Shown here piece by piece: positions 1 through 64,000 of a stretch of DNA of 64,000 nucleotides. The notes below the pieces were generated by a model that did not search any database, was not told where the DNA came from, and saw nothing but the letters and a program-made list of their open reading frames with translations. Positions within the stretch are counted from its first letter, which is position 1. Every line of letters starts with the position of its first letter. Made by a program: the position numbers and the translations under genes. This DNA comes from Candidatus Moranbacteria bacterium GW2011_GWE2_35_2- (GTDB lineage Bacteria > Patescibacteriota > Minisyncoccia > Moranbacterales > UBA9337). The stretch lies in contig LBQD01000002.1 of the NCBI GenBank assembly GCA_000990585.1, positions 184,016 to 248,015 on the forward strand. The letters are read 5' to 3'.

Positions 1-2904
1 AGCGTGATGAAAGATGTGGTGCCGCGATATTGGACGATGCGCGGAAAATATGTCGAGCGAAAATGGGGCTGGGATTGCCATGGTCTTCCAATTGAAAATA
101 TCGTGGAGAAAGAACTTGGTTCAAAAAAGAAAAAAGACATCGAGGAAATGGGCGTGGAGAAATTCAACGAGCTGTGTCGAAGCAAAGTTTTGGAATATGT
201 CGATATTTGGAAAAAAGTGATTTCCCGGCTCGGACGCTGGGCGGATATGGAAAATGCCTACAAAACGATGGATTTGCCGTATATGGAATCGGTTTGGAAC
301 GTTTTCAAACAGCTCTATGACAAGGGTTTGATTTATGAAGGCTACCGCTCAATGCATATTTGCACGCGCTGTGAAACGACTTTATCGCAACAGGAGGTTT
401 CCGAAGGGTATAAGGATATTAAGGATTTGTCGGCGATCGCGAAATTCGAATTAGTGAAACCCTCACCCCTAACCCCTCTCCCGGAGGGAGAGGGGGATAA
501 GGTTTTCGTTTTAGCTTGGACGACGACACCTTGGACATTGATTGGGAATGTGGCGCTGGCAGTAGGAAAGGATATTGATTATGTGGAAATTGGAATTAAG
601 AATCAAGAATCAGGAATTAGAGAAAACTATATTTTAGCCAAAGACAGAATTGCGGATGTGGCGAGAGATAAAGAGTATGAAATTATAAAAGAATTCAAGG
701 GTAGCGAATTAGTCGGTAAAGAATACAAACCGCTATTTGATTATTATCAAAACAAAGGTTTGCAAAACGAAGAGAATGGCTGGAAAATTTATGCCGGAGA
801 TTTTGTGACGACTGATGAGGGAACTGGCGTGGTGCATATCGCGCCGGCATTTGGAGAGGATGATTTGAAATTGGGACAAAAAGAAAAATTGCCGTTTGTG
901 CAACACGTTGGGTTGGATGGCGTGATTAAAAAAGAAGTTGGAGATCCTGAAGCACAGCAATCTGGCTATAGGGCAAGTTTTGCGGGACTTTCAGTCAAGC
1001 CGATGACCGGGGAAAAAGACAGCCATCAAAAAACCGATATCGAAATCATCAAATATTTGGCGCACAAGGGTTTATTGTTTTTTAAGGAAAAATATGAACA
1101 CAGTTATCCGCATTGCTGGAGGTGTGACACGCCGCTAATTAATTACGCGACAAGCTCTTGGTTTGTGGCGGTGGAAAAAGTGAAAGACGAAGCGTTGGAA
1201 TTGGCAAAAGAAATAAATTGGTCGCCATCCCATATGAAAGAAGGACGGTTTGGAAAATGGCTGGAAGGCGCGCGCGATTGGTCGATTTCCCGGCAGAGGT
1301 TTTGGGCGAGTGTGATGCCGATTTGGGTTTGCGATCAATGCGGAGAAGTTAGGGTGTTTGGGGGCGTTGGGGAGTTGGAAGAAATTTCCGGAGAGAAAAT
1401 CACTGACATCCACAAGCATATCGTGGATAAAATCATTTTCAAATGTGAAAAGTGCGCTTCGACAGGCTCAGCGCAAGTAGGGACAATGAAACGGGTGCCG
1501 GATGTTTTGGATACTTGGTTTGACAGTGGCTCGATGCCGTATGCTCAGATGCATTATCCATTTGAAAATGTGGAAAAATTCGAAAAAAGTTTTCCGGCGG
1601 ATTTCATTGCCGAAGGGCAGGATCAGACCCGGGCGTGGTTTTATTATCTTCATATTCTAGGCACGGCGCTCAAAAACAAGCCGGCTTTCAAGAATGTGAT
1701 TGTCAATGGAACTGTTTTAGCGGAAGATGGAAAGAAAATGTCAAAAAGGTTAAGTAATTATCCCGATCCTATGGAGATGTTTGAAAAATACGGCGCGGAC
1801 GCGGTGCGATTCTATTTGATGAGCAGCCCCGTCGTGGCGGCGGAAAATTTGAATTTCAAAGAGGCGGATGTGGCGGACGTGGTTCGTGGGATGATGCGGA
1901 TGCTTTGGAATTCATATTCATTTTTTGTGTTGTATGCAAACATTGACGGCTTTGCGCCGCAAGATACAAGATACAAAATACAAGATACAAGCAGTCTTTT
2001 GGATAAGTGGATTATTTCGGAATTGCATACGCTGATTCGGGAATTCAATTTGCATATGGAAAATTATGAGCTTAACCGGGCGTGCCGTTTGGTGCCTAAA
2101 TTCGTGGACAATCTTTCCAATTGGTATGTGCGCCGATCAAGAAAAAGATTCTGGAAATCGGAAAATGACAATGATAAAAATGAGGCATACGCGACTTTGC
2201 ACTATGTTTTGGTGGAACTTTCCAAAGTAATGGCATCGTTTACACCGTTTATTTCGGAAGAGATTTATAGAAATTTGAAGAGCCCTTACCCCAACCCTCT
2301 CCCAGAGGGAGAGGGGGATTTAGTGTCGGTGCATTTGGCTGATTTTCCGATGGCGGATGAGAAGTTGATTGATGAAAAGTTGAATGAGCAAATGCAAAAA
2401 ACTCGCGAAATTATTACGGAAGCGTTGCAACTTCGCGCCAAAGCGGGAATCAAGGTGAGGCAACCTTTGGGTCAATTTTCAATTTTCAATTTTCAATTTT
2501 CAAACAATGAAAAAGAATTTTTAAATATAATAAAAGAGGAAGTTAATGTGAAAAATGTTGCGATTAGCGGAGAAGAAGAAACGGAAGGGAAATGGGCGGT
2601 TGGCGATGCCGGAGGAGTCAAAGTGTCTTTGAATACGGAAATAACGGATGAGTTGAGGATGGAGGGGCAGGCGCGGGAGGTTGTTCGCTTTATTCAGGAA
2701 ATGCGCAAAGAAGCGGGATATGAAGTTGACAATCGCATCCAAGTGTGCTATGATGGACAGTCGGATGTTTTTGAAAAATTCGGTTCTTTGATAACTAAAG
2801 AAGTGTTGGCAGACAAACTGTCTGCCGAAAAATTGGAAAAAACAGACCTGCAAAAAGAATTCAATCTGGATGGCGAAAAAATCCGGATTGGGATTTGCAG
2901 ATAA
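1..2904 (+). CDS. ileS: isoleucyl-tRNA synthetase, 5' truncated at window edge
   Basis: WDCHGLPIE, WSISRQRFW and KMSKRL (KMSKS-type) motifs; long C-terminal anticodon-binding/Zn region; frame open to base 1. Confidence 0.85.
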   Translation, partial: SVMKDVVPRYWTMRGKYVERKWGWDCHGLPIENIVEKELGSKKKKDIEEMGVEKFNELCRSKVLEYVDIWKKVISRLGRWADMENAYKTMDLPYMESVWNVFKQLYDKGLIYEGYRSMHICTRCETTLSQQEVSEGYKDIKDLSAIAKFELVKPSPLTPLPEGEGDKVFVLAWTTTPWTLIGNVALAVGKDIDYVEIGIKNQESGIRENYILAKDRIADVARDKEYEIIKEFKGSELVGKEYKPLFDYYQNKGLQNEENGWKIYAGDFVTTDEGTGVVHIAPAFGEDDLKLGQKEKLPFVQHVGLDGVIKKEVGDPEAQQSGYRASFAGLSVKPMTGEKDSHQKTDIEIIKYLAHKGLLFFKEKYEHSYPHCWRCDTPLINYATSSWFVAVEKVKDEALELAKEINWSPSHMKEGRFGKWLEGARDWSISRQRFWASVMPIWVCDQCGEVRVFGGVGELEEISGEKITDIHKHIVDKIIFKCEKCASTGSAQVGTMKRVPDVLDTWFDSGSMPYAQMHYPFENVEKFEKSFPADFIAEGQDQTRAWFYYLHILGTALKNKPAFKNVIVNGTVLAEDGKKMSKRLSNYPDPMEMFEKYGADAVRFYLMSSPVVAAENLNFKEADVADVVRGMMRMLWNSYSFFVLYANIDGFAPQDTRYKIQDTSSLLDKWIISELHTLIREFNLHMENYELNRACRLVPKFVDNLSNWYVRRSRKRFWKSENDNDKNEAYATLHYVLVELSKVMASFTPFISEEIYRNLKSPYPNPLPEGEGDLVSVHLADFPMADEKLIDEKLNEQMQKTREIITEALQLRAKAGIKVRQPLGQFSIFNFQFSNNEKEFLNIIKEEVNVKNVAISGEEETEGKWAVGDAGGVKVSLNTEITDELRMEGQAREVVRFIQEMRKEAGYEVDNRIQVCYDGQSDVFEKFGSLITKEVLADKLSAEKLEKTDLQKEFNLDGEKIRIGICR
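458..498 (+). repeat. GC-rich palindromic 38-bp element, copy 1 (in frame inside ileS)
   Basis: AACCCTCACCCCTAACCCCTCTCCCGGAGGGAGAGGGGGAT; stem CCCTCTCCC/GGGAGAGGG; encodes PSPLTPLPEGEGD. Confidence 0.8.
1960..1992 (+). repeat. heptanucleotide tandem array (CAAGATA)x4-5 inside ileS
   Basis: caagatacaagatacaaaatacaagatacaagc, in frame (QDTRYKIQDTS). Confidence 0.8.
2281..2319 (+). repeat. GC-rich palindromic element, copy 2 (in frame inside ileS)
   Basis: AGCCCTTACCCCAACCCTCTCCCAGAGGGAGAGGGGGAT; encodes SPYPNPLPEGEGD. Confidence 0.8.
2472..2503 (+). repeat. heptanucleotide tandem array (TCAATTT)x4 inside ileS
   Basis: tcaattttcaattttcaattttcaattttcaa, in frame (FSIFNFQFSN). Confidence 0.8.
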
Positions 2905-2937
2905 AATATAAAAACCGTAAATACGAGAGGTGCGTTT

Positions 2938-3084
2938 ATGGACATTGCAATCAAATTTTTTTTGGATGTATGTGAAGTTCCGCCGATTGTTCTATATGTG
3001 TTTTTTGGCGGAGGCTTTTTAATCATTTCGTTTTTCTTGCTCGCAACGGCGGGCGGGGAAAAAAATAAGGAGGGAAAGAAATGA
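2938..3084 (+). CDS. small hydrophobic peptide (48 aa), hypothetical
   Basis: ATG at 2938 preceded by gagagg; TGA stop overlaps ATG of next ORF (ATGA coupling); single TM segment. Confidence 0.3.
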   Translation: MDIAIKFFLDVCEVPPIVLYVFFGGGFLIISFFLLATAGGEKNKEGKK

Positions 3085-3335
3085 TAGTGGAATGGTTTTT
3101 TACCCTGCCCATGGATTTTAAAATCCTTGCGTGGGTAGGTTCTTTTTTGGCAACAGCTTTTTGCTGTATGTTCTGGGGAGCGTTTTTTCTCCCCCAAAAA
3201 AAATGTTTAAGATGTGATAACTTGGATGATCCTCACGAGATGTTTCGTGAAGCGGATGGGAGTCTTCTCTGCCGGAGTTGTAAGGCAGAAAAGATTGCCG
3301 CTTCGATCGTTTCAGGGTGCGAGCATTGTCATTAA
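3081..3335 (+). CDS. small membrane protein with C-terminal CxxC...CxxC zinc-ribbon
   Basis: 84 aa ORF, N-terminal TM helix, CLRC...CRSC...CEHC cysteine pairs; translationally coupled to upstream peptide. Confidence 0.4.
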   Translation: MIVEWFFTLPMDFKILAWVGSFLATAFCCMFWGAFFLPQKKCLRCDNLDDPHEMFREADGSLLCRSCKAEKIAASIVSGCEHCH

Positions 3336-3427
3336 CTTTGACAAGTGAGCTTGCCCCGAGGCTTGACTCTACGTAATGTGGAGTTGAGCTTTTTTTATTT
3401 TCTTGGAAATTTTAATATTTTTCTAAG

Positions 3428-3465
3428 AACCCTCACCCCAACCCTCTCCCAGAGGGAGAGGGGGA
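3428..3465 (+). repeat. GC-rich palindromic element, copy 3 (intergenic, upstream of recO)
   Basis: GAACCCTCACCCCAACCCTCTCCCAGAGGGAGAGGGGGAA. Confidence 0.8.
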
Positions 3466-3517
3466 AATAATGCTATGATAATAGAATATTGAGATGTTAG
3501 TATGTTAAAATGATTTT

Positions 3518-4231
3518 ATGGAATACAAATATACGGGAATAATTTTGGGAAAATATGATGTCGGGGAGACCGACCGGATTTATGTTATTTACACCTTGGA
3601 GCAAGGAAAAATTCGCGCGCTTGCCAAAGGGGTGCGCAAGATGCATGCTAAACTGTCAGGATCACTGGAGAGTTTCAATTTGGTTGATATTTTGATTGCG
3701 CGCAACAGGGGGATGGGAAAGATAAAATCAGCGATTGTGGAGAGAAACTTTTCCGTTATTAAAAACAATTTTGAACTGTTGGAAAAGGTTTTTCAAGTTA
3801 TTGGAATTTTCGGTCGTTTAATGGAAGATGAACAAAAAGACGAAGAAGCGTTTTTTTTGCTTGCGCAATATTTGAAAATGATGAATGAAAAAAACGGAGA
3901 TGATTTTTTGCGTTTTAGGATAATAACGCAGGGATTTTTGCACCAACTTTTTTCTTTATTGGGATATCAATTAGAAATTTCCGGTTGTGCGGTTTGTCGG
4001 GAAAAAATAAAAGCCGGCGGTAATTTTTTTTCAATGAGTTGCGGCGGAGTTGTTTGCCATAAGTGTGGCAATGATGTGGTTGAGAAAATGCGCGTTACGG
4101 ACAATACAATCAAGGCGATGCGTATTTTTTCTTCGAATAATTTGAAGTCCTTATTAAAGTTAAAAATAAAAAAAGAGGAAATAACAGAGTTGGAAAGAGT
4201 ATCCGATTTGTTTTATCGATGGATTGTATAA
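3518..4231 (+). CDS. recO: DNA repair protein RecO
   Basis: N-terminal OB-fold region (GIILGKYDVGETDRIYVIYT), C-terminal CAVC...CHKC zinc motif typical of RecO. Confidence 0.8.
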   Translation: MEYKYTGIILGKYDVGETDRIYVIYTLEQGKIRALAKGVRKMHAKLSGSLESFNLVDILIARNRGMGKIKSAIVERNFSVIKNNFELLEKVFQVIGIFGRLMEDEQKDEEAFFLLAQYLKMMNEKNGDDFLRFRIITQGFLHQLFSLLGYQLEISGCAVCREKIKAGGNFFSMSCGGVVCHKCGNDVVEKMRVTDNTIKAMRIFSSNNLKSLLKLKIKKEEITELERVSDLFYRWIV

Positions 4232-4267
4232 GTTGTCTTGTTGGGAAGAAAAAAATTTGATAAAATA

Positions 4268-6214
4268 ATGATACAATCTAATTGTTATATAGTTATTCGA
4301 ATAAAATTTTTTATGTCTCTTGATAACTTAAACAAAAAAATAAATAATCCCAATGAGTTGATTGATAATAGTGAAATTTACGGGGAAAAAAAATTACCAG
4401 TAGAGAACAAATTTATTATTGGTGATGGAAAAAAATGGAAGCGAACTAACGGTTGGCTGGATGAAGGAACATTGAAAATTATTAAAATTGCGATGATGGT
4501 TCTTGCCGGATTTTTTGTACTGGCGGCGATCGTTTATGGTGTTTTTCGGTACAGTCAAACTTCTTTTAGCGAGGAACGAGTGCTTGTTGAAATTGAGGGA
4601 CCGGCGGATATTAACAGTAGTGAAGTTGTAAAGTATAAAATAAAATATAAAAACAACAACCGAGCTGAACTTGAAAATGCGGAATTTGTGATTAGCTATC
4701 CTGAGAATTTCAATCCGGAAGGAAATTCTAATTTTCAAATTCAAGGGGAAAATAATAGTGTGGTTAAGGTGGGAAAAATAAAGTCTCGTGGTGAAGGTTA
4801 CGTGGAGATTAGTGGGCGTTTTTATGCGCCGATAAATTATACATTAATAATGAAAGCTTCATTGAAATACATGCCTTCAAATTTTAGCAGTCAATTTCAA
4901 TCTAGCACGCAAAAAGGTCTTAGCGTAAAAACTTCTCCGTTGGTAATTTCCATCAATGCTCCGATGGAGATTCTCAGTGAAAGTAAAATTAGTTATGTAA
5001 TCGGATACCAAAACACAAGTTCTATTTCTTTTGATGATTTGAAACTTGAAGTTGATTTTCCGAAAGGGTTTGAAATTCAAAATTCGGAAGTTTCTATTTT
5101 TAAAGAAAACAGCATTTGGAATGTTGGAAGGTTGGAGGCGGGGCAAAAAGGAGAAATCAAAATCGAGGGGATTATTCAAGGCGTAAGAGGTGATGTCAAA
5201 TCCATAAATGTCGCTATTGGACAGTTTAGGCAAGATAAGGAGTTGCTGGTGTTTGATAAAAGAGAAGCAATTTCTAAAATAGTGGTACTTCCTTTGTCCA
5301 TTTCACAAACAATAAATGAGCAAAAATCGCTTAATATCAATTCTGGGGAGAATTTGAATTATCGTTTGCATTATCGAAATGATGGAGATGTCGGATTGCG
5401 GGATTTGATTATAACGATGAAGATAGATTCTCCGGTTTTGGATTTTTCCAAGTTGAATTTGAGTGGCGGAGGTTCGTATGATTCGGAAAAAAAAGAAATT
5501 GCATGGAAAGCTTCTGATGTTTCTCAACTTGCCAAGCTTGATCCGGGTCAAGGAGGATCAGTAAGTTTTTCCATTCCAGTAAAAGACAAGATTGAAGTGA
5601 ACAGTAAGGAAGACAAAAATTTTTCAATTGAATCAATTGCTAAGATTGATAGTCCGGATGTGGCATATCCAGCGATAGGAGTAAATGAGAGTGCGAGCAG
5701 AGCGCTTGTAAAGGTCAATTCGAAAGTTATTTTAGAAACCGTCGGATATTATAAGGATGCGAATATTGCAACGTCCGGACCGATTCCTCCGGAAGTAGGC
5801 AAGGAAACGGAATATATTATTCATTGGTTAGTTACTAATATTTCCAATGATATTGATAATGTCTCGGTTTCCGCTTTTCTTCCGACGGGAGTGAAATGGA
5901 AAAACGAAATTTATTCAAAAACCGAGGATGTGAAATATAATGAAAGAACCAATGAGATTATTTGGAATCCGGGAAAAATTGAAAACGGAACCGGAATTTT
6001 GGGCAAAGTAAGAGATGTGAGTTTCAAAGTTTCGATAGTTCCACAAATAAATCAAGAAGGGAAAGCGGTTGTTCTTTTGGGAAAAACGACACTTAGGGCG
6101 AAAGACTTGTTTACTGGAAATGAAGTGTTAAAAGAAATTGCAGAAAAAAATACAGAACTTCGGGAAGATAGTAGTATTACATCTGCTGGTTATCAAGTGA
6201 AAAAAGGAGAGTAG
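4268..6214 (+). CDS. large N-terminally membrane-anchored surface protein, hypothetical (start uncertain; track start 4238 is TTG)
   Basis: single TM helix near residue 90 followed by ~550 aa beta-rich repeat-like domain; no catalytic motifs seen. Confidence 0.5.
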   Translation: MIQSNCYIVIRIKFFMSLDNLNKKINNPNELIDNSEIYGEKKLPVENKFIIGDGKKWKRTNGWLDEGTLKIIKIAMMVLAGFFVLAAIVYGVFRYSQTSFSEERVLVEIEGPADINSSEVVKYKIKYKNNNRAELENAEFVISYPENFNPEGNSNFQIQGENNSVVKVGKIKSRGEGYVEISGRFYAPINYTLIMKASLKYMPSNFSSQFQSSTQKGLSVKTSPLVISINAPMEILSESKISYVIGYQNTSSISFDDLKLEVDFPKGFEIQNSEVSIFKENSIWNVGRLEAGQKGEIKIEGIIQGVRGDVKSINVAIGQFRQDKELLVFDKREAISKIVVLPLSISQTINEQKSLNINSGENLNYRLHYRNDGDVGLRDLIITMKIDSPVLDFSKLNLSGGGSYDSEKKEIAWKASDVSQLAKLDPGQGGSVSFSIPVKDKIEVNSKEDKNFSIESIAKIDSPDVAYPAIGVNESASRALVKVNSKVILETVGYYKDANIATSGPIPPEVGKETEYIIHWLVTNISNDIDNVSVSAFLPTGVKWKNEIYSKTEDVKYNERTNEIIWNPGKIENGTGILGKVRDVSFKVSIVPQINQEGKAVVLLGKTTLRAKDLFTGNEVLKEIAEKNTELREDSSITSAGYQVKKGE

Positions 6215-6233
6215 TATCGTTTTATTTCAAAAT

Positions 6234-7397
6234 ATGGAAATTTTTTCCGAAAAAAGAGTAAGAGTGAAAAAAATAAAAACGAAAAGCGGAGAATTGCAAA
6301 CTCCGTTTTTTATGCCTGACGCTACACGAGGATTTATCAAATCTATGAGCGGAAAAGATTTGAAAGATGCAGGGGTTGGTCCGATGGTAGTCAATACATA
6401 TCATTTGTATTTGCAACCCGGTATGGAATTGATTAAGAAATCCGTCAGTCCTTGTCAAAATTTTGACGGACAAGGAAATATTCATAAATTTATGAATTGG
6501 GACAAGCCCTTGCTTTCCGATAGTGGAGGATATCAAGTTTTTTCTTTGATACACAAGAATCCGCAAATGGGAAAAATTACCGATGATGGCGTGGAATTTC
6601 GTTCGCCTTTGGATGGTTCAAAACACTATATTACTCCGGAAAAAGCGATTCAAATTCAGTTTGATTTGGGAGTGGATATGATGGTGTGCCTGGATGATCC
6701 GCCTCCAAACAGTCATACGAAAGAAAAAATTGAAGCGGCCGTTGATCGGACTTTGGCTTGGGCGAAAAGGTGTATGATAGAGTATAAAAAACAAATTAAA
6801 GAAAGGAAAATTGAAAAAGAAAATAAACCTTTGATTTTTTGCGTTATTCAAGGCGGTGAATATTTGGATTTGAGGAAAAAATGCGTTGAGGGATTGATTG
6901 AAATCGGGTTTTCCAAAGAAGGCGGACCGGCTATGCGATGGGATGGATATGGATTTGGTGCGCGGCATGTTGACAGCGAGGGCAATTTTTTGGAGAAAGT
7001 TTTGGAATATACTGCCAAGTTGATTCCGGAAGATTCTTTGCGTTTTGCTTTGGGAATCGGAACACCGGAGGATATTGTCCGTTCGGTGCAAATGGGATGG
7101 GATATGTTTGATTGCGTAATTCCGACGCGAGAGGCAAGACATGGAAAAATATTTTTATGGAAAGACGATAATTTGGAAGGGGAGTTTTATAAAACTGTGA
7201 ATATTACTAATTCGAAATTTAAGGATGATTTTAGCGCGATAGATGAAAATTGTGATTGTGAACTTTGTCTAAATTATTCACGGGCATATTTGCATCATAT
7301 TTTCAAAATGAAAGATCCTTTGGCGGCACGTATTGCTTCGATTCACAATTTGAAATTCTATACGAATTTGATGAAAAAAATCCGCGGGGAGATGTAG
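6234..7397 (+). CDS. tgt: queuine tRNA-ribosyltransferase
   Basis: GGYQVFSL, DCVIPTR, CDCELC...H zinc site and YLHHIFKMKD motif. Confidence 0.9.
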   Translation: MEIFSEKRVRVKKIKTKSGELQTPFFMPDATRGFIKSMSGKDLKDAGVGPMVVNTYHLYLQPGMELIKKSVSPCQNFDGQGNIHKFMNWDKPLLSDSGGYQVFSLIHKNPQMGKITDDGVEFRSPLDGSKHYITPEKAIQIQFDLGVDMMVCLDDPPPNSHTKEKIEAAVDRTLAWAKRCMIEYKKQIKERKIEKENKPLIFCVIQGGEYLDLRKKCVEGLIEIGFSKEGGPAMRWDGYGFGARHVDSEGNFLEKVLEYTAKLIPEDSLRFALGIGTPEDIVRSVQMGWDMFDCVIPTREARHGKIFLWKDDNLEGEFYKTVNITNSKFKDDFSAIDENCDCELCLNYSRAYLHHIFKMKDPLAARIASIHNLKFYTNLMKKIRGEM

Positions 7398-7747
7398 GCT
7401 TTTTTTGTAGAATTATTGTAGGTTTGAATTTAAAAAATCGAATGTTCTTTTTGAATAAAAAATTATCATAGAAGGTTAAAATAGGGAAAAAACTGAATTT
7501 CTCATAGCCAACCTCATGAAAAAAAGAAAAAGTTGGTAGTAGATAAAAATAACCGATTTTGTAAAAAAATCAAATTTAATGTTGAAAATGAAAGAATGTT
7601 ATGACTCATATCATCAAAATTTGCGTTCGTATTTTTATTTGATCCAAAGACAAGTTCTTAGATGATTATTAAAAAAAATGTCACAGGCTGATTTTCTTAT
7701 TATATTCGAGTCTTTTTTTATTTCATTTTTAAGGATATAATGAAAAT

Positions 7748-9025
7748 ATGAAAAAAATAATTCCACAAAAATTGAAAAATTATTATCATCTACTTTACGC
7801 CGTGGTGGCTAATTTTTGGTACGGATTTCCGTCAAAAAAAATAAAGGTAATTGGCGTAACGGGAACTAATGGAAAAACAACAACCGTGCAAATGATAACC
7901 AAGATTTTGGAAGAAGCTGGATTTGATGTGGCAATGGCTTCAACGATCAATTTCAAATTAAACGGTAAAGAAAAAGTTAATAAAACAAAATTCACAACCC
8001 TCTCGGCATTTGCGGTACAAAAATTTATTATGGATGCGGTTTTGGGTGAACATGATTTTGTGGTCTTGGAAACTTCATCGCATTCGCTAGATCAATACAG
8101 AGTGTGGGGAGTGGAATATGACACAGCAGTGATTACCAATGTGACGCGTGAGCATTTGGATTATCACAAGACAATGGAACAGTATCGAAAAGCCAAAAAA
8201 ACATTATTTAAAAAAGCGGAAAATATTGTGGTTAATTTGGATATGGAGAAACCGGAATATTATTTGAGTGCGGATGTCGAGAAAAAATATGGATATAGTA
8301 TTGAGAATCAAGAATCAAGAATCAAGAATCAGGATTTTTATAAAATGATAAAAGCAGAGAATATAAAACTAGATATCAATAAATCTGAATTCATAATTCA
8401 TAATTCTCAATTCTTATTAAATTTGCCGGGTAAGTTCAATATTGAAAATGCACTGGCGGCAACTTGCGTCGGAATGATTTATGATATTAAAAATGATGTT
8501 ATCGCGCGAGCTTTGGAAAAAATCAATGGAATTCCAGGAAGAATGGAAAGTGTTTCAAATGATAGAGGTTTAAATATTATAATTGACTACGCCGTGACTC
8601 CGGATTCATTGGAAAAATTGTATAGACTAATCAGAGAGTTTCGAAATACTGAAGACGGAAAAATCATTGCGGTATTTGGTTCTTGCGGAGAGCGTGATCG
8701 CGGCAAGCGTCCGATAATGGGAGAAATTGTTTCGCGTACTGCCGACTATGTCATTGTGACTAATGAAGATCCGTATGGAGAAGATCCGCAAAGAATTATT
8801 GATGAGGTGGCAAGCGGGGTGAAAAACAAAAAAGAGAATGAAAACTTTTGGAAAATAACGGATCGCCGCAGGGCAATCAAAAAAGCATTGCAAATTGCAA
8901 GGCCGGGGGATTTTGTGATTGTGACCGGCAAGGGGGCGGAAGAAACAATGGCAGTCGGCGCCACCGAAAGAATTTCTTGGAGCGATAAGAAAATTATCCG
9001 AGAAATATTGCAAGAATCAATGTAA
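7748..9025 (+). CDS. Mur ligase family protein, MurE-like, lacking the usual N-terminal UDP-binding domain
   Basis: P-loop VIGVTGTNGKTTT only ~35 aa from N-terminus; C-terminal GSCGERDRGKRP...VTNEDPYGEDP resembles MurE DNPR region. Confidence 0.65.
   Translation: MKKIIPQKLKNYYHLLYAVVANFWYGFPSKKIKVIGVTGTNGKTTTVQMITKILEEAGFDVAMASTINFKLNGKEKVNKTKFTTLSAFAVQKFIMDAVLGEHDFVVLETSSHSLDQYRVWGVEYDTAVITNVTREHLDYHKTMEQYRKAKKTLFKKAENIVVNLDMEKPEYYLSADVEKKYGYSIENQESRIKNQDFYKMIKAENIKLDINKSEFIIHNSQFLLNLPGKFNIENALAATCVGMIYDIKNDVIARALEKINGIPGRMESVSNDRGLNIIIDYAVTPDSLEKLYRLIREFRNTEDGKIIAVFGSCGERDRGKRPIMGEIVSRTADYVIVTNEDPYGEDPQRIIDEVASGVKNKKENENFWKITDRRRAIKKALQIARPGDFVIVTGKGAEETMAVGATERISWSDKKIIREILQESM
8303..8331 (+). 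repeat. heptanucleotide tandem array (AGAATCA)x4 inside Mur ligase gene
   Basis: gagaatcaagaatcaagaatcaagaatcagg, in frame (ENQESRIKNQD). Confidence 0.8.
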
Positions 9026-9446
9026 GAACAAAACCGAAAATCGCTCCGGCGATCGCTTCTTCCGGACGATGCCCCATTCTTTCTTTGAGGCGGGTATATT
9101 CTTTTTCATCAACACCGATTTTATCAGTGAGCATATTAATATAGCGGCTGTGTTCTCCCATATAGACGCGAAGTCTTGTGGCGTCGTCAATAATCAAAAT
9201 CGCCAAAACAAAAGCAATGGCGAATTCTCCTGAGTCGATTCCGGAGAAATATCCAACGGAAGTTACCAAGGAAATCATTAAAGCGCTATGCACGCTGGGC
9301 ATATGTCCATATGTCATTGCGTGGTCAAGCGTATATTTGAAATTATTTCCGTGTTTGACGTAGAATATGATAAATTTCAAGATTCTAGCGAAAGCCAAAA
9401 CGATCAAAGGAATGATAAACATTGCATAATTTGAAAAAATATCCAT
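8994..9446 (-). CDS. divergent PAP2 (YuiD-like) family membrane protein
   Basis: HMPSVHSA motif and multi-TM topology; ATG at 9446 (track start 9464 is TTG); 3' end overlaps Mur ligase 3' end by 32 bp. Confidence 0.55.
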   Translation of the reverse strand: MDIFSNYAMFIIPLIVLAFARILKFIIFYVKHGNNFKYTLDHAMTYGHMPSVHSALMISLVTSVGYFSGIDSGEFAIAFVLAILIIDDATRLRVYMGEHSRYINMLTDKIGVDEKEYTRLKERMGHRPEEAIAGAIFGFVLTLILAIFLG

Positions 9447-9576
9447 TTTATTTGAAATTAACAATTTAACATTTTAATTATAGCACAAAAAAACGGAAAA
9501 AACAGGAATATTTTATTTTTTGCCAAATAGTGTATAATTAAAGATACAGTATAATAATTAAAATAAAAGTAAAAAT

Positions 9577-10128
9577 ATGGGAATTGGATTGATTTTATTA
9601 ATTGTTCTTATTATTGTGGCGGTGTGGGTTCTTGGGATTTATAACAGTTTAATCAAATTGAAAAATAGAGTGGATGAAGCATGGAGCGATATTGATGTGC
9701 AACTCAAAAGGCGTTATGATTTAATTCCGAATTTGATCAACACTGTTAAGGGTTACGCAACGCACGAGAAGGAATTGTTTGAAAAAATAACGCAGGCTCG
9801 AACGGCGGCAATGGGAGCGAAAAATCCGGCAGAAAAAGAACAAACGGAAAATATGCTTTCCGACACCTTAAAATCGCTTTTTGCGGTGGCGGAAAATTAT
9901 CCGGATTTAAAAGCCAATCAAAATTTTTTGGAATTGCAACGCGAACTTTCTGATACAGAGAATAAAATTCAGGCATCCAGAAGATTTTACAATGGCAATG
10001 TTCGTGATTTCAATACTAAAATTGAGGTTTTTCCAAATAATTTGATTGTCGGAATGTTGAATTTTACCAAGCGCGAATTTTTTGAAGCTGAGGAGAGGGA
10101 GAAAGAAAATGTGAAAGTGGAATTCTAA
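9577..10128 (+). CDS. lemA: LemA family protein
   Basis: N-terminal TM then NSLIKLKNRVDEAWSDIDVQLKRRYDLIPNL signature. Confidence 0.85.
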   Translation: MGIGLILLIVLIIVAVWVLGIYNSLIKLKNRVDEAWSDIDVQLKRRYDLIPNLINTVKGYATHEKELFEKITQARTAAMGAKNPAEKEQTENMLSDTLKSLFAVAENYPDLKANQNFLELQRELSDTENKIQASRRFYNGNVRDFNTKIEVFPNNLIVGMLNFTKREFFEAEEREKENVKVEF

Positions 10129-10237
10129 TCAAGTTTTTTATTTATAAAATATAAATAGCGTGAAATTTAGTAATAAAGAAAAAGAGGGAATAAAATCTTC
10201 TTTGGGTTGTGAAGGAAATTGTTTTTTAATTTTTACG

Positions 10238-10822
10238 ATGACTCTCACTGTGGTTTTTTTATTAGTGGTTGCCTTTGCATTGTATGAAATTAAGGAGATG
10301 TTAGGAATTCATTTGATTGAAGATGAGAGAAAATATGAAACAGTTAGTGTTAATAATGATAACAGTGCTAATGTTAAATGGAATTTTTTTCAAGACAAAA
10401 ATAAGGATTTCAAGATTTACTATCCGGCTGATTGGATTATGGAAAAAAACAGTGAAAATTCAATTGTTTTAAAGAGAATTCAAGCAGAAGAAATCGGAGA
10501 TTATAAAATGGAATCAATGCTTCTGCGTCTTTCTGTTGATTATTTAAAAAAAGATGAAAATGAAAGTTTGGATGAATTTGTGGCGAAAAATAAAAAAGAT
10601 GGCGATCAATACGAGGTGGTTGTTCCAGGTAAAGATGAAATAAATATAGAAGGGATGGCTATTAATAATTCCATTCCATTTGAATTGCATTGTTTTGACG
10701 GAGATAGTGCGGTTTTGTGTCTCAAAGTTGATTATTATCGAGTCGGAAACACGGAAAAATGTCGCGATACATTCAGGGAAATTGTAGCAAAAGTTGAAAT
10801 AAATAAAGAAAATAAGGAGTAA
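10238..10822 (+). CDS. hypothetical membrane-anchored protein
   Basis: ATG at 10238 followed by TM helix (track start 10160 is GTG); lies between lemA and htpX. Confidence 0.35.
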   Translation: MTLTVVFLLVVAFALYEIKEMLGIHLIEDERKYETVSVNNDNSANVKWNFFQDKNKDFKIYYPADWIMEKNSENSIVLKRIQAEEIGDYKMESMLLRLSVDYLKKDENESLDEFVAKNKKDGDQYEVVVPGKDEINIEGMAINNSIPFELHCFDGDSAVLCLKVDYYRVGNTEKCRDTFREIVAKVEINKENKE

Positions 10823-10826
10823 AAAA

Positions 10827-11714
10827 ATGGCAACATTGTATACGCAAGCCGATCGAAATATAAGACTTACCTGGTTGTATATAACCGGTTTTTTGATATT
10901 CGTAATTGGTGTTGGTTATGTTTTTGCCGGGGCGATGGGGAATAGTACGATTTTGTATGGTGCGGTGATTTTCTCGGTAGTGATGAGCTTCGGATCATAT
11001 TGGTGGAGCGACAAAATCGTTTTGGCGATGAGCGAGGCAAAGGAATTGACCCATGACAACAATCGGGAAATATACCATCTGGTGGAAAATCTCTGCATTA
11101 CCGCCGGCCTTCCTGTTCCCAAGATTTATATCATCCAAGACAGCGCGCCGAACGCTTTCGCGACCGGGCGCGATCCCAAGCACGGGGTTATTTGCCTGAC
11201 GACTGGGATCGTTGAAAAATTAGAAAAGACCGAATTGGAGGGTGTAATCGCGCACGAACTTTCGCATATCGGGAACCGGGATATTCTGCTTTCCACGGTG
11301 GTCGTGATTTTGGTAGGCTTCGTTACGCTTTTGGCGGATTGGTTCCGGCACTGGGCGTTTTTCGGCAGGCGTGGAAGTGATCGCGAAGGTGGTGGGCAAT
11401 TGCAGATTATCCTGATGGTTGCGGCGATTGCGCTTTCGATTTTGGCTCCGATCGCGGCGGTGTTGATGCAATTGGCGATTTCTCGAAAAAGGGAATTTTT
11501 GGCGGATGCCTCCGCAGCCATTCTGACGCGCTATCCGGACGGATTGGCACGCGCTCTGGAAAAGATTTCCGCCGATCAAGAACCGCTGGAAGCCGCTAAC
11601 CGGGCTACGGCGCATCTGTATATCGCCAATCCCTTTAAAAGAAAGAAAGTTTCAAAACTGTTTATGACTCATCCGCCGATCGAAGAAAGAGTTAAGGCGT
11701 TGCGAAATATGTAA
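10827..11714 (+). CDS. htpX: zinc metalloprotease HtpX (peptidase M48)
   Basis: HELSHIGNRD HExxH motif, 4 TM helices, AAGGAG RBS; classic lemA-htpX neighbourhood. Confidence 0.9.
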   Translation: MATLYTQADRNIRLTWLYITGFLIFVIGVGYVFAGAMGNSTILYGAVIFSVVMSFGSYWWSDKIVLAMSEAKELTHDNNREIYHLVENLCITAGLPVPKIYIIQDSAPNAFATGRDPKHGVICLTTGIVEKLEKTELEGVIAHELSHIGNRDILLSTVVVILVGFVTLLADWFRHWAFFGRRGSDREGGGQLQIILMVAAIALSILAPIAAVLMQLAISRKREFLADASAAILTRYPDGLARALEKISADQEPLEAANRATAHLYIANPFKRKKVSKLFMTHPPIEERVKALRNM

Positions 11715-11739
11715 ATATTATTTGCTTGCAATATAATTT

Positions 11740-12174
11740 ATGGAAAGAGAAAAAATAATTCAACCGGAGAAGGCGGAAAACCTCTCGGATGAATTGATAA
11801 GAACCATTTTTGGAAGTACGGATAATTTCAAACAAAGAATAAAACAGGCAACAAAAGAATTGAAAGAAAACGGAACGGAGATGTCCGAGTGTGATTTTGC
11901 AAGATATGTTATTGGAAATGGAAATGCCAATGAATTATCTGAAAAAGAATTTGCAATGATAAAAAGGGAAATAAAAAAAGTGATTAAAGATGCAGACAAG
12001 GGGGATAAGATAAAAAAAATAAGCAAGGGAGGCAGAAAATTATCTTTGCATATTGGGAGAGGGGAGGAAATAGCTACGGATGAAATGGAAAAAGAAGCGA
12101 GGATAAAAGAGGAAAACGAGGAATTGACAGAAACGGGGTTTGATCCGGAAGAAATTCGAAAAGAATTAAAGTAA
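11740..12174 (+). CDS. hypothetical charged protein
   Basis: 144 aa K/E-rich ORF, no recognisable motifs. Confidence 0.3.
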   Translation: MEREKIIQPEKAENLSDELIRTIFGSTDNFKQRIKQATKELKENGTEMSECDFARYVIGNGNANELSEKEFAMIKREIKKVIKDADKGDKIKKISKGGRKLSLHIGRGEEIATDEMEKEARIKEENEELTETGFDPEEIRKELK

Positions 12175-12197
12175 GATATTTTCGAAAAAAATAAAAA

Positions 12198-12227
12198 AAC
12201 GAGTCCGATGTAGGGGCTCGTTATTTT
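12198..12227. terminator. hairpin between convergent genes, putative bidirectional terminator
   Basis: AACGAGTCC-gatgtag-GGGCTCGTT stem-loop followed by T-rich run. Confidence 0.4.
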
Positions 12228-12252
12228 AGTAAGAAAGATACTTTCATCTAGA

Positions 12253-12636
12253 TTACCAATAGTCGATCATATTACTGATTTCTTTTCTTTGATTCTTGGA
12301 AAATTTTTGAAGGAAATCTTTTTTGACACGTAATGCTCTGTTTAAAGCTAGATTTCCTTTAATAACAATAAAAATCAAAACAGCAATTAACATCAAGAGA
12401 TAATATTCATATCTGAATGTTAAAAAACCCTTAATTTGCAAAAACATTGCAATAAGAGTTAATAGAAGAGAAAGAATTAATGTATAAATACAAAAACGAT
12501 GAAAGTTTTTTCTTGGTTGGAAATCCGAGTGGTTTTCTCGAAATTCCAAAAAATCATTGTTGAGTAGATTTTTGTGTTTCAGATATTTTAAATATCCATC
12601 TTGGATATTGCAAAAGTTTTTATCTGATTTTTCCAT
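12253..12636 (-). CDS. hypothetical membrane protein
   Basis: 127 aa ORF with two TM helices. Confidence 0.3.
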   Translation of the reverse strand: MEKSDKNFCNIQDGYLKYLKHKNLLNNDFLEFRENHSDFQPRKNFHRFCIYTLILSLLLTLIAMFLQIKGFLTFRYEYYLLMLIAVLIFIVIKGNLALNRALRVKKDFLQKFSKNQRKEISNMIDYW

Positions 12637-12721
12637 GAACTTTCTCCTTGTTATTATGTTAAATTACTATACGATTTGTGTTATTATTAGGGTAGTTTAA
12701 TATTTGCTATTTGTAAAGGCT

Positions 12722-13153
12722 ATGCAATTTAAGATACCTCGGGATAATGACAAATATCAGTGGACGGCGCATTCGGTGATGAAGATGCGGCAGTATGGGC
12801 TGAGCGCCCAGCGGATTTTGCGCGTGGTGCGCGCTCCGCACAGAAAGGAAGAAGGAATTGTGAAAAAAACCGTTGCCGTGATGCAACCGGTTTCATTTAA
12901 GACTGATAAGGAAGGTAAGCGTACTTGGGGAAGTGAGATTTGGGTGATGTATCAACTAAAAAGAATTAAGAATAAAGAATTAGGAATTAAGGATAATAAT
13001 TCAAAGAAAAATATTCTCAATTCTCAATTCTCAATTCTCAATTCTGCGAGTCAGAAAATTCGCATAATAAGCGCTTGGAAATATCCCGGGGTAAGTCCGA
13101 AAAACAACCCTGTTCCGGAAGATATTTTGCGGGAATTGGAGGATATTGTGTAA
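12722..13153 (+). CDS. hypothetical protein
   Basis: ATG at 12722 (track start is TTG); contains two in-frame heptamer tandem arrays. Confidence 0.3.
   Translation: MQFKIPRDNDKYQWTAHSVMKMRQYGLSAQRILRVVRAPHRKEEGIVKKTVAVMQPVSFKTDKEGKRTWGSEIWVMYQLKRIKNKELGIKDNNSKKNILNSQFSILNSASQKIRIISAWKYPGVSPKNNPVPEDILRELEDIV
12961..13044 (+). repeat. two adjacent heptamer arrays (AAGAATT)n and (ATTCTCA)x4 inside hypothetical gene
   Basis: aagaattaagaataaagaattaggaattaagg ... attctcaattctcaattctcaattctcaattct. Confidence 0.75.
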
Positions 13154-13226
13154 TTTTTATTGTCGTGATAAAATAAAATAAATAGATAATAGTTTATTTA
13201 ATATAAGCATTAATGACAATAAAAAT

Positions 13227-13646
13227 ATGGAAGAATTAAAAAATGCCAATAATGATGAAAAGCAAACAGGAGTAGAAGATAAAAAAGAGGATTTTCAATC
13301 AAATGAAGACATTAAAAAATCTTCAAACGAGAATAAAGGAGCAGAAACGGGCAATGATTCTCAGGAAAATAAAGCGATCGCTTTATTGAGTTATATCTCA
13401 ATTCTTTTTCTGATTCCTCTTTTATTAAAAAAAAGCAGTGCTTTTTGTCAATTTCATGCGAAGCAAGGTATGGTTTTGTTTATTGTTGAAGTTGTCGGAT
13501 GGTTTCTAACTCCATTTTTCGGATTGGGAGTTTTGGTTAATCTTTTTGCGCTGATTCTGATGATTATGGGAATTATTAATGTGCTTAATAATGAAACAAA
13601 GAAGCTTCCTTTGATTGGCGATTTTGCGGATAAGTTTAACTTGTAG
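13227..13646 (+). CDS. DUF4870-like small membrane protein
   Basis: acidic N-terminus then LLSYISILFLIPLLL...HAKQG TM core typical of DUF4870. Confidence 0.4.
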   Translation: MEELKNANNDEKQTGVEDKKEDFQSNEDIKKSSNENKGAETGNDSQENKAIALLSYISILFLIPLLLKKSSAFCQFHAKQGMVLFIVEVVGWFLTPFFGLGVLVNLFALILMIMGIINVLNNETKKLPLIGDFADKFNL

Positions 13647-13748
13647 ATCTGGTTATTTTTTGCAATAAATCTTTCAAAGCAGGCGGTTTTTAGAAAGTTG
13701 CCTGTTTTGATTTAGAGAGAAGTGCGATAAAATCAAAATAGAAAAAAT

Positions 13749-15200
13749 ATGCAAATTGAAGAAATATCCCGTTCATACAACAAAAAAACAAAAATAGTAG
13801 CAACAATTGGGCCAGCATCTGAGTCTGAAGAAAAATTGGAAAAAATGATAAAAGCGGGGATGAATGTCGCTCGGCTTAATTTTTCTCATGGGACGCACGA
13901 ATGGCATGGAAAAATAATTAAGAGAATTAGAAAAATTTGCGCAAAACTAAATGCCAACATTGGAATTCTGGCTGATTTACAAGGTCCGCGTATTCGCGTA
14001 CAAACAAATGGCGATATTGATGCAAAAAGAGGAAAAGAAATTTTAGTGAGCGATGTTCGTTATCGTAAGGTGGTTTCCGATATGTCTGCGAGCATATTTT
14101 TCTTGGATCATCCCGGAATTATCGATGGGATTAAAGAAGGGAATGAAATTTTAGTGGAAGATGGATTGATAAAAGTCAAAGTGATAAAAAAAGAGAAGAA
14201 TTTTTTGCGAACAAAAGTTATTGATGGAGGAATGATCAAAAATCGTAAAGGAGTAAATATTCCGGATGCCCAATTGAATATTGGAGTAATAACTAAAAAA
14301 GATGATTTGGATTTGAAATTTTCTCTTGAAAACGGAGTGGATTTCGTTGCTCTTTCATTTGTCAGCAGCGCGAAAGATATTTTAGATTTGAGAAAAAAGA
14401 TGAAACGTATTTTAGGAAAAAAAGATAGTCCTCAGATTATTGCAAAAATAGAAAGAAAAGAAGCGATTAAAAATCTGGATGAAATAATTGAACAAACCGA
14501 TATAGTAATGGTAGCACGCGGAGATTTGGGGATTGAATTAGATCCGAGCAAGGTAGTGATTTGGCAGAAAGAAATAATCAAAAAGAGTCTCAAGAAAGCC
14601 AAGCCAGTAATTGTGGCAACACAAATGCTTAATAGTATGATTGAAAATCCTCGTCCAACCAGAGCGGAAGTAAGTGATGTTTCAAATGCGGTAATCGATC
14701 ATACGGATGCGGTGATGCTCAGCGGTGAATCTGCCAGTGGAAAATATCCGATTGAAAGCGTGAAAATGATGACAGAAATCATTAAAAATACGGAAGAATC
14801 GCCTTTTGATGACGTATATAAATATATGGATTTGCATATTACCACTGAATATGCGACAGTGGTTCGCAGCGCCTATGAAATTGCTAAAAGTTATGATGTG
14901 AAAGCGATTGTGATGATAAGTCTTAGTGGATTTACAGCTAGGCTGGTTTCCCATTTTCGCCCTGATCAAAATATTTTGGTTGTGACGAATAATACTAAAA
15001 CTTTCAATCAATTTTCTTTAGTTTGGGGGATAAGTGGTTATCTTTTTGAAGGCGATGAAAAATTGGAAACTTTAATTGATAAGATGCTTGTCAAAGCAAA
15101 AAAAGAAAAGTGCGTGAATGCCGGTGACAATGTGGTGGTAATTGTCGGTAGAGATTGTAGCGGAAATAAAATGCGTCTAGTTGGAATTCGTAGAGCTTGA
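13749..15200 (+). CDS. pyk: pyruvate kinase
   Basis: KTKIVATIGPAS...NVARLNFSHG, MVARGDLGIE motifs. Confidence 0.9.
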   Translation: MQIEEISRSYNKKTKIVATIGPASESEEKLEKMIKAGMNVARLNFSHGTHEWHGKIIKRIRKICAKLNANIGILADLQGPRIRVQTNGDIDAKRGKEILVSDVRYRKVVSDMSASIFFLDHPGIIDGIKEGNEILVEDGLIKVKVIKKEKNFLRTKVIDGGMIKNRKGVNIPDAQLNIGVITKKDDLDLKFSLENGVDFVALSFVSSAKDILDLRKKMKRILGKKDSPQIIAKIERKEAIKNLDEIIEQTDIVMVARGDLGIELDPSKVVIWQKEIIKKSLKKAKPVIVATQMLNSMIENPRPTRAEVSDVSNAVIDHTDAVMLSGESASGKYPIESVKMMTEIIKNTEESPFDDVYKYMDLHITTEYATVVRSAYEIAKSYDVKAIVMISLSGFTARLVSHFRPDQNILVVTNNTKTFNQFSLVWGISGYLFEGDEKLETLIDKMLVKAKKEKCVNAGDNVVVIVGRDCSGNKMRLVGIRRA

Positions 15201-15279
15201 CTTTTGGTTATAAATAAGTATTATTAACTCTGATTAGCGAGGGTATAATTTAGTTATTGTTTTTGCGCGCATAAAAAAA

Positions 15280-15364
15280 GGAGAGGTGGCCGAGCGGTTT
15301 AAGGCGCACGCTTGGAAAGCGTGTTGAGGGAAACTTCACGCAGGTTCAAATCCTGTCTTCTCCG
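15280..15364 (+). tRNA. tRNA-Ser (anticodon GGA)
   Basis: acceptor GGAGAGG/CTTCTCC, anticodon stem CACGC/GCGTG with loop TTGGAAA, long variable arm, T-arm GGTTCAAATCC. Confidence 0.85.
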
Positions 15365-15365
15365 C

Positions 15366-17159
15366 ATGAATTCCAATACTGAAGAAATTAAGGCGAGGGT
15401 AAATATTGTCGATTTTATCGGTGGATATGTTCGCTTGCAAAAAGCCGGCTCAAGTTGGAAAGCTTGTTGCCCTTTTCATAATGAAAAAACACCTTCGTTT
15501 GTCGTTAATGAGGAAAAACAATTTTGGCATTGTTTCGGTTGTGGAAAAAGCGGAGACATCTTCACTTTTTTGATGGAAATGGAAGGAATCGATTTTCGTG
15601 AAGCACTTAAGGTTTTGGCCGATAGGGCGGGAGTGGAGCTTCCGGAATATAATCCGCAAAAAGAAAAAGAAAAAAATCGAGGTGCGGATATTTTGGAACT
15701 TTCCGCAAAATTTTATGAAAAACAACTTTGGGAAGGAATGGGAAAAGTAAAAACATTTGAATATTTGAGGCAAAGAGGATTGAAAGATGAAATAATTAAA
15801 GAATTTCGTTTGGGATATGCTCCTGACGGATGGCGGAATTTGCTGGATTTTTTGCTTAGTCGGGGCTATAGAATGGAAGAAATTTCCAAAACCGGAGTAG
15901 TAGTTATTAAACAAGATAATTCGCAGCGTTTTTATGACCGCTTTAGAAACAGGATTATTTTTCCCATTGCCGACGCAATGGGAAAAATTGTTGGTTTTAC
16001 GGCGAGAGTGGCTCCAGGAGACGATGAATCGCAGGCAAAATATGTAAATACTCCAGAATCGGAGTTTTATCACAAAAGTCGGATTTTATATGGAATTGAT
16101 AAAGCTAAGGGAGAAATAAAAAGCAAAGATCGAGCGATTTTAGTAGAGGGGAATATGGATGTTATTGCTTCGTATCAAGCCGGAATAAAAAATACGATTG
16201 CAGTTTCCGGTACGGCGCTCACGCAGCAACAAATAGATATCATTAAGCGTTACACGAAAAACTTATACTTGTTTTTTGATGCTGATACGGCTGGTCGGCA
16301 GGCGGCGGTGCGAAGTTGTGAGATGGCTTTTGCAAATGATTTGAATGTTTTTATTATCGAACCTTCCGAAGGAAAGGACGCAGCTGACATTGCGCAGAAA
16401 AACCCCGCTGATTTGTTGAAATTGACAGAAGAAGCTGTTGAGGCGATGGAATATTTTTTGCAAAAATTTTTCAAAAAATATAATCCGGAAAACATTATTG
16501 AAAAGAAGAAAATTGTTCAGGATTTTGTTGCGCTGATAATTAATTTTCCCAAAGAAATCGATCGTCAACATTGGGGAAAAAAATTGGCCGAGCGGCTGGG
16601 TATTAATGAAAAAGTTATTTATGAAGAAATATCTTTAGCGAGTAACAGAGCGAATGTATATCCAAAAACAAAATTACGACAAGAAGCGGGTGTTTTTTCC
16701 AAAACAGAAAAAAGAAGTACTGTTATCGGAGAAAAAATATTTTCCTTATTTTTTGGAAATGAGGATGTTTGGAGAATGGCGGAAGAGAAACGTGGAAAGG
16801 AAATAGCGGAATATTTTGCGGATAATGTTTTTTTTGCAAATATTTTATCGCTGGGCAGAGAAAATGATTTTAAATTTGATAAATTTGAATTATTGATTGA
16901 TGATGAAAAAGAGCGGAAATTTTTAAGGAAAATGAAATTTTCAAGCGCTGAAGAGAATATTAATAAAGGCAATGACGTGCTATTTGACGAGGAATGGAAA
17001 TATTTCGAACAATTGATGGAGGAATTGAAAAAAGAAAAAAAGAAGGAATATGTCGATTTTTTGGTCAAAGAGATTGCGTTGGCTGAAAAAGATGGGGATA
17101 AAGAGAGAGTAAAAAAAATAGCGCAGAAATTGTCAGAGTTGTCTCGGGAAGATAAATAA
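15366..17159 (+). CDS. dnaG: DNA primase DnaG
   Basis: CPFHNEKTPSF...WHCFGCGKSGD CHC2 zinc finger and Toprim region; ATG at 15366 abuts tRNA-Ser 3' end (track start 15312 lies inside the tRNA). Confidence 0.9.
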   Translation: MNSNTEEIKARVNIVDFIGGYVRLQKAGSSWKACCPFHNEKTPSFVVNEEKQFWHCFGCGKSGDIFTFLMEMEGIDFREALKVLADRAGVELPEYNPQKEKEKNRGADILELSAKFYEKQLWEGMGKVKTFEYLRQRGLKDEIIKEFRLGYAPDGWRNLLDFLLSRGYRMEEISKTGVVVIKQDNSQRFYDRFRNRIIFPIADAMGKIVGFTARVAPGDDESQAKYVNTPESEFYHKSRILYGIDKAKGEIKSKDRAILVEGNMDVIASYQAGIKNTIAVSGTALTQQQIDIIKRYTKNLYLFFDADTAGRQAAVRSCEMAFANDLNVFIIEPSEGKDAADIAQKNPADLLKLTEEAVEAMEYFLQKFFKKYNPENIIEKKKIVQDFVALIINFPKEIDRQHWGKKLAERLGINEKVIYEEISLASNRANVYPKTKLRQEAGVFSKTEKRSTVIGEKIFSLFFGNEDVWRMAEEKRGKEIAEYFADNVFFANILSLGRENDFKFDKFELLIDDEKERKFLRKMKFSSAEENINKGNDVLFDEEWKYFEQLMEELKKEKKKEYVDFLVKEIALAEKDGDKERVKKIAQKLSELSREDK

Positions 17160-17239
17160 AATATTGTTTTTGAAGTAAAAGTAGTATAAAATTAGTAGCA
17201 GAAAAACCTTTCAGTTCTTAATGTAAAAATATATAAGTT

Positions 17240-18589
17240 ATGAGCAAGACAACTAAGAAAAAAAGTAAAATAAAGAAGACTAAAAAAACAATGCCTAAAA
17301 AGTTGACAAGCAAAGTTGCAAAGAAGCAAAAGGCAAGGGTTGGGCAAAAAAAGCGCAATGTTAAGAAAATAAAGAAAATTGCAAATAAAAAGAAGTCTAC
17401 TGCAAAAAAGATGGTAAGGAAAACCGGCGGTTTGTTGCGTGCGAAAAAAACAACCGGTAAATCGGCAAAATTAAAACAGTCGCAATCAAAAAAAGAAAAT
17501 TTATTGGAAGAACTTGTATCTCGAGGGAAAATTAGAGGGTTTATAACCGAGGATGAAATTATTCATATAATTCCGGAAATAGAAAAAGATTTGGATGATC
17601 TGGAGAATTTATACGAAAAATTGGAAACCAACGGAATTAGAGTGGTGGGATCGGGCGAAATGATAAAGATGGAAGTGGACGCGACAGCAGAAAACTTCGA
17701 GAAAGAAAAAAATAGAAAAGAAAAAGAAAGACAGACGATAATTAACGAGGGAGAAGCTAATTCTTCCGATTCAGTACAAATGTATTTGAAAGAAATTGGA
17801 AGAGTTCCATTGCTTAAGACTGAGGATGAAATTCGTTTGGCGAAATTGAACGAAAAAGGTGATTTGGCCGCTAAAAAACAGCTTACAGAAGCTAATTTGC
17901 GGTTGGTGGTAAGTATTGCTAAAAAATATGTAGGGCGTTCGCATAATTTGGGCCTCTTGGATTTGATTCAGGAAGGAAATATTGGATTGTTTCGGGCGGT
18001 CGAAAAATTCGATTATCGTAAGGGGTATAAATTTTCCACTTATGCGACTTGGTGGATTCGTCAGGCGATTACGCGTGCGCTGGCCGATCAATCCAGAACA
18101 ATTCGTATTCCGGTGCATATGGTGGAGACTATCAATAAATATATTCAAATAACGCGCCGCCTTGTTCAGGAATTGGGACGCGAACCTTTGGCGGAAGAAA
18201 TTGCAGCAGAAATGGATATGGAAGTGGATAAAATCAGGCATATACAAAAAATTTCGCAAGAAACCGTTTCCTTGGAAACCTCAGTTGGAGATAGTGATGA
18301 TGAAAGTGTATTAGGTGATTTTATCGAGGATACAGAAACAATTATGCCTAATCAGGCGGCTTCAAGAAAATTACTTACCGGTCATGTTGTTGAAGTTCTT
18401 AGTGAGCTTACTCCGCGTGAGCAAAAAATTCTCAAAATTCGTTTTGGATTGGAAGATGGAGTGACTCATACATTGGAAGAAGTCGGGCAGGAATTCGGAG
18501 TAACGCGAGAACGTATTCGTCAAATCGAAGCCAAGGCTTTGGAGAAAATTCGTGATCATTCCGGAGTAGGTAAGTTGAGAGATTATTAG
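17240..18589 (+). CDS. rpoD: RNA polymerase sigma-70 factor RpoD with lysine-rich N-terminal extension
   Basis: [40 protein letters not shown] region 2, region 4 HTH at C-terminus. Confidence 0.9.
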
Positions 18590-18600
18590 AATTTTTTTAA

Positions 18601-18652
18601 AATAGATAAATACAAAAAAGACACAATGTGTCTTTTTTGTATTTATCTATTT
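18601..18652. terminator. near-perfect 51-bp palindrome, bidirectional terminator between rpoD and M23 peptidase
   Basis: AATAGATAAATACAAAAAAGACACA-A-TGTGTCTTTTTTGTATTTATCTATT, 25-bp arms. Confidence 0.6.
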
Positions 18653-19930
18653 TAGTAGTGAGTTGTATTTTTCTTTTATTTTTTCAAATTCTGGCATTTT
18701 GTCCGCGTTGAGTATGTTTCCTTTGGGAAGATTTAGCGCCATCGGATTGATCGGATTTCCATTAAGACGCATTCCATAGTCAAGATGCGGTCCGGTCGAC
18801 CAGCCAGTGGAACCGACATAGCCGATTATTTGACCTTGAGAAACTTGCGCGCCGGATTTTATTCCTTTACCGAAGGCGCTGAGATGTCCGTAATGGGTAG
18901 TATATCCATTGGCGTGACGGAGTCGGACTATATTTCCCCAGCCACTTTCCCAACCGGCACTGACAACATCTCCACGAGCAGTGGCGACAACCGGAGTTCC
19001 GGTAGGGGCGGCGTAGTCAATTTGATAGTGAGCGCTCACGGTTTTGGTGATAGGATGAACCCTGGCTCCGGTGTAGCCGGAGGTTATTTGGCGATAACTG
19101 AGCGGAGCGCGCAGAAATTGGCGAACTAGAAAATGTCCTTCGCTATCATAATGTCCATCATCTTCGCCGCCGTTAAAATAATATCCATAGTAATCATTTC
19201 CGGCGTTTGTGAATTTTGCCGCCAAAACTTTTCCGTCCGAAGCTTCTCTTCCATCTCGGATTCTTTTTTCATAAACAATGATAAAACTGTCTCCTTGGCG
19301 AATTTCTGTGGTAAAATCTATGTCAAAAGAAAAGATATCGGCAATTTCCAAAATGGTGGATTCGCTTATTCCGGCATTGAGCGCATCAATGTATAAAAAA
19401 TTATCAATATTTACTCGGGAGGTTTTTTGAGAGATTTCATATTTGATTTCTTCTTCGTGAACTTCAAAAGAATCTCCATTTTTTTGGGCGACAATCATTG
19501 TCTCCGTGTTGCGGTCATATTCAATACGGGTAGCACAATTATTCTTATTGTCAAAATAAAAACGAATATTCTTTCCGATTTTGATGTTTGTGAAATCGTA
19601 AGTATCTTTCGAAGCTGTCAAAAGGGCAATGATATCATTGGCATCCAACTTTCCGTGTTCGCTAAAAACTTCCGCTGGAATATCTCCCTCGGAAATAGTG
19701 TGGATTATTGGAGCTTTTTCTTGTTTCTCCGCGGGCGAAGCATTTTCTATAACCGCATCGTTCGGAGAAATGGAGGATTCCAGGGTGATTTCTTTTGAAC
19801 TGGAAAATTTGTCAAACAAGAGATAGATGGCACAAATAAAAAAAATACCAAGCAATAGTTTGAATTTGTGTTTGTTTTTTGCAGGTTTTTCCGATTGCAA
19901 AAATACTTTTTTGTTGTTATATATTTTCAT
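18647..19930 (-). CDS. M23 family peptidoglycan metalloendopeptidase, membrane-anchored
   Basis: HYQIDYAAPTGTPV...GHLS...GSTGWSTGPHLDY LytM-type motifs; N-terminal TM. Confidence 0.8.
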   Translation of the reverse strand: MKIYNNKKVFLQSEKPAKNKHKFKLLLGIFFICAIYLLFDKFSSSKEITLESSISPNDAVIENASPAEKQEKAPIIHTISEGDIPAEVFSEHGKLDANDIIALLTASKDTYDFTNIKIGKNIRFYFDNKNNCATRIEYDRNTETMIVAQKNGDSFEVHEEEIKYEISQKTSRVNIDNFLYIDALNAGISESTILEIADIFSFDIDFTTEIRQGDSFIIVYEKRIRDGREASDGKVLAAKFTNAGNDYYGYYFNGGEDDGHYDSEGHFLVRQFLRAPLSYRQITSGYTGARVHPITKTVSAHYQIDYAAPTGTPVVATARGDVVSAGWESGWGNIVRLRHANGYTTHYGHLSAFGKGIKSGAQVSQGQIIGYVGSTGWSTGPHLDYGMRLNGNPINPMALNLPKGNILNADKMPEFEKIKEKYNSLLK

Positions 19931-20155
19931 TGCTATAAAATACTACGTCTCAATTTCATTCATTATTCATACTGGCATTTTTTTTGGAAATTGACAACCA
20001 AAAATATCCAATCGTGCGGAAAATAAGGTTGCATCTGACATGAAAGAGAACGCGGGGTTGACAAAGTAAACAGGGAGTGATATACTTGACTTTTATGTGA
20101 ATACTTCTTGCGGTATATCAACATAAAACGATTTAATTTTTTATGTTGAAATATC

Positions 20156-21361
20156 ATGTACAACAGAACAAACACACGACAGCCGCGTGCTAATAACGGC
20201 TGGAAAAAAAGACCGTTTCGAAATAATTCTCAATCGAGAAGCAGAAGATTTACGGGAAACACAATAGATATCAGACGCTTTGTTAATAAGGCGGAAAAAG
20301 TGAAAACAGAAGAAATTTTCAAACCAAGGTATTCCTTTGCAGAATTGGAGATTTCCGATGTATTGAAGCGATCCATTATTGGTCGCGGATATAAAACTCC
20401 TACTCCTATTCAAGATAAAGCGATCCCGGTTGTCTTGTCTGGACGAGATGTTATTGGTTTGGCCAATACGGGAACCGGAAAAACAGCAGCTTTTTTGATT
20501 CCGATAATTAACAAAATATTGAATAATCCAGAAGAAAAGGTTCTTATTGTTGTTCCAACAAGAGAATTGGCGATTCAAATAAAGGAAGAATTTTCTTTAT
20601 TCACAAGAGGAATGGGTATTTATTCTGTCGTTGTTGTTGGGGGTGCCAGTATTCAAAGACAGATTATGGAACTGCGATCGCGGCATAACGTGGTAATTGG
20701 AACGCCAGGAAGATTGAAGGATTTGATTGACCGAAAGGTGCTTAATTTATCTCGAGTCGGGAATGTAGTTCTTGATGAGGCCGACAGAATGTTGGATATG
20801 GGATTTATTAATGATGTTAAATTACTTTTATCGCTTGTGGCGAAAGAAAGACAAATAATGCTTTTCTCCGCAACATTTTCAGCGGAAATCGAAAAATTAG
20901 TAAGACAGTTTTTGGTTAACCCAGAACGAATCTCTATTGTAACCAGAGAAACCTCCAAACAAATCGATCAGGATATTGTTCGTGTGGCGGGAGGCGAAGA
21001 TAAAATTGAAGTTTTATGCGGAATGCTTGTTCAAACTCATTTTGAAAAGGTGCTGGTATTTACTCGCACAAAGCATGGAGCGGATAAACTTTGCAAAAGA
21101 CTGTATGAAAAAGGATTGAAATCGGAAGCTATTCATGGTAATAAACCACAAAATAGACGTCAGCGAGCACTTAAAATGTTTAAAGATAGCATGATCAATA
21201 TTCTCGTAGCGACTGATGTTGCAGCTAGGGGATTGGATATTCCCAACGTGAGTCACGTCATTAATTTTGATGTTCCGGCTACGTATGAAGATTATGTGCA
21301 TCGAATTGGACGTACCGGTCGGGCGGATCAAAAAGGAATAGCATTGACTTTTGTTGATTAG
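20156..21361 (+). CDS. DEAD-box ATP-dependent RNA helicase
   Basis: Q-motif, ANTGTGKTAAF, VLDEADRMLDMGF, SAT, HRIGRTGR motifs. Confidence 0.9.
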   Translation: MYNRTNTRQPRANNGWKKRPFRNNSQSRSRRFTGNTIDIRRFVNKAEKVKTEEIFKPRYSFAELEISDVLKRSIIGRGYKTPTPIQDKAIPVVLSGRDVIGLANTGTGKTAAFLIPIINKILNNPEEKVLIVVPTRELAIQIKEEFSLFTRGMGIYSVVVVGGASIQRQIMELRSRHNVVIGTPGRLKDLIDRKVLNLSRVGNVVLDEADRMLDMGFINDVKLLLSLVAKERQIMLFSATFSAEIEKLVRQFLVNPERISIVTRETSKQIDQDIVRVAGGEDKIEVLCGMLVQTHFEKVLVFTRTKHGADKLCKRLYEKGLKSEAIHGNKPQNRRQRALKMFKDSMINILVATDVAARGLDIPNVSHVINFDVPATYEDYVHRIGRTGRADQKGIALTFVD

Positions 21362-21372
21362 AGTAAGAAATA

Positions 21373-21407
21373 AAAAAGCATATCTTTCGGGATATGTCTT
21401 TTTTATT
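21373..21407. terminator. hairpin between convergent helicase and ABC-F genes
   Basis: AAAAAAGCATATC-tttcggg-GATATGTCTTTTTT. Confidence 0.5.
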
Positions 21408-21432
21408 TATGCTTTTAAAAATATTCGCCCAG

Positions 21433-22884
21433 TTATTTTTCTAAGTTCAATATTTCATCAATGCGGATTTGCTGGACGAATTCATTGACATGGCTCACTA
21501 GAATCATCGCGCCCTTGTAATCATTCAGGGCTTTGGCGATGATTGGCAGATGGCGGAAGTTTATGTGATTGGTCGGTTCATCCAAAATGAGCAGTCCCGG
21601 TTGTTGGAGTGTTAGGCGGGCAAAAGCCACTAACCCTTTTTGTCCTTCGGAAAGTGATCCGATTTTGGTGCCGATAATTTTTTTATCAATAAGAAATCCG
21701 GAGGCGACAGAGCGCATCACTTCTTCGTCTTTTTTCTCCATTACTTCCAAAAGCGAGTCGCGAACCGTATCTTCAAAATTGAGCGTTGAAAAATCTTGGC
21801 GATAATATCCAACCTTGATTCCTTTGGATATTTTGGCATTTTCGGATCTTCCTGATGCCAGTGATTCAAGTAGGGTGCTTTTTCCGATTCCATTGGGTCC
21901 GGCAAGTAGTAAGTGAGTATTTTTTTTGAGCGAAATTTCTACTTTCTTTTCTTCAATTTGGTGATTTTTAACGATTGTGAGTGAATCAATACTCAATATT
22001 TCTCCTATCAGTTCTTCTTGGGAGGGGATGGTGAAATTTCTAATCGCTTTATCTTCTCGGCGGATATCAACTTTGGCTTCTTCCATCTCTTGCGCTTTTG
22101 TACGCATTTTTCGTGCGACCAAACGCATTTTTCCTCCCTTGTTGGCAAAGAAGTTCGCCTTTTCTTTGTTGGCGATAATTTCTTTTTCGTATTGAGCGTT
22201 TTTCATTTTTTCTTTTTCAATTCGATCTGCGATTTCCGCTACCACAACATAATAATCTCCGAGATATTGTTCGATTTTGTGCGTAAAAATATCCAAATAA
22301 AGCACTCCATCTGTGAAAGAATTCAAAAAGTCCGCGTCATGGGAAATTACGATGCAAGTTTTGTCATAGTTTATTAAAAATTGGGTGAGGTGGGCGATTC
22401 CTGCTTTGTCCAAGTTGTTTGTCGGTTCGTCCAGGATGAGCAGATCGGGATTTTGAATTAATGCGGAAGCCAAAAGAAGTCTAGCTTGCTGTCCGCCGGA
22501 AAAACTCTTGATTATTTTTTCGTGCGGCGCTTTCAAATTTACCAAATCAAGTACTTTGTCGATTTTTGGAGCAATGCTGTATATTTTTTCATCGAAACAT
22601 TTTTCGAAAAATTCTTTGACAGTTATCTCCATCTGCTCGCGCGGAATGACTTGTTTGGCGTAGGCGATTTTGAGGTCTGGATCGACATAAATTGATCCGT
22701 CATCCGCTTTGAGCGAGCCGGTGATTAAATTGAGGATGGTGCTTTTTCCGGCGCCGTTTTGTCCCATGATTGTCATTTTTGTTCCGGCGCGAAGCGCAAA
22801 AGAAGCCTCATCGAGGATTGGTTTGTCGTGCCCGTATTCAAATGAAACCTTGTTAAAACGTATCGCTACATTATCTTTCGCCAT
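21433..22884 (-). CDS. ABC-F family ATPase (two ABC domains, no TMD)
   Basis: two Walker A (GQNGAGKST, GPNGIGKST), two LSGGQ/LSEGQ signatures, ILDEPTN Walker B. Confidence 0.85.
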   Translation of the reverse strand: MAKDNVAIRFNKVSFEYGHDKPILDEASFALRAGTKMTIMGQNGAGKSTILNLITGSLKADDGSIYVDPDLKIAYAKQVIPREQMEITVKEFFEKCFDEKIYSIAPKIDKVLDLVNLKAPHEKIIKSFSGGQQARLLLASALIQNPDLLILDEPTNNLDKAGIAHLTQFLINYDKTCIVISHDADFLNSFTDGVLYLDIFTHKIEQYLGDYYVVVAEIADRIEKEKMKNAQYEKEIIANKEKANFFANKGGKMRLVARKMRTKAQEMEEAKVDIRREDKAIRNFTIPSQEELIGEILSIDSLTIVKNHQIEEKKVEISLKKNTHLLLAGPNGIGKSTLLESLASGRSENAKISKGIKVGYYRQDFSTLNFEDTVRDSLLEVMEKKDEEVMRSVASGFLIDKKIIGTKIGSLSEGQKGLVAFARLTLQQPGLLILDEPTNHINFRHLPIIAKALNDYKGAMILVSHVNEFVQQIRIDEILNLEK

Positions 22885-23010
22885 ATTTTTTGATTTATAC
22901 GCTGAGTTTCAATAATAGCGTGTTTTTTAAATTTTGTAAATATAAAAACTTACGCACCGGAAATTTAGTGCTTATTAATATGCGGTATAAATTTTATAAG
23001 CACATAAAAA

Positions 23011-23799
23011 TCAATCAATAACGATCATAACTTTTTTACCTGTATCAACATCGCCATTATTCCAATCATGGATGGCATTCATAATAATATCTTGTTTGTA
23101 AATATAATCAGCACCTTTTTTGGTTCCTGGATCGTTAGTTATGAAGTCTCCATTTTTTGTGTATCCTTTGATCACTAGCATATGATATAGCGGTCCTGGT
23201 TGGCGAAAATTAGGATTTCCAAGTTGTTGTCCGGCAAAAGGAAGAATAATAGCTTTGTTTTTTGTCAAGGCGCTTTTGATATCCATGGCAGATGGATTAT
23301 AGACAACAGTCGTATTTCTTAAGTTAAAGTATTCCCGGAGAATTATAGCTGTTTCTTCGGCAGTGGTATCTTGATAAAATCCAAATCTGTCCATTTCGAA
23401 TTTTTGCAGCGCTTTTAATTTTTTGTCGGCGTCTTCCGGACTGGAAATCTTTTGACCTTTGGCATAGCTGGCCGCCATCAGCATCGATGCTTCCTCACAA
23501 AATTCTTGGTAGGGCATATCCCAATTTTGGTGTGGCGCCTGGGAAGTGAAAGGGATTTTCAAATTTATTTCTTGCGGCAATTCGGCGGGATTTTTTTCTG
23601 TTGGTTGCGCCTTGGGAACTTTTGTCGGTTCATTTGTTTGGGGGTTTTCTTTTTCCGCGCTCGTGGTTGTGTCTGAAATCGGGGTATGTATGATTTCAGG
23701 AGGGAGAGGCGGATTGTTTTTTGCTGCAAACAGAAAAACCGTTCCTGTAATGAAAAACGCCGCAAGAAGTATGACAATGTATTTTTTAAAATGGGACAT
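23011..23799 (-). CDS. secreted protein with C39-like papain-fold peptidase domain (putative)
   Basis: signal/TM, Pro-rich linker, SQAPHQNWDMPYQEFCEEASMLMAASY (Cys), HMLVIKGY (His), NDPG. Confidence 0.4.
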   Translation of the reverse strand: MSHFKKYIVILLAAFFITGTVFLFAAKNNPPLPPEIIHTPISDTTTSAEKENPQTNEPTKVPKAQPTEKNPAELPQEINLKIPFTSQAPHQNWDMPYQEFCEEASMLMAASYAKGQKISSPEDADKKLKALQKFEMDRFGFYQDTTAEETAIILREYFNLRNTTVVYNPSAMDIKSALTKNKAIILPFAGQQLGNPNFRQPGPLYHMLVIKGYTKNGDFITNDPGTKKGADYIYKQDIIMNAIHDWNNGDVDTGKKVMIVID

Positions 23800-23853
23800 A
23801 TTTTCAATTATATACTACTTTTCATTTTTCGACATACTTCTATTGAAAATTTT

Positions 23854-23883
23854 TTGCGACAAAGCGAAAAAATGTGCTATACT
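23854..23883 (+). promoter_or_regulatory. putative sigma-70 promoter with extended -10 for ytxH-like gene
   Basis: TTGCGA -18- TGcTATACT. Confidence 0.35.
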
Positions 23884-23994
23884 AAAAATATAGAAACGGT
23901 GATTTTTCGTTTGTTTTTCCTTCGGCAAGAAAAAGAAATTTCAACAAAAAGAAAGAGAAGAAATAAGGTAATAATTTTTTTAAAATAAAAAACA

Positions 23995-24396
23995 ATGCAA
24001 AAGAAAAAAAACAATTCAAAAGTAGTAGGGTTGGCAGTAATTGGCGCAAGTTTGGCTGCTATTGCGGCGACAGCTTATTTCCTTTTTGGACCGAAAGGAA
24101 AAAAGCACAGACAGCAAGCGAAAGCATGGGTTATCAAAATGAAAGGGGAGGTTATCGAGAAGTTTGAAAAGGCGCGGGAGATTACCGAGCCGGTTTATCA
24201 GGAGATTATCGATACCGTGGCAAGTGAATACAAAAAAGGAAAAAAAGCGAGCCAGCCGGAAATTGATGCGCTGGCAGTTGATCTCAAAAAACATTGGAAA
24301 TCAATGAGCAAATTGGCATCTTCCGCCAAGCAGAAAATATCCAAAGATGCTTCGCGAGTAGCCAAGACAATCAAGAAAGCAGGCAAAGAAAAATAA
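23995..24396 (+). CDS. YtxH-like membrane-anchored protein
   Basis: GLAVIGASLAAIAATAYFLFGPKGKKHRQQAK glycine-zipper N-terminus followed by helical K/E-rich tail. Confidence 0.4.
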   Translation: MQKKKNNSKVVGLAVIGASLAAIAATAYFLFGPKGKKHRQQAKAWVIKMKGEVIEKFEKAREITEPVYQEIIDTVASEYKKGKKASQPEIDALAVDLKKHWKSMSKLASSAKQKISKDASRVAKTIKKAGKEK

Positions 24397-24422
24397 TTTC
24401 AAAGATATCCAGATAAAAAACT

Positions 24423-24650
24423 ATGTATAATTTTAATCCGTTTATTCATTTGTTTGCTCCGGTTTTTCCGTTATTTTTGTTGTGGAGTATTTTCTGGAAA
24501 GGTCTGGCGCTTTGGCATTCAGGAAGAAGAGGGCAGGAATGGTGGTTTTTAATCCTTTTGTTGATAAATACTCTTGGAATTTTGGAAATCATCTATCTTT
24601 TTGCCATCATCAAATTGAAACCGGCGGAACTTTTCAGTAGGAAAATGTAA
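24423..24650 (+). CDS. small membrane protein, hypothetical
   Basis: 75 aa, two TM helices. Confidence 0.25.
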   Translation: MYNFNPFIHLFAPVFPLFLLWSIFWKGLALWHSGRRGQEWWFLILLLINTLGILEIIYLFAIIKLKPAELFSRKM

Positions 24651-24682
24651 GAAATGATTGTGCGGGAAAAAAATAAAAAAAT

Positions 24683-24712
24683 ACGCAAAATTTGCGTATT
24701 TTTTGTTGCTTT
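24683..24712. terminator. bidirectional rho-independent terminator
   Basis: AAATACGCAAA-ttt-TGCGTATTTTTT. Confidence 0.55.
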
Positions 24713-24782
24713 GAAGTCTGAAAAAATAGAAAACCCACCACCGAAGTAGTAGGTTTCTACCTTAATTCGATAGCGGGTTATT

Positions 24783-25547
24783 TCAGTGCCGCTTAGATAC
24801 GGCGCTGATTTCATCCCAACAAATCTGAGTCATTTTTTCAAAATCAATCGGGATGTTGACAGCAGCACGCTTCATCATGTGCAAAAGGGCGATAAGTGTC
24901 TTGTGCCATTTAATCACAGCATTCATCAGTGGCCACCTTTCTTTTGTCAGAAACTTTCCATATTTTAGGTACAGTTCACTGCCCTTAATAGTCAGCCCTG
25001 AATCTTGGCTAATTCCATTCACAACAGCACCGATTGAAAGCCTATCCATCATGTGGGAAGTACCACTTACAGATATGGAGTCATCCCAAAAGAAATGAGG
25101 ATAATTTTCGGGGTCGAGTATTCTCTCTTTGTCATCCTCTTTGATTGTTATAGTAATGGAAAGCCGATCAAGAAATTCGTGTAATAGATTTCTGTTGAAA
25201 TTTTTTTCACGCTCTCTGATTACGTCAATTTTCTTTCCAACATCCTTCTCTTGGATAATGAAGGGTTGGTTTCCTCTACACCACTTTTCCCACTCTTGTG
25301 AATGAAGACTTAGTTGTATTGGATAACCATCAACGAAGTTTTTCTCTCCATTTGTTATTTTCAATTCTACTGATCCCCATGGCAATTCACTTATTTTCCC
25401 AGTAATTACTTGAGGAATTTCTTTGGGTCTCAAGTAAAACCCAGTGATTCCATTATCAATAGAATCAAGAAGTATTCTGCCTGGATGTGGAAGAGATTTC
25501 AGTAATTTTGCAATTTTAACTTGGCCATTCTCAAATTCTTGTTTCAT
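24783..25547 (-). CDS. hypothetical protein, GC-rich (likely horizontally acquired)
   Basis: 254 aa, ATG with AAGGAG RBS; local GC ~45% versus ~33% background; no motif recognised. Confidence 0.4.
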   Translation of the reverse strand: MKQEFENGQVKIAKLLKSLPHPGRILLDSIDNGITGFYLRPKEIPQVITGKISELPWGSVELKITNGEKNFVDGYPIQLSLHSQEWEKWCRGNQPFIIQEKDVGKKIDVIREREKNFNRNLLHEFLDRLSITITIKEDDKERILDPENYPHFFWDDSISVSGTSHMMDRLSIGAVVNGISQDSGLTIKGSELYLKYGKFLTKERWPLMNAVIKWHKTLIALLHMMKRAAVNIPIDFEKMTQICWDEISAVSKRH

Positions 25548-25746
25548 GGTACACGCTCCTTCGAAGAAGAGAACCTGTTCTTCTTCATTTGATTTTTGTG
25601 AAAAGAACTAGTTTTCCACATTAGCCACAATAGCTACTGCTATTAATATAAAAAATCTAGCACGAAAATGATTTTTGTCAAAATAGTTAGTAGAGCCGTG
25701 GGTGGTTCACCGCACGGTTCTATCAGTGTCTTACAGGTACTCATCT

Positions 25747-26331
25747 TTATAGGCGAGTCAGGGCGTCCTTTACCCTTGCCTGTCCATCAGACGAGACCAT
25801 TCCTGGATACCATCGTTTGAAACGCTCCAGTAGCTGGTCTTCTTCTTCAGTTCTTCCATTCTTCTTTCCCCCAAGTGCGGGATTGGTCAAAGGAAGGCTC
25901 CATTTCTTTGTGAGTCTCGACAGAAAGTCGTCTTTCATGACGAGATAGTTGCAGCCATTATGATGCGTACAATATACTTCGAATTGCTTTGGCTGTTCCG
26001 CTTCCTTGGCAGTCATTATACCGGTGTGAATAAGAGCATTTAAAATACTAAACTCTCCGCCATTATGACTTTTCCACTGGAAATAACCGCTCAATCCATT
26101 GACCAATAACTCAAAGGCTAAGCACTGCATCATATTCCCAGAGACAGACTCGGGAATGAATGCAGCTATAGCAAATCCTGTGTTAGAGTAGGATGGATGT
26201 GGCCTAGACTGTAAATCCGTAAAGAGAGCCTTTGCAGCGATTATGGTAAGATGATCATTTTCTTTGATTGGACCATTGCCAATTGCTTCAGTGATTATTT
26301 GTTGTGCAGTTTTTTGCCAGGATGTATACAT
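25747..26331 (-). CDS. hypothetical protein, GC-rich (likely horizontally acquired)
   Basis: 194 aa, ATG with AAGGAG RBS; co-directional with 24783..25547; no motif recognised. Confidence 0.4.
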   Translation of the reverse strand: MYTSWQKTAQQIITEAIGNGPIKENDHLTIIAAKALFTDLQSRPHPSYSNTGFAIAAFIPESVSGNMMQCLAFELLVNGLSGYFQWKSHNGGEFSILNALIHTGIMTAKEAEQPKQFEVYCTHHNGCNYLVMKDDFLSRLTKKWSLPLTNPALGGKKNGRTEEEDQLLERFKRWYPGMVSSDGQARVKDALTRL

Positions 26332-26706
26332 AGCTAGCTCCTTCGTTCACTTGATTGGTCACATGATTGTTAGTATTTTTTGAAAAAGATGACAATAAAT
26401 CTGAAAGGTCCACTATTTACTTATTTCAGAGTAAGCGTTTTTTATATACACTCGGTTTCTTGAGTCTACGTAGCTCAAGTTCTGTGCATTTTTCTAGGTT
26501 TATTTTCATGCCATTTCCTCCTGAGTGGTGGTTGTGGGGGTTTTTGCTTAATTTTTTGAAATTTATTTGTTAAAAAACTGATTAGGTAGTATATGAAATT
26601 CCCAGGCTCGTGTCAATTTTTTCTAGTCTCGATTTTTCTAAATCACTAATATCGGAATTTAAGAGAATCTTTTGCTTTTTGGAATAAATTCAAATTTTGT
26701 GTTTTT

Positions 26707-27009
26707 TTAATTCCATATCAAAATAAATTCGCATCCTTCGGAACCTGCCTTGAGAAAATGCTTGGAACCTTTTTCATTTATAAGCAGATCTCCTTTTTGA
26801 TACGTTTGATTTTCATCAGACATACTTCCTTTTAAAATATAGTTATATCTTGTATCTGTGTGATTATGCAATGGAATTTTCTTGTTCGGCTTAATTTTTA
26901 AAATGGAAAAATTCAATCCATTTTTATTCGTAACGCATTGTTTTTCAAAAACATCTTTCTGTATTTCTTCCCATTTAATGGTTGTTGTTTTTACATATTT
27001 GTCACTCAT
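26707..27009 (-). CDS. cupin domain protein
   Basis: 100 aa with LHNHTDTRYNYILKG...GSKHF cupin-2 type His/Glu motifs. Confidence 0.55.
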   Translation of the reverse strand: MSDKYVKTTTIKWEEIQKDVFEKQCVTNKNGLNFSILKIKPNKKIPLHNHTDTRYNYILKGSMSDENQTYQKGDLLINEKGSKHFLKAGSEGCEFILIWN

Positions 27010-27077
27010 TTTTTTGTAAATTTATTTTATTACTCGCTTACCATACTACGATTTAACTATAAAAACAAGACTAGAAA

Positions 27078-27108
27078 TAAAAGGGGTAAGGCACCTTTTT
27101 TGTTAAAT
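27078..27108. repeat. ~30-nt upstream motif AAAAGGGGTaAGGcACCTTTTTTGTTAAATA (copy 1 of 4)
   Basis: near-identical copies at 33612, 34575 and 36867, each 40-90 nt upstream of a minus-strand gene start. Confidence 0.5.
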
Positions 27109-27324
27109 AGATCGCAAGTTAAAATATAAATGGAATCAGCGTCTTAACCTTATTTTTATATTCAAGATAGTCTGGAAAGTAGTTTATCAATATCCTTTCT
27201 TCTTTCTGAGCTTTATAATAAGCACCAAAGAAAAATATTACAAAAAATATTAGCCAGCCCAATGTATCAACATACAAAACAATTCCCAAGACCATTAAAA
27301 TCTCATTTTTTCTGCGTAATTTAC

Positions 27325-27360
27325 AAAAGCCGCCCTCATTAATGAGGCGGCTTTGTTATT
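27325..27360. terminator. rho-independent terminator downstream of DUF1428 gene
   Basis: AAAGCCGCCCTCATT-AATGAGGCGGCTTT hairpin flanked by A/T runs. Confidence 0.6.
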
Positions 27361-27371
27361 TTAAGTCAGTC

Positions 27372-27752
27372 CTATCCTTCTACTTCAACTTGAAAACCGC
27401 CGTAAGCCATTCGTTTCATGTCAAAAGGCGCGGACATATCTTTGTTTTCTTCCATCTTCTTGTTCATTTCTTCCATCACTTTAGCATTGACCTCATTTCG
27501 ATGTTCTTTGGATTTAAAGACTATGAAAGAAAACCAAATCGTATCCTCACTCGTTGCCTCAGTCATTTCAGGAAATGCACGTGCTTTTTCACCACCCATT
27601 TCTTGTGCAGCAAGGTCATCACCTTTGCATTCATAGTATTCAAGCGCGCCATACTTTATCCACATATCGCGACCGTCTTGGGCCATTTTCTTGTATTCCT
27701 CAACTTTGTCTTTTGGAACTACAAGCACGAATCCGTCTACATATTTTTCCAT
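27372..27752 (-). CDS. DUF1428 (YbaA-like) family protein
   Basis: 126 aa; MEKYVDGFVLVVPKDKVEEYKK...WIKYGALEY pattern typical of DUF1428. Confidence 0.45.
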   Translation of the reverse strand: MEKYVDGFVLVVPKDKVEEYKKMAQDGRDMWIKYGALEYYECKGDDLAAQEMGGEKARAFPEMTEATSEDTIWFSFIVFKSKEHRNEVNAKVMEEMNKKMEENKDMSAPFDMKRMAYGGFQVEVEG

Positions 27753-28031
27753 AATTTATTCACCACCTTTCTAGTATCTATTTTCGCTATTATTATACTA
27801 TTTACCAAAATCAATCGCAATGCATATTTATTTGAAATAGTAGTGAAAAAATTAGACCTAGTCGAAGATAGATATTGATTTTTATTATGATAAGTTTTAT
27901 TTAGATCAAGCAAGATAATTAAAATTATACTCAATTGCTTTTATCATTTGTTGGATAATTTATCAATATTGCAATAATTGTCAAACGAGAATAGTATTTA
28001 TATAAATATTAAATATAAAAATCTAATACTT

Positions 28032-29099
28032 ATGGGCAAGAATAATACTGCTAAAAAACGTATTGCCGTGATTTTTGGCGGACGATCGGGTGAACACGAG
28101 GTGTCTTTGAAATCAGCCTACCAGGTAATAAGTGCTCTTGATAAGAATAAATACGAAATTATTCCGGTGGCGATAACCAAAGTCGGTTATTGGCTGGTCG
28201 GGGAAAAGGGACGGAAATATTTGGAGGATAATTTGGGGCAGACGGGGAAGCAAGGTGGTGTGAAAAGTGAAAATAATTTTGAAGATAGAAATAAATTTCC
28301 GGAAAAATTCCCATCGGTTGATTTAGTATTGCCAATTATGCATGGCACATTCGGAGAAGATGGAAAATTACAAGGAATGCTTGAAATGTTGGGACTGCCA
28401 TATGTTTTTTCCGGAGTTTTGGCGAGCTCCCTGGCGATGAATAAAAGGAAAACTAAAATTATTGCAAAAGCTTCTGGTCTTAAAATCGCGAAAGACGTCA
28501 TAGTTATTAGGGGTAAAAAATTTAATACGGAGAAAATTATTGCCAAATTAAATTTTCCAATTGTCATTAAGCCGAGTGAGTTAGGTTCATCGGTCGGAAC
28601 TAGTTTGGCTAACGCCAAAGAAGAATTAGAAAATGGAATTAAAGAAGCTTTTAAATATGGTGAAGAAGTTTTACTTGAGCAATTTGTGAAGGGACGCGAA
28701 CTGACAGTGACGGTGATGGGAGATAAATCTCCAAAAGCTCTGCCGGTCATTGAAATTATTCCGAAAATTTCCGGCTGGTTTGATTATCGGGCCAAATATG
28801 AAACCGGCGGATCGGAGGAAGTTTGCCCGGCTGAAATTTCAGAAGAAATTCTAAAAAAAATTCAGCGCTATGCGGTCAAAGTTTTCAAAGCGGTGGGATG
28901 CCTTGATCTTGCTCGGGCAGATTTTATTTGGAGCGCCGAAGATGGCAAATTATATTTTCTCGAAATCAATACTATCCCCGGCATGACCGCCACAAGCCTC
29001 GCCCCGCAAGCGGCCGCCGCCGCCGGAATGGAATTTTCGGTTTTTTTGGACAAATTAATTGAGGGAGCAATAAGAAGAAATGAAAAAGAACAGAGTTAA
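28032..29099 (+). CDS. ddl: D-alanine--D-alanine ligase
   Basis: KRIAVIFGGRSGEHEVSLKSA N-terminus, ATP-grasp core, C-terminal EINTIPGMT; ATG at 28032 (track start 27978 extends upstream). Confidence 0.9.
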   Translation: MGKNNTAKKRIAVIFGGRSGEHEVSLKSAYQVISALDKNKYEIIPVAITKVGYWLVGEKGRKYLEDNLGQTGKQGGVKSENNFEDRNKFPEKFPSVDLVLPIMHGTFGEDGKLQGMLEMLGLPYVFSGVLASSLAMNKRKTKIIAKASGLKIAKDVIVIRGKKFNTEKIIAKLNFPIVIKPSELGSSVGTSLANAKEELENGIKEAFKYGEEVLLEQFVKGRELTVTVMGDKSPKALPVIEIIPKISGWFDYRAKYETGGSEEVCPAEISEEILKKIQRYAVKVFKAVGCLDLARADFIWSAEDGKLYFLEINTIPGMTATSLAPQAAAAAGMEFSVFLDKLIEGAIRRNEKEQS

Positions 29100-29269
29100 C
29101 CCTGTATTTTTTAAAATGCTCCCCCTGCAGGGTATGTTCCGCCACCTCAATATCGCTCAAATGGAGATGGAATTAAGCCTGTTTGCTTTTCAAGCCGTTT
29201 AATACTTAATAGAATTGTATAAAAATCAAAAGAGACTAAAAAATTTAGTCTTTCTGATTGTATGGGTAC

Positions 29270-29530
29270 TTATTTTATCCAGTCCCAATACTCTTTGTTA
29301 AGCCATCCATCCTTGTTTGTCGTAACCTGAATAACCAATAGGCTATCATTTTGGTCGATTTCGCTCCTTAATATAGCGGATATTTCAGACGTAGACTTAG
29401 TTGTTTTAAACAACCAAACAGATTCGAGTGGTTTGATATAATCTGTAGAAATTCGGTTTTTCAAAGATTCATACAACTTTGCATAATTTTTTCCGGGTGC
29501 CTTGAGATCATAACTTACTAGTACAATCAT
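29270..29530 (-). CDS. Cas2/VapD-fold small protein (orphan, putative nuclease/toxin)
   Basis: 86 aa; MIVLVSYDL...YAKLYESL...ESVWLF...DSLLVIQV matches Cas2/VapD beta-alpha pattern; no cas1 or CRISPR array in window. Confidence 0.4.
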   Translation of the reverse strand: MIVLVSYDLKAPGKNYAKLYESLKNRISTDYIKPLESVWLFKTTKSTSEISAILRSEIDQNDSLLVIQVTTNKDGWLNKEYWDWIK

Positions 29531-29700
29531 AATACTTACTATTAAATTGTCTTTTTGTGTTTCTTTTGCTAAAATGAATTAAGGAAAACATTTGTGAGAT
29601 GTAAAATAAAATACGAGTCGACCAATCTTTTACTTCAAAATATCCTCACAATATTTCAAAGTAAAAGCACTCTTATGTTTTACTAGCATTTGGAAACACG

Positions 29701-29727
29701 AAAAAGCTACCTCAAAGTAGCTTTTTT
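29701..29727. terminator. hairpin terminator at 3' end of ImmA gene
   Basis: AAAAAGCTAC-ctcaaa-GTAGCTTTTTT, 7-bp perfect stem with flanking A/T runs. Confidence 0.55.
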
Positions 29728-30383
29728 CTATTTCCAATAAAACCTAGATCTTCCAATCTAATTTGAAAAGCTTTTTTTGAGATACCGAATCGTTCTTTTA
29801 TTTTCGGATACACAAAATCAAGGTTTAATACTGATTTCAATCCTCCATTTTCAACCAATCCAAGTTGGGAAAAATAATTTACTAAATCAAATTTAGGTAC
29901 AAGCAAAGTGGAAGCGTATTTGTTTGCTTGCCATTCAAGTCTTTTTTCTCGTCCATCGGAAACAACTTTATTACTTTGAGATGGCAAAGGTTTTCCCTGC
30001 CAACCAACAACTTCACCATTTTCAAGACGCATCATTGAAAGGTGCAAAGAGAGGTGCCCCGCTTCGTGTGCCACGGTAAAATTTATTCTTTCAGGCGAAC
30101 AATTTGGATTAACATATATGATTTTGTTTTCAGGATCCAGATATCCCCAAATTTCATCATCTGATGTATCGGGCACAATTTCGTGAAAGACAATTTGAAA
30201 GCCCCACATTATTTCAATATAATTATCAATATCAAGTTTTTCAGAAGGAGCTTTATTAAATTTTTTTTGATAAATTTCTTTATATTTCCTAATATCCTGC
30301 ATAACCTGAAATTCAATCTCATCTTTCGTGAGTCGATATGTATCCACAAAGGGTATCCAATTTTTATGCAGTTTAATCTTCAT
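29712..30383 (-). CDS. ImmA/IrrE family metallopeptidase (COG2856)
   Basis: VAHEAGHLSLH HExxH motif in 223 aa protein; start overlaps XRE gene end by 11 bp. Confidence 0.75.
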   Translation of the reverse strand: MKIKLHKNWIPFVDTYRLTKDEIEFQVMQDIRKYKEIYQKKFNKAPSEKLDIDNYIEIMWGFQIVFHEIVPDTSDDEIWGYLDPENKIIYVNPNCSPERINFTVAHEAGHLSLHLSMMRLENGEVVGWQGKPLPSQSNKVVSDGREKRLEWQANKYASTLLVPKFDLVNYFSQLGLVENGGLKSVLNLDFVYPKIKERFGISKKAFQIRLEDLGFIGNRKKLL

Positions 30384-30708
30384 TTCCGCTAATTTTATTA
30401 TTTTTTATTTTTCGAAAAAGCTCCCCCATCATTTTTTCTTTATCTTTCATTTCTGGCCATTCTTTTTTTATTTCGACCGCAAGATAGCTAGTTATCAAGT
30501 CTTCAAACTCTTCTTCAGTTAAACCATACTTGGCTTTTATCTCATAAAGAAATTTTTTTGAAGGCGTTGCGAGTCCTGCTTCTATCTTACTTAAATAAGT
30601 AAAAAAATTACTATTTGGTTTGATTTTATCGCCTACAGTTCGCAAGCTTTCGCCAGGGAAGTACTTTTCCCTCAGACTCTTTAATTTGTCGCTAAAATTT
30701 ACCTCCAT
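30373..30708 (-). CDS. XRE-family helix-turn-helix transcriptional regulator
   Basis: SLREKYFPGESLRTVGDKI...YLSKIEAGLATPS HTH_3 pattern; ATG at 30708 (track start further upstream). Confidence 0.65.
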   Translation of the reverse strand: MEVNFSDKLKSLREKYFPGESLRTVGDKIKPNSNFFTYLSKIEAGLATPSKKFLYEIKAKYGLTEEEFEDLITSYLAVEIKKEWPEMKDKEKMMGELFRKIKNNKISGNED

Positions 30709-30743
30709 AGAGATTAGATTAAAAATTGTTATCCCTGTTGAAT

Positions 30744-30772
30744 ATAATATCAACAGTTGAAAAATTTGTCAA
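30744..30772 (-). promoter_or_regulatory. putative promoter and operator of XRE-ImmA operon
   Basis: minus strand TTGACA -17- TATTAT; spacer/-10 contains palindrome TTCAACTGTTGA and half-site TCAACAGG (autoregulation-type operator). Confidence 0.45.
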
Positions 30773-30805
30773 CACTCTTGTTCTTTATAATAAAAATGGC
30801 TTTAG

Positions 30806-31276
30806 TTAGCCATTTTTCATTGAGTCAGTTATTTTTTTGAGCCCTATGGCTTTATTTTTCTTTATTCCGTGTTCCCAAATTCTGATTACTTTCCAGCCAT
30901 TTCTCCTTAAGTATGCCGTTGTTTTACGGTCTCTTGTTCGATTATTATTTATTTTATCCCGCCAAAAATCATTTTTCAAAGTATTTTTCCACCTTGGAAA
31001 TTGCCAACCGTGCCAGAAATCACTATCAATAAACACGCAAATTTTTTTAGATTTAAAAACGATGTCAGGATTACCCTTGATGCTTCTTTGATGCGTCAAG
31101 AATCGGTATTTTGTTTCTTTTTTTAATAATTTTATAAACTCAATTTCAAGCTTAGTTTCTTTGGAGCGTATTTTCGACATTAACGCCGATCGCTTCTCTT
31201 CAGAAAGTTTATCCTTCAAATTTTTTCGCTGGAAATTTCTTCCAAGATAATTTCTTATTTTACGCTTTTTTACCAT
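30806..31276 (-). CDS. vsr: very short patch repair endonuclease Vsr
   Basis: TKLEIEF...GNPDIVFKSKKICVFIDSDFWHG Vsr catalytic core. Confidence 0.8.
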   Translation of the reverse strand: MVKKRKIRNYLGRNFQRKNLKDKLSEEKRSALMSKIRSKETKLEIEFIKLLKKETKYRFLTHQRSIKGNPDIVFKSKKICVFIDSDFWHGWQFPRWKNTLKNDFWRDKINNNRTRDRKTTAYLRRNGWKVIRIWEHGIKKNKAIGLKKITDSMKNG

Positions 31277-32303
31277 ATTTTAAGCCTGCTTCAAATATTT
31301 CAACCGCATCTTTTCCAGCTGTTTTTCGTAACATACCTTTCCAATGAGCTAGCTTATCGCTTGGAATTTTGGATATTCTCCAATAGTAAGAAATCCTTTC
31401 TTCATCTATTTCGTTTATGACGGATGCGATATTCGATGCGTTTGAATAAAGGTTAAAATAAATTTTAGGAACCAGTTTTTCTTTTCCTTTCAATTGAATA
31501 TTTTGTTGTCCTCCAGCCGTGAATTTATCTCGTAAGCTAGATGAAACAGTGTTATAAGCGGTTATCAAGTACGCAGCCACTCGCTCGAATTTTGTTTGAG
31601 TTCGTCCAAAAATTTCGGGAAATAATATCATTGATTCGATAAAAAATTTCTCTCGCTCCTTTCTTTCTAAAGTATCGTAGGACTTAATGATAGGTGCGAC
31701 GGTTCCTTCCTCGGACATTTGGTCAATCCACCATAATTCTTCACCGTCTTTCAATTGACTCCTGTAGTAATCCTTAACTTTAGCTATTAGGTTCGATTGT
31801 GAGCGAAACAACTCATAATCAATTTTCATTTTATCGAAAATAGATTTACCAATCTCTAACTCCATATTTATTTTGTACCTAGGCGAATGAGTCACGCCAA
31901 TATCGTAAAGGCACTCTTCATAAAGGCGAAACCTTATGTCCGTATCGCCGCCGAGCTTTCCAAAGAAAAGAAAGATTCTTTTTACGTCATCTATTCTTGT
32001 TGTTTCAAGGACGCTATTTCCAGTCGAAACCCATTTATTTCCAGTTGTGACTTTGACTTCCACTCCAAAATATTTTTTTGCGATAATATCGGGAAAAGCG
32101 TGCGCGCCCGTTTGTTTTACTGTATTTTCAAATTCAGTCCCAACTGACGATTCTTTCATTTTTTCAAAAACAAAAGTTTCAAACTCATCACCGCTCATAC
32201 CGCTATTTCTGCCTGAAAGAATATTTAATGAGTTTTCTCTTGTTTTTTCCAAAAGGGCAACAAAGTTTTCCTCCTGTATCCCGTTTTTATTGATATAAAT
32301 CAT
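31260..32303 (-). CDS. type II restriction endonuclease (PD-(D/E)xK) partner of Dcm
   Basis: FPDIIAKKYFGVEVKV = PD...EVK motif; gene between C5-MTase and vsr, overlapping both by a few codons. Confidence 0.5.
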   Translation of the reverse strand: MIYINKNGIQEENFVALLEKTRENSLNILSGRNSGMSGDEFETFVFEKMKESSVGTEFENTVKQTGAHAFPDIIAKKYFGVEVKVTTGNKWVSTGNSVLETTRIDDVKRIFLFFGKLGGDTDIRFRLYEECLYDIGVTHSPRYKINMELEIGKSIFDKMKIDYELFRSQSNLIAKVKDYYRSQLKDGEELWWIDQMSEEGTVAPIIKSYDTLERKEREKFFIESMILFPEIFGRTQTKFERVAAYLITAYNTVSSSLRDKFTAGGQQNIQLKGKEKLVPKIYFNLYSNASNIASVINEIDEERISYYWRISKIPSDKLAHWKGMLRKTAGKDAVEIFEAGLKYGKKA

Positions 32304-32310
32304 TGCTTTA

Positions 32311-33345
32311 TTACTTTAAATTTTTATCAAGAAATTTTTGAATCGCAGTCGCTATATGCCAAGCCATAACTGGGGGAACCGCATTGCCGACTTGCTTATA
32401 TGCGGAAGATGTTGAAGGGAAGAAAATGAAGTCGTCCGGAAATGATTGGATTCTGGCTGCTTCTCTAGCCGACAACCTTCTTTTCCCATTGTAATGATAT
32501 TCAATATTTCCGTGATGCTCAGTCCGCATTGTTGGTCCTGGTTTCAATGCGGATACAATATTGTTACCTTGCCCATTATTTTTTTTCGCCTTTGACCAAA
32601 AGTGGTTATCAAATCCCCCTTCTTCTAATTTCTCTAAATCACCAATAGCTTTTTTCAAAGGAATCCAATTTTCTTTACTAAATAATTCTTTCGGATAGTC
32701 TTCATTTTCAAATTTAGGAAGTTTTCCTTTTATTGTTCCAACAATTATGACACGCTCCCTAGTTTGCGGAACACCATAATTTGCAGCGTGCAATAATTTG
32801 AAGTTAACGTTATATCCCAATGTCGCAAAGTCTTTTACGATTGTATCAATAGCTTCTCCCTTGTTCATTGTGAGAAGTCCTTTGACGTTTTCAGCGACAA
32901 ATAAAACAGGCTTTGTGCGCTTGATTACTTCCATCATACTTTGATAAAGAATACCTCTTTTGCTTTCAAAGCCCTTTCTTTTTCCAGCGTGACTGAAATC
33001 CTGACAAGGAAATCCTCCTAAAACTATATCTACCTTTTGCGGCAGTTGTTTATCAAAAAGTTTTTTTGTTCCCTTTTCACTAAGAATATCTCGAATGTCA
33101 CCACAAACAATATCGTGTCCAAAATATTTTCTGTAAGTTTCACAGCTAGGAGAATCTATATCATTCGACCATTCCATTTCAAAATTCCTTTTTGCGTACT
33201 TCTTTCCTAAATAATCAAATCCGCCTCTAAAACCAAGATCGAGCCCTCCACACCCCGCAAACAATGAAGCTATTTTATATTTCTTCTTTTGTTCCTTTTT
33301 TGTATTCACAGTTTTGCTTATCGCCATATTATTGATTATTTTCAT
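32311..33345 (-). CDS. dcm: DNA (cytosine-5)-methyltransferase
   Basis: motif I LFAGCGGLDLGF, motif IV GGFPCQDFS, motif VI ENVKGL, C-terminal TRD. Confidence 0.9.
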   Translation of the reverse strand: MKIINNMAISKTVNTKKEQKKKYKIASLFAGCGGLDLGFRGGFDYLGKKYAKRNFEMEWSNDIDSPSCETYRKYFGHDIVCGDIRDILSEKGTKKLFDKQLPQKVDIVLGGFPCQDFSHAGKRKGFESKRGILYQSMMEVIKRTKPVLFVAENVKGLLTMNKGEAIDTIVKDFATLGYNVNFKLLHAANYGVPQTRERVIIVGTIKGKLPKFENEDYPKELFSKENWIPLKKAIGDLEKLEEGGFDNHFWSKAKKNNGQGNNIVSALKPGPTMRTEHHGNIEYHYNGKRRLSAREAARIQSFPDDFIFFPSTSSAYKQVGNAVPPVMAWHIATAIQKFLDKNLK

Positions 33346-33550
33346 TATGTTTTAAGAATTTTGCTATTTCTTTTTTGGAATACCTCATTAATTTTTTCTC
33401 CCCAATTCTTATAGCAACCAATATTCCTTTTGTGTCCCATTGTCTCAAGGTGTTTGGATGACATTTTAATAAACCGCAAGCCTCCTTTAGTGTGAGCAAC
33501 TCCGGGATGTCTTTATCGTTTTTTTGATCTTTGGTCATTGATTTTTTCAT
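33329..33550 (-). CDS. small HTH DNA-binding protein (MerR/excisionase-type HTH_17), possible controller of the R-M operon
   Basis: LLTLKEACGLLKCHPNTLRQWDTKGIL..IRIG; ATG at 33550 preceded by promoter; overlaps dcm start by 17 bp. Confidence 0.5.
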   Translation of the reverse strand: MKKSMTKDQKNDKDIPELLTLKEACGLLKCHPNTLRQWDTKGILVAIRIGEKKLMRYSKKEIAKFLKHNENNQ

Positions 33551-33563
33551 AACATTTGATAAC

Positions 33564-33593
33564 ATTATAATACATAAATGACCTTGGCTGCAA
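33564..33593 (-). promoter_or_regulatory. putative promoter of HTH-dcm-REase-vsr operon
   Basis: minus strand TTGCAG -18- TATAAT immediately upstream of ATG 33550. Confidence 0.4.
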
Positions 33594-33611
33594 ATGAGCG
33601 TTTTAAGGCAA

Positions 33612-33638
33612 TTGGGGTCAGGTACCTTTTTTGTTTTA
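33612..33638. repeat. ~30-nt upstream motif copy 2 (TTGGGGTCAGGTACCTTTTTTGTTTTA)
   Basis: see 27078..27108. Confidence 0.5.
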
Positions 33639-33688
33639 GTGCACAGCAAGGACGAGCCTAGACTAATCTTACAAACGAACTCCGCAAA

Positions 33689-34495
33689 TCATTTGCTGCT
33701 AAAATTTGTCAGAATAACGACTTCTTTCTCATGGATATGTCCATCTTTACTGTGTCTTTTGATAAAAAACTTCCTAGCACTTTCTTTGATTTCAGCCGAC
33801 ATATCATGCAGATGCCGCATGCCTATCCACTCCAAGACCATATTGCCGTTTTTATTAAGGATATTGCCTTTTGTCAAAACACCGGAAAATATCGTATCAA
33901 ATTTTTTGACTTTGATCCTATGCGCGCTAAGCCCGTTCAGTAACGAATCAACTTCATTCCTTGACGACGCATATTGATCGTCGGTTATTTTTTTAAGCCC
34001 GCCCAAAAAAGAATTTGCGTCATTCACCACGAAAACTGCGACTCCATCTTTTTTAAGCATTTTTCTTATTTTATCCAGATATGAGTTATTTCTAAAGGTA
34101 TAGATACTATGGATAAGAAAAATGATATCGTATTTGCTCTGGGTGGAAAATTTTTCGAAAGTACTCTTTTTTGTGGCAATGGGATACTTTTTCTTGGCCG
34201 ATTCCCTAATGCAGTTTTTTATAAATTCTTCTGAAGGCTCCACCAGATCAGCTTCGGCAATTATTTCTTTTTGTTTAAATAAATCAAGAAAATGCCTAAG
34301 TCGTTTGCCATCACCGCCACCGACATCCAATATCTTTAGTTCTTTTTTATTTCTAATTTTAGGATAGACAATATCAAAAACACTAAGAATCAATGAATCT
34401 TTTTTGCCATAAAGTATGTTTTTGAATTCGTTGTATTTACGGGCTCCTTCCGAGGAATTCAAATAATCCAAGTACTGTTTCTTTACATCTTTCAT
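33689..34495 (-). CDS. class I SAM-dependent methyltransferase
   Basis: ILDVGGGDGKRL motif I, acidic motif II DLVEP; ATG at 34495 (track start is TTG). Confidence 0.65.
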   Translation of the reverse strand: MKDVKKQYLDYLNSSEGARKYNEFKNILYGKKDSLILSVFDIVYPKIRNKKELKILDVGGGDGKRLRHFLDLFKQKEIIAEADLVEPSEEFIKNCIRESAKKKYPIATKKSTFEKFSTQSKYDIIFLIHSIYTFRNNSYLDKIRKMLKKDGVAVFVVNDANSFLGGLKKITDDQYASSRNEVDSLLNGLSAHRIKVKKFDTIFSGVLTKGNILNKNGNMVLEWIGMRHLHDMSAEIKESARKFFIKRHSKDGHIHEKEVVILTNFSSK

Positions 34496-34574
34496 AAACA
34501 AAGTCTAATACTTTATTGTGCCCTTGTCTAATGTTGGAGCCTGTTTTATAGCAAAAAAGAGCCTTCATTTGAAT

Positions 34575-34605
34575 AAAAGGGGTCAGATATATTTTTTGTT
34601 AAATA
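34575..34605. repeat. ~30-nt upstream motif copy 3 (AAAAGGGGTCAGATATATTTTTTGTTAAATA)
   Basis: see 27078..27108. Confidence 0.5.
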
Positions 34606-34757
34606 AATCATCTTCCGATTAGAATAAGGGAACTGCTTAAAAATTGCACTGTTGCTTTTTTTTATTTCATGCCTTCTGGAAATCCGGCTTAAGGTAATCG
34701 ATAACAGTCCTTAATTAGGCTAAACAAAAAAAGCCATTTGCTGGCTCTTTTGAGATT

Positions 34758-34867
34758 TGCTCCCGTTAGTTGATGTGTTCAGAAGACTTGAATTAAGGAA
34801 AATGGAGGAATCTTTGGAGATATTAAAAATAAGCGTGCCACAATTTTCTATGTAGAGCAGGCTCTAT
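34758..34867. repeat. 110-bp repeat, copy A (GCTCCCGTTAGTTGATG...TAGAGCAGGCTCTAT)
   Basis: ~80% identical direct repeat of 35714..35822; ends in hairpin TAGAGC-agg-GCTCTA. Confidence 0.7.
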
Positions 34868-34890
34868 GATTTTTTTTATTAAAATATTTT

Positions 34891-34930
34891 TAATAAAAAA
34901 GACGGTTATTGACTTGTTAGTCTCACCGTC
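34891..34930. terminator. hairpin downstream of membrane-protein gene
   Basis: AAGACGGT-(18 nt)-ACCGTCTT followed by T-rich run on minus strand. Confidence 0.45.
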
Positions 34931-34959
34931 TTTCAATTTCTTAAATCAGGAAGCTTGGA

Positions 34960-35550
34960 CTACCTGAAAAACTCAATTCGCACCATAAGCCCAATAATGG
35001 CACTTACCAGAATTACAGCCCTTGAGGCGTAAAGCAGTGCGAACCAGTCTTTCTCTTTAATTGGATTATAGAGGGCAGTCAGGTTGGAAATCAAAACGAT
35101 TACCCATACCGAGAAAGACTCGGTATTTTCGGTTGCCTTCCACAACCAAACTATAGTAGGAAGATAACCAATAACCAGAATAAAGTTTATTGCGATATTC
35201 GCCGCATTCGCTCTCTTGCTGATTCTCCAATAAATTAAAACTGCGACAACCGACGCAATGCACAGGATTTCAAAAGGGCTGAAAGCATAGCGAGTGTCTT
35301 TTCCGAAAAACAAAAGGAATAGCAGTATTGACCACGTCGCAAACACATCTGTTGTGTTTGCAATATTGGTAATGACATCCTTTTTGGAATCAGCACGCAT
35401 ATACGTCCATATTCCTACGCCTGTAGCCAGTGAAAACAAAAGCCAGGTAGCAAGAACAGGATGGATTTCTCCCAATTTTATTAAATAGCAATATCTGATA
35501 GCGACCACCGCCATCAGAAATGAGACAACGACAGCCGTTATTCTTTTCAT
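34960..35550 (-). CDS. polytopic membrane protein, hypothetical
   Basis: ~6 TM helices; ATG 35550 with GGAGGG RBS (track start TTG 35643); flanked by the two 110-bp repeats. Confidence 0.4.
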   Translation of the reverse strand: MKRITAVVVSFLMAVVAIRYCYLIKLGEIHPVLATWLLFSLATGVGIWTYMRADSKKDVITNIANTTDVFATWSILLFLLFFGKDTRYAFSPFEILCIASVVAVLIYWRISKRANAANIAINFILVIGYLPTIVWLWKATENTESFSVWVIVLISNLTALYNPIKEKDWFALLYASRAVILVSAIIGLMVRIEFFR

Positions 35551-35713
35551 TTTATCCCTCCTATAGGTAGAAATTTTTCTTATAATCCAAAGGATTTTGT
35601 TGAAAAAAGAACTGACGCATAAGTTTATAACAAAATAAGGCAAAAGTCAAGCATAAGTTCTAATCCTGCCCGAGGTATAAAAAATAACCCTTTAGATAAG
35701 GGTTATTTTAGGT

Positions 35714-35822
35714 GCTCCCGTTAGTTGATGTATTCAGAATGCTTAACTTAAGGAAAATGGAAGAATCTTTGGAAACACTTAAATAAGTTTATCTCAATAT
35801 ACAATGTAGTGCCTGCTCTATA
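35714..35822. repeat. 110-bp repeat, copy B
   Basis: direct repeat of 34758..34867; terminal hairpin variant TAGTGC-ctg-CTCTA. Confidence 0.7.
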
Positions 35823-35834
35823 TTGCTGGATAAA

Positions 35835-36779
35835 TCAAATCACTTGTCTCAAAACTCTCATCCAGTTGTCATAGAATATCTTCTTTACAACTTTTTTATC
35901 TAATTTTTGAAGTAGAAAATCTTCTATTCCATTAAGAATCAATACGTCCTTATGTCCCTCCAAGAAAGGATACTTTTCTAAGGGATAAATATCTGAACTG
36001 ATTGCCACATAATCATCACCCCATTTATTTATAATATATTCTATGTGTTTATAAAACTCATCAAAAGTTCCATTTTGCCCAGTCTCTGCAGAAAATGGAA
36101 ATAATGAAATTACACCTCTCCTGTCAACTACCAATTGAATCTCTTCATCAGTTAAATTATGTATCGTATTGCAAACTGAACGAACATTACTGTGCGTTGA
36201 AACGATCATACCTTTAAATATGTCGCTTACATCTTTCACGGACTTTTCACTTAAATGAGCAATATCTACAATTAAGGGCTTGCTATTCATTTTTTCCAAA
36301 ACATCAATACCTTTTTGACTAACACCTGTATCATTTTTTGAATTTCTTCCGCTGGCATAGTCATTGCTTTCTTCCCAGGTTAATCCAAAAATTCTTACGC
36401 CCAAATCATAAAAATGGTCAAAGTCTTCTGGGTTGCGAAAACACTGAATACCCTCAATAGTATAAATGCAAACTATATCATTTGATTTTTCATTTATCTC
36501 TCTAAAACTAGTGCTTGTTTTAATTTCCGAACTGATAGAGAAGAGCTCTTCATACCATTGGTGAAAATTATTAACTCCATCATAAAAACTAGTCTTGAGA
36601 AAACTTTCATCAAAATACAGCGAAACTCCTAAAACTTTAATCCCGGCTTTTTGAAGTTTACTCAGAGTTACTGGTAAATCTTTCTGGGAATAAAAATCAC
36701 TCTGTCTATATTTAAACAGCCGATACATATCAGCTATATCTATATGAGAATCAATTTTATGTATTCTTTTATTACCCAT
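35835..36779 (-). CDS. membrane dipeptidase (peptidase family M19)
   Basis: KIDSHIDIAD (HxD), LGVRIFGLTWE, VDIAHLSEK, STHSNVRSVCN...HNLTDEEI, YDNWMRV motifs; ATG at 36779 (track start TTG 36851). Confidence 0.65.
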   Translation of the reverse strand: MGNKRIHKIDSHIDIADMYRLFKYRQSDFYSQKDLPVTLSKLQKAGIKVLGVSLYFDESFLKTSFYDGVNNFHQWYEELFSISSEIKTSTSFREINEKSNDIVCIYTIEGIQCFRNPEDFDHFYDLGVRIFGLTWEESNDYASGRNSKNDTGVSQKGIDVLEKMNSKPLIVDIAHLSEKSVKDVSDIFKGMIVSTHSNVRSVCNTIHNLTDEEIQLVVDRRGVISLFPFSAETGQNGTFDEFYKHIEYIINKWGDDYVAISSDIYPLEKYPFLEGHKDVLILNGIEDFLLQKLDKKVVKKIFYDNWMRVLRQVI

Positions 36780-36866
36780 ATAAGTAATTATGCTTGAATC
36801 AATGTTGTTTGCAATTTTATAAATAAAATAATCAGTGGTCCAGAAGTCCAATCTAAATAAAAGAAT

Positions 36867-36889
36867 AAAAGGGGTCAGGTACCTTTTCC
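36867..36889. repeat. ~30-nt upstream motif copy 4 (AAAAGGGGTCAGGTACCTTTTCC)
   Basis: see 27078..27108. Confidence 0.5.
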
Positions 36890-37183
36890 TATTTCTTCCA
36901 ATCCTTGATTAAAATCCCGCCCCGGACTTTTTTTACTACGACTTTTTGTTTTTCTTTCCATCCCAAATCCCGAATCATTTCAATAGGGAGGGTGACAGCA
37001 AGACTTGTTTTTCCTACGCGCGTAATTTTTCTGGTGTTTTTGTCTTTGAGTTTCATCCTTCTTTTTATTTTAAGAATTAATTTTAATACTTACCAAAGTA
37101 AGTATTAAAATTATACATCCCTAAAACAGGAAAAGCAAAAAAATAAGCACTCTTTTAATTCAAAGAATTTCTGATCATTTGCT

Positions 37184-37474
37184 TCAAGCTGCTTTTTCCC
37201 TTGGTGGTTTTGAAGTATTTTCTTTAAAATAATGTCGCAGTTGTTTTTTGAGATATGTTCGACCGGAACCACTCTTGAGAAATTTTTCTCGTCCGACCGC
37301 ATCAGCTTTATTGAGATATGCTTCGTAATAAATTAATTTCCAATTTTTCTTCAAAGAAGTTGTTCTGCATCCATATCCTCTTTGATGATCATTAACTCTG
37401 GTTTTCAAATCATTAGTATATCCAATATACCAAGAATTATCATTTTGACACTCTAATAAATAGGCGTAATACAT
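37184..37474 (-). CDS. GIY-YIG nuclease superfamily protein (UPF0213-like)
   Basis: YYAYLLEC...WYIGYTNDLKTRVNDHQ...KLIYYEAY...REKFLK. Confidence 0.7.
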   Translation of the reverse strand: MYYAYLLECQNDNSWYIGYTNDLKTRVNDHQRGYGCRTTSLKKNWKLIYYEAYLNKADAVGREKFLKSGSGRTYLKKQLRHYFKENTSKPPREKAA

Positions 37475-37725
37475 GATTTTAAATTAGTGAATTATGTTTT
37501 AATTATACAGTAAAAAAAGACCTGTCGCGCCACGAAAAATGGCTTCGCCATCTCGTGGCCACGAAAAACTTACAAAAAAGGTGGAGTTATATAGTTTTGT
37601 AAAATATGGCGGCGCCACGAGATGAAAAACTTGTCACGCAAAATTCGCTTCGCTCATCGCGTGACTGCGGAAAACTTGCAAAAAAGGTTATTATATAGGC
37701 GATATTCCATATGGCGTGCTGCGAG

Positions 37726-37765
37726 ACGAAAAAAAGACTATCCCGTCAGGGTAGTCTTTTTTGAG
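37726..37765. terminator. hairpin terminator downstream of tRNA-Asn
   Basis: AAAAAAGACTAtCCC-gtca-GGGTAGTCTTTTTT. Confidence 0.6.
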
Positions 37766-37775
37766 TTTTTCGCAG

Positions 37776-37847
37776 CTCCGACGGTAGGATTCGAACCTAC
37801 GACCAAGTGATTAACAGTCACCTGCGCTACCACTGCGCCACGTCGGA
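37776..37847 (-). tRNA. tRNA-Asn (anticodon GTT)
   Basis: minus strand TCCGACG acceptor, GCGCAGTGGTAGCGC D-arm, anticodon loop CTGTTAA, GGTTCGAATCC T-arm. Confidence 0.85.
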
Positions 37848-37901
37848 ATATATTCTATTTTTAAACGACACAATCCCATTATATAGAAAAAGAAAAATAA
37901 A

Positions 37902-38537
37902 TCAAGAGCGAGAGGGGTGGTGGAATATTATTATTGGAATTATCAAAATTATTCCAATGATAAACGCGATAATTTGGTAATAAACCGGAATGGATCCGAT
38001 ATAGGTCAATGTGACAGTGGTGGGGATAACTCCAATAAGAGTGGTAAAAAAATATATTTTCCAGCTGATATCCGTGAAAAGTCCCAAGGCGTAGCTGAGA
38101 ATGTCAACCGGAGTTATGATGCGTAAAAAAATCAAATACCAAAAAAGATTTTTTTCCGGAATATATTTGTAGTGCTCTTTGATTTTCTCCAGGGAAATAA
38201 ATTTTTTCACAATCCCGCTTCCATATTTTCTAGCAATCCAAAATGCCATCATTGATCCGAGCGTCCATCCGAAAGTGCTAATAATAATAGTCCAAAATAT
38301 TCCCCATAAACTCACGGATAAAGGTATGAGCGGAATACTGGTAAACGGAGCGACAACGATTGCCAAGACGATGGCAAAAATGTAAAAAATGATTCCTAAT
38401 AAGTCATATCCCATAATCAATTCACGGATAGCCTCGGTATATTGTTGAGTCAAAAAAACGGACAGCACAAAAATTCCACCAATAATGATAATTGGAAAAA
38501 GATCTTTGAGTGGATTTTTTTCAGGCGTGTTTTTCAT
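37902..38537 (-). CDS. DedA/TVP38-TMEM64 family membrane protein
   Basis: multi-TM with ...FTSIPLIPLSVSLWGIFW... core; ATG at 38537 (track start GTG). Confidence 0.6.
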   Translation of the reverse strand: MKNTPEKNPLKDLFPIIIIGGIFVLSVFLTQQYTEAIRELIMGYDLLGIIFYIFAIVLAIVVAPFTSIPLIPLSVSLWGIFWTIIISTFGWTLGSMMAFWIARKYGSGIVKKFISLEKIKEHYKYIPEKNLFWYLIFLRIITPVDILSYALGLFTDISWKIYFFTTLIGVIPTTVTLTYIGSIPVYYQIIAFIIGIILIIPIIIFHHPSRS

Positions 38538-38764
38538 AATTCTAGCATAGCATCGTTGGCGATTTGAGGAAAGCCGCTTTAAAGAAATATTTGTCACAAT
38601 TATTCGTATTACAAAATAACAAGGACGCAGTTGTCTGATTATTTAATTTGTTTAAAGCGCATGTGGAGCTAATAGTTTTTTTGAAAAAGTTTTCGCTTGT
38701 GTTAAACTGTTTATACAATCAATTTTTTTAGATAAAGTTTGCAATAAAAATTAAGCTAAAAAAT

Positions 38765-39268
38765 ATGTCAAAAACACAAGAAAATTTGAAAGCGGCTTTT
38801 GCCGGAGAGTCTCAGGCGAATCGAAGATATTTGGCTTTTGCCAAGGTGGCGGAAAAAGAAGGAAAGATGAATTTGGCAAAATTGTTTCGAGCGGTGGCGG
38901 AAGGGGAAACAGTTCACGCTCTCAAGCATTTTGATGTCTTGGGCGAAATTGGAGATAGTGCGGAAAATCTGAAGGCGGCGATAGAAGGGGAGACGTATGA
39001 AATTGAAAAGATGTACCCAACGTTTATTTCTGAAGCCGTGGAAGAAGAAAACGCTTTGGCGGAAATGAGTTTTGATAAAGCGAATGAAGTAGAAAAAAGA
39101 CATCAAGAAATATATTCACAGGCTTTGGAAAAAATTGAAGCGGGTGAGGATATCGACGAGAAGAAATATTTTGTTTGCGGAGTTTGCGGATATTTGTCAG
39201 AAAACGAAGCGCCCGACAATTGCCCGGTTTGCAACGCGCCCAAAGAGAAATTCTCCGAGGTTATATAA
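38765..39268 (+). CDS. rubrerythrin
   Basis: N-terminal ferritin-like diiron domain (ENLKAAFAGESQANRRY...EGETYE) and C-terminal rubredoxin CGVCGY...CPVC. Confidence 0.85.
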   Translation: MSKTQENLKAAFAGESQANRRYLAFAKVAEKEGKMNLAKLFRAVAEGETVHALKHFDVLGEIGDSAENLKAAIEGETYEIEKMYPTFISEAVEEENALAEMSFDKANEVEKRHQEIYSQALEKIEAGEDIDEKKYFVCGVCGYLSENEAPDNCPVCNAPKEKFSEVI

Positions 39269-39363
39269 GATGAAATAAAAGCAGTGCTTATTAAGAGCGC
39301 TGTTTTTTATTTTTCCGCTAGCGTGGTATACTGGGAGTATAAAAAGAAAAATTTAAAATAAAA

Positions 39364-39765
39364 ATGGAAACAAAAAAAGGATTGGTTTTTTTTATGGAGG
39401 ATGATGGGGAGATTAGAAAAAAGTATTCGGAATTTTTAGAAAAGAACGGATTTGTCGTTCGGGAATCGTGCAATGGAAAAGAGGGATGTTGTTGTTTGAA
39501 AGCGGCGCAAAAATCCACTGTTTTTCCGGAAGTTATCATAATGGATTTAATAATGCCGAAAATGGATGCTATTGATGTTTTAAAAAGAATAAAAAAACAC
39601 GAAGGATGTAACACGATTCCAGTTATTGTTTTGAGCGAATCTGAAAGCAAGGAAGACAAAGAATATGTGCTTAGTATGGGAGCGGATGAATTTTTGCTAA
39701 AATCGGAACTCACGCCGGAAATATTAATGGACGCGATAAAGAAAGCCACTACCTCTGTTGTATAA
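39364..39765 (+). CDS. stand-alone response regulator receiver domain (CheY-like)
   Basis: 133 aa; phospho-acceptor context IIMDLIMPKMDAID, conserved Ser/Lys positions. Confidence 0.7.
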   Translation: METKKGLVFFMEDDGEIRKKYSEFLEKNGFVVRESCNGKEGCCCLKAAQKSTVFPEVIIMDLIMPKMDAIDVLKRIKKHEGCNTIPVIVLSESESKEDKEYVLSMGADEFLLKSELTPEILMDAIKKATTSVV

Positions 39766-39782
39766 TAAAGCAGGCGAATAAT

Positions 39783-40520
39783 ATGAAAAAAATATTGGCA
39801 ATAATTATTTTTGTTATTTTTTTAGTTGGATTGAATTCTTGGGTTTGGTCGAATTTGAAAAAAAATGAAATCAAATCCGCAAATAGTAACATTGTTTCTA
39901 TTTCAGATATTCAATCAAATGCAAGCAATGGTAATAATAATGTTGATGGTGCTACTGATACGCCACAGGAAGACGATCCGCTTGTTGATTGGGCGCCTGC
40001 CGATAGTCAGAATTCGGATTATAATCCGCCTCTTTTGCATATCGATATTTCCAAAAAACCTTTCGGAATTTTGGTAAGCTCGGAAAATTCTCCGGTTTCT
40101 CCTGAAAAATTTTCCGGGTATCACACCGGGACTGATTTTGAAATCGCTATGGAAGATTCTGATAAGGACGTTTCAGTTTTTGCGGTTTGTTCCGGGGATG
40201 TGGAAAGCGTGAAAATAATCAGCGGATACGGCGGGGTGATGGTGCAAAAATGCACATTGAATGATGAGGATATCAGAGTGCTTTACGGGCATATTAATAT
40301 TGATAAGATTTTCATCAAGGAAGGCGAATATTTGCCAAGCGGCAAAGAATTTGCTATTCTGGCAGACAATGCGAGCGAGCTTTCCGGAGGAGAAAGAAAG
40401 CATTTGCATTTGGGAATTTGGAAGGGAACAAAGATTGATGTGCAGGGATATGTGCAAAATGAAAGCGAACTTTCAAAGTGGATTGATTTTGAAACTGTTA
40501 TAGATTTGTCTAATACGTAG
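39783..40520 (+). CDS. M23/LytM-like peptidase, membrane-anchored
   Basis: HTGTDF...GDVESV...GHIN...HLHLGIW motifs after N-terminal TM. Confidence 0.55.
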   Translation: MKKILAIIIFVIFLVGLNSWVWSNLKKNEIKSANSNIVSISDIQSNASNGNNNVDGATDTPQEDDPLVDWAPADSQNSDYNPPLLHIDISKKPFGILVSSENSPVSPEKFSGYHTGTDFEIAMEDSDKDVSVFAVCSGDVESVKIISGYGGVMVQKCTLNDEDIRVLYGHINIDKIFIKEGEYLPSGKEFAILADNASELSGGERKHLHLGIWKGTKIDVQGYVQNESELSKWIDFETVIDLSNT

Positions 40521-40574
40521 GACGATTATTTTTTAATATCAAAGTTTGTTTTTAATTTGTAGGTTTTATATTTT

Positions 40575-41546
40575 ATGTTGATTGATGATGTGATAATTGA
40601 AACGGAGGCGGGAAACGGAGGTGATGGAATTGTTGCTTTTAACAAAAATATGCTTAGTCTTGGTCCGACCGGAGGAGATGGCGGAAAAGGAGGAGATGTT
40701 TTTTTGGAGGGCGTGGCGAATATCGGAGCGTTGAAAGTTTATCGAAATCAAAAGGTATTTCATGCCGAGGACGGGAAAAGAGGAGGGCAGCAGAGAAAAA
40801 TTGGAAGAAACGGAGAGAATTTGTATTTGAAAGTTCCGGTAGGCACAGTGATTCATTTTGCCAATGGAACAACCCGGGATGTTTTTTATGTCGGAGAAAA
40901 AGTTTTAGTGGCAAAAGGAGGAGAAGGCGGAAGGGGAAATTTTTCTTTTCGTTCATCAAGAAACACCAGCCCAAAAGAATCGACTCCGGGAACGGAAGGT
41001 AAAAAAAATAAATTGCGTTTGGAACTTAAATTGATCGCTGATGTGGGATTTGTGGGACTTCCGAATGCTGGAAAATCCAGCTTGCTTAACGAACTTACCA
41101 ATGCCGGAAGCCGGGTTGGGAATTATAATTTCACAACTTTGGAGCCGAATTTGGGGGCGTATTATGATTTGATTTTGGCGGATATTCCAGGGCTTATTGA
41201 GGGGGCATCAGAAGGAAAAGGTTTGGGACACAAATTCCTCCGCCATATTGAACGCACAAGAATTATTTTTCATTTTGTTTCCTGCGAGTCTGATGATGTG
41301 GCAAGGGATTATGAAACAATCAGAAAAGAATTGGAAGCGCACAATCCGGAACTTTCTCAAAAAGAAGAGCATGTTTTTTTGAGTAAAAGTGATTTGCTTT
41401 CGGAAAAAGAATTGGCAAAAAAAATAAAAGCTTTGCAAAAAGCCGGTCCGAAGCCAGTCGCTATTTCCATTATTGATGAAAACAGTCTTGAAAAAGTCAA
41501 AAAAATCCTTTCGCAAGTGGCAAAAGACAAAAAAATAAAAGAATAA
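40575..41546 (+). CDS. obg: GTPase Obg/CgtA
   Basis: glycine-rich Obg fold (GNGGDGIVAF...GGDGGKGGDV), G1 GLPNAGKSSLLN, G3 DIPGLIEGA. Confidence 0.9.
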   Translation: MLIDDVIIETEAGNGGDGIVAFNKNMLSLGPTGGDGGKGGDVFLEGVANIGALKVYRNQKVFHAEDGKRGGQQRKIGRNGENLYLKVPVGTVIHFANGTTRDVFYVGEKVLVAKGGEGGRGNFSFRSSRNTSPKESTPGTEGKKNKLRLELKLIADVGFVGLPNAGKSSLLNELTNAGSRVGNYNFTTLEPNLGAYYDLILADIPGLIEGASEGKGLGHKFLRHIERTRIIFHFVSCESDDVARDYETIRKELEAHNPELSQKEEHVFLSKSDLLSEKELAKKIKALQKAGPKPVAISIIDENSLEKVKKILSQVAKDKKIKE

Positions 41547-41574
41547 AAAATGTACAATTAATTGTACATTTTTT
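41545..41574. terminator. perfect palindromic hairpin terminator after obg
   Basis: AAAAAATGTACAATTAATTGTACATTTTTT. Confidence 0.6.
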
Positions 41575-41648
41575 GTATAAGTAGCGGGGTGTTGCGGGAA
41601 AAATAAATAGTGATATAATTAAGATATAATATCACCAAAATAAATAAA

Positions 41649-42449
41649 ATGAAAAACAAAATTTTTGAAGAAATTAAAAAGGTTAATGAGAACGGAATTG
41701 AATATTGGTCATCGCGCGATTTGGCGAAGGTTTTAGGATATTCAAATTATAGTAAGTTTTTAAATGTAATTACCAGGGCCAAAGAGGCTTGTAAGAATAG
41801 CGGACAAGTTATTCACAACCATTTTTCCCATATGGACGAAATGGTCAAAATAGGGTCTGGAGCCGAAAGATCAGTTGATACCATACATCTTTCACGCTAT
41901 GCCTGCTATCTGATTGTTCAGAATTCTGATCCATCCAAAGAAATTGTCGCTCTGGGGCAAACTTATTTTGCCGTGCAAACTCGAAGACAAGAAGAATGTG
42001 ATCAATTGATTGAAGACGAAAAAAGATTGTATTTGCGCGGTGAAGTTAAGAAACATAACACATCTTTAGCTGAAGCGGCTGGAAACGCGGGGGTGAAAAA
42101 TTACGGGAAATTTCAAAATTTTGGGCATAAAGATTTGTATGGCGGATTGGATGCAAGCGATATTCATAAAAAGAAAAAGTTGAAAAAATCTCAAAAAATT
42201 CTTGATTACATGGGAAGCGAAGAGTTGGCGGCGAATTTGTTTCGTGCCACTCAAGCGGATGCGAAACTTCGAAGAGAAAATATTCAAGGTGAAGAAAATG
42301 CAAATTTAACGCATTATTCCGTGGGAAAAAAAGTCCGCAAAGCAATCAAAGAATTAGGAGGAACAATGCCCGAAGAGCTTCCAAAAGCAGATGGAATTAG
42401 CAAAGCCAACAAAAGGATCGAAAAAAGTGAAAAGAAGATGATAAATTAA
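41649..42449 (+). CDS. dinD: DNA-damage-inducible protein D homolog
   Basis: collinear match to E. coli DinD blocks: TRAKEACKNSG, MVKIGSGAERS, LSRYACYLIVQN, GQTYFAVQTRRQE, LYGGLD, ELAANLFRATQ, GGTMPEELP. Confidence 0.75.
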   Translation: MKNKIFEEIKKVNENGIEYWSSRDLAKVLGYSNYSKFLNVITRAKEACKNSGQVIHNHFSHMDEMVKIGSGAERSVDTIHLSRYACYLIVQNSDPSKEIVALGQTYFAVQTRRQEECDQLIEDEKRLYLRGEVKKHNTSLAEAAGNAGVKNYGKFQNFGHKDLYGGLDASDIHKKKKLKKSQKILDYMGSEELAANLFRATQADAKLRRENIQGEENANLTHYSVGKKVRKAIKELGGTMPEELPKADGISKANKRIEKSEKKMIN

Positions 42450-42475
42450 TATACTAATTTAATTGATAAAAGAAG

Positions 42476-43606
42476 ATGGAGAGCGAACATATTTGTATGT
42501 GGTGTGGAAAAAATACTTTTGATAATAAGTCTAAAGAGCATATTTTTCCTGAGTGTATTGGCGGTAATATAAAATTAATTAAGGAATGCGTGTGTGATGA
42601 ATGTAATAATAAATTTAGTCGGGATGTTGATGAAGCGTTAAAAAAAGAGCATCCTATTATGATGGATGCATATCAAGATAGCTGTTTTATAGAAAATAAA
42701 ATAATTGGCAAAAAGGGAAATAAAGAAAGAAAAGAAAGGAAGAAAAAAGAAAGATATGATATCAAGGGAATTGGTGAAGCAGAAAATGTGAGAGTGTATA
42801 GAGATGATAAAGGGAAAGACATTAATTTTTGTGGCGCATCTTTTGTGGTTAATTCTCCGAAATTTGTCAGATCATTACATAAATGTGCGGCGAATGTGTT
42901 GTGTTCTGTATATGGACCATCTTATATGAGAAATAATTATAAAGAGTTGCTAGATTTTGTTAAAAATGGAAAAAATATAGAGAGCTGGAGTTATGCTGTC
43001 AGTTATAGGAATTATAATGATAGATTTTCAATGGAGCCAAGAGTGATGTTTTCCAATAAAAAAAATAAAATTGTTGTTGACATTGAATATGGTCAATATG
43101 AAATTGTTTGTTTTATCCACACATCCGGAATTTGGATTATAGGTTCATATCCGTATTTAATTAATAAAGAAATTATTGAATATGTTGATCGCGAGATTTT
43201 TGAGGAATTAAATAAAAGGAATGAATTTAAGGGGCATAATATAAAGGAATTATTCGGCGGATTTGGTTTTATGATTGATAACAGAGAATTTATTGGAAAG
43301 TTGAGATTTTTGTGGTGTAAAAAAGAGTTGGAAGGGAAATCAAATAATGATTTTTTTTATTTATTAACAAGATGTAAGATTTGCGGACAAAAGACTCCTA
43401 CCGGTATTACAATTTCTAAAGATGTGCTTCGCAATTATAAAGGTGGGTGTTTTGATATGAATATGAATAGCTGGAATTATACAATACGGGGAATTCCCCT
43501 TGGGTTAAATCAATATGTAAGAAATTTGAAGATTAATAATTGTATATGTAAATGTATTGGTTGTGGTAATTTAATAAAATATAATGCAAGCAATTGTTTT
43601 ATTTAG
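42476..43606 (+). CDS. HNH-type endonuclease domain protein with additional Cys-rich C-terminus
   Basis: N-terminal CMWCGK...EHIFPECIGG...CDECNN (CxxC-H-CxxC-N HNH-like); starts 27 bp after dinD stop. Confidence 0.45.
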   Translation: MESEHICMWCGKNTFDNKSKEHIFPECIGGNIKLIKECVCDECNNKFSRDVDEALKKEHPIMMDAYQDSCFIENKIIGKKGNKERKERKKKERYDIKGIGEAENVRVYRDDKGKDINFCGASFVVNSPKFVRSLHKCAANVLCSVYGPSYMRNNYKELLDFVKNGKNIESWSYAVSYRNYNDRFSMEPRVMFSNKKNKIVVDIEYGQYEIVCFIHTSGIWIIGSYPYLINKEIIEYVDREIFEELNKRNEFKGHNIKELFGGFGFMIDNREFIGKLRFLWCKKELEGKSNNDFFYLLTRCKICGQKTPTGITISKDVLRNYKGGCFDMNMNSWNYTIRGIPLGLNQYVRNLKINNCICKCIGCGNLIKYNASNCFI

Positions 43607-43665
43607 ATGATTTTGAGTCTGATTATTTCGTAGCTGTTAGAAAACGATTAGGTTGAAATAAGAAA

Positions 43666-44019
43666 TTATTTTATCTTTTTGAAAACTACTTTGTAGACTG
43701 GTTCGTATTCGTTTTGGTATTCGTCGGTGATGGAGATCGGTTTTCCTTCGGCGACGCTGGAGATGGCAATATCGCTAATCATTTCATTGAGCTTTTCGAT
43801 TTCAAGTTTGAGGTCTTCCATTCTTTGCCAGCGAAGACCCATTTTGGTTTGTACGATAGCCTCGATTTGTTTTTTCTTTTCACGAAGCTCAGTGGCTTTG
43901 TCGATAATCACTTCATAATCATCAGCTTGAGCGAGCATATCTTTGTATTCTCCGCGAATGTCTTTTTGCTCCTTTTTTATTTCCCTGATCTGATCAAAAA
44001 TTTGTTGTATGTTCTGCAT
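43666..44019 (-). CDS. hypothetical coiled-coil protein
   Basis: 117 aa, K/E/Q-rich heptad pattern. Confidence 0.3.
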   Translation of the reverse strand: MQNIQQIFDQIREIKKEQKDIRGEYKDMLAQADDYEVIIDKATELREKKKQIEAIVQTKMGLRWQRMEDLKLEIEKLNEMISDIAISSVAEGKPISITDEYQNEYEPVYKVVFKKIK

Positions 44020-44329
44020 ATTTTTTTTTATTGAAAATTAAATTGTTATTTTTTTAACACGACAAAATTTATTGTAGCACAGGAATTAAAAAACAAAAAA
44101 TTTTCGTTATTTTCTTTCAGTTGTGGTATAATTTAATTAAGGGAAAGAGTTTTATCGGAATAAAGGCTTGTTAGAAGGATATAAAAGAGTTTAATTTAAA
44201 TCAGTTAAGGTTGAATTCATTTAATTTAAATCAATCATTTAAGCAATAATTTTTTAATCAATTAAAATTCTGGATTCCCGCTTCTCCTCCAAAGGCGGAC
44301 AGGCGCGGGAATGACACAAACAAAAAGCT

Positions 44330-44668
44330 ATGAAAAAACATCTTATCCATTGGGCGGTTTCTATTTTGGCAATAATATTCGTCGCATATTTGATTCCTGG
44401 CGTGTATGTGAGTGGAATTTTCACAGCTTTGGTGGTGGCGGTGGTGCTGGGACTTTTGAATATTTTTATTCGTCCAATTTTTTTGATTTTCACTTTACCG
44501 ATTAATATTCTAACACTGGGACTTTTTACTTTGGTTATCAATGCGGCTATGGTCATGCTTACAAGTCGCATTGTGGAAGGATTTTCCGTTTCCGGATTCT
44601 GGGCAGCTCTTATTTTCGGATTGATTTTATCCTTAGTGAATCATATTTTACATCTCGGGGGTAAATAA
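44330..44668 (+). CDS. phage holin family 4 (DUF360/YvlD-like) membrane protein
   Basis: 112 aa, 3-4 TM, ...GLLNIFIRPIF...LTLGLFTLVINAAM... pattern. Confidence 0.5.
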   Translation: MKKHLIHWAVSILAIIFVAYLIPGVYVSGIFTALVVAVVLGLLNIFIRPIFLIFTLPINILTLGLFTLVINAAMVMLTSRIVEGFSVSGFWAALIFGLILSLVNHILHLGGK

Positions 44669-44747
44669 TAGTTGATGTAAATTTTTATTTTATTTTTTTC
44701 ATTCGTAGATTTGTTTTAATTTGTTGATTTGAATTGAGTTAAAAATT

Positions 44748-45386
44748 ATGAAAAATTATCTTTTAATTTGGAAAAAAACAGAATCAAAAAAAACAAAGGC
44801 GAACAAATTTTTTAAAAAATTTCAAAAATTTGATCAGGAAAAACTCAGATTTTTTTTGGTTTTACTGGTTGTTGTCCTTTTGGATGTTATGGTGATTTTT
44901 GTATATTTTTTCAAGACTGAAACTGACCGAGAAATTGTTGTTAAAACGTTTAATTTTCCTAATAATTCAAAATTAAGAGGCGAGTTGGTGGAAATGACGA
45001 AAGGTTATCCGATTGAAAAAATGATTCCGTTGATTTCGCGTCAAGATGAAGAAATTGCCGCTTTTTTGATTAGTATTGCCAAAAAAGAAAGTAACTGGGG
45101 AAAGAGAGTTCCAAGATTGAATGGAGAAGATTGCTATAATTATTGGGGCTATAGAGGAATTCGAGAAAAAATGGGAACAGGCGGACATACTTGTTTTGAC
45201 AGTCCGCAAGATGCAGTGCGGACTGTTTCGGCAAGAATCAAAAAACTTATTGAGCAGGATGTCAATACTCCTTCCAAGATGGTTGTTTGGAAGTGCGGAT
45301 ATTCTTGCAATGGACATAGTGATTATAGTGTGAAAAAGTGGATCAACGATGTGGATTATTATTTTGGGAAAATTAACGGTTCCTAA
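44748..45386 (+). CDS. membrane-anchored hypothetical protein, possible lysozyme-like (SLT-type) domain
   Basis: N-terminal TM; AAFLISIAKKESNWG resembles lytic transglycosylase catalytic E-S region; C-terminal Cys pairs. Confidence 0.3.
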   Translation: MKNYLLIWKKTESKKTKANKFFKKFQKFDQEKLRFFLVLLVVVLLDVMVIFVYFFKTETDREIVVKTFNFPNNSKLRGELVEMTKGYPIEKMIPLISRQDEEIAAFLISIAKKESNWGKRVPRLNGEDCYNYWGYRGIREKMGTGGHTCFDSPQDAVRTVSARIKKLIEQDVNTPSKMVVWKCGYSCNGHSDYSVKKWINDVDYYFGKINGS

Positions 45387-45398
45387 CTAATTTATTTG

Positions 45399-48062
45399 AT
45401 GAAAAAAAATATTTTATATCATTCGATTTCAGCAAGCGAGACATTGAAAGAGATGAATTCTGAAAAGAGTGGTCTTTCGGTTGCAGAGGCGGAAAAAAGA
45501 TTAAAGCTTTGGGGGAGAAACGAACTTCCTTCCGGAAAGAAGCTTTCACATTTTCATCTTTTTATCCGACAATTCAATAGCCCTTTGATTTATCTTATTT
45601 TAGTGGCAACTTTTCTTTCTTTTTTGATCGGACATATATTGGATGCCATTTTTATTATTGTTGTTATTTTTGTAAATACGATTGTTGGTTTTTTACAGGA
45701 AATGAAAGCTGAAAAAGCTTTGGAGAAATTAAGTAAATCGGTAAAATTTTTTTGTCGTGTTATTCGTGGTGGAAAGATGCGTCAAATTTCTAGCGAAGAT
45801 ATTGTTGCGGGTGATATTATTGAATTGAGAGAGGGGGATAAGGTTCCGGCTGACGGGAGATTGTTGGAGTGTCGCGGATTGAAAGTAAACGAAGCGACGC
45901 TCACTGGAGAATGGGCGGCTGTTGCCAAAAACGATGAAATTTTAGCGGAGGACAGCGGAATTTCTGATCAGAGAAATATGGTTTTTATGGGAACAATTGT
46001 TGAAGAAGGCAAGGGTGTTTTTTTAGTGACCGCAATCTCTGGTGATACACAGATTGGAAAAATAGCCAGACTTGTAAATCAAGCTCATGAAACACAAACG
46101 CCTATTCAGAAAAAATTTAAGCAACTTTCCAGAATTTTGGGCGGAGGAATTTTAGTAATAATTACTATTTTTTCTTTAATAAATATTTTTAGAGGTGAAG
46201 ATTGGTACGTTGTTTTTACTACGGCAATTGCTTTGGTTGTGAGTGCGGTTCCCGAGGGATTGCTTCCGGCGATTACCGTAATTCTTGTTTTAGGAATGCG
46301 CCGATTGGCGCGGCACAAAGCCTTGGTGCGTAAATTGAATGCGACGGAAGGAATGGGGGCAGTTTCTGTTATTTGTATGGATAAAACCGGGACACTCACG
46401 AAAGGGGAAATGCAAGTGAGTCATATTTTATCCGGAACTAGAGAGCTTTTATACAAGAAAAAGGCATTTGAAAATGAAAATAATATTCAGGCACATATAA
46501 AAACTCTAGAAACAGCTCTTTTAATTCAAGACGCATATGCGGAAAATCCTGATGATGATTTTTCTGATTTGGTAGTTCGCGGTAATTTGACTGCACGGGC
46601 AATTTTTTTGGCGGGAATAAGTGCGGGAATAACGAAAGAATCTTTGCAAGAAAAAATGAAGTTGCGTTTTTTAGAAAGTATTGATTTTAGTTCAGAAAAA
46701 AAATATTCAGCTAATGTATATGAAAAGGAAGATGGTAGAATTTTATTTTGCGTTATGGGGGCTCCGGAAAAGATAATTGATTTTTCTTCAGAAGTTGATG
46801 TTGATGGGAAAAGCTTTCATATATCATCGGATGATTCAAAAAAACTTTTTCTCAGAGTGGATAATTTAGCCTCTAAGGGATTGCGAATTTTGGCGTGCGC
46901 TTTTGGGGATTTTTCACGCGAAGAATATGAAAATCGCAAAGGTAATTTAGAGAAATTGAAATTGGTAGGATTTTTGGCATTTAAAGATCCTTTGCGAAAA
47001 GAAGTGGCGGTTTCAATAGCGGATGCTAAAAGAGCCGGAATACGCCCGATAATAATTACCGGAGATCATAAAAATACGGCAAAGGCGATTGTAAGTGAAT
47101 TGGGAATGGAAATAGGTGATGATGAAATTATGGAAGGGAAAGATTTGGATAATTTCAGTGATTGGGAATTGGAAAAGATTGTGGAAAAAGTTTCGATTTT
47201 CGCGCGTGTAATTCCTGAGCATAAAATTCGTATTGTAAAGGCACTTCAAAGAAAAGGAGAAGTTGTGGCGATGGTGGGGGATGGAGTGAATGATGCTCCG
47301 GCGCTCAAGGCGGCAGATATTGGAATTTCAGTCGGAAGCGGGACGGATATTGCTAAGGAAGTTTCAGATATTGTACTGACGGATAGCAGTTTTTCTGTGA
47401 TTATCAAGGCGATTGAACAAGGAAGACTGATAAAGGAAAATATTCGTAGAATTGTGGTATATCTTTTGGCGGATGATTTTTCAGAATTGTTTTTGTTTTT
47501 TGGAGCAGTCGCGTTGGGGATGCCGTTTCCTCTTTATCCGGTACAAATTCTTTGGATAAATTTGGTTGAGGACAGTTTCCCTGATATTGCGCTTACTACG
47601 GAAAAAGATACTGCCGGGTTGATGAATCAAAAACCGGCAGCGGCTGGTGATCCGCTACTGAACAATAAATATAAAAAATTTATGTTAGCGGTTTTCCTTA
47701 TTTCCGGAATAGCCGCCTTCTCTGTTTTTTATTTCTCTTGGAAAATATCGGGAGATTTGGATCGAGCGCGAACAATCACTTTTGCTTTGGTTGCTTTTGA
47801 TTCTTTAGTATTTGCTTTTATTGTACGATCATTTAGGCAGAGTTTTTTTTCTCGCCATATTTTTTCCAATAAAATATTAAATGGTGCGATTTTTATTTCT
47901 TTAGTTTTATTATTGATTGGGTTGTATTTTCCTCCGATGCAAAAAATACTTAACGTTGTACCTTTAAGTATTTTCGGATGGGTGATTATTTTAGGAGTGA
48001 GTTTTGCAGAGTTGGTTATTTTGGAATTTTTTAAAAAGAAATTATTACGAGATAATGCTTGA
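45399..48062 (+). CDS. cation-transporting P-type ATPase (type IIA/IIB, Ca2+-type)
   Basis: ICMDKTGTLT phosphorylation site, TGDHKNTA, VAMVGDGVNDAPALKAADIGISVG hinge, 10 TM; ATG 45399 (track start TTG). Confidence 0.9.
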   Translation: MKKNILYHSISASETLKEMNSEKSGLSVAEAEKRLKLWGRNELPSGKKLSHFHLFIRQFNSPLIYLILVATFLSFLIGHILDAIFIIVVIFVNTIVGFLQEMKAEKALEKLSKSVKFFCRVIRGGKMRQISSEDIVAGDIIELREGDKVPADGRLLECRGLKVNEATLTGEWAAVAKNDEILAEDSGISDQRNMVFMGTIVEEGKGVFLVTAISGDTQIGKIARLVNQAHETQTPIQKKFKQLSRILGGGILVIITIFSLINIFRGEDWYVVFTTAIALVVSAVPEGLLPAITVILVLGMRRLARHKALVRKLNATEGMGAVSVICMDKTGTLTKGEMQVSHILSGTRELLYKKKAFENENNIQAHIKTLETALLIQDAYAENPDDDFSDLVVRGNLTARAIFLAGISAGITKESLQEKMKLRFLESIDFSSEKKYSANVYEKEDGRILFCVMGAPEKIIDFSSEVDVDGKSFHISSDDSKKLFLRVDNLASKGLRILACAFGDFSREEYENRKGNLEKLKLVGFLAFKDPLRKEVAVSIADAKRAGIRPIIITGDHKNTAKAIVSELGMEIGDDEIMEGKDLDNFSDWELEKIVEKVSIFARVIPEHKIRIVKALQRKGEVVAMVGDGVNDAPALKAADIGISVGSGTDIAKEVSDIVLTDSSFSVIIKAIEQGRLIKENIRRIVVYLLADDFSELFLFFGAVALGMPFPLYPVQILWINLVEDSFPDIALTTEKDTAGLMNQKPAAAGDPLLNNKYKKFMLAVFLISGIAAFSVFYFSWKISGDLDRARTITFALVAFDSLVFAFIVRSFRQSFFSRHIFSNKILNGAIFISLVLLLIGLYFPPMQKILNVVPLSIFGWVIILGVSFAELVILEFFKKKLLRDNA

Positions 48063-48116
48063 AATAAAAGATATTTTACAGTATACTTAGAATGCTTAAA
48101 AAATAAATATTTTTTT

Positions 48117-49382
48117 ATGATGCAATTATTTGAAATAAACGGAGGAAAAAAGCTTTCCGGGGAAATTGAAGTGCGGGGCAGTAAAAACGCGGCCGCACCT
48201 ATTATTGCGGCAGCTTTGCTTACCAAAGAGCCTTGCGTTATTTCCAATATTCCTTTGATTGAAGATATATTCAAGCTTTTGAAAATAATTGAAAGTATGG
48301 GCGCCAAAGTTGAATGGATAGGAGAAAGGGAAATAAAAATCACCGCGCGGGACTTGGATGCGGAAAAAATGGATTATGATCTTGTGAAAGAAATCAGAAT
48401 GTCCATCCTTCTTTTGGGATCGTTGAGCGCCAGATTTGAGAAATTCAAACTTGCAAATCCAGGAGGATGCAAGATTGGAAAAAGACCGCTAGGAACTCAT
48501 TTTAATGCTTTGGAGAAAATGGGTATCAAAATTGAACAAGATGAAAAAAATTATTCGGTAGATGCTATCGATAGAAAAGCCGCAAAAATTATTTTGCGGG
48601 AATTTTCCGTAACGGCTACTGAAATTGCCATGATGTTGGCAGCGGGAATTCCCGGAAAAACTATTATCAAAATTGCCGCCGCTGAACCGCATGTTGAAGA
48701 TTTGGGGAGGTTTTTGAAAAAGATGGGTGCCAAGATCGGAGGTTTAGGTACGCATACGATTGAAATTGAAGGAGTGGAAAAATTATCAGGAGTGCAACAT
48801 GAAATTATTTCGGATGCCAATGAGGCGGCAACATTTTTGATTATGGGCGTGGCACTGTCCAGTCCGATTAAAATTAAAAATGCCAGGGAAGAAAATCTTG
48901 ATTTGGTTTTGGAAAAACTTAGAGAAATGGGAGCGGATTTTGTTGTAAGCGAGAATATGATTGAAGTTGTGCCCACAAAAAAAATAAAGGCGCTGGAAAA
49001 AATAGAATCCAGAATTTATCCCGGAATTCCGACAGATAACCAAGCACTTTTTGGAGTCTTGGCGACGCAAGCGGAAGGTGAAACTTTGATTTTCGATACT
49101 CTTTTTGAGGGAAGATTTAGCTATGTGGCGGAAATTGAGAAAATGGGAGCTAAGGCGAAAGTTCTTAATCCCCATCAAGTGATAATTTCCGGTCCAACCC
49201 ATCTTTATGGTGATACTATTAAAAGTTATGATCTTCGAGCCGGAGCTTCGTTGATTTTGGCAGCTCTTTTAGCAAAGGGAAAAACAATAATTGAAGATAT
49301 TTATCAGGTAGATAGGGGTTATGAAAAGATAGAAGAAAGACTTCAAAAAATTGGTGCGGATATAAAAAGGATAACCAAATAA
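48117..49382 (+). CDS. murA: UDP-N-acetylglucosamine 1-carboxyvinyltransferase
   Basis: LSGEIEVRGSKNAA...EPCVISNIP active-site Cys region and EPSP-synthase fold length. Confidence 0.9.
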   Translation: MMQLFEINGGKKLSGEIEVRGSKNAAAPIIAAALLTKEPCVISNIPLIEDIFKLLKIIESMGAKVEWIGEREIKITARDLDAEKMDYDLVKEIRMSILLLGSLSARFEKFKLANPGGCKIGKRPLGTHFNALEKMGIKIEQDEKNYSVDAIDRKAAKIILREFSVTATEIAMMLAAGIPGKTIIKIAAAEPHVEDLGRFLKKMGAKIGGLGTHTIEIEGVEKLSGVQHEIISDANEAATFLIMGVALSSPIKIKNAREENLDLVLEKLREMGADFVVSENMIEVVPTKKIKALEKIESRIYPGIPTDNQALFGVLATQAEGETLIFDTLFEGRFSYVAEIEKMGAKAKVLNPHQVIISGPTHLYGDTIKSYDLRAGASLILAALLAKGKTIIEDIYQVDRGYEKIEERLQKIGADIKRITK

Positions 49383-49407
49383 TTTGTGTAAGTATAATTA
49401 TGAGGAT

Positions 49408-49854
49408 ATGAAAAAAATAAAACCAGGATATGATTATATTGGAGTAGGCGGGGGAGTTTTTATTTTTAATAAAAAGAAAGAGGTCCTTTTGATGAAAAGA
49501 GCAGGGAAGGTGAGAAATGAATCTGGCTGGTGGTCAAAACCGGGAGGAAAGGTGAGTTATGGCGAGAAGACTATGAATGCTATGAAAAGAGAGATCAAAG
49601 AAGAGCTCGGAGTAGAAATTGATATCTGGGGTCTTCTTCCGCACACGGATCATATTATCAAAAAAGAAAATCAGCATTGGGTGGCTATAAATTATTTGGC
49701 TGACATTAAATCAGGAGAGCCAAGAATAATGGAACCGCATAAATGTGAGGAAATTGGCTGGTTTAAAATAAACAAGATTCCGTCAAAGACAACTCAAACA
49801 ACCAAAGAACCGGCAAAGTATTTTTTGGAGAAAAAATTTATTAAATTAAAGTAG
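49408..49854 (+). CDS. NUDIX hydrolase
   Basis: Nudix box GGKVSYGEKTMNAMKREIKEELGV; ATG 49408 with GAGGA RBS (track start TTG). Confidence 0.75.
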   Translation: MKKIKPGYDYIGVGGGVFIFNKKKEVLLMKRAGKVRNESGWWSKPGGKVSYGEKTMNAMKREIKEELGVEIDIWGLLPHTDHIIKKENQHWVAINYLADIKSGEPRIMEPHKCEEIGWFKINKIPSKTTQTTKEPAKYFLEKKFIKLK

Positions 49855-49855
49855 T

Positions 49856-50179
49856 ATGGAAAAATATTACGAAGCAATAAAAAAGTTTCATGAAAAATTT
49901 GAGATGAAAGGAACGAACAATGAGGATATGAATTTTCGGCTTAATCTTTTAATTGAAGAGTTGGGGGAGTTGGCGCAAGCGGTTACCAAAGGGAAATCGC
50001 GGGAGGAAATTATGGAGGAGAATATTGACTTGCTCAATTTGATTATCGGAAATTTTGTGAGTATAGGAGCTTCTTTGGATGAGATAGATTCGGCATTTTG
50101 GAAAAAGCATGATAAGATAATGAACCGGAAGAAAAAGAGAATAGAGGGAGGGAATTATCGAGTAAGTGAATTTAAGTAG
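49856..50179 (+). CDS. MazG-like nucleotide pyrophosphohydrolase domain protein
   Basis: LLIEELGELAQAV EExxE-type motif in 107 aa all-helical protein. Confidence 0.5.
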   Translation: MEKYYEAIKKFHEKFEMKGTNNEDMNFRLNLLIEELGELAQAVTKGKSREEIMEENIDLLNLIIGNFVSIGASLDEIDSAFWKKHDKIMNRKKKRIEGGNYRVSEFK

Positions 50180-50255
50180 AAGTTTAATTATCAAAATTAT
50201 TAATGATCAATTATTAATTAATGTTCAATGAAATAATTTTCAAAAATATTAAAAA

Positions 50256-50304
50256 ATTGAAAATTATAAATTGATTGTAAATTGAAAATTGTGAATTGAA
50301 ATTT
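50256..50304 (+). repeat. intergenic heptamer array (AAATTGA)n upstream of mreB, reverse complement of the TCAATTT array in ileS
   Basis: aaaattgaaaattataaattgattgtaaattgaaaattgtgaattgaaa. Confidence 0.7.
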
Positions 50305-50313
50305 TTTTCAGAT

Positions 50314-51321
50314 ATGTTTTTACGAAAAATTGGAATTGATTTAGGAACAGCGAATATTTTGATTTTTATTCCTGGTAAGGGGGTGGTAATCAATGAACCG
50401 TCGGTAGTGGCGGTTTCTTTGGCTGAGAACAGGGTTTTGGCGGTGGGTAATGAAGCTAAAGAAATGCTCGGACGTACTCCGGATACGATTATTGCCAGTC
50501 GTCCACTCAAAGATGGGGCGATCGCGGATTATCGTATTACTGAAGCTATGCTTAAATATTTTATCAATAAAGTAAGTGGAAAATTTCGCTTGTTTCGTCC
50601 GGAGGTGATGATTTCTGTTCCGGCAGGGATTACTTCAACGGAAAAAAGAGCGGTGATTGATGCGGCGGTTAAAGCGGGTGCCAAGGCGGCCTATGTTCTC
50701 AAAGAGCCGATTTTGGCGGCAATTGGGGCGGGAATTCCAATCAATAACGCACAAGGGAATATGATAATCGATATTGGTGGCGGAACATCAGAAGTGGCGG
50801 TAATTTCTTTGGGTGGAGTGGTGGCGGCTCATAGCGCGCGTGTTGGAGGAAATAGATTTGATCAAGCGATTGCTGACTATATCAAACGCAAGCACGGATT
50901 GGCAATCGGAGACCGCACGGCGGAGGATATTAAAATTCAAATTGGCAGTGCTATTGCGCAAGTTAAGGAAGAATATGCAGAAGTAAAAGGGAGGGATTTG
51001 ACTGGTGGACTCCCCAAGATAATTAAAGTTTCTTCCAATGAAATTACCGAAGCATTGCAAGATGAACTTCGCGAGGTGATTAATGCGATTAAAAAAGTCC
51101 TGCAAGAAACTCCCCCGGAATTGGCGGCGGATATTATGGATAAAGGGATGGTTCTTTCAGGAGGAGGAGCGCTATTGCGCAATCTTGATCAACTTATTAC
51201 GAAAACTATTAACGTTCCTTGTTATGTAGCGGATGATGCGCTCCTTTGTGTGGTAAAAGGAACCGGAAAAGCCTTGGAAAATTTAGATTTGTATAAAAAG
51301 ACCTTATTGATGAGCAAATGA
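50314..51321 (+). CDS. mreB: rod shape-determining protein MreB
   Basis: IGIDLGTANI, NEPSVVA, actin-fold phosphate/adenosine motifs; ATG 50314 (track start TTG). Confidence 0.9.
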   Translation: MFLRKIGIDLGTANILIFIPGKGVVINEPSVVAVSLAENRVLAVGNEAKEMLGRTPDTIIASRPLKDGAIADYRITEAMLKYFINKVSGKFRLFRPEVMISVPAGITSTEKRAVIDAAVKAGAKAAYVLKEPILAAIGAGIPINNAQGNMIIDIGGGTSEVAVISLGGVVAAHSARVGGNRFDQAIADYIKRKHGLAIGDRTAEDIKIQIGSAIAQVKEEYAEVKGRDLTGGLPKIIKVSSNEITEALQDELREVINAIKKVLQETPPELAADIMDKGMVLSGGGALLRNLDQLITKTINVPCYVADDALLCVVKGTGKALENLDLYKKTLLMSK

Positions 51322-52463
51322 AAATAGGTATTGATGGTTCGCGGGCGTTTTTGAAAAATCGCACGGGAATCGAAGAATATTCTTATCAAGTTATCAAACA
51401 CCTGAGGGACAAATTAGAAAGTCATCAGGTGATTTTGTATTTGAGGAAGAATCAAGAATTGAGAATCAAGAATCAGGGCTTTGAATTGCCGGAAAATTGG
51501 AAAGTGAAAGTGATAAGTTTTCCAAGGTTTTGGACTCAGATCGGATTGTCCTTGGAAATGCTTTTGCGTCCGATAGATGTGCTTTTTGTGCCGGCGCACA
51601 CAGTGCCGATCATTCATCCCAGAAAAACAATCGTGACAATTCATGGATTGGAATACGAATTTTGTCCCAAAGCTTATTCATTTTGGGAAAAAATTTATAT
51701 GCGCTGTTCGATAAAATTTTCTTGCAAGTGGGCGAGTAGGATTATTTCTGTTTCGGAAAATACCAGGAAAGATTTGATGAGATTGTATAATGCGCCGGAA
51801 AATAAGATTGAAGTTATTTATGAGGGATACAATTTTAATTTCCAATTTCCAATTTCCAATTTTCAATCAATTTCCAATGATAAAATTTTAAATTCAAAAA
51901 ATAAGTATCTACTGTTTATTGGCAGGCTGGAAAAACGGAAGAATACTCTGGGAATCATTAAGGCATTTGAAATTTTAAAAGAAAAATATCAAATTCCGCA
52001 CAAACTGATTTTGGCGGGAAAAGGCGGGTATGGAGAAGAGGAAATTAAAGATAAAATTGAAAAATCAAAATATAAAGAGGATATTATTTTACCGGGTTTT
52101 ATTGCCGAAGAAGAAAAATGGGAATTATTGAAAAATGCAGATGTTTTTTTGTTTCCGACTTTTTATGAGGGTTTTGGAATTCCGATTTTAGAAGCGCAAA
52201 GCGTCGGCACTCCTGTGGTGGCTGGAAACAATTCCTCAATTCCGGAAGTGGTGTCAGTAAAACAGGGAAGTATTGAATTGTCAGATCAAAAGTCAGCTTT
52301 GCTTGTGGATGTTAATAGCGCGGAAGAAATCGCCGAAGCAACTTATGAGCTTATTAACGATAATGATTTGAGAGAAAAAATAATTAAAATGGGATTGGAA
52401 AACGTCAAAAGATTTTCTTGGGAAAAATGCGCATCTTCTATTACTAAATTATTGAATAAATAG
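51318..52463 (+). CDS. glycosyltransferase family 4 (GT-B)
   Basis: C-terminal EGFGIPILEAQSVGTPVV EX7E region. Confidence 0.8.
   Translation: MKIGIDGSRAFLKNRTGIEEYSYQVIKHLRDKLESHQVILYLRKNQELRIKNQGFELPENWKVKVISFPRFWTQIGLSLEMLLRPIDVLFVPAHTVPIIHPRKTIVTIHGLEYEFCPKAYSFWEKIYMRCSIKFSCKWASRIISVSENTRKDLMRLYNAPENKIEVIYEGYNFNFQFPISNFQSISNDKILNSKNKYLLFIGRLEKRKNTLGIIKAFEILKEKYQIPHKLILAGKGGYGEEEIKDKIEKSKYKEDIILPGFIAEEEKWELLKNADVFLFPTFYEGFGIPILEAQSVGTPVVAGNNSSIPEVVSVKQGSIELSDQKSALLVDVNSAEEIAEATYELINDNDLREKIIKMGLENVKRFSWEKCASSITKLLNK
51447..51474 (+). repeat. heptanucleotide tandem array (AAGAATC)x4 inside glycosyltransferase gene
   Basis: aagaatcaagaattgagaatcaagaatcagg, in frame (KNQELRIKNQG). Confidence 0.8.
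51837..51880 (+). repeat. heptanucleotide tandem array (AATTTCC)x3-4 inside glycosyltransferase gene
   Basis: aatttccaatttccaatttccaattttcaatcaatttccaat, in frame (NFQFPISNFQSISN). Confidence 0.8.
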
Positions 52464-52536
52464 ATTGTTTGAAAGCTTTTTTTAGTGTTTTGGCGTAAGC
52501 AATAAATAAAAGATTTAATCGGGGCAAATTTTATTT

Positions 52537-53295
52537 TTATTTTACATTAATATATTTGCAAGAAAAATCCTTATCTCCTCCGGTAAGTCCAGCGGTAATG
52601 TGTCCTGGCGTAAAATTTCTTCCCTTGGAAGAGTGATATAAATAATATTTTTCTAATTGCTGTGCTGTTAGGTTTTTTTGTTTCAATATTTGAATAGCTT
52701 TTAATTCACCCGTTGCTCCTGGACCAAATTTTTCATCCAAACAATTATAAATAGCAACCAGTTGATTTTCAAAATTTTCATTGGCTGGCGAGGGGCTAGC
52801 TATAATTTTATCTACGATACCTGAATAAACTTTCAAAACATCTTGGGTGTCACTTTCGGTTTTTATATCTTTCTTGACTTTTGTTTGGCATAAACTCATA
52901 TCCTTATCATTGCAAATAGAGCCTCCGGTCACAAATCCCGCACCATGAAAATTAGAACAATTAAAACCACATTCATCTTCTTTACAACTCGGCTCTGCTC
53001 TTAATTCGAGGCAAAGTTTTTGATTTTCCTCTTTAATTTGTTTGGAATCTATAGAATTTGCCCAACCAAAAATTATCCACCCCACTAAACATCCAAGCAA
53101 AAATATATTTTTTTTGAAAGCAAGTAACCCAAAAACTATAGCTAACAAATAGCCGAAAATAGCGAATTGAAAATAATGATTATAAAACAGTGCTGGAATG
53201 GTAGAGGCTGCACCAAGTAAAAAAATAAAACCAAGCAATGCGACTGCTACTAAGTTTATAATTTTTAAAAATCCGATGATTTTGTCTTTATTCAT
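52537..53295 (-). CDS. membrane protein with Cys-rich extracytoplasmic domain, hypothetical
   Basis: 4 N-terminal TM helices then Cys-rich ~150 aa domain. Confidence 0.35.
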   Translation of the reverse strand: MNKDKIIGFLKIINLVAVALLGFIFLLGAASTIPALFYNHYFQFAIFGYLLAIVFGLLAFKKNIFLLGCLVGWIIFGWANSIDSKQIKEENQKLCLELRAEPSCKEDECGFNCSNFHGAGFVTGGSICNDKDMSLCQTKVKKDIKTESDTQDVLKVYSGIVDKIIASPSPANENFENQLVAIYNCLDEKFGPGATGELKAIQILKQKNLTAQQLEKYYLYHSSKGRNFTPGHITAGLTGGDKDFSCKYINVK

Positions 53296-53365
53296 GTATT
53301 TAAAATAAAAAAATAAAATTTGCCTCGATTAAATGCCCGATAGGGTCGAAAAGAATTTTTTAATA

Positions 53366-53540
53366 TTTCGCCTAACGTATCGGAGTATGCGAAGTTCGCT
53401 TTTTGGGTTTATTGATTATTATTTGAATTATCTGGTTACTATTTTAGATGATTTTTGCTTAAATTACCACCAAACAGAGAAAAGCGAATTTGGGAAAAAT
53501 TCGAGCCGAGCCTTTTTCCGCATACTCGGTGTTAGGCGAG
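53366..53540 (+). repeat. attC-like structured repeat R1
   Basis: left CGCCTAACGTATCGGAGTATGCGAAGTTCGC, right GCGAATTTGGG...CCGCATACTCGGTGTTAGGCGAG; inner stems pair within the copy. Confidence 0.7.
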
Positions 53541-53618
53541 GGTGAGCGGAACGGAGTGGAGCGAAAGCGCAGCGTCCCAGTAGCGTTTTCTTTTAAATTA
53601 TTTTTTGCGGTCGCGGGC

Positions 53619-53647
53619 TTGACAGATTATTCCTTATCTGCTATACT
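53619..53647 (+). promoter_or_regulatory. consensus-like sigma-70 promoter P1 inside cassette W
   Basis: TTGACA -17- TGcTATACT; near-identical module to P2 at 54648. Confidence 0.55.
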
Positions 53648-53742
53648 AAACGGTCAATAGTTGAGAAATCGTTTTTTAACTCAAAAGAGTGGTTTCTTGC
53701 TATTGCGAGGACTTACTCTATTTGGAGGAGGGAGGAGAAAAA

Positions 53743-53892
53743 ATGAAGAAAACAATAAAGATTTTGGCCGCAATAAATGCTGTATTAACTGTAGTAAATG
53801 CCGCAGTTAATATAAAGCCACTTACTGTGGCAGCTGCGGTGTTTTTCATTTTAATCACAATCATCATTTTTTCGATACCATCGAAGAAGTGA
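53743..53892 (+). CDS. small hydrophobic peptide (49 aa)
   Basis: GGAGGAGGGAGGAG RBS, ATG 53743, single TM peptide MKKTIKILAAINAVLTVVNAAV...; strong terminator follows. Confidence 0.35.
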   Translation: MKKTIKILAAINAVLTVVNAAVNIKPLTVAAAVFFILITIIIFSIPSKK

Positions 53893-53911
53893 TGATCCAC
53901 AGTTCCAATTC

Positions 53912-53945
53912 AAGGCGTTAGCTGTACAGCTAACGCCTTTTTTTC
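53912..53945 (+). terminator. rho-independent terminator
   Basis: AGGCGTTAGCTG-ta-CAGCTAACGCCT 12-bp perfect stem followed by TTTTTTT. Confidence 0.7.
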
Positions 53946-53972
53946 ATGAGCAAAAAATAATTTGAAAGAAAA

Positions 53973-54060
53973 TGTCGCCTAACGTTTACGCATCATCTGA
54001 AGTGCGAAGCATTTGAGTGAAGCGTAGCGAAACCGGATATGGGCTGTTGGGCGATGTAAG
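53973..54060 (+). repeat. attC-like repeat R2 (short, degenerate)
   Basis: left TGTCGCCTAACGTTTACGCATCATCTGAAG, right CTGTTGGGCGATGTAAGG. Confidence 0.55.
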
Positions 54061-54070
54061 GTTTGGCAAT

Positions 54071-54334
54071 TTATTTTTGTTTATTAAAATTTTTAACTGG
54101 AAAAAATAGTATCAAGCAGAAAGCTACCAAGCTATCAATATACGGAATTAACGGACAAATATTTTTTGAATAATAAATTTTTTTTTCACAATCTAAATCG
54201 CCGACTACACATGCGAGTTTCAATGTGCAATTACTTCCATATAAAAATTTATCGAAAATAACAAAAACCAGGACGGCGATAATTAAAGCGATGATAAATT
54301 TAATTTTAGTTGGTTTAAAAATTTTAATAAACAT
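54071..54334 (-). CDS. small membrane protein, hypothetical (cassette gene)
   Basis: 87 aa, two TM helices, Cys-containing loop; sits between R2 and R3. Confidence 0.3.
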   Translation of the reverse strand: MFIKIFKPTKIKFIIALIIAVLVFVIFDKFLYGSNCTLKLACVVGDLDCEKKIYYSKNICPLIPYIDSLVAFCLILFFPVKNFNKQK

Positions 54335-54373
54335 ATTTTTTTTTACTTATTAAAAATAAATTGCCAGACCTTA

Positions 54374-54594
54374 TTTCGCCTAACGTTTAAGAATATCTGA
54401 AGTCCTGCACTTTGGTTTTTATACACAAAACCTTGATATTCCTACTTTATTTGTTAATCTCATTATACTCTAATTTACAGCAAAACGGAAAAGTGCAGGA
54501 TTTGGGAGAGAAAAATTTGCCCTCCTTTTAGTTTTAACTGTGGCAAATTTTTTGAACCAGATATTCTTTGTTATCGGATGTAGCAAAAAACAAA
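54374..54594 (+). repeat. attC-like structured repeat R3
   Basis: TTTCGCCTAACGTTTAAGAATATCTGAAGTCCTGCAC...GTGCAGGATTTGGGAGAGAAAAATTTGCCCTCC...GGCAAATTTTTTGAACCAGATATTCTTTGTTATCGGATGTAGC. Confidence 0.75.
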
Positions 54595-54647
54595 CATTCC
54601 TTATTGTATTTATTTTTTTTCAAGCCCTTTTAAAATTTTTTGTGGTC

Positions 54648-54676
54648 TTGACAGGCTGGCTTTTTTCTGCTATACT
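54648..54676 (+). promoter_or_regulatory. consensus-like sigma-70 promoter P2 inside cassette X
   Basis: TTGACA -17- TGcTATACT, then AAAAGGAGG RBS before ATG 54736. Confidence 0.55.
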
Positions 54677-54735
54677 AACTTGATACTAATTTTGGTGTCT
54701 GTACATTACAAAACTCGAGAAAAAGGAGGTTTACA

Positions 54736-55296
54736 ATGGAACTCAAGAGTATATTGTCGGTAATTTCTGGCGTGTTGTTCGTTGCGGGATTCGTTCCCTA
54801 CATTATCGCAATACTGCGTGGTGAAACGAAGCCTGCAAAGGCCTCGTGGATAATCTGGGCAAGCCTTGACTATATTGTCTTGGCTGGCATGATTGCTGAA
54901 AAAACAGTCAACGGACAAATCCTTGGGGCTGTAATCGGAGCAACAATCGTCATCGGTCTGGCCATGAAATACGGAGCTTCGGGTTGGACAAGAACGGATA
55001 AATTTTGTCTCATCGGTGCAATGCTTGGCATTTCATTATGGATGATTTTTAAAAATCCAACCTTCGGCATCATGACAAGCTGCATTGTCGCATTTATCGG
55101 TTCTTTTCCCACGTTTATATCTGCGTGGAAAGACCCCAGTAAAGAAAACAGGCTTGCGTGGACTATTTTCTGGATTTCCTGCGTTTGCGCAATGATAGCC
55201 ATTCCGCGCATGACCTTTGCTGATGCAGCACAGCCCACAACCTTTTTTCTAATTGAAAGCGTCATGATGTATATTTTGTACTTTCGCGCTCGCTAA
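54736..55296 (+). CDS. polytopic membrane protein, hypothetical, GC-rich (foreign-looking)
   Basis: 186 aa, ~6 TM; strong promoter and RBS; GC ~48%. Confidence 0.5.
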   Translation: MELKSILSVISGVLFVAGFVPYIIAILRGETKPAKASWIIWASLDYIVLAGMIAEKTVNGQILGAVIGATIVIGLAMKYGASGWTRTDKFCLIGAMLGISLWMIFKNPTFGIMTSCIVAFIGSFPTFISAWKDPSKENRLAWTIFWISCVCAMIAIPRMTFADAAQPTTFFLIESVMMYILYFRAR

Positions 55297-55411
55297 ACTC
55301 GCAAGCGACATTATTGTAAGGTCATCAGTTGGATACTGGTGGCCTTTTTCTTTTTCTAAAATTTTAAAAGGGCTTGAAAAAAAATATTAATAAAAGGTTT
55401 GTTTTTTGCTA

Positions 55412-55440
55412 TTTCCGATAACGTAAGTGATATCTGAAGT
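55412..55440 (+). repeat. attC-like repeat R4, left arm (interrupted by cassette Y)
   Basis: TTTCCGATAACGTAAGTGATATCTGAAGT pairs with right arm at 55877. Confidence 0.55.
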
Positions 55441-55495
55441 TTTTATTTTCTTTCCTTATTATTTTTAAAAAAGGGAAAATAAAAATTTGGGTGGA

Positions 55496-55874
55496 GTGAA
55501 AGAAAAATATTATTTAATATCGATTAGAACAGCATCAACTTCTTCATCAGAAACAAACGCTCTGGTAACTTGCTCACATTGAATTTCATCAAAAATTTTC
55601 ACCACCACATATGTTCCAATGGTTTTTCCTTCGCCTAAAGTATATTTGGTTATGACACATCTGCCATAAGCATTCCAGTTTTCATCTCGCAGATCCATTG
55701 GAACTTTGATTTGATAAAGCCTGTGCCCGTTTTTACTAAAATTATACTTTTTGCCAATCTCGAGCGGATTAGGAATATCCTTTTTGTCCATTCTGAGACA
55801 GGCTTGCAATTCAAATGGGTTGCCCATAAATTTTTTGATATTAACGGAGATATTAAATAATATTTTTCTTTCAC
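55496..55874 (+). mobile_element. TIR-bounded mini-cassette Y carrying a 105-aa gene, inserted inside repeat R4
   Basis: 26-bp TIRs GTGAAAGAAAAATATTATTTAATATC / GAGATATTAAATAATATTTTTCTTTCAC; left TIR overlaps stop codon of the gene. Confidence 0.55.
55510..55827 (-). CDS. hypothetical protein (cassette gene)
   Basis: 105 aa soluble protein, no motif recognised. Confidence 0.4.
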   Translation of the reverse strand: MGNPFELQACLRMDKKDIPNPLEIGKKYNFSKNGHRLYQIKVPMDLRDENWNAYGRCVITKYTLGEGKTIGTYVVVKIFDEIQCEQVTRAFVSDEEVDAVLIDIK

Positions 55875-55876
55875 GT

Positions 55877-55907
55877 AACCAGATATTACTTGTTATCGGA
55901 TGTGGCG
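55877..55907 (+). repeat. attC-like repeat R4, right arm
   Basis: AACCAGATATTACTTGTTATCGGATGTGGCG. Confidence 0.55.
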
Positions 55908-55922
55908 AATACTTGGAGCTAT

Positions 55923-56042
55923 TTCCGATAACGTTTCAGTATATCTGATGTTTGCCAAAATTCCTTTAAAAATCAATAAGTTTTTGGCAAATATGGGTCG
56001 AGCGAGGGCACGAGCGAGCCAGATATACTGTGTTGTGCGAGG
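55923..56042 (+). repeat. attC-like repeat R4b (short complete copy)
   Basis: TTTCCGATAACGTTTCAGTATATCTGATG...TTTGCCAAAA/TTTTGGCAAA...AGCCAGATATACTGTGTTGTGCGAGG. Confidence 0.65.
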
Positions 56043-56175
56043 GTTATTTTCTGGAGTGATAACGGAAGAAAATCAAGTGCAACGACCCCGAAGCGTATTT
56101 TTCAATATTTTTTCATTCCTTATTATTTTGTTGAAGAATTTTATCATTATTTGGAATTTTTATTTTTTCGTTTTT

Positions 56176-56212
56176 CTTTTTCCAAGAGGGGTTAGGGGTG
56201 AATTGGAAAAAG
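56176..56212. repeat. hairpin with G-rich loop GAGGGGTTAGGGGTGAA (half copy of the ileS GC-rich element), at 3' end of IIG gene
   Basis: 10-bp stem CTTTTTCCAA/TTGGAAAAAG around loop. Confidence 0.5.
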
Positions 56213-56221
56213 AAAAACACC

Positions 56222-58642
56222 TTATTTTAAATATTTCTTTAACTCATCAAAACCATAACTATTTTCTACAATATTTTTTATATACTCCAAATCTAACTCC
56301 TTGTCGTTTTTAAAAGGCATTGGAATATTCATTTTTTTAAGTTTTGTTAAATTTAATTTTCTGTAATAATTATATCTCCATTGATGATTTTTTATCATTA
56401 CTGAAATATAAAATAATAAATATGGATTATATTCATTTTTTAATGTTAGAACTGCATTATCTCCGCTAGTTATAAAATCATCAAATTGAAAAAATGTTTC
56501 TCCAACACTTCCGTTTAATGCCACAGTTAGACATTTGCCTTTAAAATTTGGATCTTCATCGTAATAACCGGATACTCCATTATTTAGCGATGAAGTAGTA
56601 ACATATGGAATATTACCTATTTCTAAAGAATTTTGAGGCAAGGCTGTTTTTTTGTTTATAATACATAAACCATTTTCTTGCTCTTCTTTTATATAAATTA
56701 CTGGTATAAATTTTATTTTAGGCTGTTTCCCTATATGTTTACTTCTCCATTTTTTAGTTTTTATTAAATATGTTAATGATTCTTTTATAGCATTGTCTAA
56801 TTGTTCTTCGACTTCTTTAATATCAGGTATTTTATTATCTATATAAACCTCGGGGGTAAGTTCTATGTTTACATCATTATTATCAAGCTTACAAATTTTC
56901 TTAAATTCTGGAGCGTCTTCAAATTTTAGATTTTGATTAACTAAAAATGCTTTCAATTCTTCTTTTATTTCTTTTATTTGATTTCTTTCTCTTTCTTCAT
57001 CAAAAATTCTTTTTCCTTTCTTTTTTCTATATCCGTCCGTAACACCTCTTGCAAAATATACATTTTGACTATTAAAATTATGAGGAACACCCTTTTTTAT
57101 AAATACTCCTATTGTTCCAACACTAACAGGATAAAATAGATCTTCTGGCAAAGTAACAACCGATAATAAAGTATTATTTTCTAGTAAATCTTTTCTCCAA
57201 GATTTTCCACCTCCACCTTCAACCATTACAGAGATTGGAACAATGGCAAAAAGAATACCACCGTCTTGCATTTGAGATAATGCATGATCTATAAAATGTC
57301 TTTCTTTTTCATCTCCTTTTTTAAGAGCAAAAGGAGGGTTCATTAATACTTTAGTGATAACTGGATTTTTAGTTAATTCATTACCTATTCTTTTTACAAA
57401 TTCACCTGTTTGATTTCCTTTTTTATTAGTTAATTCTATATTTTTTTGAAAACAATTTCCCTCACTCATATTATTTCTTCCATCTCCCCTAAAAATCATA
57501 TTTACAAGTGCAAGTGCTACGACTTCATCGTCCTGTTCAATTCCAAAAAGATTATAATTTTTAAATTTTTCTATTTGTTTATCGCTTGAATTTTTTTTGA
57601 TATGATCAAAAGAAGAAACTAAAAAACCACCTGTACCACAAGTCGGATCAAGAACATAATCATTGTGATTTACATCTAAAACTTCAACTGCAAATTCTGT
57701 TATATGTCTAGGAGTTAAAACGATACCTATCTCTTTTGCACCATTTCCATATTTCAAAAATTTTTCATAAAATTCTCCTAAAATATCTTTACCAGAAGCC
57801 ATTGCATTCTTAATATCTAAAGCCTCTAATTCTTTAATTGTTTCCTTGATTGCGTCCCTATATTTTATGTGATTCTCTCTGCTTGGTGGTAATTCTAATT
57901 TTAGAAAATTAAAAAAACTTTCTTTTTCTACTTCTCTTAGTTTTTTATTGATTAATGAATTAACACTTTCAACTAATGTTGTTGTATCATTTTCTTTTAG
58001 ATTGATAAAAGAATTATCTGCCAAAGAAAGTACAAGTCCTGCAATGAATCTAGCTCTTTTATTTTTATTTATCCCTGCATTATGTAAAATTTCATTTATT
58101 TCTAATGCTGAATCTATATATTTTTCTTCTGGCAAATCTGGAAACTCCGACCATTCTGGCTTATCGTGTTCTAAAATATATTGAGCTTGTTTTTTTGAAA
58201 GTAAGATATTTTTTATCTTTCCTTTTTCCAAAAGCACATTTTCCCATTTCCCATTTTTTAAATATTGATTTTTGACTATATAACCATCTGTATCATTTCC
58301 AGCTACTCCAGAAATTAAAACACATTTAATTTTTTTACTTTTGTTAATCTTTTTCGCATATTGATTTTTTGCCTCATCAAGAGCTTGTTCTATCATATCT
58401 CTATCTCTCTTGCTTTCAATTGCCCAAAATTCTTCACTATTAAGTTTTACCACAGCTTCTGGCATATCTCTATCCAGAAGATTTTTTAGTTCTTTATGGT
58501 ACAAAACTTCATTTTGCTTATAAACTTCACCATCAGAAACCCTAGCAGGATTTTTTACAATCCAACCTAATTTATCAAGCTCTTCCTTGATATAAGTATA
58601 AGCATCAACCTCACTATTTTTTGGTTTAGATGAATGAGTCAT
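56222..58642 (-). CDS. Type IIG-like restriction-modification fusion protein (N6-adenine MTase + TRD, putative N-terminal nuclease)
   Basis: MTase motif I DPTCGTGGFL, motif IV NPPF, HsdM-like GEFYEKFL...TPRHI; C-terminal HsdS-type TRD; N-terminal PE...IESK possible PD-ExK; very AT-rich codon usage. Confidence 0.55.
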   Translation of the reverse strand: MTHSSKPKNSEVDAYTYIKEELDKLGWIVKNPARVSDGEVYKQNEVLYHKELKNLLDRDMPEAVVKLNSEEFWAIESKRDRDMIEQALDEAKNQYAKKINKSKKIKCVLISGVAGNDTDGYIVKNQYLKNGKWENVLLEKGKIKNILLSKKQAQYILEHDKPEWSEFPDLPEEKYIDSALEINEILHNAGINKNKRARFIAGLVLSLADNSFINLKENDTTTLVESVNSLINKKLREVEKESFFNFLKLELPPSRENHIKYRDAIKETIKELEALDIKNAMASGKDILGEFYEKFLKYGNGAKEIGIVLTPRHITEFAVEVLDVNHNDYVLDPTCGTGGFLVSSFDHIKKNSSDKQIEKFKNYNLFGIEQDDEVVALALVNMIFRGDGRNNMSEGNCFQKNIELTNKKGNQTGEFVKRIGNELTKNPVITKVLMNPPFALKKGDEKERHFIDHALSQMQDGGILFAIVPISVMVEGGGGKSWRKDLLENNTLLSVVTLPEDLFYPVSVGTIGVFIKKGVPHNFNSQNVYFARGVTDGYRKKKGKRIFDEERERNQIKEIKEELKAFLVNQNLKFEDAPEFKKICKLDNNDVNIELTPEVYIDNKIPDIKEVEEQLDNAIKESLTYLIKTKKWRSKHIGKQPKIKFIPVIYIKEEQENGLCIINKKTALPQNSLEIGNIPYVTTSSLNNGVSGYYDEDPNFKGKCLTVALNGSVGETFFQFDDFITSGDNAVLTLKNEYNPYLLFYISVMIKNHQWRYNYYRKLNLTKLKKMNIPMPFKNDKELDLEYIKNIVENSYGFDELKKYLK

Positions 58643-58864
58643 AAGTTTAGATTATTATAAATATAAATTTATTATAGCATGTAGCAACATATTAATAAAA
58701 AAAATTAAATTTTCAATTATGGTTTTATTAAATAATCATTTTTTGCGGAGGAACGGAGCAAAAAATATCCGCTTATCCCCCTCATAAAAATAAAAAAATA
58801 AAAATTCCATTCCTTTTTAAATTCTTCAACAAAATTTTCATTTGAGAAAAAATATTGAAAAATA

Positions 58865-59064
58865 TGTCGCACAACGTATCGGCATCATCTGAAGTTGCGC
58901 CCATATTTATTGGCTAAAACTTCAACTTTCTATCTACTTTAATTATATCACTAAATTTTGTCCTATCACAGCGCAATTTGGGAGAGAAAATTTTTCAAAC
59001 CTTGGCGTTAAAAGATATAAAGGTGAAAAATTTCCGAACCAGATATGCCGTGTTAGCTGATGTA
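58865..59064 (+). repeat. attC-like structured repeat R5
   Basis: TGTCGCACAACGTATCGGCATCATCTGAAGTTGCGCCC...CAGCGCAATTTGGGAGAGAAAA...GAACCAGATATGCCGTGTTAGCTGATGTA. Confidence 0.75.
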
Positions 59065-59128
59065 TTTTTTTTGTCTTCTATTTTATTGGTACAAATTTTG
59101 TTTATTCTAAAAGAAAATTTGATTTTTG

Positions 59129-59177
59129 TTTTGGATTTTGGGCAGAGGGGTCAGGGGTGAATGCCCAAAATCCAAAA
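59129..59177. repeat. hairpin with G-rich loop GAGGGGTCAGGGGTGAA, at 3' end of 59185..59664
   Basis: 16-bp perfect stem TTTTGGATTTTGGGCA/TGCCCAAAATCCAAAA. Confidence 0.55.
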
Positions 59178-59184
59178 CTCCTTT

Positions 59185-59664
59185 TTATTTTTCCTCTAGA
59201 TCTTTACCAGATATCCATGCTTCATACAATATTTCATCACGAGTTTTATAATGGCTTTCTTCAATTTTAACATCTTCCATTCTTTTCATATAAGCTGCGT
59301 ACAAAGGAGACTCTTTTTTCATATATTCAATGTATGCATCATCAATTCCGTTGTAAGTTGGGTCTGCCATCATTTTTTGTACACGATATTCATCCTTTCC
59401 CTTTTCTAGCTTTTTCCACTCTTGGGCTAATTCTTCATCACTACGATTATCACCAGCCAACCTTGCTCTGTTGATGTAAATATCCGTTCTTTCTTTCTCT
59501 AACTTCTCCATCTCTACAATATCCTGCTCCTCAGTTTGCTCATAATCTCTTGTGCCTGGATTAAAATCTCTTTCCATAGCTTCTAACCCTTCTATGTGGG
59601 CAGTTTCAGCATCTTTACTGCCTGGCTCTGGAGTAAAACTCCCAAAATTTTCTTTGTTTCCCAT
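59185..59664 (-). CDS. acidic hypothetical protein (cassette gene)
   Basis: 159 aa, E/D/K-rich, no motif recognised. Confidence 0.35.
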   Translation of the reverse strand: MGNKENFGSFTPEPGSKDAETAHIEGLEAMERDFNPGTRDYEQTEEQDIVEMEKLEKERTDIYINRARLAGDNRSDEELAQEWKKLEKGKDEYRVQKMMADPTYNGIDDAYIEYMKKESPLYAAYMKRMEDVKIEESHYKTRDEILYEAWISGKDLEEK

Positions 59665-59679
59665 ATTTTTTTACTTAAA

Positions 59680-60285
59680 TTAATTAATATTTATTACTTT
59701 TATTATTTCATCAAAACTAGAAACTATTTTGAACGGTTTTCCTTTTTCGAGTCTGTCTTTTTTGTGAAAGCCAAAATCGACTGCAATTGTTTTGACTCCG
59801 ACTTTATTCCCTTCTATAATATCTCCCAGAGTATCAGTCACAAAAACACAATCTTCAGCTTTGAATTTGTATTTTTCAAATAAGTATTTGAATTTTTCAA
59901 CTTTAGATTGATGTGTTTCAGCTCCCAATATTTCCTTAAAAATGTGAACGAATTTATTGTTTTGAAAATAAATATTCAACGCCTCCTCTTGATTGGATGA
60001 AATAATAAACAAAAGATATCTCAGTGATAGTTTTTCTAAATTACTTTTAACACTCGCGTCTATTTTAAGATGCTCGAACGCTTTATTTTGCAACTTATAA
60101 AATTGCTCGCTATCCGCCTTTTCCTTTTCCTCATCAACCACTACTTTTTCAAAGATATTTCCATTGAAAAAATCCCTATGTTGTTCTCGAGTTAGATTCC
60201 CGCCAGAAATCTTAAGGTTTATTTGATAGGCCATTTCATATGTATCATGAATTACACCATCAAAATCAAAAATAATTGCTTTCAT
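59680..60285 (-). CDS. HAD superfamily hydrolase (subfamily IA-like)
   Basis: motif I IIFDFDGVI, motif III K, motif IV VFVTDTLGDIIEG. Confidence 0.7.
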   Translation of the reverse strand: MKAIIFDFDGVIHDTYEMAYQINLKISGGNLTREQHRDFFNGNIFEKVVVDEEKEKADSEQFYKLQNKAFEHLKIDASVKSNLEKLSLRYLLFIISSNQEEALNIYFQNNKFVHIFKEILGAETHQSKVEKFKYLFEKYKFKAEDCVFVTDTLGDIIEGNKVGVKTIAVDFGFHKKDRLEKGKPFKIVSSFDEIIKVININ

Positions 60286-60429
60286 AGGTTATTTGCTATA
60301 AATAGTTTTTTTATGCCTCTTTGTAGGCAGAAAAAACACCTTTTACCCCTCTATAAATAAATTAAAAATCAAATTTTCTTCGTGGTTCAACGCACAAATC
60401 TCAAAATTATCACCAAAGACAAAAAAATA

Positions 60430-60547
60430 TTTCAGCTAACGTTTGCGTGTATCTGAAGTTGCGCCCGTTATTTTTTTGGCTAAACTTCAATATTCACTTG
60501 TCTGAATTATATCACCGAACCCCAATTATTAGAAGGCGCAATTTGGG
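60430..60547 (+). repeat. attC-like repeat R6, left part (interrupted by cassette Z)
   Basis: TTTCAGCTAACGTTTGCGTGTATCTGAAGTTGCGCCC...GGCGCAATTTGGG. Confidence 0.7.
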
Positions 60548-60610
60548 CGAAGCCAGAGAATGAATTTATAATTTTTTTCCTTATAAAAAAGGCTCTTTTT
60601 GATTTTTTCG

Positions 60611-60639
60611 TTGACAGAACGGTTTTTTTCGTTTAAGGT
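60611..60639 (+). promoter_or_regulatory. putative sigma-70 promoter P3 inside cassette Z
   Basis: TTGACA -17- TAAGGT, then AAGGAGG RBS before ATG 60684. Confidence 0.45.
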
Positions 60640-60683
60640 AACCTCAGTACAAAATCCATAAACCCAGAAAAGGAGGAAATAAA

Positions 60684-61160
60684 ATGAAGCTCTTTAATAT
60701 CTTCAAGAAAAAAATCGTGGCTGGTTGCGGACACGAAACGCTGAAAAAGGACAAGGTGACGGCTTTCGGTGCAAGTTGCGAAACCAAAATCCCGATCGCT
60801 GACGGCAAAACCGACTATTGTCATCGTTGTCTCGAGAAAATGGCAATTAGGTGCGCCTGGTGCGGTGAAGTCATTTTCATCGGCGACCCGATTACTCTCT
60901 ATTCTCCGAAAGACAAAGACCGTAAGATGCCTGATTATGCTGTACCTCACAACAAAGAACACAATTCCTACGTGGGATGCTTCCGTTGGAACTGTGCCGA
61001 GACAGGCGCGGATAGAGCTGGATTTTGGTATCCGCCAGGCAAGGTTTACCGTGTTCCGACGCCGATTGAGATGTGCATGAAGAACATGCAAAACGGCGGT
61101 GATGGCGTAATTTGTGTCGGCGATCTCAGTGATCGCAAGGAGGCAGTGAGAGGCTTGTAA
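60684..61160 (+). CDS. Cys-rich hypothetical protein, GC-rich (foreign-looking)
   Basis: 158 aa with >=12 Cys (CxH..C, CHRC, CAWC, CFRWNC...); ~50% GC; overlapping ORFs on other frames are shadows. Confidence 0.45.
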   Translation: MKLFNIFKKKIVAGCGHETLKKDKVTAFGASCETKIPIADGKTDYCHRCLEKMAIRCAWCGEVIFIGDPITLYSPKDKDRKMPDYAVPHNKEHNSYVGCFRWNCAETGADRAGFWYPPGKVYRVPTPIEMCMKNMQNGGDGVICVGDLSDRKEAVRGL

Positions 61161-61215
61161 AAAATCAAAAAGAGCCTTTCAAAAATAAGAAAAAATTATA
61201 AATTCATTCTCTGGC

Positions 61216-61247
61216 GTAGCCAGATACACGCTGTTAGGCGATGTAAA
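61216..61247 (+). repeat. attC-like repeat R6, right arm
   Basis: GTAGCCAGATACACGCTGTTAGGCGATGTAAA. Confidence 0.65.
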
Positions 61248-61333
61248 TTTTAGCTAAACGCTATATTACATCGCCTTTTTTATTGGTAGATGTAAAAGTA
61301 AAAACAATAAATATTTTTATTAAGCTAAAATTT

Positions 61334-61531
61334 ATTTCGCCTAACGTATCGGCATCATCTGAAGTTGCGCCCGTAGTTATTAGCTAAAACTTCAAATATC
61401 TACCTGTTTTTGATTATATCACTAAATTCTAACAAACGTCAGCGCAATTTGGGAGAGAAAAATTTGCCCTCCTTTTAGTTTTAACTGAGGCAAATTTTTT
61501 GAACCAGATATGCCGTGTTGTGCGATGTAAA
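61334..61531 (+). repeat. attC-like structured repeat R7
   Basis: TTTCGCCTAACGTATCGGCATCATCTGAAGTTGCGCCC...CAGCGCAATTTGGGAGAGAAAAATTTGCCCTCC...GGCAAATTTTTTGAACCAGATATGCCGTGTTGTGCGATGTAAA. Confidence 0.8.
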
Positions 61532-61536
61532 ATTTT

Positions 61537-61794
61537 TTATCGTTTGCTATGGGTTAACTTTAATATTAACAAAGACAGTGTGAGAGACGCTTCAATTGTA
61601 GTAAAAATCATTATGGGACGACTATGCAATCCAATGCCATATATTATAAATAGAATCAGCCCGATTAAAAGCAAGGAATTCCACAACAAAGAAATATCTT
61701 CTGTTGATTTAGTTGTCCATGATTTAATCACCTGAGGCACAAGGGCTGATGCGATGATTGCCGAACCAGCAAAACCTACGATTTCAATATCCAT
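61537..61794 (-). CDS. SemiSWEET/PQ-loop family small transporter (putative)
   Basis: 85 aa, 3 TM, ALVPQVIKSWTTKSTEDISLLW PQ-loop motif. Confidence 0.5.
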   Translation of the reverse strand: MDIEIVGFAGSAIIASALVPQVIKSWTTKSTEDISLLWNSLLLIGLILFIIYGIGLHSRPIMIFTTIEASLTLSLLILKLTHSKR

Positions 61795-61915
61795 AATGAT
61801 TTTTACGTTAGTTAATAAAAAATTTTATTTCGCACAACTGGTTTTATCCGTACCTGCCAATAATTTGGCTTGGATTAAGGTTTGTGGTATGATTTTGATG
61901 TAATCATACTGTCTT

Positions 61916-62773
61916 ATGAATGAATATTATCATAAAAGAAAAAATGCGACAATGACAGAAATGGACTCATTAAACAGATTGGAACGAGAATTGAAAATTC
62001 GTGGATTTAGTTTAAAAACCGTCAAGTCTTATTTGATGTATAATAGGCTATTTTTGGAATTTATAAAGAAAAGTCCTAAAGCGATTACAAATGATGACAT
62101 TCGTCAATATTTATTATCTCTGAAAAATAAAAATTGCGCTAATTCCACTTTAAACGTGGCGCTTAATGCTTTGAAGTTTTATTATCGAGGAATACTTAAA
62201 AGAAAATTCTTTTTTGATATAAAAAGCGCTAAAAAAACTAACTATTTGCCGACGGTTCTTAGTAAGGAAGAAGTTAAGAGAATGTTAGAGATGACCACAA
62301 ATCCAAAACATAATTTTTTCATAGCCTTGATGTATTCGTCCGGTTTGCGTGTTAGCGAGGCAGTCAAAATAAGGATGTGTGATTTTGATTTAGATAGAAA
62401 AATAATCACAGTGCGGCAAGGAAAGGGTGCAAAAGATCGCTGCACGCTTCTGTCGGAAAAACTTATACCGACATTAAAAAAGCAACTAACACTTAAAAAA
62501 TCAAATGATTATTTATTTACTGGGGCAGGTGGAAACGGACATCTAACTGTTGAAAGTGCCGAAAAAATAATTAGAAAGGCAGTTGAGTCAGCCAATATCG
62601 TTAAAAAAGTTTCTTGTCACAGTTTGCGACATTCTTTTGCCACTCATCTTCTGGAATCTGGTACGAGTATTCGGTATATTCAAGAACTTTTAGGGCATGC
62701 TAGACTGGAAACAACACAAATTTACACTAAAGTTGCCAATAATAATTTACAAAATATCCAAAGTCCGTTATGA
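61916..62773 (+). CDS. tyrosine site-specific recombinase, XerC/XerD-like
   Basis: GLRVSEAVKIRMCD (Arg I), VRQGKGAKDR, HSLRHSFATHL (His/Arg II), LGHARLETTQIYTKV (catalytic Tyr); no IntI-specific insertion. Confidence 0.8.
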   Translation: MNEYYHKRKNATMTEMDSLNRLERELKIRGFSLKTVKSYLMYNRLFLEFIKKSPKAITNDDIRQYLLSLKNKNCANSTLNVALNALKFYYRGILKRKFFFDIKSAKKTNYLPTVLSKEEVKRMLEMTTNPKHNFFIALMYSSGLRVSEAVKIRMCDFDLDRKIITVRQGKGAKDRCTLLSEKLIPTLKKQLTLKKSNDYLFTGAGGNGHLTVESAEKIIRKAVESANIVKKVSCHSLRHSFATHLLESGTSIRYIQELLGHARLETTQIYTKVANNNLQNIQSPL

Positions 62774-63918
62774 AAAGAGATATAAAAGTAGCGTTGGTGC
62801 ATGATTTTTTGGTTGATTTCGGGGGAGCGGAAAGGGTTTTTGAGGTTTTGTGTGAAATGTTTCCTGAGGCTCCGATTTACACCTTGCTATATGACAAAGA
62901 TAAAATGTCCGCCAAGAGTGAACCAGCCTTTGACTGGAATAAGCGGGAAATTCATACTTCATTTCTTCAAAAATTTCCTCGTTTTTTGCGTAATCATAAA
63001 AAATGGTTATTGCCGTTTCTTCCGGTAGCGCCGGAAACTTTTGACTTGCGTGATTTTGATTTGGTGATTTCATCTTCCGGAGCTTGGAGTAAAGGAATTA
63101 TTACGCGACTCAATACAATTCATGTTGCCTATATCCACAGTCCGATGAGGTTCGTGTGGGATTATAACAGCGCCAAATATCTCAAGGAAAACAAGAAGAG
63201 TAAGTTCGGTTTTTGCGTGCAGCCATTTTTGAATTATCTCCGGATTTGGGACAAGCAGGCGGCAGATCGTCCGGATTATATCATCGCTAATTCACAATAC
63301 ACACAAAAAAGAATTGCGAAATATTATCGGAAGGACAGCGAGGTGGTTTATCCGCCAACTCAAAATTTTCAATTTTCAAATGTTAAAATAAATTATGATT
63401 CGGGAAATTCAAAATTTTTTTTGATTGTTTCCCGGCTTTCGCCGTATAAACGAGTGGATTTGGCGGTAAGGGTTTTCAATAAATTAAATCTGCCTTTGGT
63501 GGTAATTGGCGATGGAGAGCAAAAAAAATATTTGCAAAAAATCGCCAAAGAGAATGTAAAAATTTTGGGATGGAAAGATGATGCGGATGTTGCAAAATAT
63601 TATCAAAATGCGCGTGCTTTTATTTTTCCGGCAGTGGATGATTTTGGAATGACAATGGTTGAAGCAAACAGCTTTGGTGTTCCGGTTATTGCATATCGAA
63701 AAGGCGGAGCTTTGGATATTGTCAGAGAAGGAGAAAATGGAGAATTTTTTGATATACAAAGTGCGGAGAGCTTGATTTCTTGTGTGAAAAAATTTATTGA
63801 AAAAGAAGATGAATATAATAAAGAAGTGATTGTAAAATCGGCAGAAAGGTTTTCCAAAGAAATGTTTAAAAAAGAATTTAATAGATATTTGAATAAAATT
63901 TATGTTTATCGGAAATAA
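62770..63918 (+). CDS. glycosyltransferase family 4
   Basis: C-terminal EANSFGVPVIAYRKGGALDIV EX7E-type motif; start overlaps recombinase stop (ATGA). Confidence 0.8.
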   Translation: MKRDIKVALVHDFLVDFGGAERVFEVLCEMFPEAPIYTLLYDKDKMSAKSEPAFDWNKREIHTSFLQKFPRFLRNHKKWLLPFLPVAPETFDLRDFDLVISSSGAWSKGIITRLNTIHVAYIHSPMRFVWDYNSAKYLKENKKSKFGFCVQPFLNYLRIWDKQAADRPDYIIANSQYTQKRIAKYYRKDSEVVYPPTQNFQFSNVKINYDSGNSKFFLIVSRLSPYKRVDLAVRVFNKLNLPLVVIGDGEQKKYLQKIAKENVKILGWKDDADVAKYYQNARAFIFPAVDDFGMTMVEANSFGVPVIAYRKGGALDIVREGENGEFFDIQSAESLISCVKKFIEKEDEYNKEVIVKSAERFSKEMFKKEFNRYLNKIYVYRK

Positions 63919-64000
63919 AAAAATAGTTGATTATTTGAATAAAATATCCGAGAGTGGAAAAATTTCTCAAGCATATATTTTTTCCGGTCCAGAAGGGGTG
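63902..64000 (+). CDS. holB: DNA polymerase III delta-prime subunit, N-terminal fragment (3' beyond window)
   Basis: MFIGNKKIVDYL...ISQAYIFSGPEGV matches HolB N-terminus leading to AAA+ P-loop. Confidence 0.45.
   Translation, partial: MFIGNKKIVDYLNKISESGKISQAYIFSGPEGV

Follow-up and report, generated by a model that had tools for sequence, protein, structure and literature searches.

A single-chain restriction-modification enzyme with one target recognition domain, related to BcgI-like systems, in a cassette of a Moranbacteria genome

Introduction

In the 64 kb stretch of Candidatus Moranbacteria DNA analysed here (referred to as the window), one open reading frame (ORF) raises the question of whether a gene filed as a methylase encodes a complete restriction-modification (RM) enzyme and, if so, to which lineage the enzyme belongs and how it might act. 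The ORF (56222..58642, minus strand) starts with ATG and encodes 806 amino acids, and the identical protein is on record as 'N-6 DNA methylase' from Candidatus Moranbacteria GW2011_GWE2_35_2- (15 contigs). A first-pass annotation, made from the sequence alone, had described the gene as very AT-rich and its product as a Type IIG-like fusion of nuclease, methyltransferase (MTase) and target recognition domain (TRD) with the architecture of the MmeI family. The composition is indeed extreme: the GC content is 0.275, the lowest among 308 segments of 2421 nt, which across the window average 0.358 ± 0.027.

The fusion itself, Type IIG in the broad sense, is recovered by Pfam, PADLOC, AF2 and Foldseek; the assignment to MmeI is not, as set out below. 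ORF and domain searches together describe a single-chain RM enzyme of the order R~gammaM~TRD. The reading that we favour, with a probability of about 0.62, is that this single chain is by itself a complete and self-sufficient RM enzyme of Type IIG/IIB character, which descends from a BcgI-like system and acts as a homodimer in the manner of HaeIV.

The nuclease domain

Residues 1–148 (58199..58642, minus strand) are predicted by AF2, Foldseek and profile searches to form a PD-(D/E)XK nuclease domain of the HsdR_N type. The 'PD' position of the nuclease motif is occupied by P61-E62 (codons 58457..58462, minus strand), assigned from conservation and strand position, and the '(D/E)xK' by E76-S77-K78 (58409..58417, minus strand), assigned from conservation and alignment with HsdR. 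P61, E62, E76 and K78 are invariant among close homologues, PE and PD alternate at the P61-E62 position in distant family members, and E76 and K78 are still invariant in an alignment (A4) that spans 28–70% identity. In the AF2 model the domain has pLDDT values of 83–90 and the alpha-beta-beta-beta-alpha-beta topology of PD-(D/E)XK enzymes, with P61-E62 opening the strand 63–66 and E76-K78 closing the strand 71–78.

The Foldseek match with the highest TM score is the RM subunit of BsaXI (8w2q_B; TMq 0.51, rmsd 4.4 Å over 138 columns, probability 0.89), the E-value of which lies within noise of that of the top match, and the other top matches are mostly PD-(D/E)XK nucleases; the best E-values range from 3e-3 to 7e-2, none reaching 1e-3. 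Searched against the PDB, the family profile finds the HsdR nuclease domain 3h1t_A (E 4.6e-5) with the ExK in register with its EAK, a match that appeared only when the profile was confined to the domain and drew on diverse relatives. Of the 31 family members, 19 match Pfam HSDR_N; the 806-aa protein alone scores 16.5 bits, below the cut-off of 25.1. PADLOC returned nothing relevant for the isolated N-terminal 275 residues, and full-length phmmer and profile searches of PDB sequences retrieved HsdM proteins only, with no sequence-level match to BsaXI.

Since the Foldseek E-values exceed 1e-3 and the single protein stays under the HSDR_N cut-off, the nuclease call is one of convergent weak-to-moderate evidence combined with motif conservation. 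Family conservation, the PE/PD alternation, the AlphaFold model, and the fold and HsdR profile matches together identify residues 1–148, at the level of sequence and model, as a genuine PD-(D/E)XK nuclease. The PE-x13-IESK motif proposed in the first-pass annotation is thus invariant at its key residues among close homologues and backed by a nuclease-fold match, the very similarity it had named as a test, and the extent of about 270 residues that it gave shrinks to about 148.

BsaXI, an RM + S enzyme with cryo-EM structures 8w2p and 8w2q, resembles the 806-aa protein in its nuclease fold and in a four-residue catalytic pattern of near-identical spacing: E73-x16-D90-x14-E105-x-K107 by mutagenesis in BsaXI (PMC11997821), and E-x16-E-x13-ExK here. 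In BcgI, E53 likewise sits in a PD...EXK motif (PMC3592470). The catalytic residues of the new nuclease are probably E45, E62, E76 and K78; E45 is proposed as the first acidic residue by spacing rather than by residue-level superposition, and is Q in several distant members. BsaXI differs in the rest of its RM subunit, which has 915 residues with a 'knob' and a 'paddle', and a non-EcoKI-like MTase (PMC11997821).

The connector and the methyltransferase

Residues 149–275 (57818..58198, minus strand) are all-helical in the AF2 model, with pLDDT of about 90, and the PADLOC Type IIG profile PDLC03608 is collinear with the protein from residue 119. What had first been taken for an HsdM-like TPR region (residues ~150–275) is instead the helical N-terminal or connector domain of HsdM-type MTases, with no TPR repeats.

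The following segment, residues 276–610 (56813..57817, minus strand), is a gamma-class N6-adenine DNA MTase of the HsdM type, as had been proposed. Pfam N6_Mtase (PF02384) spans residues 285–602 (E 3e-36), and the PDB matches are to the HsdM subunits of StySJI and EcoKI (E 5e-22 to 5e-17). Motif I, the AdoMet-binding DPTCGTGGF (residues 332–340; 57623..57649, minus strand), is recognised from sequence and conservation, with D332, P333, C335, G336, T337, G339 and F340 invariant in the family, as is the whole of the catalytic motif IV, NPPF (residues 435–438; 57329..57340, minus strand). The order of motif I before motif IV is that of the gamma-class MTases of Type IIG enzymes, and, also as in Type IIG enzymes, an N-terminal PD-(D/E)XK domain lies in the same chain as the gamma-class MTase.

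The specificity domain and its origin by fusion

The remaining residues, 611–806 and the stop codon (56222..56812, minus strand), comprise an RM tail helix, a linker, one TRD of the HsdS type and a short conserved C-terminal helix, as delimited by Pfam and by alignment with S subunits. Methylase_S (PF01420) is matched in one stretch only, residues 658–793 (E 7e-13), consistent with the single TRD noted earlier, and the PADLOC profiles for Type IIG RM and for 'Specificity_II' both match the protein.

The origin of this arrangement is apparent from the closest relative (P0013), a 638-aa RM protein; the next gene, overlapping but separate, is a Methylase_S gene that encodes 318 residues with two TRDs. 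Identity to P0013 is 97, 99 and 93% over residues 1–148, 149–275 and 276–612 respectively. The fused C-terminus is 60% identical to residues 170–318 (TRD2 and tail) of the S subunit linked to P0013, and its last 29 residues are identical to the end of that subunit. At the DNA level, the gene is collinear with the P0013 operon over nt 1–1838 at 92.7% identity, after which about 445 nt are skipped. By these alignments, the 806-aa protein is a BcgI-like RM subunit (~636 aa) joined to half an S subunit (~150 aa), and its derivation from a BcgI-like RM plus two-TRD S system, in which TRD1 dropped out and the RM became joined in frame to the TRD2 half, is shown as far as sequence comparison can show it.

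Homologues as distant as 57% identity keep the fused form, and in four unrelated genomes the fused homologue is a solitary gene. Neither here nor in those four genomes does an S or RM gene adjoin it, and no further PF01420 or PF02384 match was found among the scanned ORFs of the 64 kb window.

Comparison with known restriction-modification systems

BcgI, the archetypal Type IIB enzyme (A2B), shares with the 806-aa protein an N-terminal PD...EXK nuclease, an HsdM-like gamma-MTase and a C-terminal tail helix, the last homologous to the lone tail helix of RM subunits that pair with S. The nearest relatives, at 638 + 318 aa, also share its two-gene layout and its sizes (compared by layout), the BcgI subunits being of 637 and 341 aa. 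The difference lies in specificity: BcgI has a separate two-TRD S subunit, of the TRD1-CR1-TRD2-CR2 arrangement, whereas here there is no such subunit and the TRD2 half alone is fused to the RM.

Fusion of RM and S in a single chain from a BcgI-like ancestor is also seen in AloI, TstI and CjeI (R~gammaM~TRD1~TRD2, ~1250 aa; PMC3874165), which keep both TRDs and read bipartite sites that are asymmetric; the 806-aa protein, with its single TRD, is smaller by ~450 aa. The closest organisation is that of HaeIV from Haemophilus aegyptius, a Type IIB/IIG enzyme given as 2R~gammaM~[GAY] (PMC3874165), whose one chain holds a single specificity domain and, paired with a second copy of itself, recognises a symmetric bipartite target (PMC4081073; PMC3874165 Table 4). 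As in HaeIV, nuclease, gamma-MTase and exactly one specificity domain lie in one polypeptide with no partner genes, the comparison being of organisation only. The R~gammaM~[one TRD] organisation is thus already catalogued, for HaeIV, and the 806-aa protein is a further uncharacterised member of it.

The MmeI family has the same order of nuclease, gamma-MTase and single C-terminal TRD in one gene, but is built from other domain families, the 806-aa protein having an HsdM-type MTase and a PF01420 TRD. Membership was rejected because MmeI_Mtase (PF20473) reaches 15.5 bits where the cut-off is 27; in the Pfam search none of the MmeI N-terminal, spacer, TRD or C-terminal domains was matched, and MmeI_N was touched by one distant family member only (E 0.06). 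With an HsdR_N/BsaXI-like nuclease, an HsdM-type MTase and RM + S relatives, the protein on its sequence belongs to the BcgI lineage and not to MmeI, so that the Type IIL label falls, and, given the descent from BcgI-like RM + S, the remark that it is about 100 aa shorter than MmeI enzymes loses its meaning.

The HsdR_N nuclease, HsdM and HsdS TRD modules are all homologous to those of Type I systems (HsdR/HsdM/HsdS, e.g. EcoKI), membership of which was rejected on the absence of an SF2 translocase/helicase: no helicase domain was found in the protein by Pfam, NCBIfam or PADLOC, and residues 149–275 run straight into HsdM. In the absence of the translocase, cleavage should fall at fixed positions near the site, without translocation.

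Proposed mechanism of action

In RM + S Type IIB enzymes, each RM contributes its lone C-terminal helix to a four-helix bundle with CR1 and CR2 of the S subunit (PMC11997821). Because the tail helix and the conserved C-terminal helix are both retained in the 806-aa protein, two chains may dimerise through these elements, which would recreate the (RM)2S stoichiometry of BcgI and BsaXI with two identical TRDs in inverted orientation. Such a homodimer would act as HaeIV does, on a symmetric bipartite site with cuts on both sides, and would need no partner gene, consistent with a gene that stands alone in its cassette as a mobile one-gene defence unit. By analogy, this HaeIV-type homodimer is the most likely mechanism; the oligomeric state, recognition sequence and cleavage geometry proposed here are modelled on HaeIV, a known homodimer that cuts on both sides of a symmetric site.

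A dimer does not follow of necessity, since single-TRD Type IIG enzymes such as MmeI and Type ISP enzymes can act as monomers. The most serious, if rather improbable, alternative is accordingly a monomeric Type IIG/IIL mode like that of MmeI or of the MTase-TRD module of Type ISP, in which the single TRD would bind a short, asymmetric and continuous site, methylate one strand and cut on one side at a fixed distance, probably with a need for two sites in trans. An R~gammaM~[one TRD] architecture with no partner MTase or S gene fits this mode, and Loenen et al. give '1-2R~gammaM~[X]' organisations for MmeI-type enzymes (PMC3874165). However, no MmeI-family domain rises above threshold, and methylation of one strand with no accompanying MTase is known mainly from that family. 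Moreover, the RM body is 93–99% identical to P0013, which works with a two-TRD S subunit, and the helices of the (RM)2S bundle are kept, including the 29-residue C-terminal helix at 100% identity.

It is very improbable that the protein is in effect an orphan or regulatory DNA MTase whose nuclease domain is a non-cutting remnant, so that it would only methylate, in an epigenetic role or as protection against a related restriction enzyme. Its database name and the sub-threshold scores of the isolated nuclease domain would fit, and, as Type IIG enzymes methylate too, a protein that only methylates would leave much the same picture in silico. Against this, the nuclease residues are invariant in fused and unfused forms, with the conservative PE/PD exchange in distant ones, the domain is 97% identical to that of P0013, and it is present in all full-length relatives recovered (~600–870 aa) by a search that was itself seeded with the domain.

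Least probable of all is an incomplete system, a deletion derivative that would work as a hetero-oligomer on an asymmetric bipartite site with a half-S or RM + S partner encoded elsewhere in the genome: descent from a two-TRD system with loss of TRD1 is clear, and related half-S proteins of Type I systems form mixed oligomers, but no S or RM neighbour accompanies the gene here or in the four other genomes, the window ORFs scanned (64 kb only) hold no second PF01420 or PF02384 match, and the wide distribution of the fused form, with its conservation to 57%, argues for function as it stands.

The cassette and its framework

The gene lies in one cassette between attC-like repeats, as the first reading had it, the two palindromes being at 55926..56037 and 58866..59059. 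The site 3′ of the gene (55926..56037) reads, on the plus strand, CGATAAC-GTTT-CAGTATATCTG ... CAGATATACTG-T-GTTGTGC, with single-stranded fold z-scores of −3.7 and −4.3; the site 5′ of the gene (58866..59059) reads GCACAAC-GTAT-CGGCAT[C]ATCTG ... CAGATATGCCG-T-GTTAGCT. GCACAAC at 58866–58872 is the exact complement of GTTGTGC at 56031–56037, and the L boxes of the cassette's sites pair with one bulged base. A single ORF is thus flanked, as in integron cassettes, by palindromes of the attC form RYYYAAC ... GTTRRRY with complementary R′/R″ remnants. The search for such sites used a relaxed core, strict pairing of the L boxes, and controls, a strict RYYYAAC missing the window's own sites.

Two nucleotides past the stop codon begins a hairpin (56170..56219, minus strand; fold z −4.7) with a perfect 17-bp stem and a 17-nt loop, UUCACCCCUAACCCCUC on the gene strand. 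Hairpins with this loop number 68, here and in other genomes; raw genome matches to the 17-nt loop are close to chance (~140), so the count uses only hairpin context and controls. The presence of a 3′ hairpin had been noted correctly, and its attribution to the gene is replaced by a different one: it is a module of the cassette framework common to many unrelated cassettes. On the tentative reading of the cassette given below, the hairpin module would supply the stop codon of the 806-aa ORF and so add one lysine to the protein. Around the gene, a scan for sigma-70 promoters did not exceed the counts from shuffled sequence and a scan for intrinsic terminators found none, so no claim is made for a promoter of the gene's own or for the hairpin as a terminator.

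The conserved sequence behind the hairpin (56096..56169, minus strand) doubles as the left arm of the inverted repeat I1 (79 nt) and pairs with a right arm at 58786..58864, which abuts the attC core GCACAAC; the arms are 73% complementary, with a 24-nt core at 92%. The same post-hairpin sequence stands behind the same type of hairpin at seven loci (L018, L024, L029, L035, L046, L051 and L112). No Rfam family was matched at the hairpin or the attC-like sites.

The polarity of the sites departs from the classical pattern, for which the aadA1 attC is also a reference. Canonically, extrahelical bases lie on the R″-L″ arm beside the 3′ end of the ORF, and the bottom strand is antisense (PMC3053210). 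At the cassette of the 806-aa gene, the extra bases (a 3–4-nt spacer and a bulged G) lie instead on the sense strand, in the arm away from the ORF, as they do in 22 of 22 related sites elsewhere, so that attC polarity is apparently the reverse of that in classical integrons.

The array ends in a gene, divergently oriented to most cassette ORFs, for a 285-aa tyrosine recombinase (61916..62773, plus strand; PF00589 and PF13495), which scores 234 bits with the NCBIfam XerA/integron-integrase model (cut-off 220) and 229.8 bits, in two stretches, with the integron integrase model TIGR02249 (cut-off 265). Its length suggests that the IntI-specific insert is missing, and its homologues adjoin hairpin/attC arrays at five other loci.

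RM systems are known as integron cassettes, XbaI among them, and are enriched among cassettes (PMC10661359), and the present gene resembles these in that a defence function is housed in one cassette flanked by attC sites. It differs in its CPR host, in a recombinase below the TIGR02249 cut-off, in a bulge/spacer polarity of the attC sites that is reversed with respect to the ORFs and in the conserved-loop hairpin module that ends each ORF. A literature search for integrons in CPR/Patescibacteria yielded nothing specific. Tentatively, and with the odds leaning against it, these features could define an undescribed integron-like cassette class, made up of ORF, TAA, a hairpin whose 17-nt C-rich loop is invariant, spacer and polarity-inverted attC, served by a XerA/IntI-like 285-aa recombinase and, as part of the same proposal, common to CPR and other uncultivated lineages, possibly archaea included.

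Implications

The annotation 'N-6 DNA methylase' can be corrected to that of a complete RM enzyme. The gene illustrates cleanly, from natural sequences still close in their nucleotides, how a two-gene BcgI-like form passes into a one-gene HaeIV-like form by loss of one TRD, and it also illustrates the swapping of a C-terminal specificity module between lineages. A compact family with variable TRDs could yield new specificities for 2b-RAD-type reagents, if cutting is double-sided.

For CPR biology, the locus presents, in a bacterium with a minimal genome, a defence gene that travels in cassette form. The cassette framework, with its conserved-loop hairpin and apparently inverted attC polarity, is more unusual than the ordinary enzyme it carries, and the larger potential value lies there. 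If the tentative cassette class is real, the one-TRD fusion would be the BcgI-like form that fits a single cassette, and the precise junction of ORF and hairpin would give a clue to the way in which such cassettes are formed.

Gene and protein

The ORF at 56222-58642 (minus strand, ATG start) encodes an 806-aa protein, exactly where the first-pass annotation had placed it, and the strong AT-richness noted there is genuine: its GC fraction of 0.275, against 0.358 +/- 0.027, ranks first among 308 windows, making this the window's most AT-rich 2.4-kb stretch. Homologous genes in five other genomes are likewise AT-richer (GC 0.28-0.32) than their flanks (0.30-0.42), and such a bias is usual for restriction-modification (R-M) genes that move horizontally. 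The protein recurs with the same neighbours in independent assemblies, so the gene is not an assembly artefact.

Pfam places N6_Mtase on aa 285-602 (E 3e-36) and a single Methylase_S stretch on aa 658-793 (E 7e-13), and the relatives of solved structure are HsdM subunits (StySJI, 5e-22; EcoKI, 5e-17). Motifs I (DPTCGTGGF, aa 332-340) and IV (NPPF, aa 435-438) stand in that order along the chain and do not vary within the family, which identifies the methyltransferase (MTase) as a gamma-class DNA m6A enzyme; the initial reading of these two motifs, and of one HsdS-type target recognition domain (TRD), is thus borne out. Among PADLOC models, 'Type IIG restriction enzyme-methyltransferase' and 'Type II specificity subunit' match best.

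N-terminal nuclease domain

The PE...ESK nuclease motif predicted at first pass proved correct, with conservation, AlphaFold, Foldseek, profile and Pfam evidence in agreement. Residues P61, E62, E76 and K78 are invariant across 33 close homologs, fused and unfused; E76 and K78 remain so in a 31-sequence alignment reaching down to 28% identity, and PE alternates with PD in distant members (KPDFVIK...VIEIK, RPDFLIF...IIENK). In confident AlphaFold models (pLDDT 83 for aa 1-148, 90 for aa 1-275), the domain has an alpha-beta-beta-beta-alpha-beta topology in which PE opens strand 63-66 and ExK closes strand 71-78, followed by a connector that is wholly helical over residues 150-273.

A Foldseek search of the isolated domain against the PDB gave no match at E 1e-3 or better. 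By TM score, the best match is BsaXI, a Type IIB enzyme, in its RM subunit (TMq 0.51; 138 columns at rmsd 4.4 A; probability 0.89; E-value within noise of the top hit), and the other top matches are mostly PD-(D/E)XK enzymes, among them bunyaviral cap-snatching endonucleases and Hjc. A domain-only profile matches the Type I HsdR nuclease domain (3h1t, E 4.6e-5), with 'ywviEaK' aligned on 'iavvEAK', and Pfam HSDR_N is matched by 19 of the 31 family members (best E 2e-6), the window protein by itself scoring 16.5 bits against a cut-off of 25.1.

Mutagenesis of BsaXI identified E73, D90, E105 and K107 as catalytic, with the spacing E-x16-D-x14-E-x-K (PMC11997821), and E53 of BcgI sits in the same kind of motif (PMC3592470). 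E45, E62, E76 and K78 of the window protein are spaced E-x16-E-x13-E-x-K; E45 is a putative catalytic residue on the basis of this spacing only. The domain family is small, with 211 clusters (50% identity) among 1.8 billion representatives. A search that used the domain as its seed recovered full-length relatives of ~620-660 or ~760-870 aa; in all of them the domain stands at the N-terminus of a chain as long as an RM or RM-TRD protein.

Origin of the fusion

The homologs take two forms: a longer one of ~800-820 aa that has a TRD, and a TRD-less one of ~630 aa. The closest relative, P0013 (638 aa), is of the latter form and shares 97, 99 and 93% identity with the window protein over nuclease, connector and MTase; its gene is overlapped and followed by a 318-aa Methylase_S gene, and the two genes are arranged and sized as RM and S are in BcgI-like Type IIB systems. 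The fused C-terminus corresponds to S residues 170-318 (TRD2 and tail) at 60% identity, the final 29 residues being identical, and matches TRD1 of the same subunit weakly (29%). At the DNA level, the window gene and the RM + S operon are collinear over nt 1-1838 (92.7%); about 445 nt, comprising the RM end, the S start and TRD1, are then absent from the window gene, and similarity restarts within TRD2. A BcgI-like RM + S system was the ancestor of the window protein.

The protein is also a mosaic. Its RM body (nuclease, connector and MTase) is closest to unfused relatives (93-99%), and its TRD is closest to those of other fused proteins (83-89%), whose RM bodies share only 72-92%. This TRD type is common to most fused homologs; four have unrelated TRDs (23-50%), a variety that reflects specificity-module shuffling, as expected of HsdS-type systems.

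In two unrelated genomes (L007 8400-8492; L010 7400-7498) a 30-32-aa ORF overlaps the stop codon of the fused homolog by 4 nt; the window gene has no such ORF downstream, and a hairpin module takes its place. The fused homolog P0006 has inovirus-like genes (Zot, replication protein) on one side and a GmrSD/HNH Type IV restriction gene on the other (L008 1-4806, 7481-8731), a defence or prophage island and not a cassette array.

Proposed mode of action

A single chain contains every part of a complete R-M enzyme, with conserved catalytic motifs. In RM + S Type IIB enzymes the lone C-terminal helix of each RM subunit and two conserved S helices form a four-helix bundle in an (RM)2S assembly (PMC11997821), and BcgI has the stoichiometry A2B (PMC3592470). 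The window protein retains the tail helix and one conserved helix, so that a pair of chains would bring together four helices and two inverted copies of the same TRD. HaeIV, a homodimer, recognises the symmetric site GAY N5 RTC and makes cuts to either side of it (PMC4081073; PMC3874165 Table 4), and its organisation, '2R~gammaM~[GAY]', is the arrangement we infer for two chains of the window protein. By this analogy, the protein would act as a HaeIV-like dimer, with a probability of about 0.6.

A monomeric, MmeI-like mode is less likely, though it ranks next. The original description as an MmeI-like Type IIG nuclease-MTase-TRD fusion stands in its broad Type IIG sense; the MmeI-family assignment is rejected, as Pfam MmeI_Mtase reaches 15.5 bits (cut-off 27) and no further MmeI domain matches. 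Little weight attaches to an MTase-only role. It would suit 'N-6 DNA methylase', the public name under which the identical protein of a CPR MAG (Candidatus Moranbacteria) is deposited; that name understates the protein. Dependence on an unseen partner is similarly improbable: four fused homologs in unrelated genomes have no S, M or R partner beside them and are solitary among housekeeping or defence genes.

The cassette array

Carriage of the gene as one cassette is upheld. It sits between attC-like sites at 55926-56037 and 58866-59059, in which GTTGTGC (56031-56037) exactly complements GCACAAC (58866-58872), as expected of the two ends of one cassette, and the L boxes pair, with a bulged base in one site. 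The integron-like array (~53370-61840) holds ~9 cassettes between GT4 glycosyltransferase genes (51318-52463 and 62770-63918). At its end lies the gene for a 285-aa tyrosine recombinase (61916-62773, plus strand), which overlaps the downstream GT4 gene by 4 nt. The recombinase exceeds the NCBIfam XerA/integron-integrase cut-off; it falls below that of TIGR02249, matched in two stretches, and the IntI-specific insert therefore seems to be missing. Cassette GC spans 0.25-0.49, and most cassette ORFs, the R-M gene included, are minus-strand genes oriented divergently from that of the recombinase.

Every array ORF is flanked by long inverted repeats (24-79 nt; I1, I2, I4, I6, I9, I11, I12, I18 and I21), which start directly at the R' and R'' cores belonging to the ORF's cassette; once a cassette is circularised, its attC stem would thus reach far past the R boxes. 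Two apparently empty cassettes (55893-55932 and 61233-61345) consist of an R' core and a complementary R'' core within 35-110 nt, free of ORFs (I18). The plus-strand cassettes, opposed to the majority orientation, carry their own predicted promoter: 35-nt segments at 53615-53649 and 54644-54678 (plus strand) are 74% identical and contain near-consensus sigma-70 promoters (TTGACA-17-TATACT), and the plus-strand ORFs for a 49-aa membrane peptide (~53744-53893) and a 186-aa membrane protein (54736-55296) each lie downstream of such a segment.

The hairpin module

The hairpin reported at the 3' end of the R-M gene is real (56170-56219; 17-bp stem, 17-nt loop, z -4.7) but belongs to the cassette framework and not to the gene, since unrelated ORFs carry it and R-M homologs outside arrays lack it. 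The next cassette has a second copy behind its 159-aa gene (59128-59179, z -6.4), with the same loop on an unrelated stem. On the gene strand, the invariant loop reads TTCACCCCTRACCCCTC. In 185,579 species genomes scanned for exact copies, loop matches were about as many as chance predicts, yet 68 of the 126 (the window's two counted) lie in the loop of such a hairpin, with stems of a few discrete types. Carriers (loci L011-L130) are mostly CPR MAGs; others include MAGs of Omnitrophota, Desulfobacteraceae, Gammaproteobacteria, Bdellovibrionales, WOR-3 and Cloacimonadota, and, among archaea, of ANME-1 and Methanosarcinales.

On the sense strand, a common junction, (A)ATAAGG(A/T)G, joins unrelated coding sequences to the hairpin, its TAA being the stop codon; the window protein ends in ...KKYLK where its homologs end in ...KKYL, which indicates that the junction supplied the extra codon and the stop. 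The sequence 3' of the hairpin is conserved by type, that of the window (56096-56169) being found again in seven MAGs. An attC-like palindrome follows 63-137 nt 3' of the hairpin in 22/56 cases, against 0/61 upstream and 2/56 and 1/55 in controls, and attC-like sites are 16-fold more numerous in hairpin loci than in control loci. A recombinase homolog (39-55% identity) is encoded in 5/64 hairpin loci (L036, L037, L043, L080 and L095) versus 0/56 controls; by its coordinates, it diverges from the cassette ORFs in each of these loci. The hairpin lacks a T-tract on both strands and is thus not a canonical terminator; the family is absent from Rfam.

The loop motif recurs a third time, with one mismatch, within the long ORF 4..2904 (462-478, minus strand). 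There it does not sit in the same hairpin but adjoins a GGGAGAGGG/CCCTCTCCC palindrome, and the fold is no better than shuffles (z -1.2).

Polarity of the attC-like sites

On the sense strand, the ORF-proximal arm of the attC-like sites has a 1-nt spacer and the ORF-distal arm one of 3-4 nt with an occasional bulged G; the extra bases occupy the distal arm in 22/22 sites elsewhere and in the window array (53370-61523). The aadA1 attC reportedly has its extrahelical bases on the R''-L'' arm beside the ORF. Classical attC sites show the opposite arrangement, with extrahelical bases on the R''-L'' arm by the ORF, which on the antisense (bottom) strand is the 3' half (PMC3053210). Judged from these spacers, attC polarity in the window array looks inverted relative to the ORFs and the recombinase gene, which may reflect a different strand choice by the recombinase, with its apparently missing IntI-specific insert.

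A second R-M candidate

Outside the array, 31260-33345 (minus strand) is a second R-M candidate, unrelated to the 806-aa enzyme. It comprises a C5-cytosine MTase gene (32311-33345; PF00145, E 3e-77) and, directly downstream, a 347-aa ORF (31260-32303) that matches nothing in Pfam or NCBIfam and is likely a Type II restriction endonuclease. An IrrE/M78 peptidase gene occupies 29712-30383.

Place among known systems

Three primary Type IIB forms, BcgI, AloI and HaeIV, have been catalogued (PMC4081073), and the organisation of the window protein is one of them; R-M systems in integron cassettes are already known (PMC10661359). The enzyme is therefore an addition to a known class, an ordinary, if neat, uncharacterised member, and it is the cassette framework around it that deserves separate follow-up.
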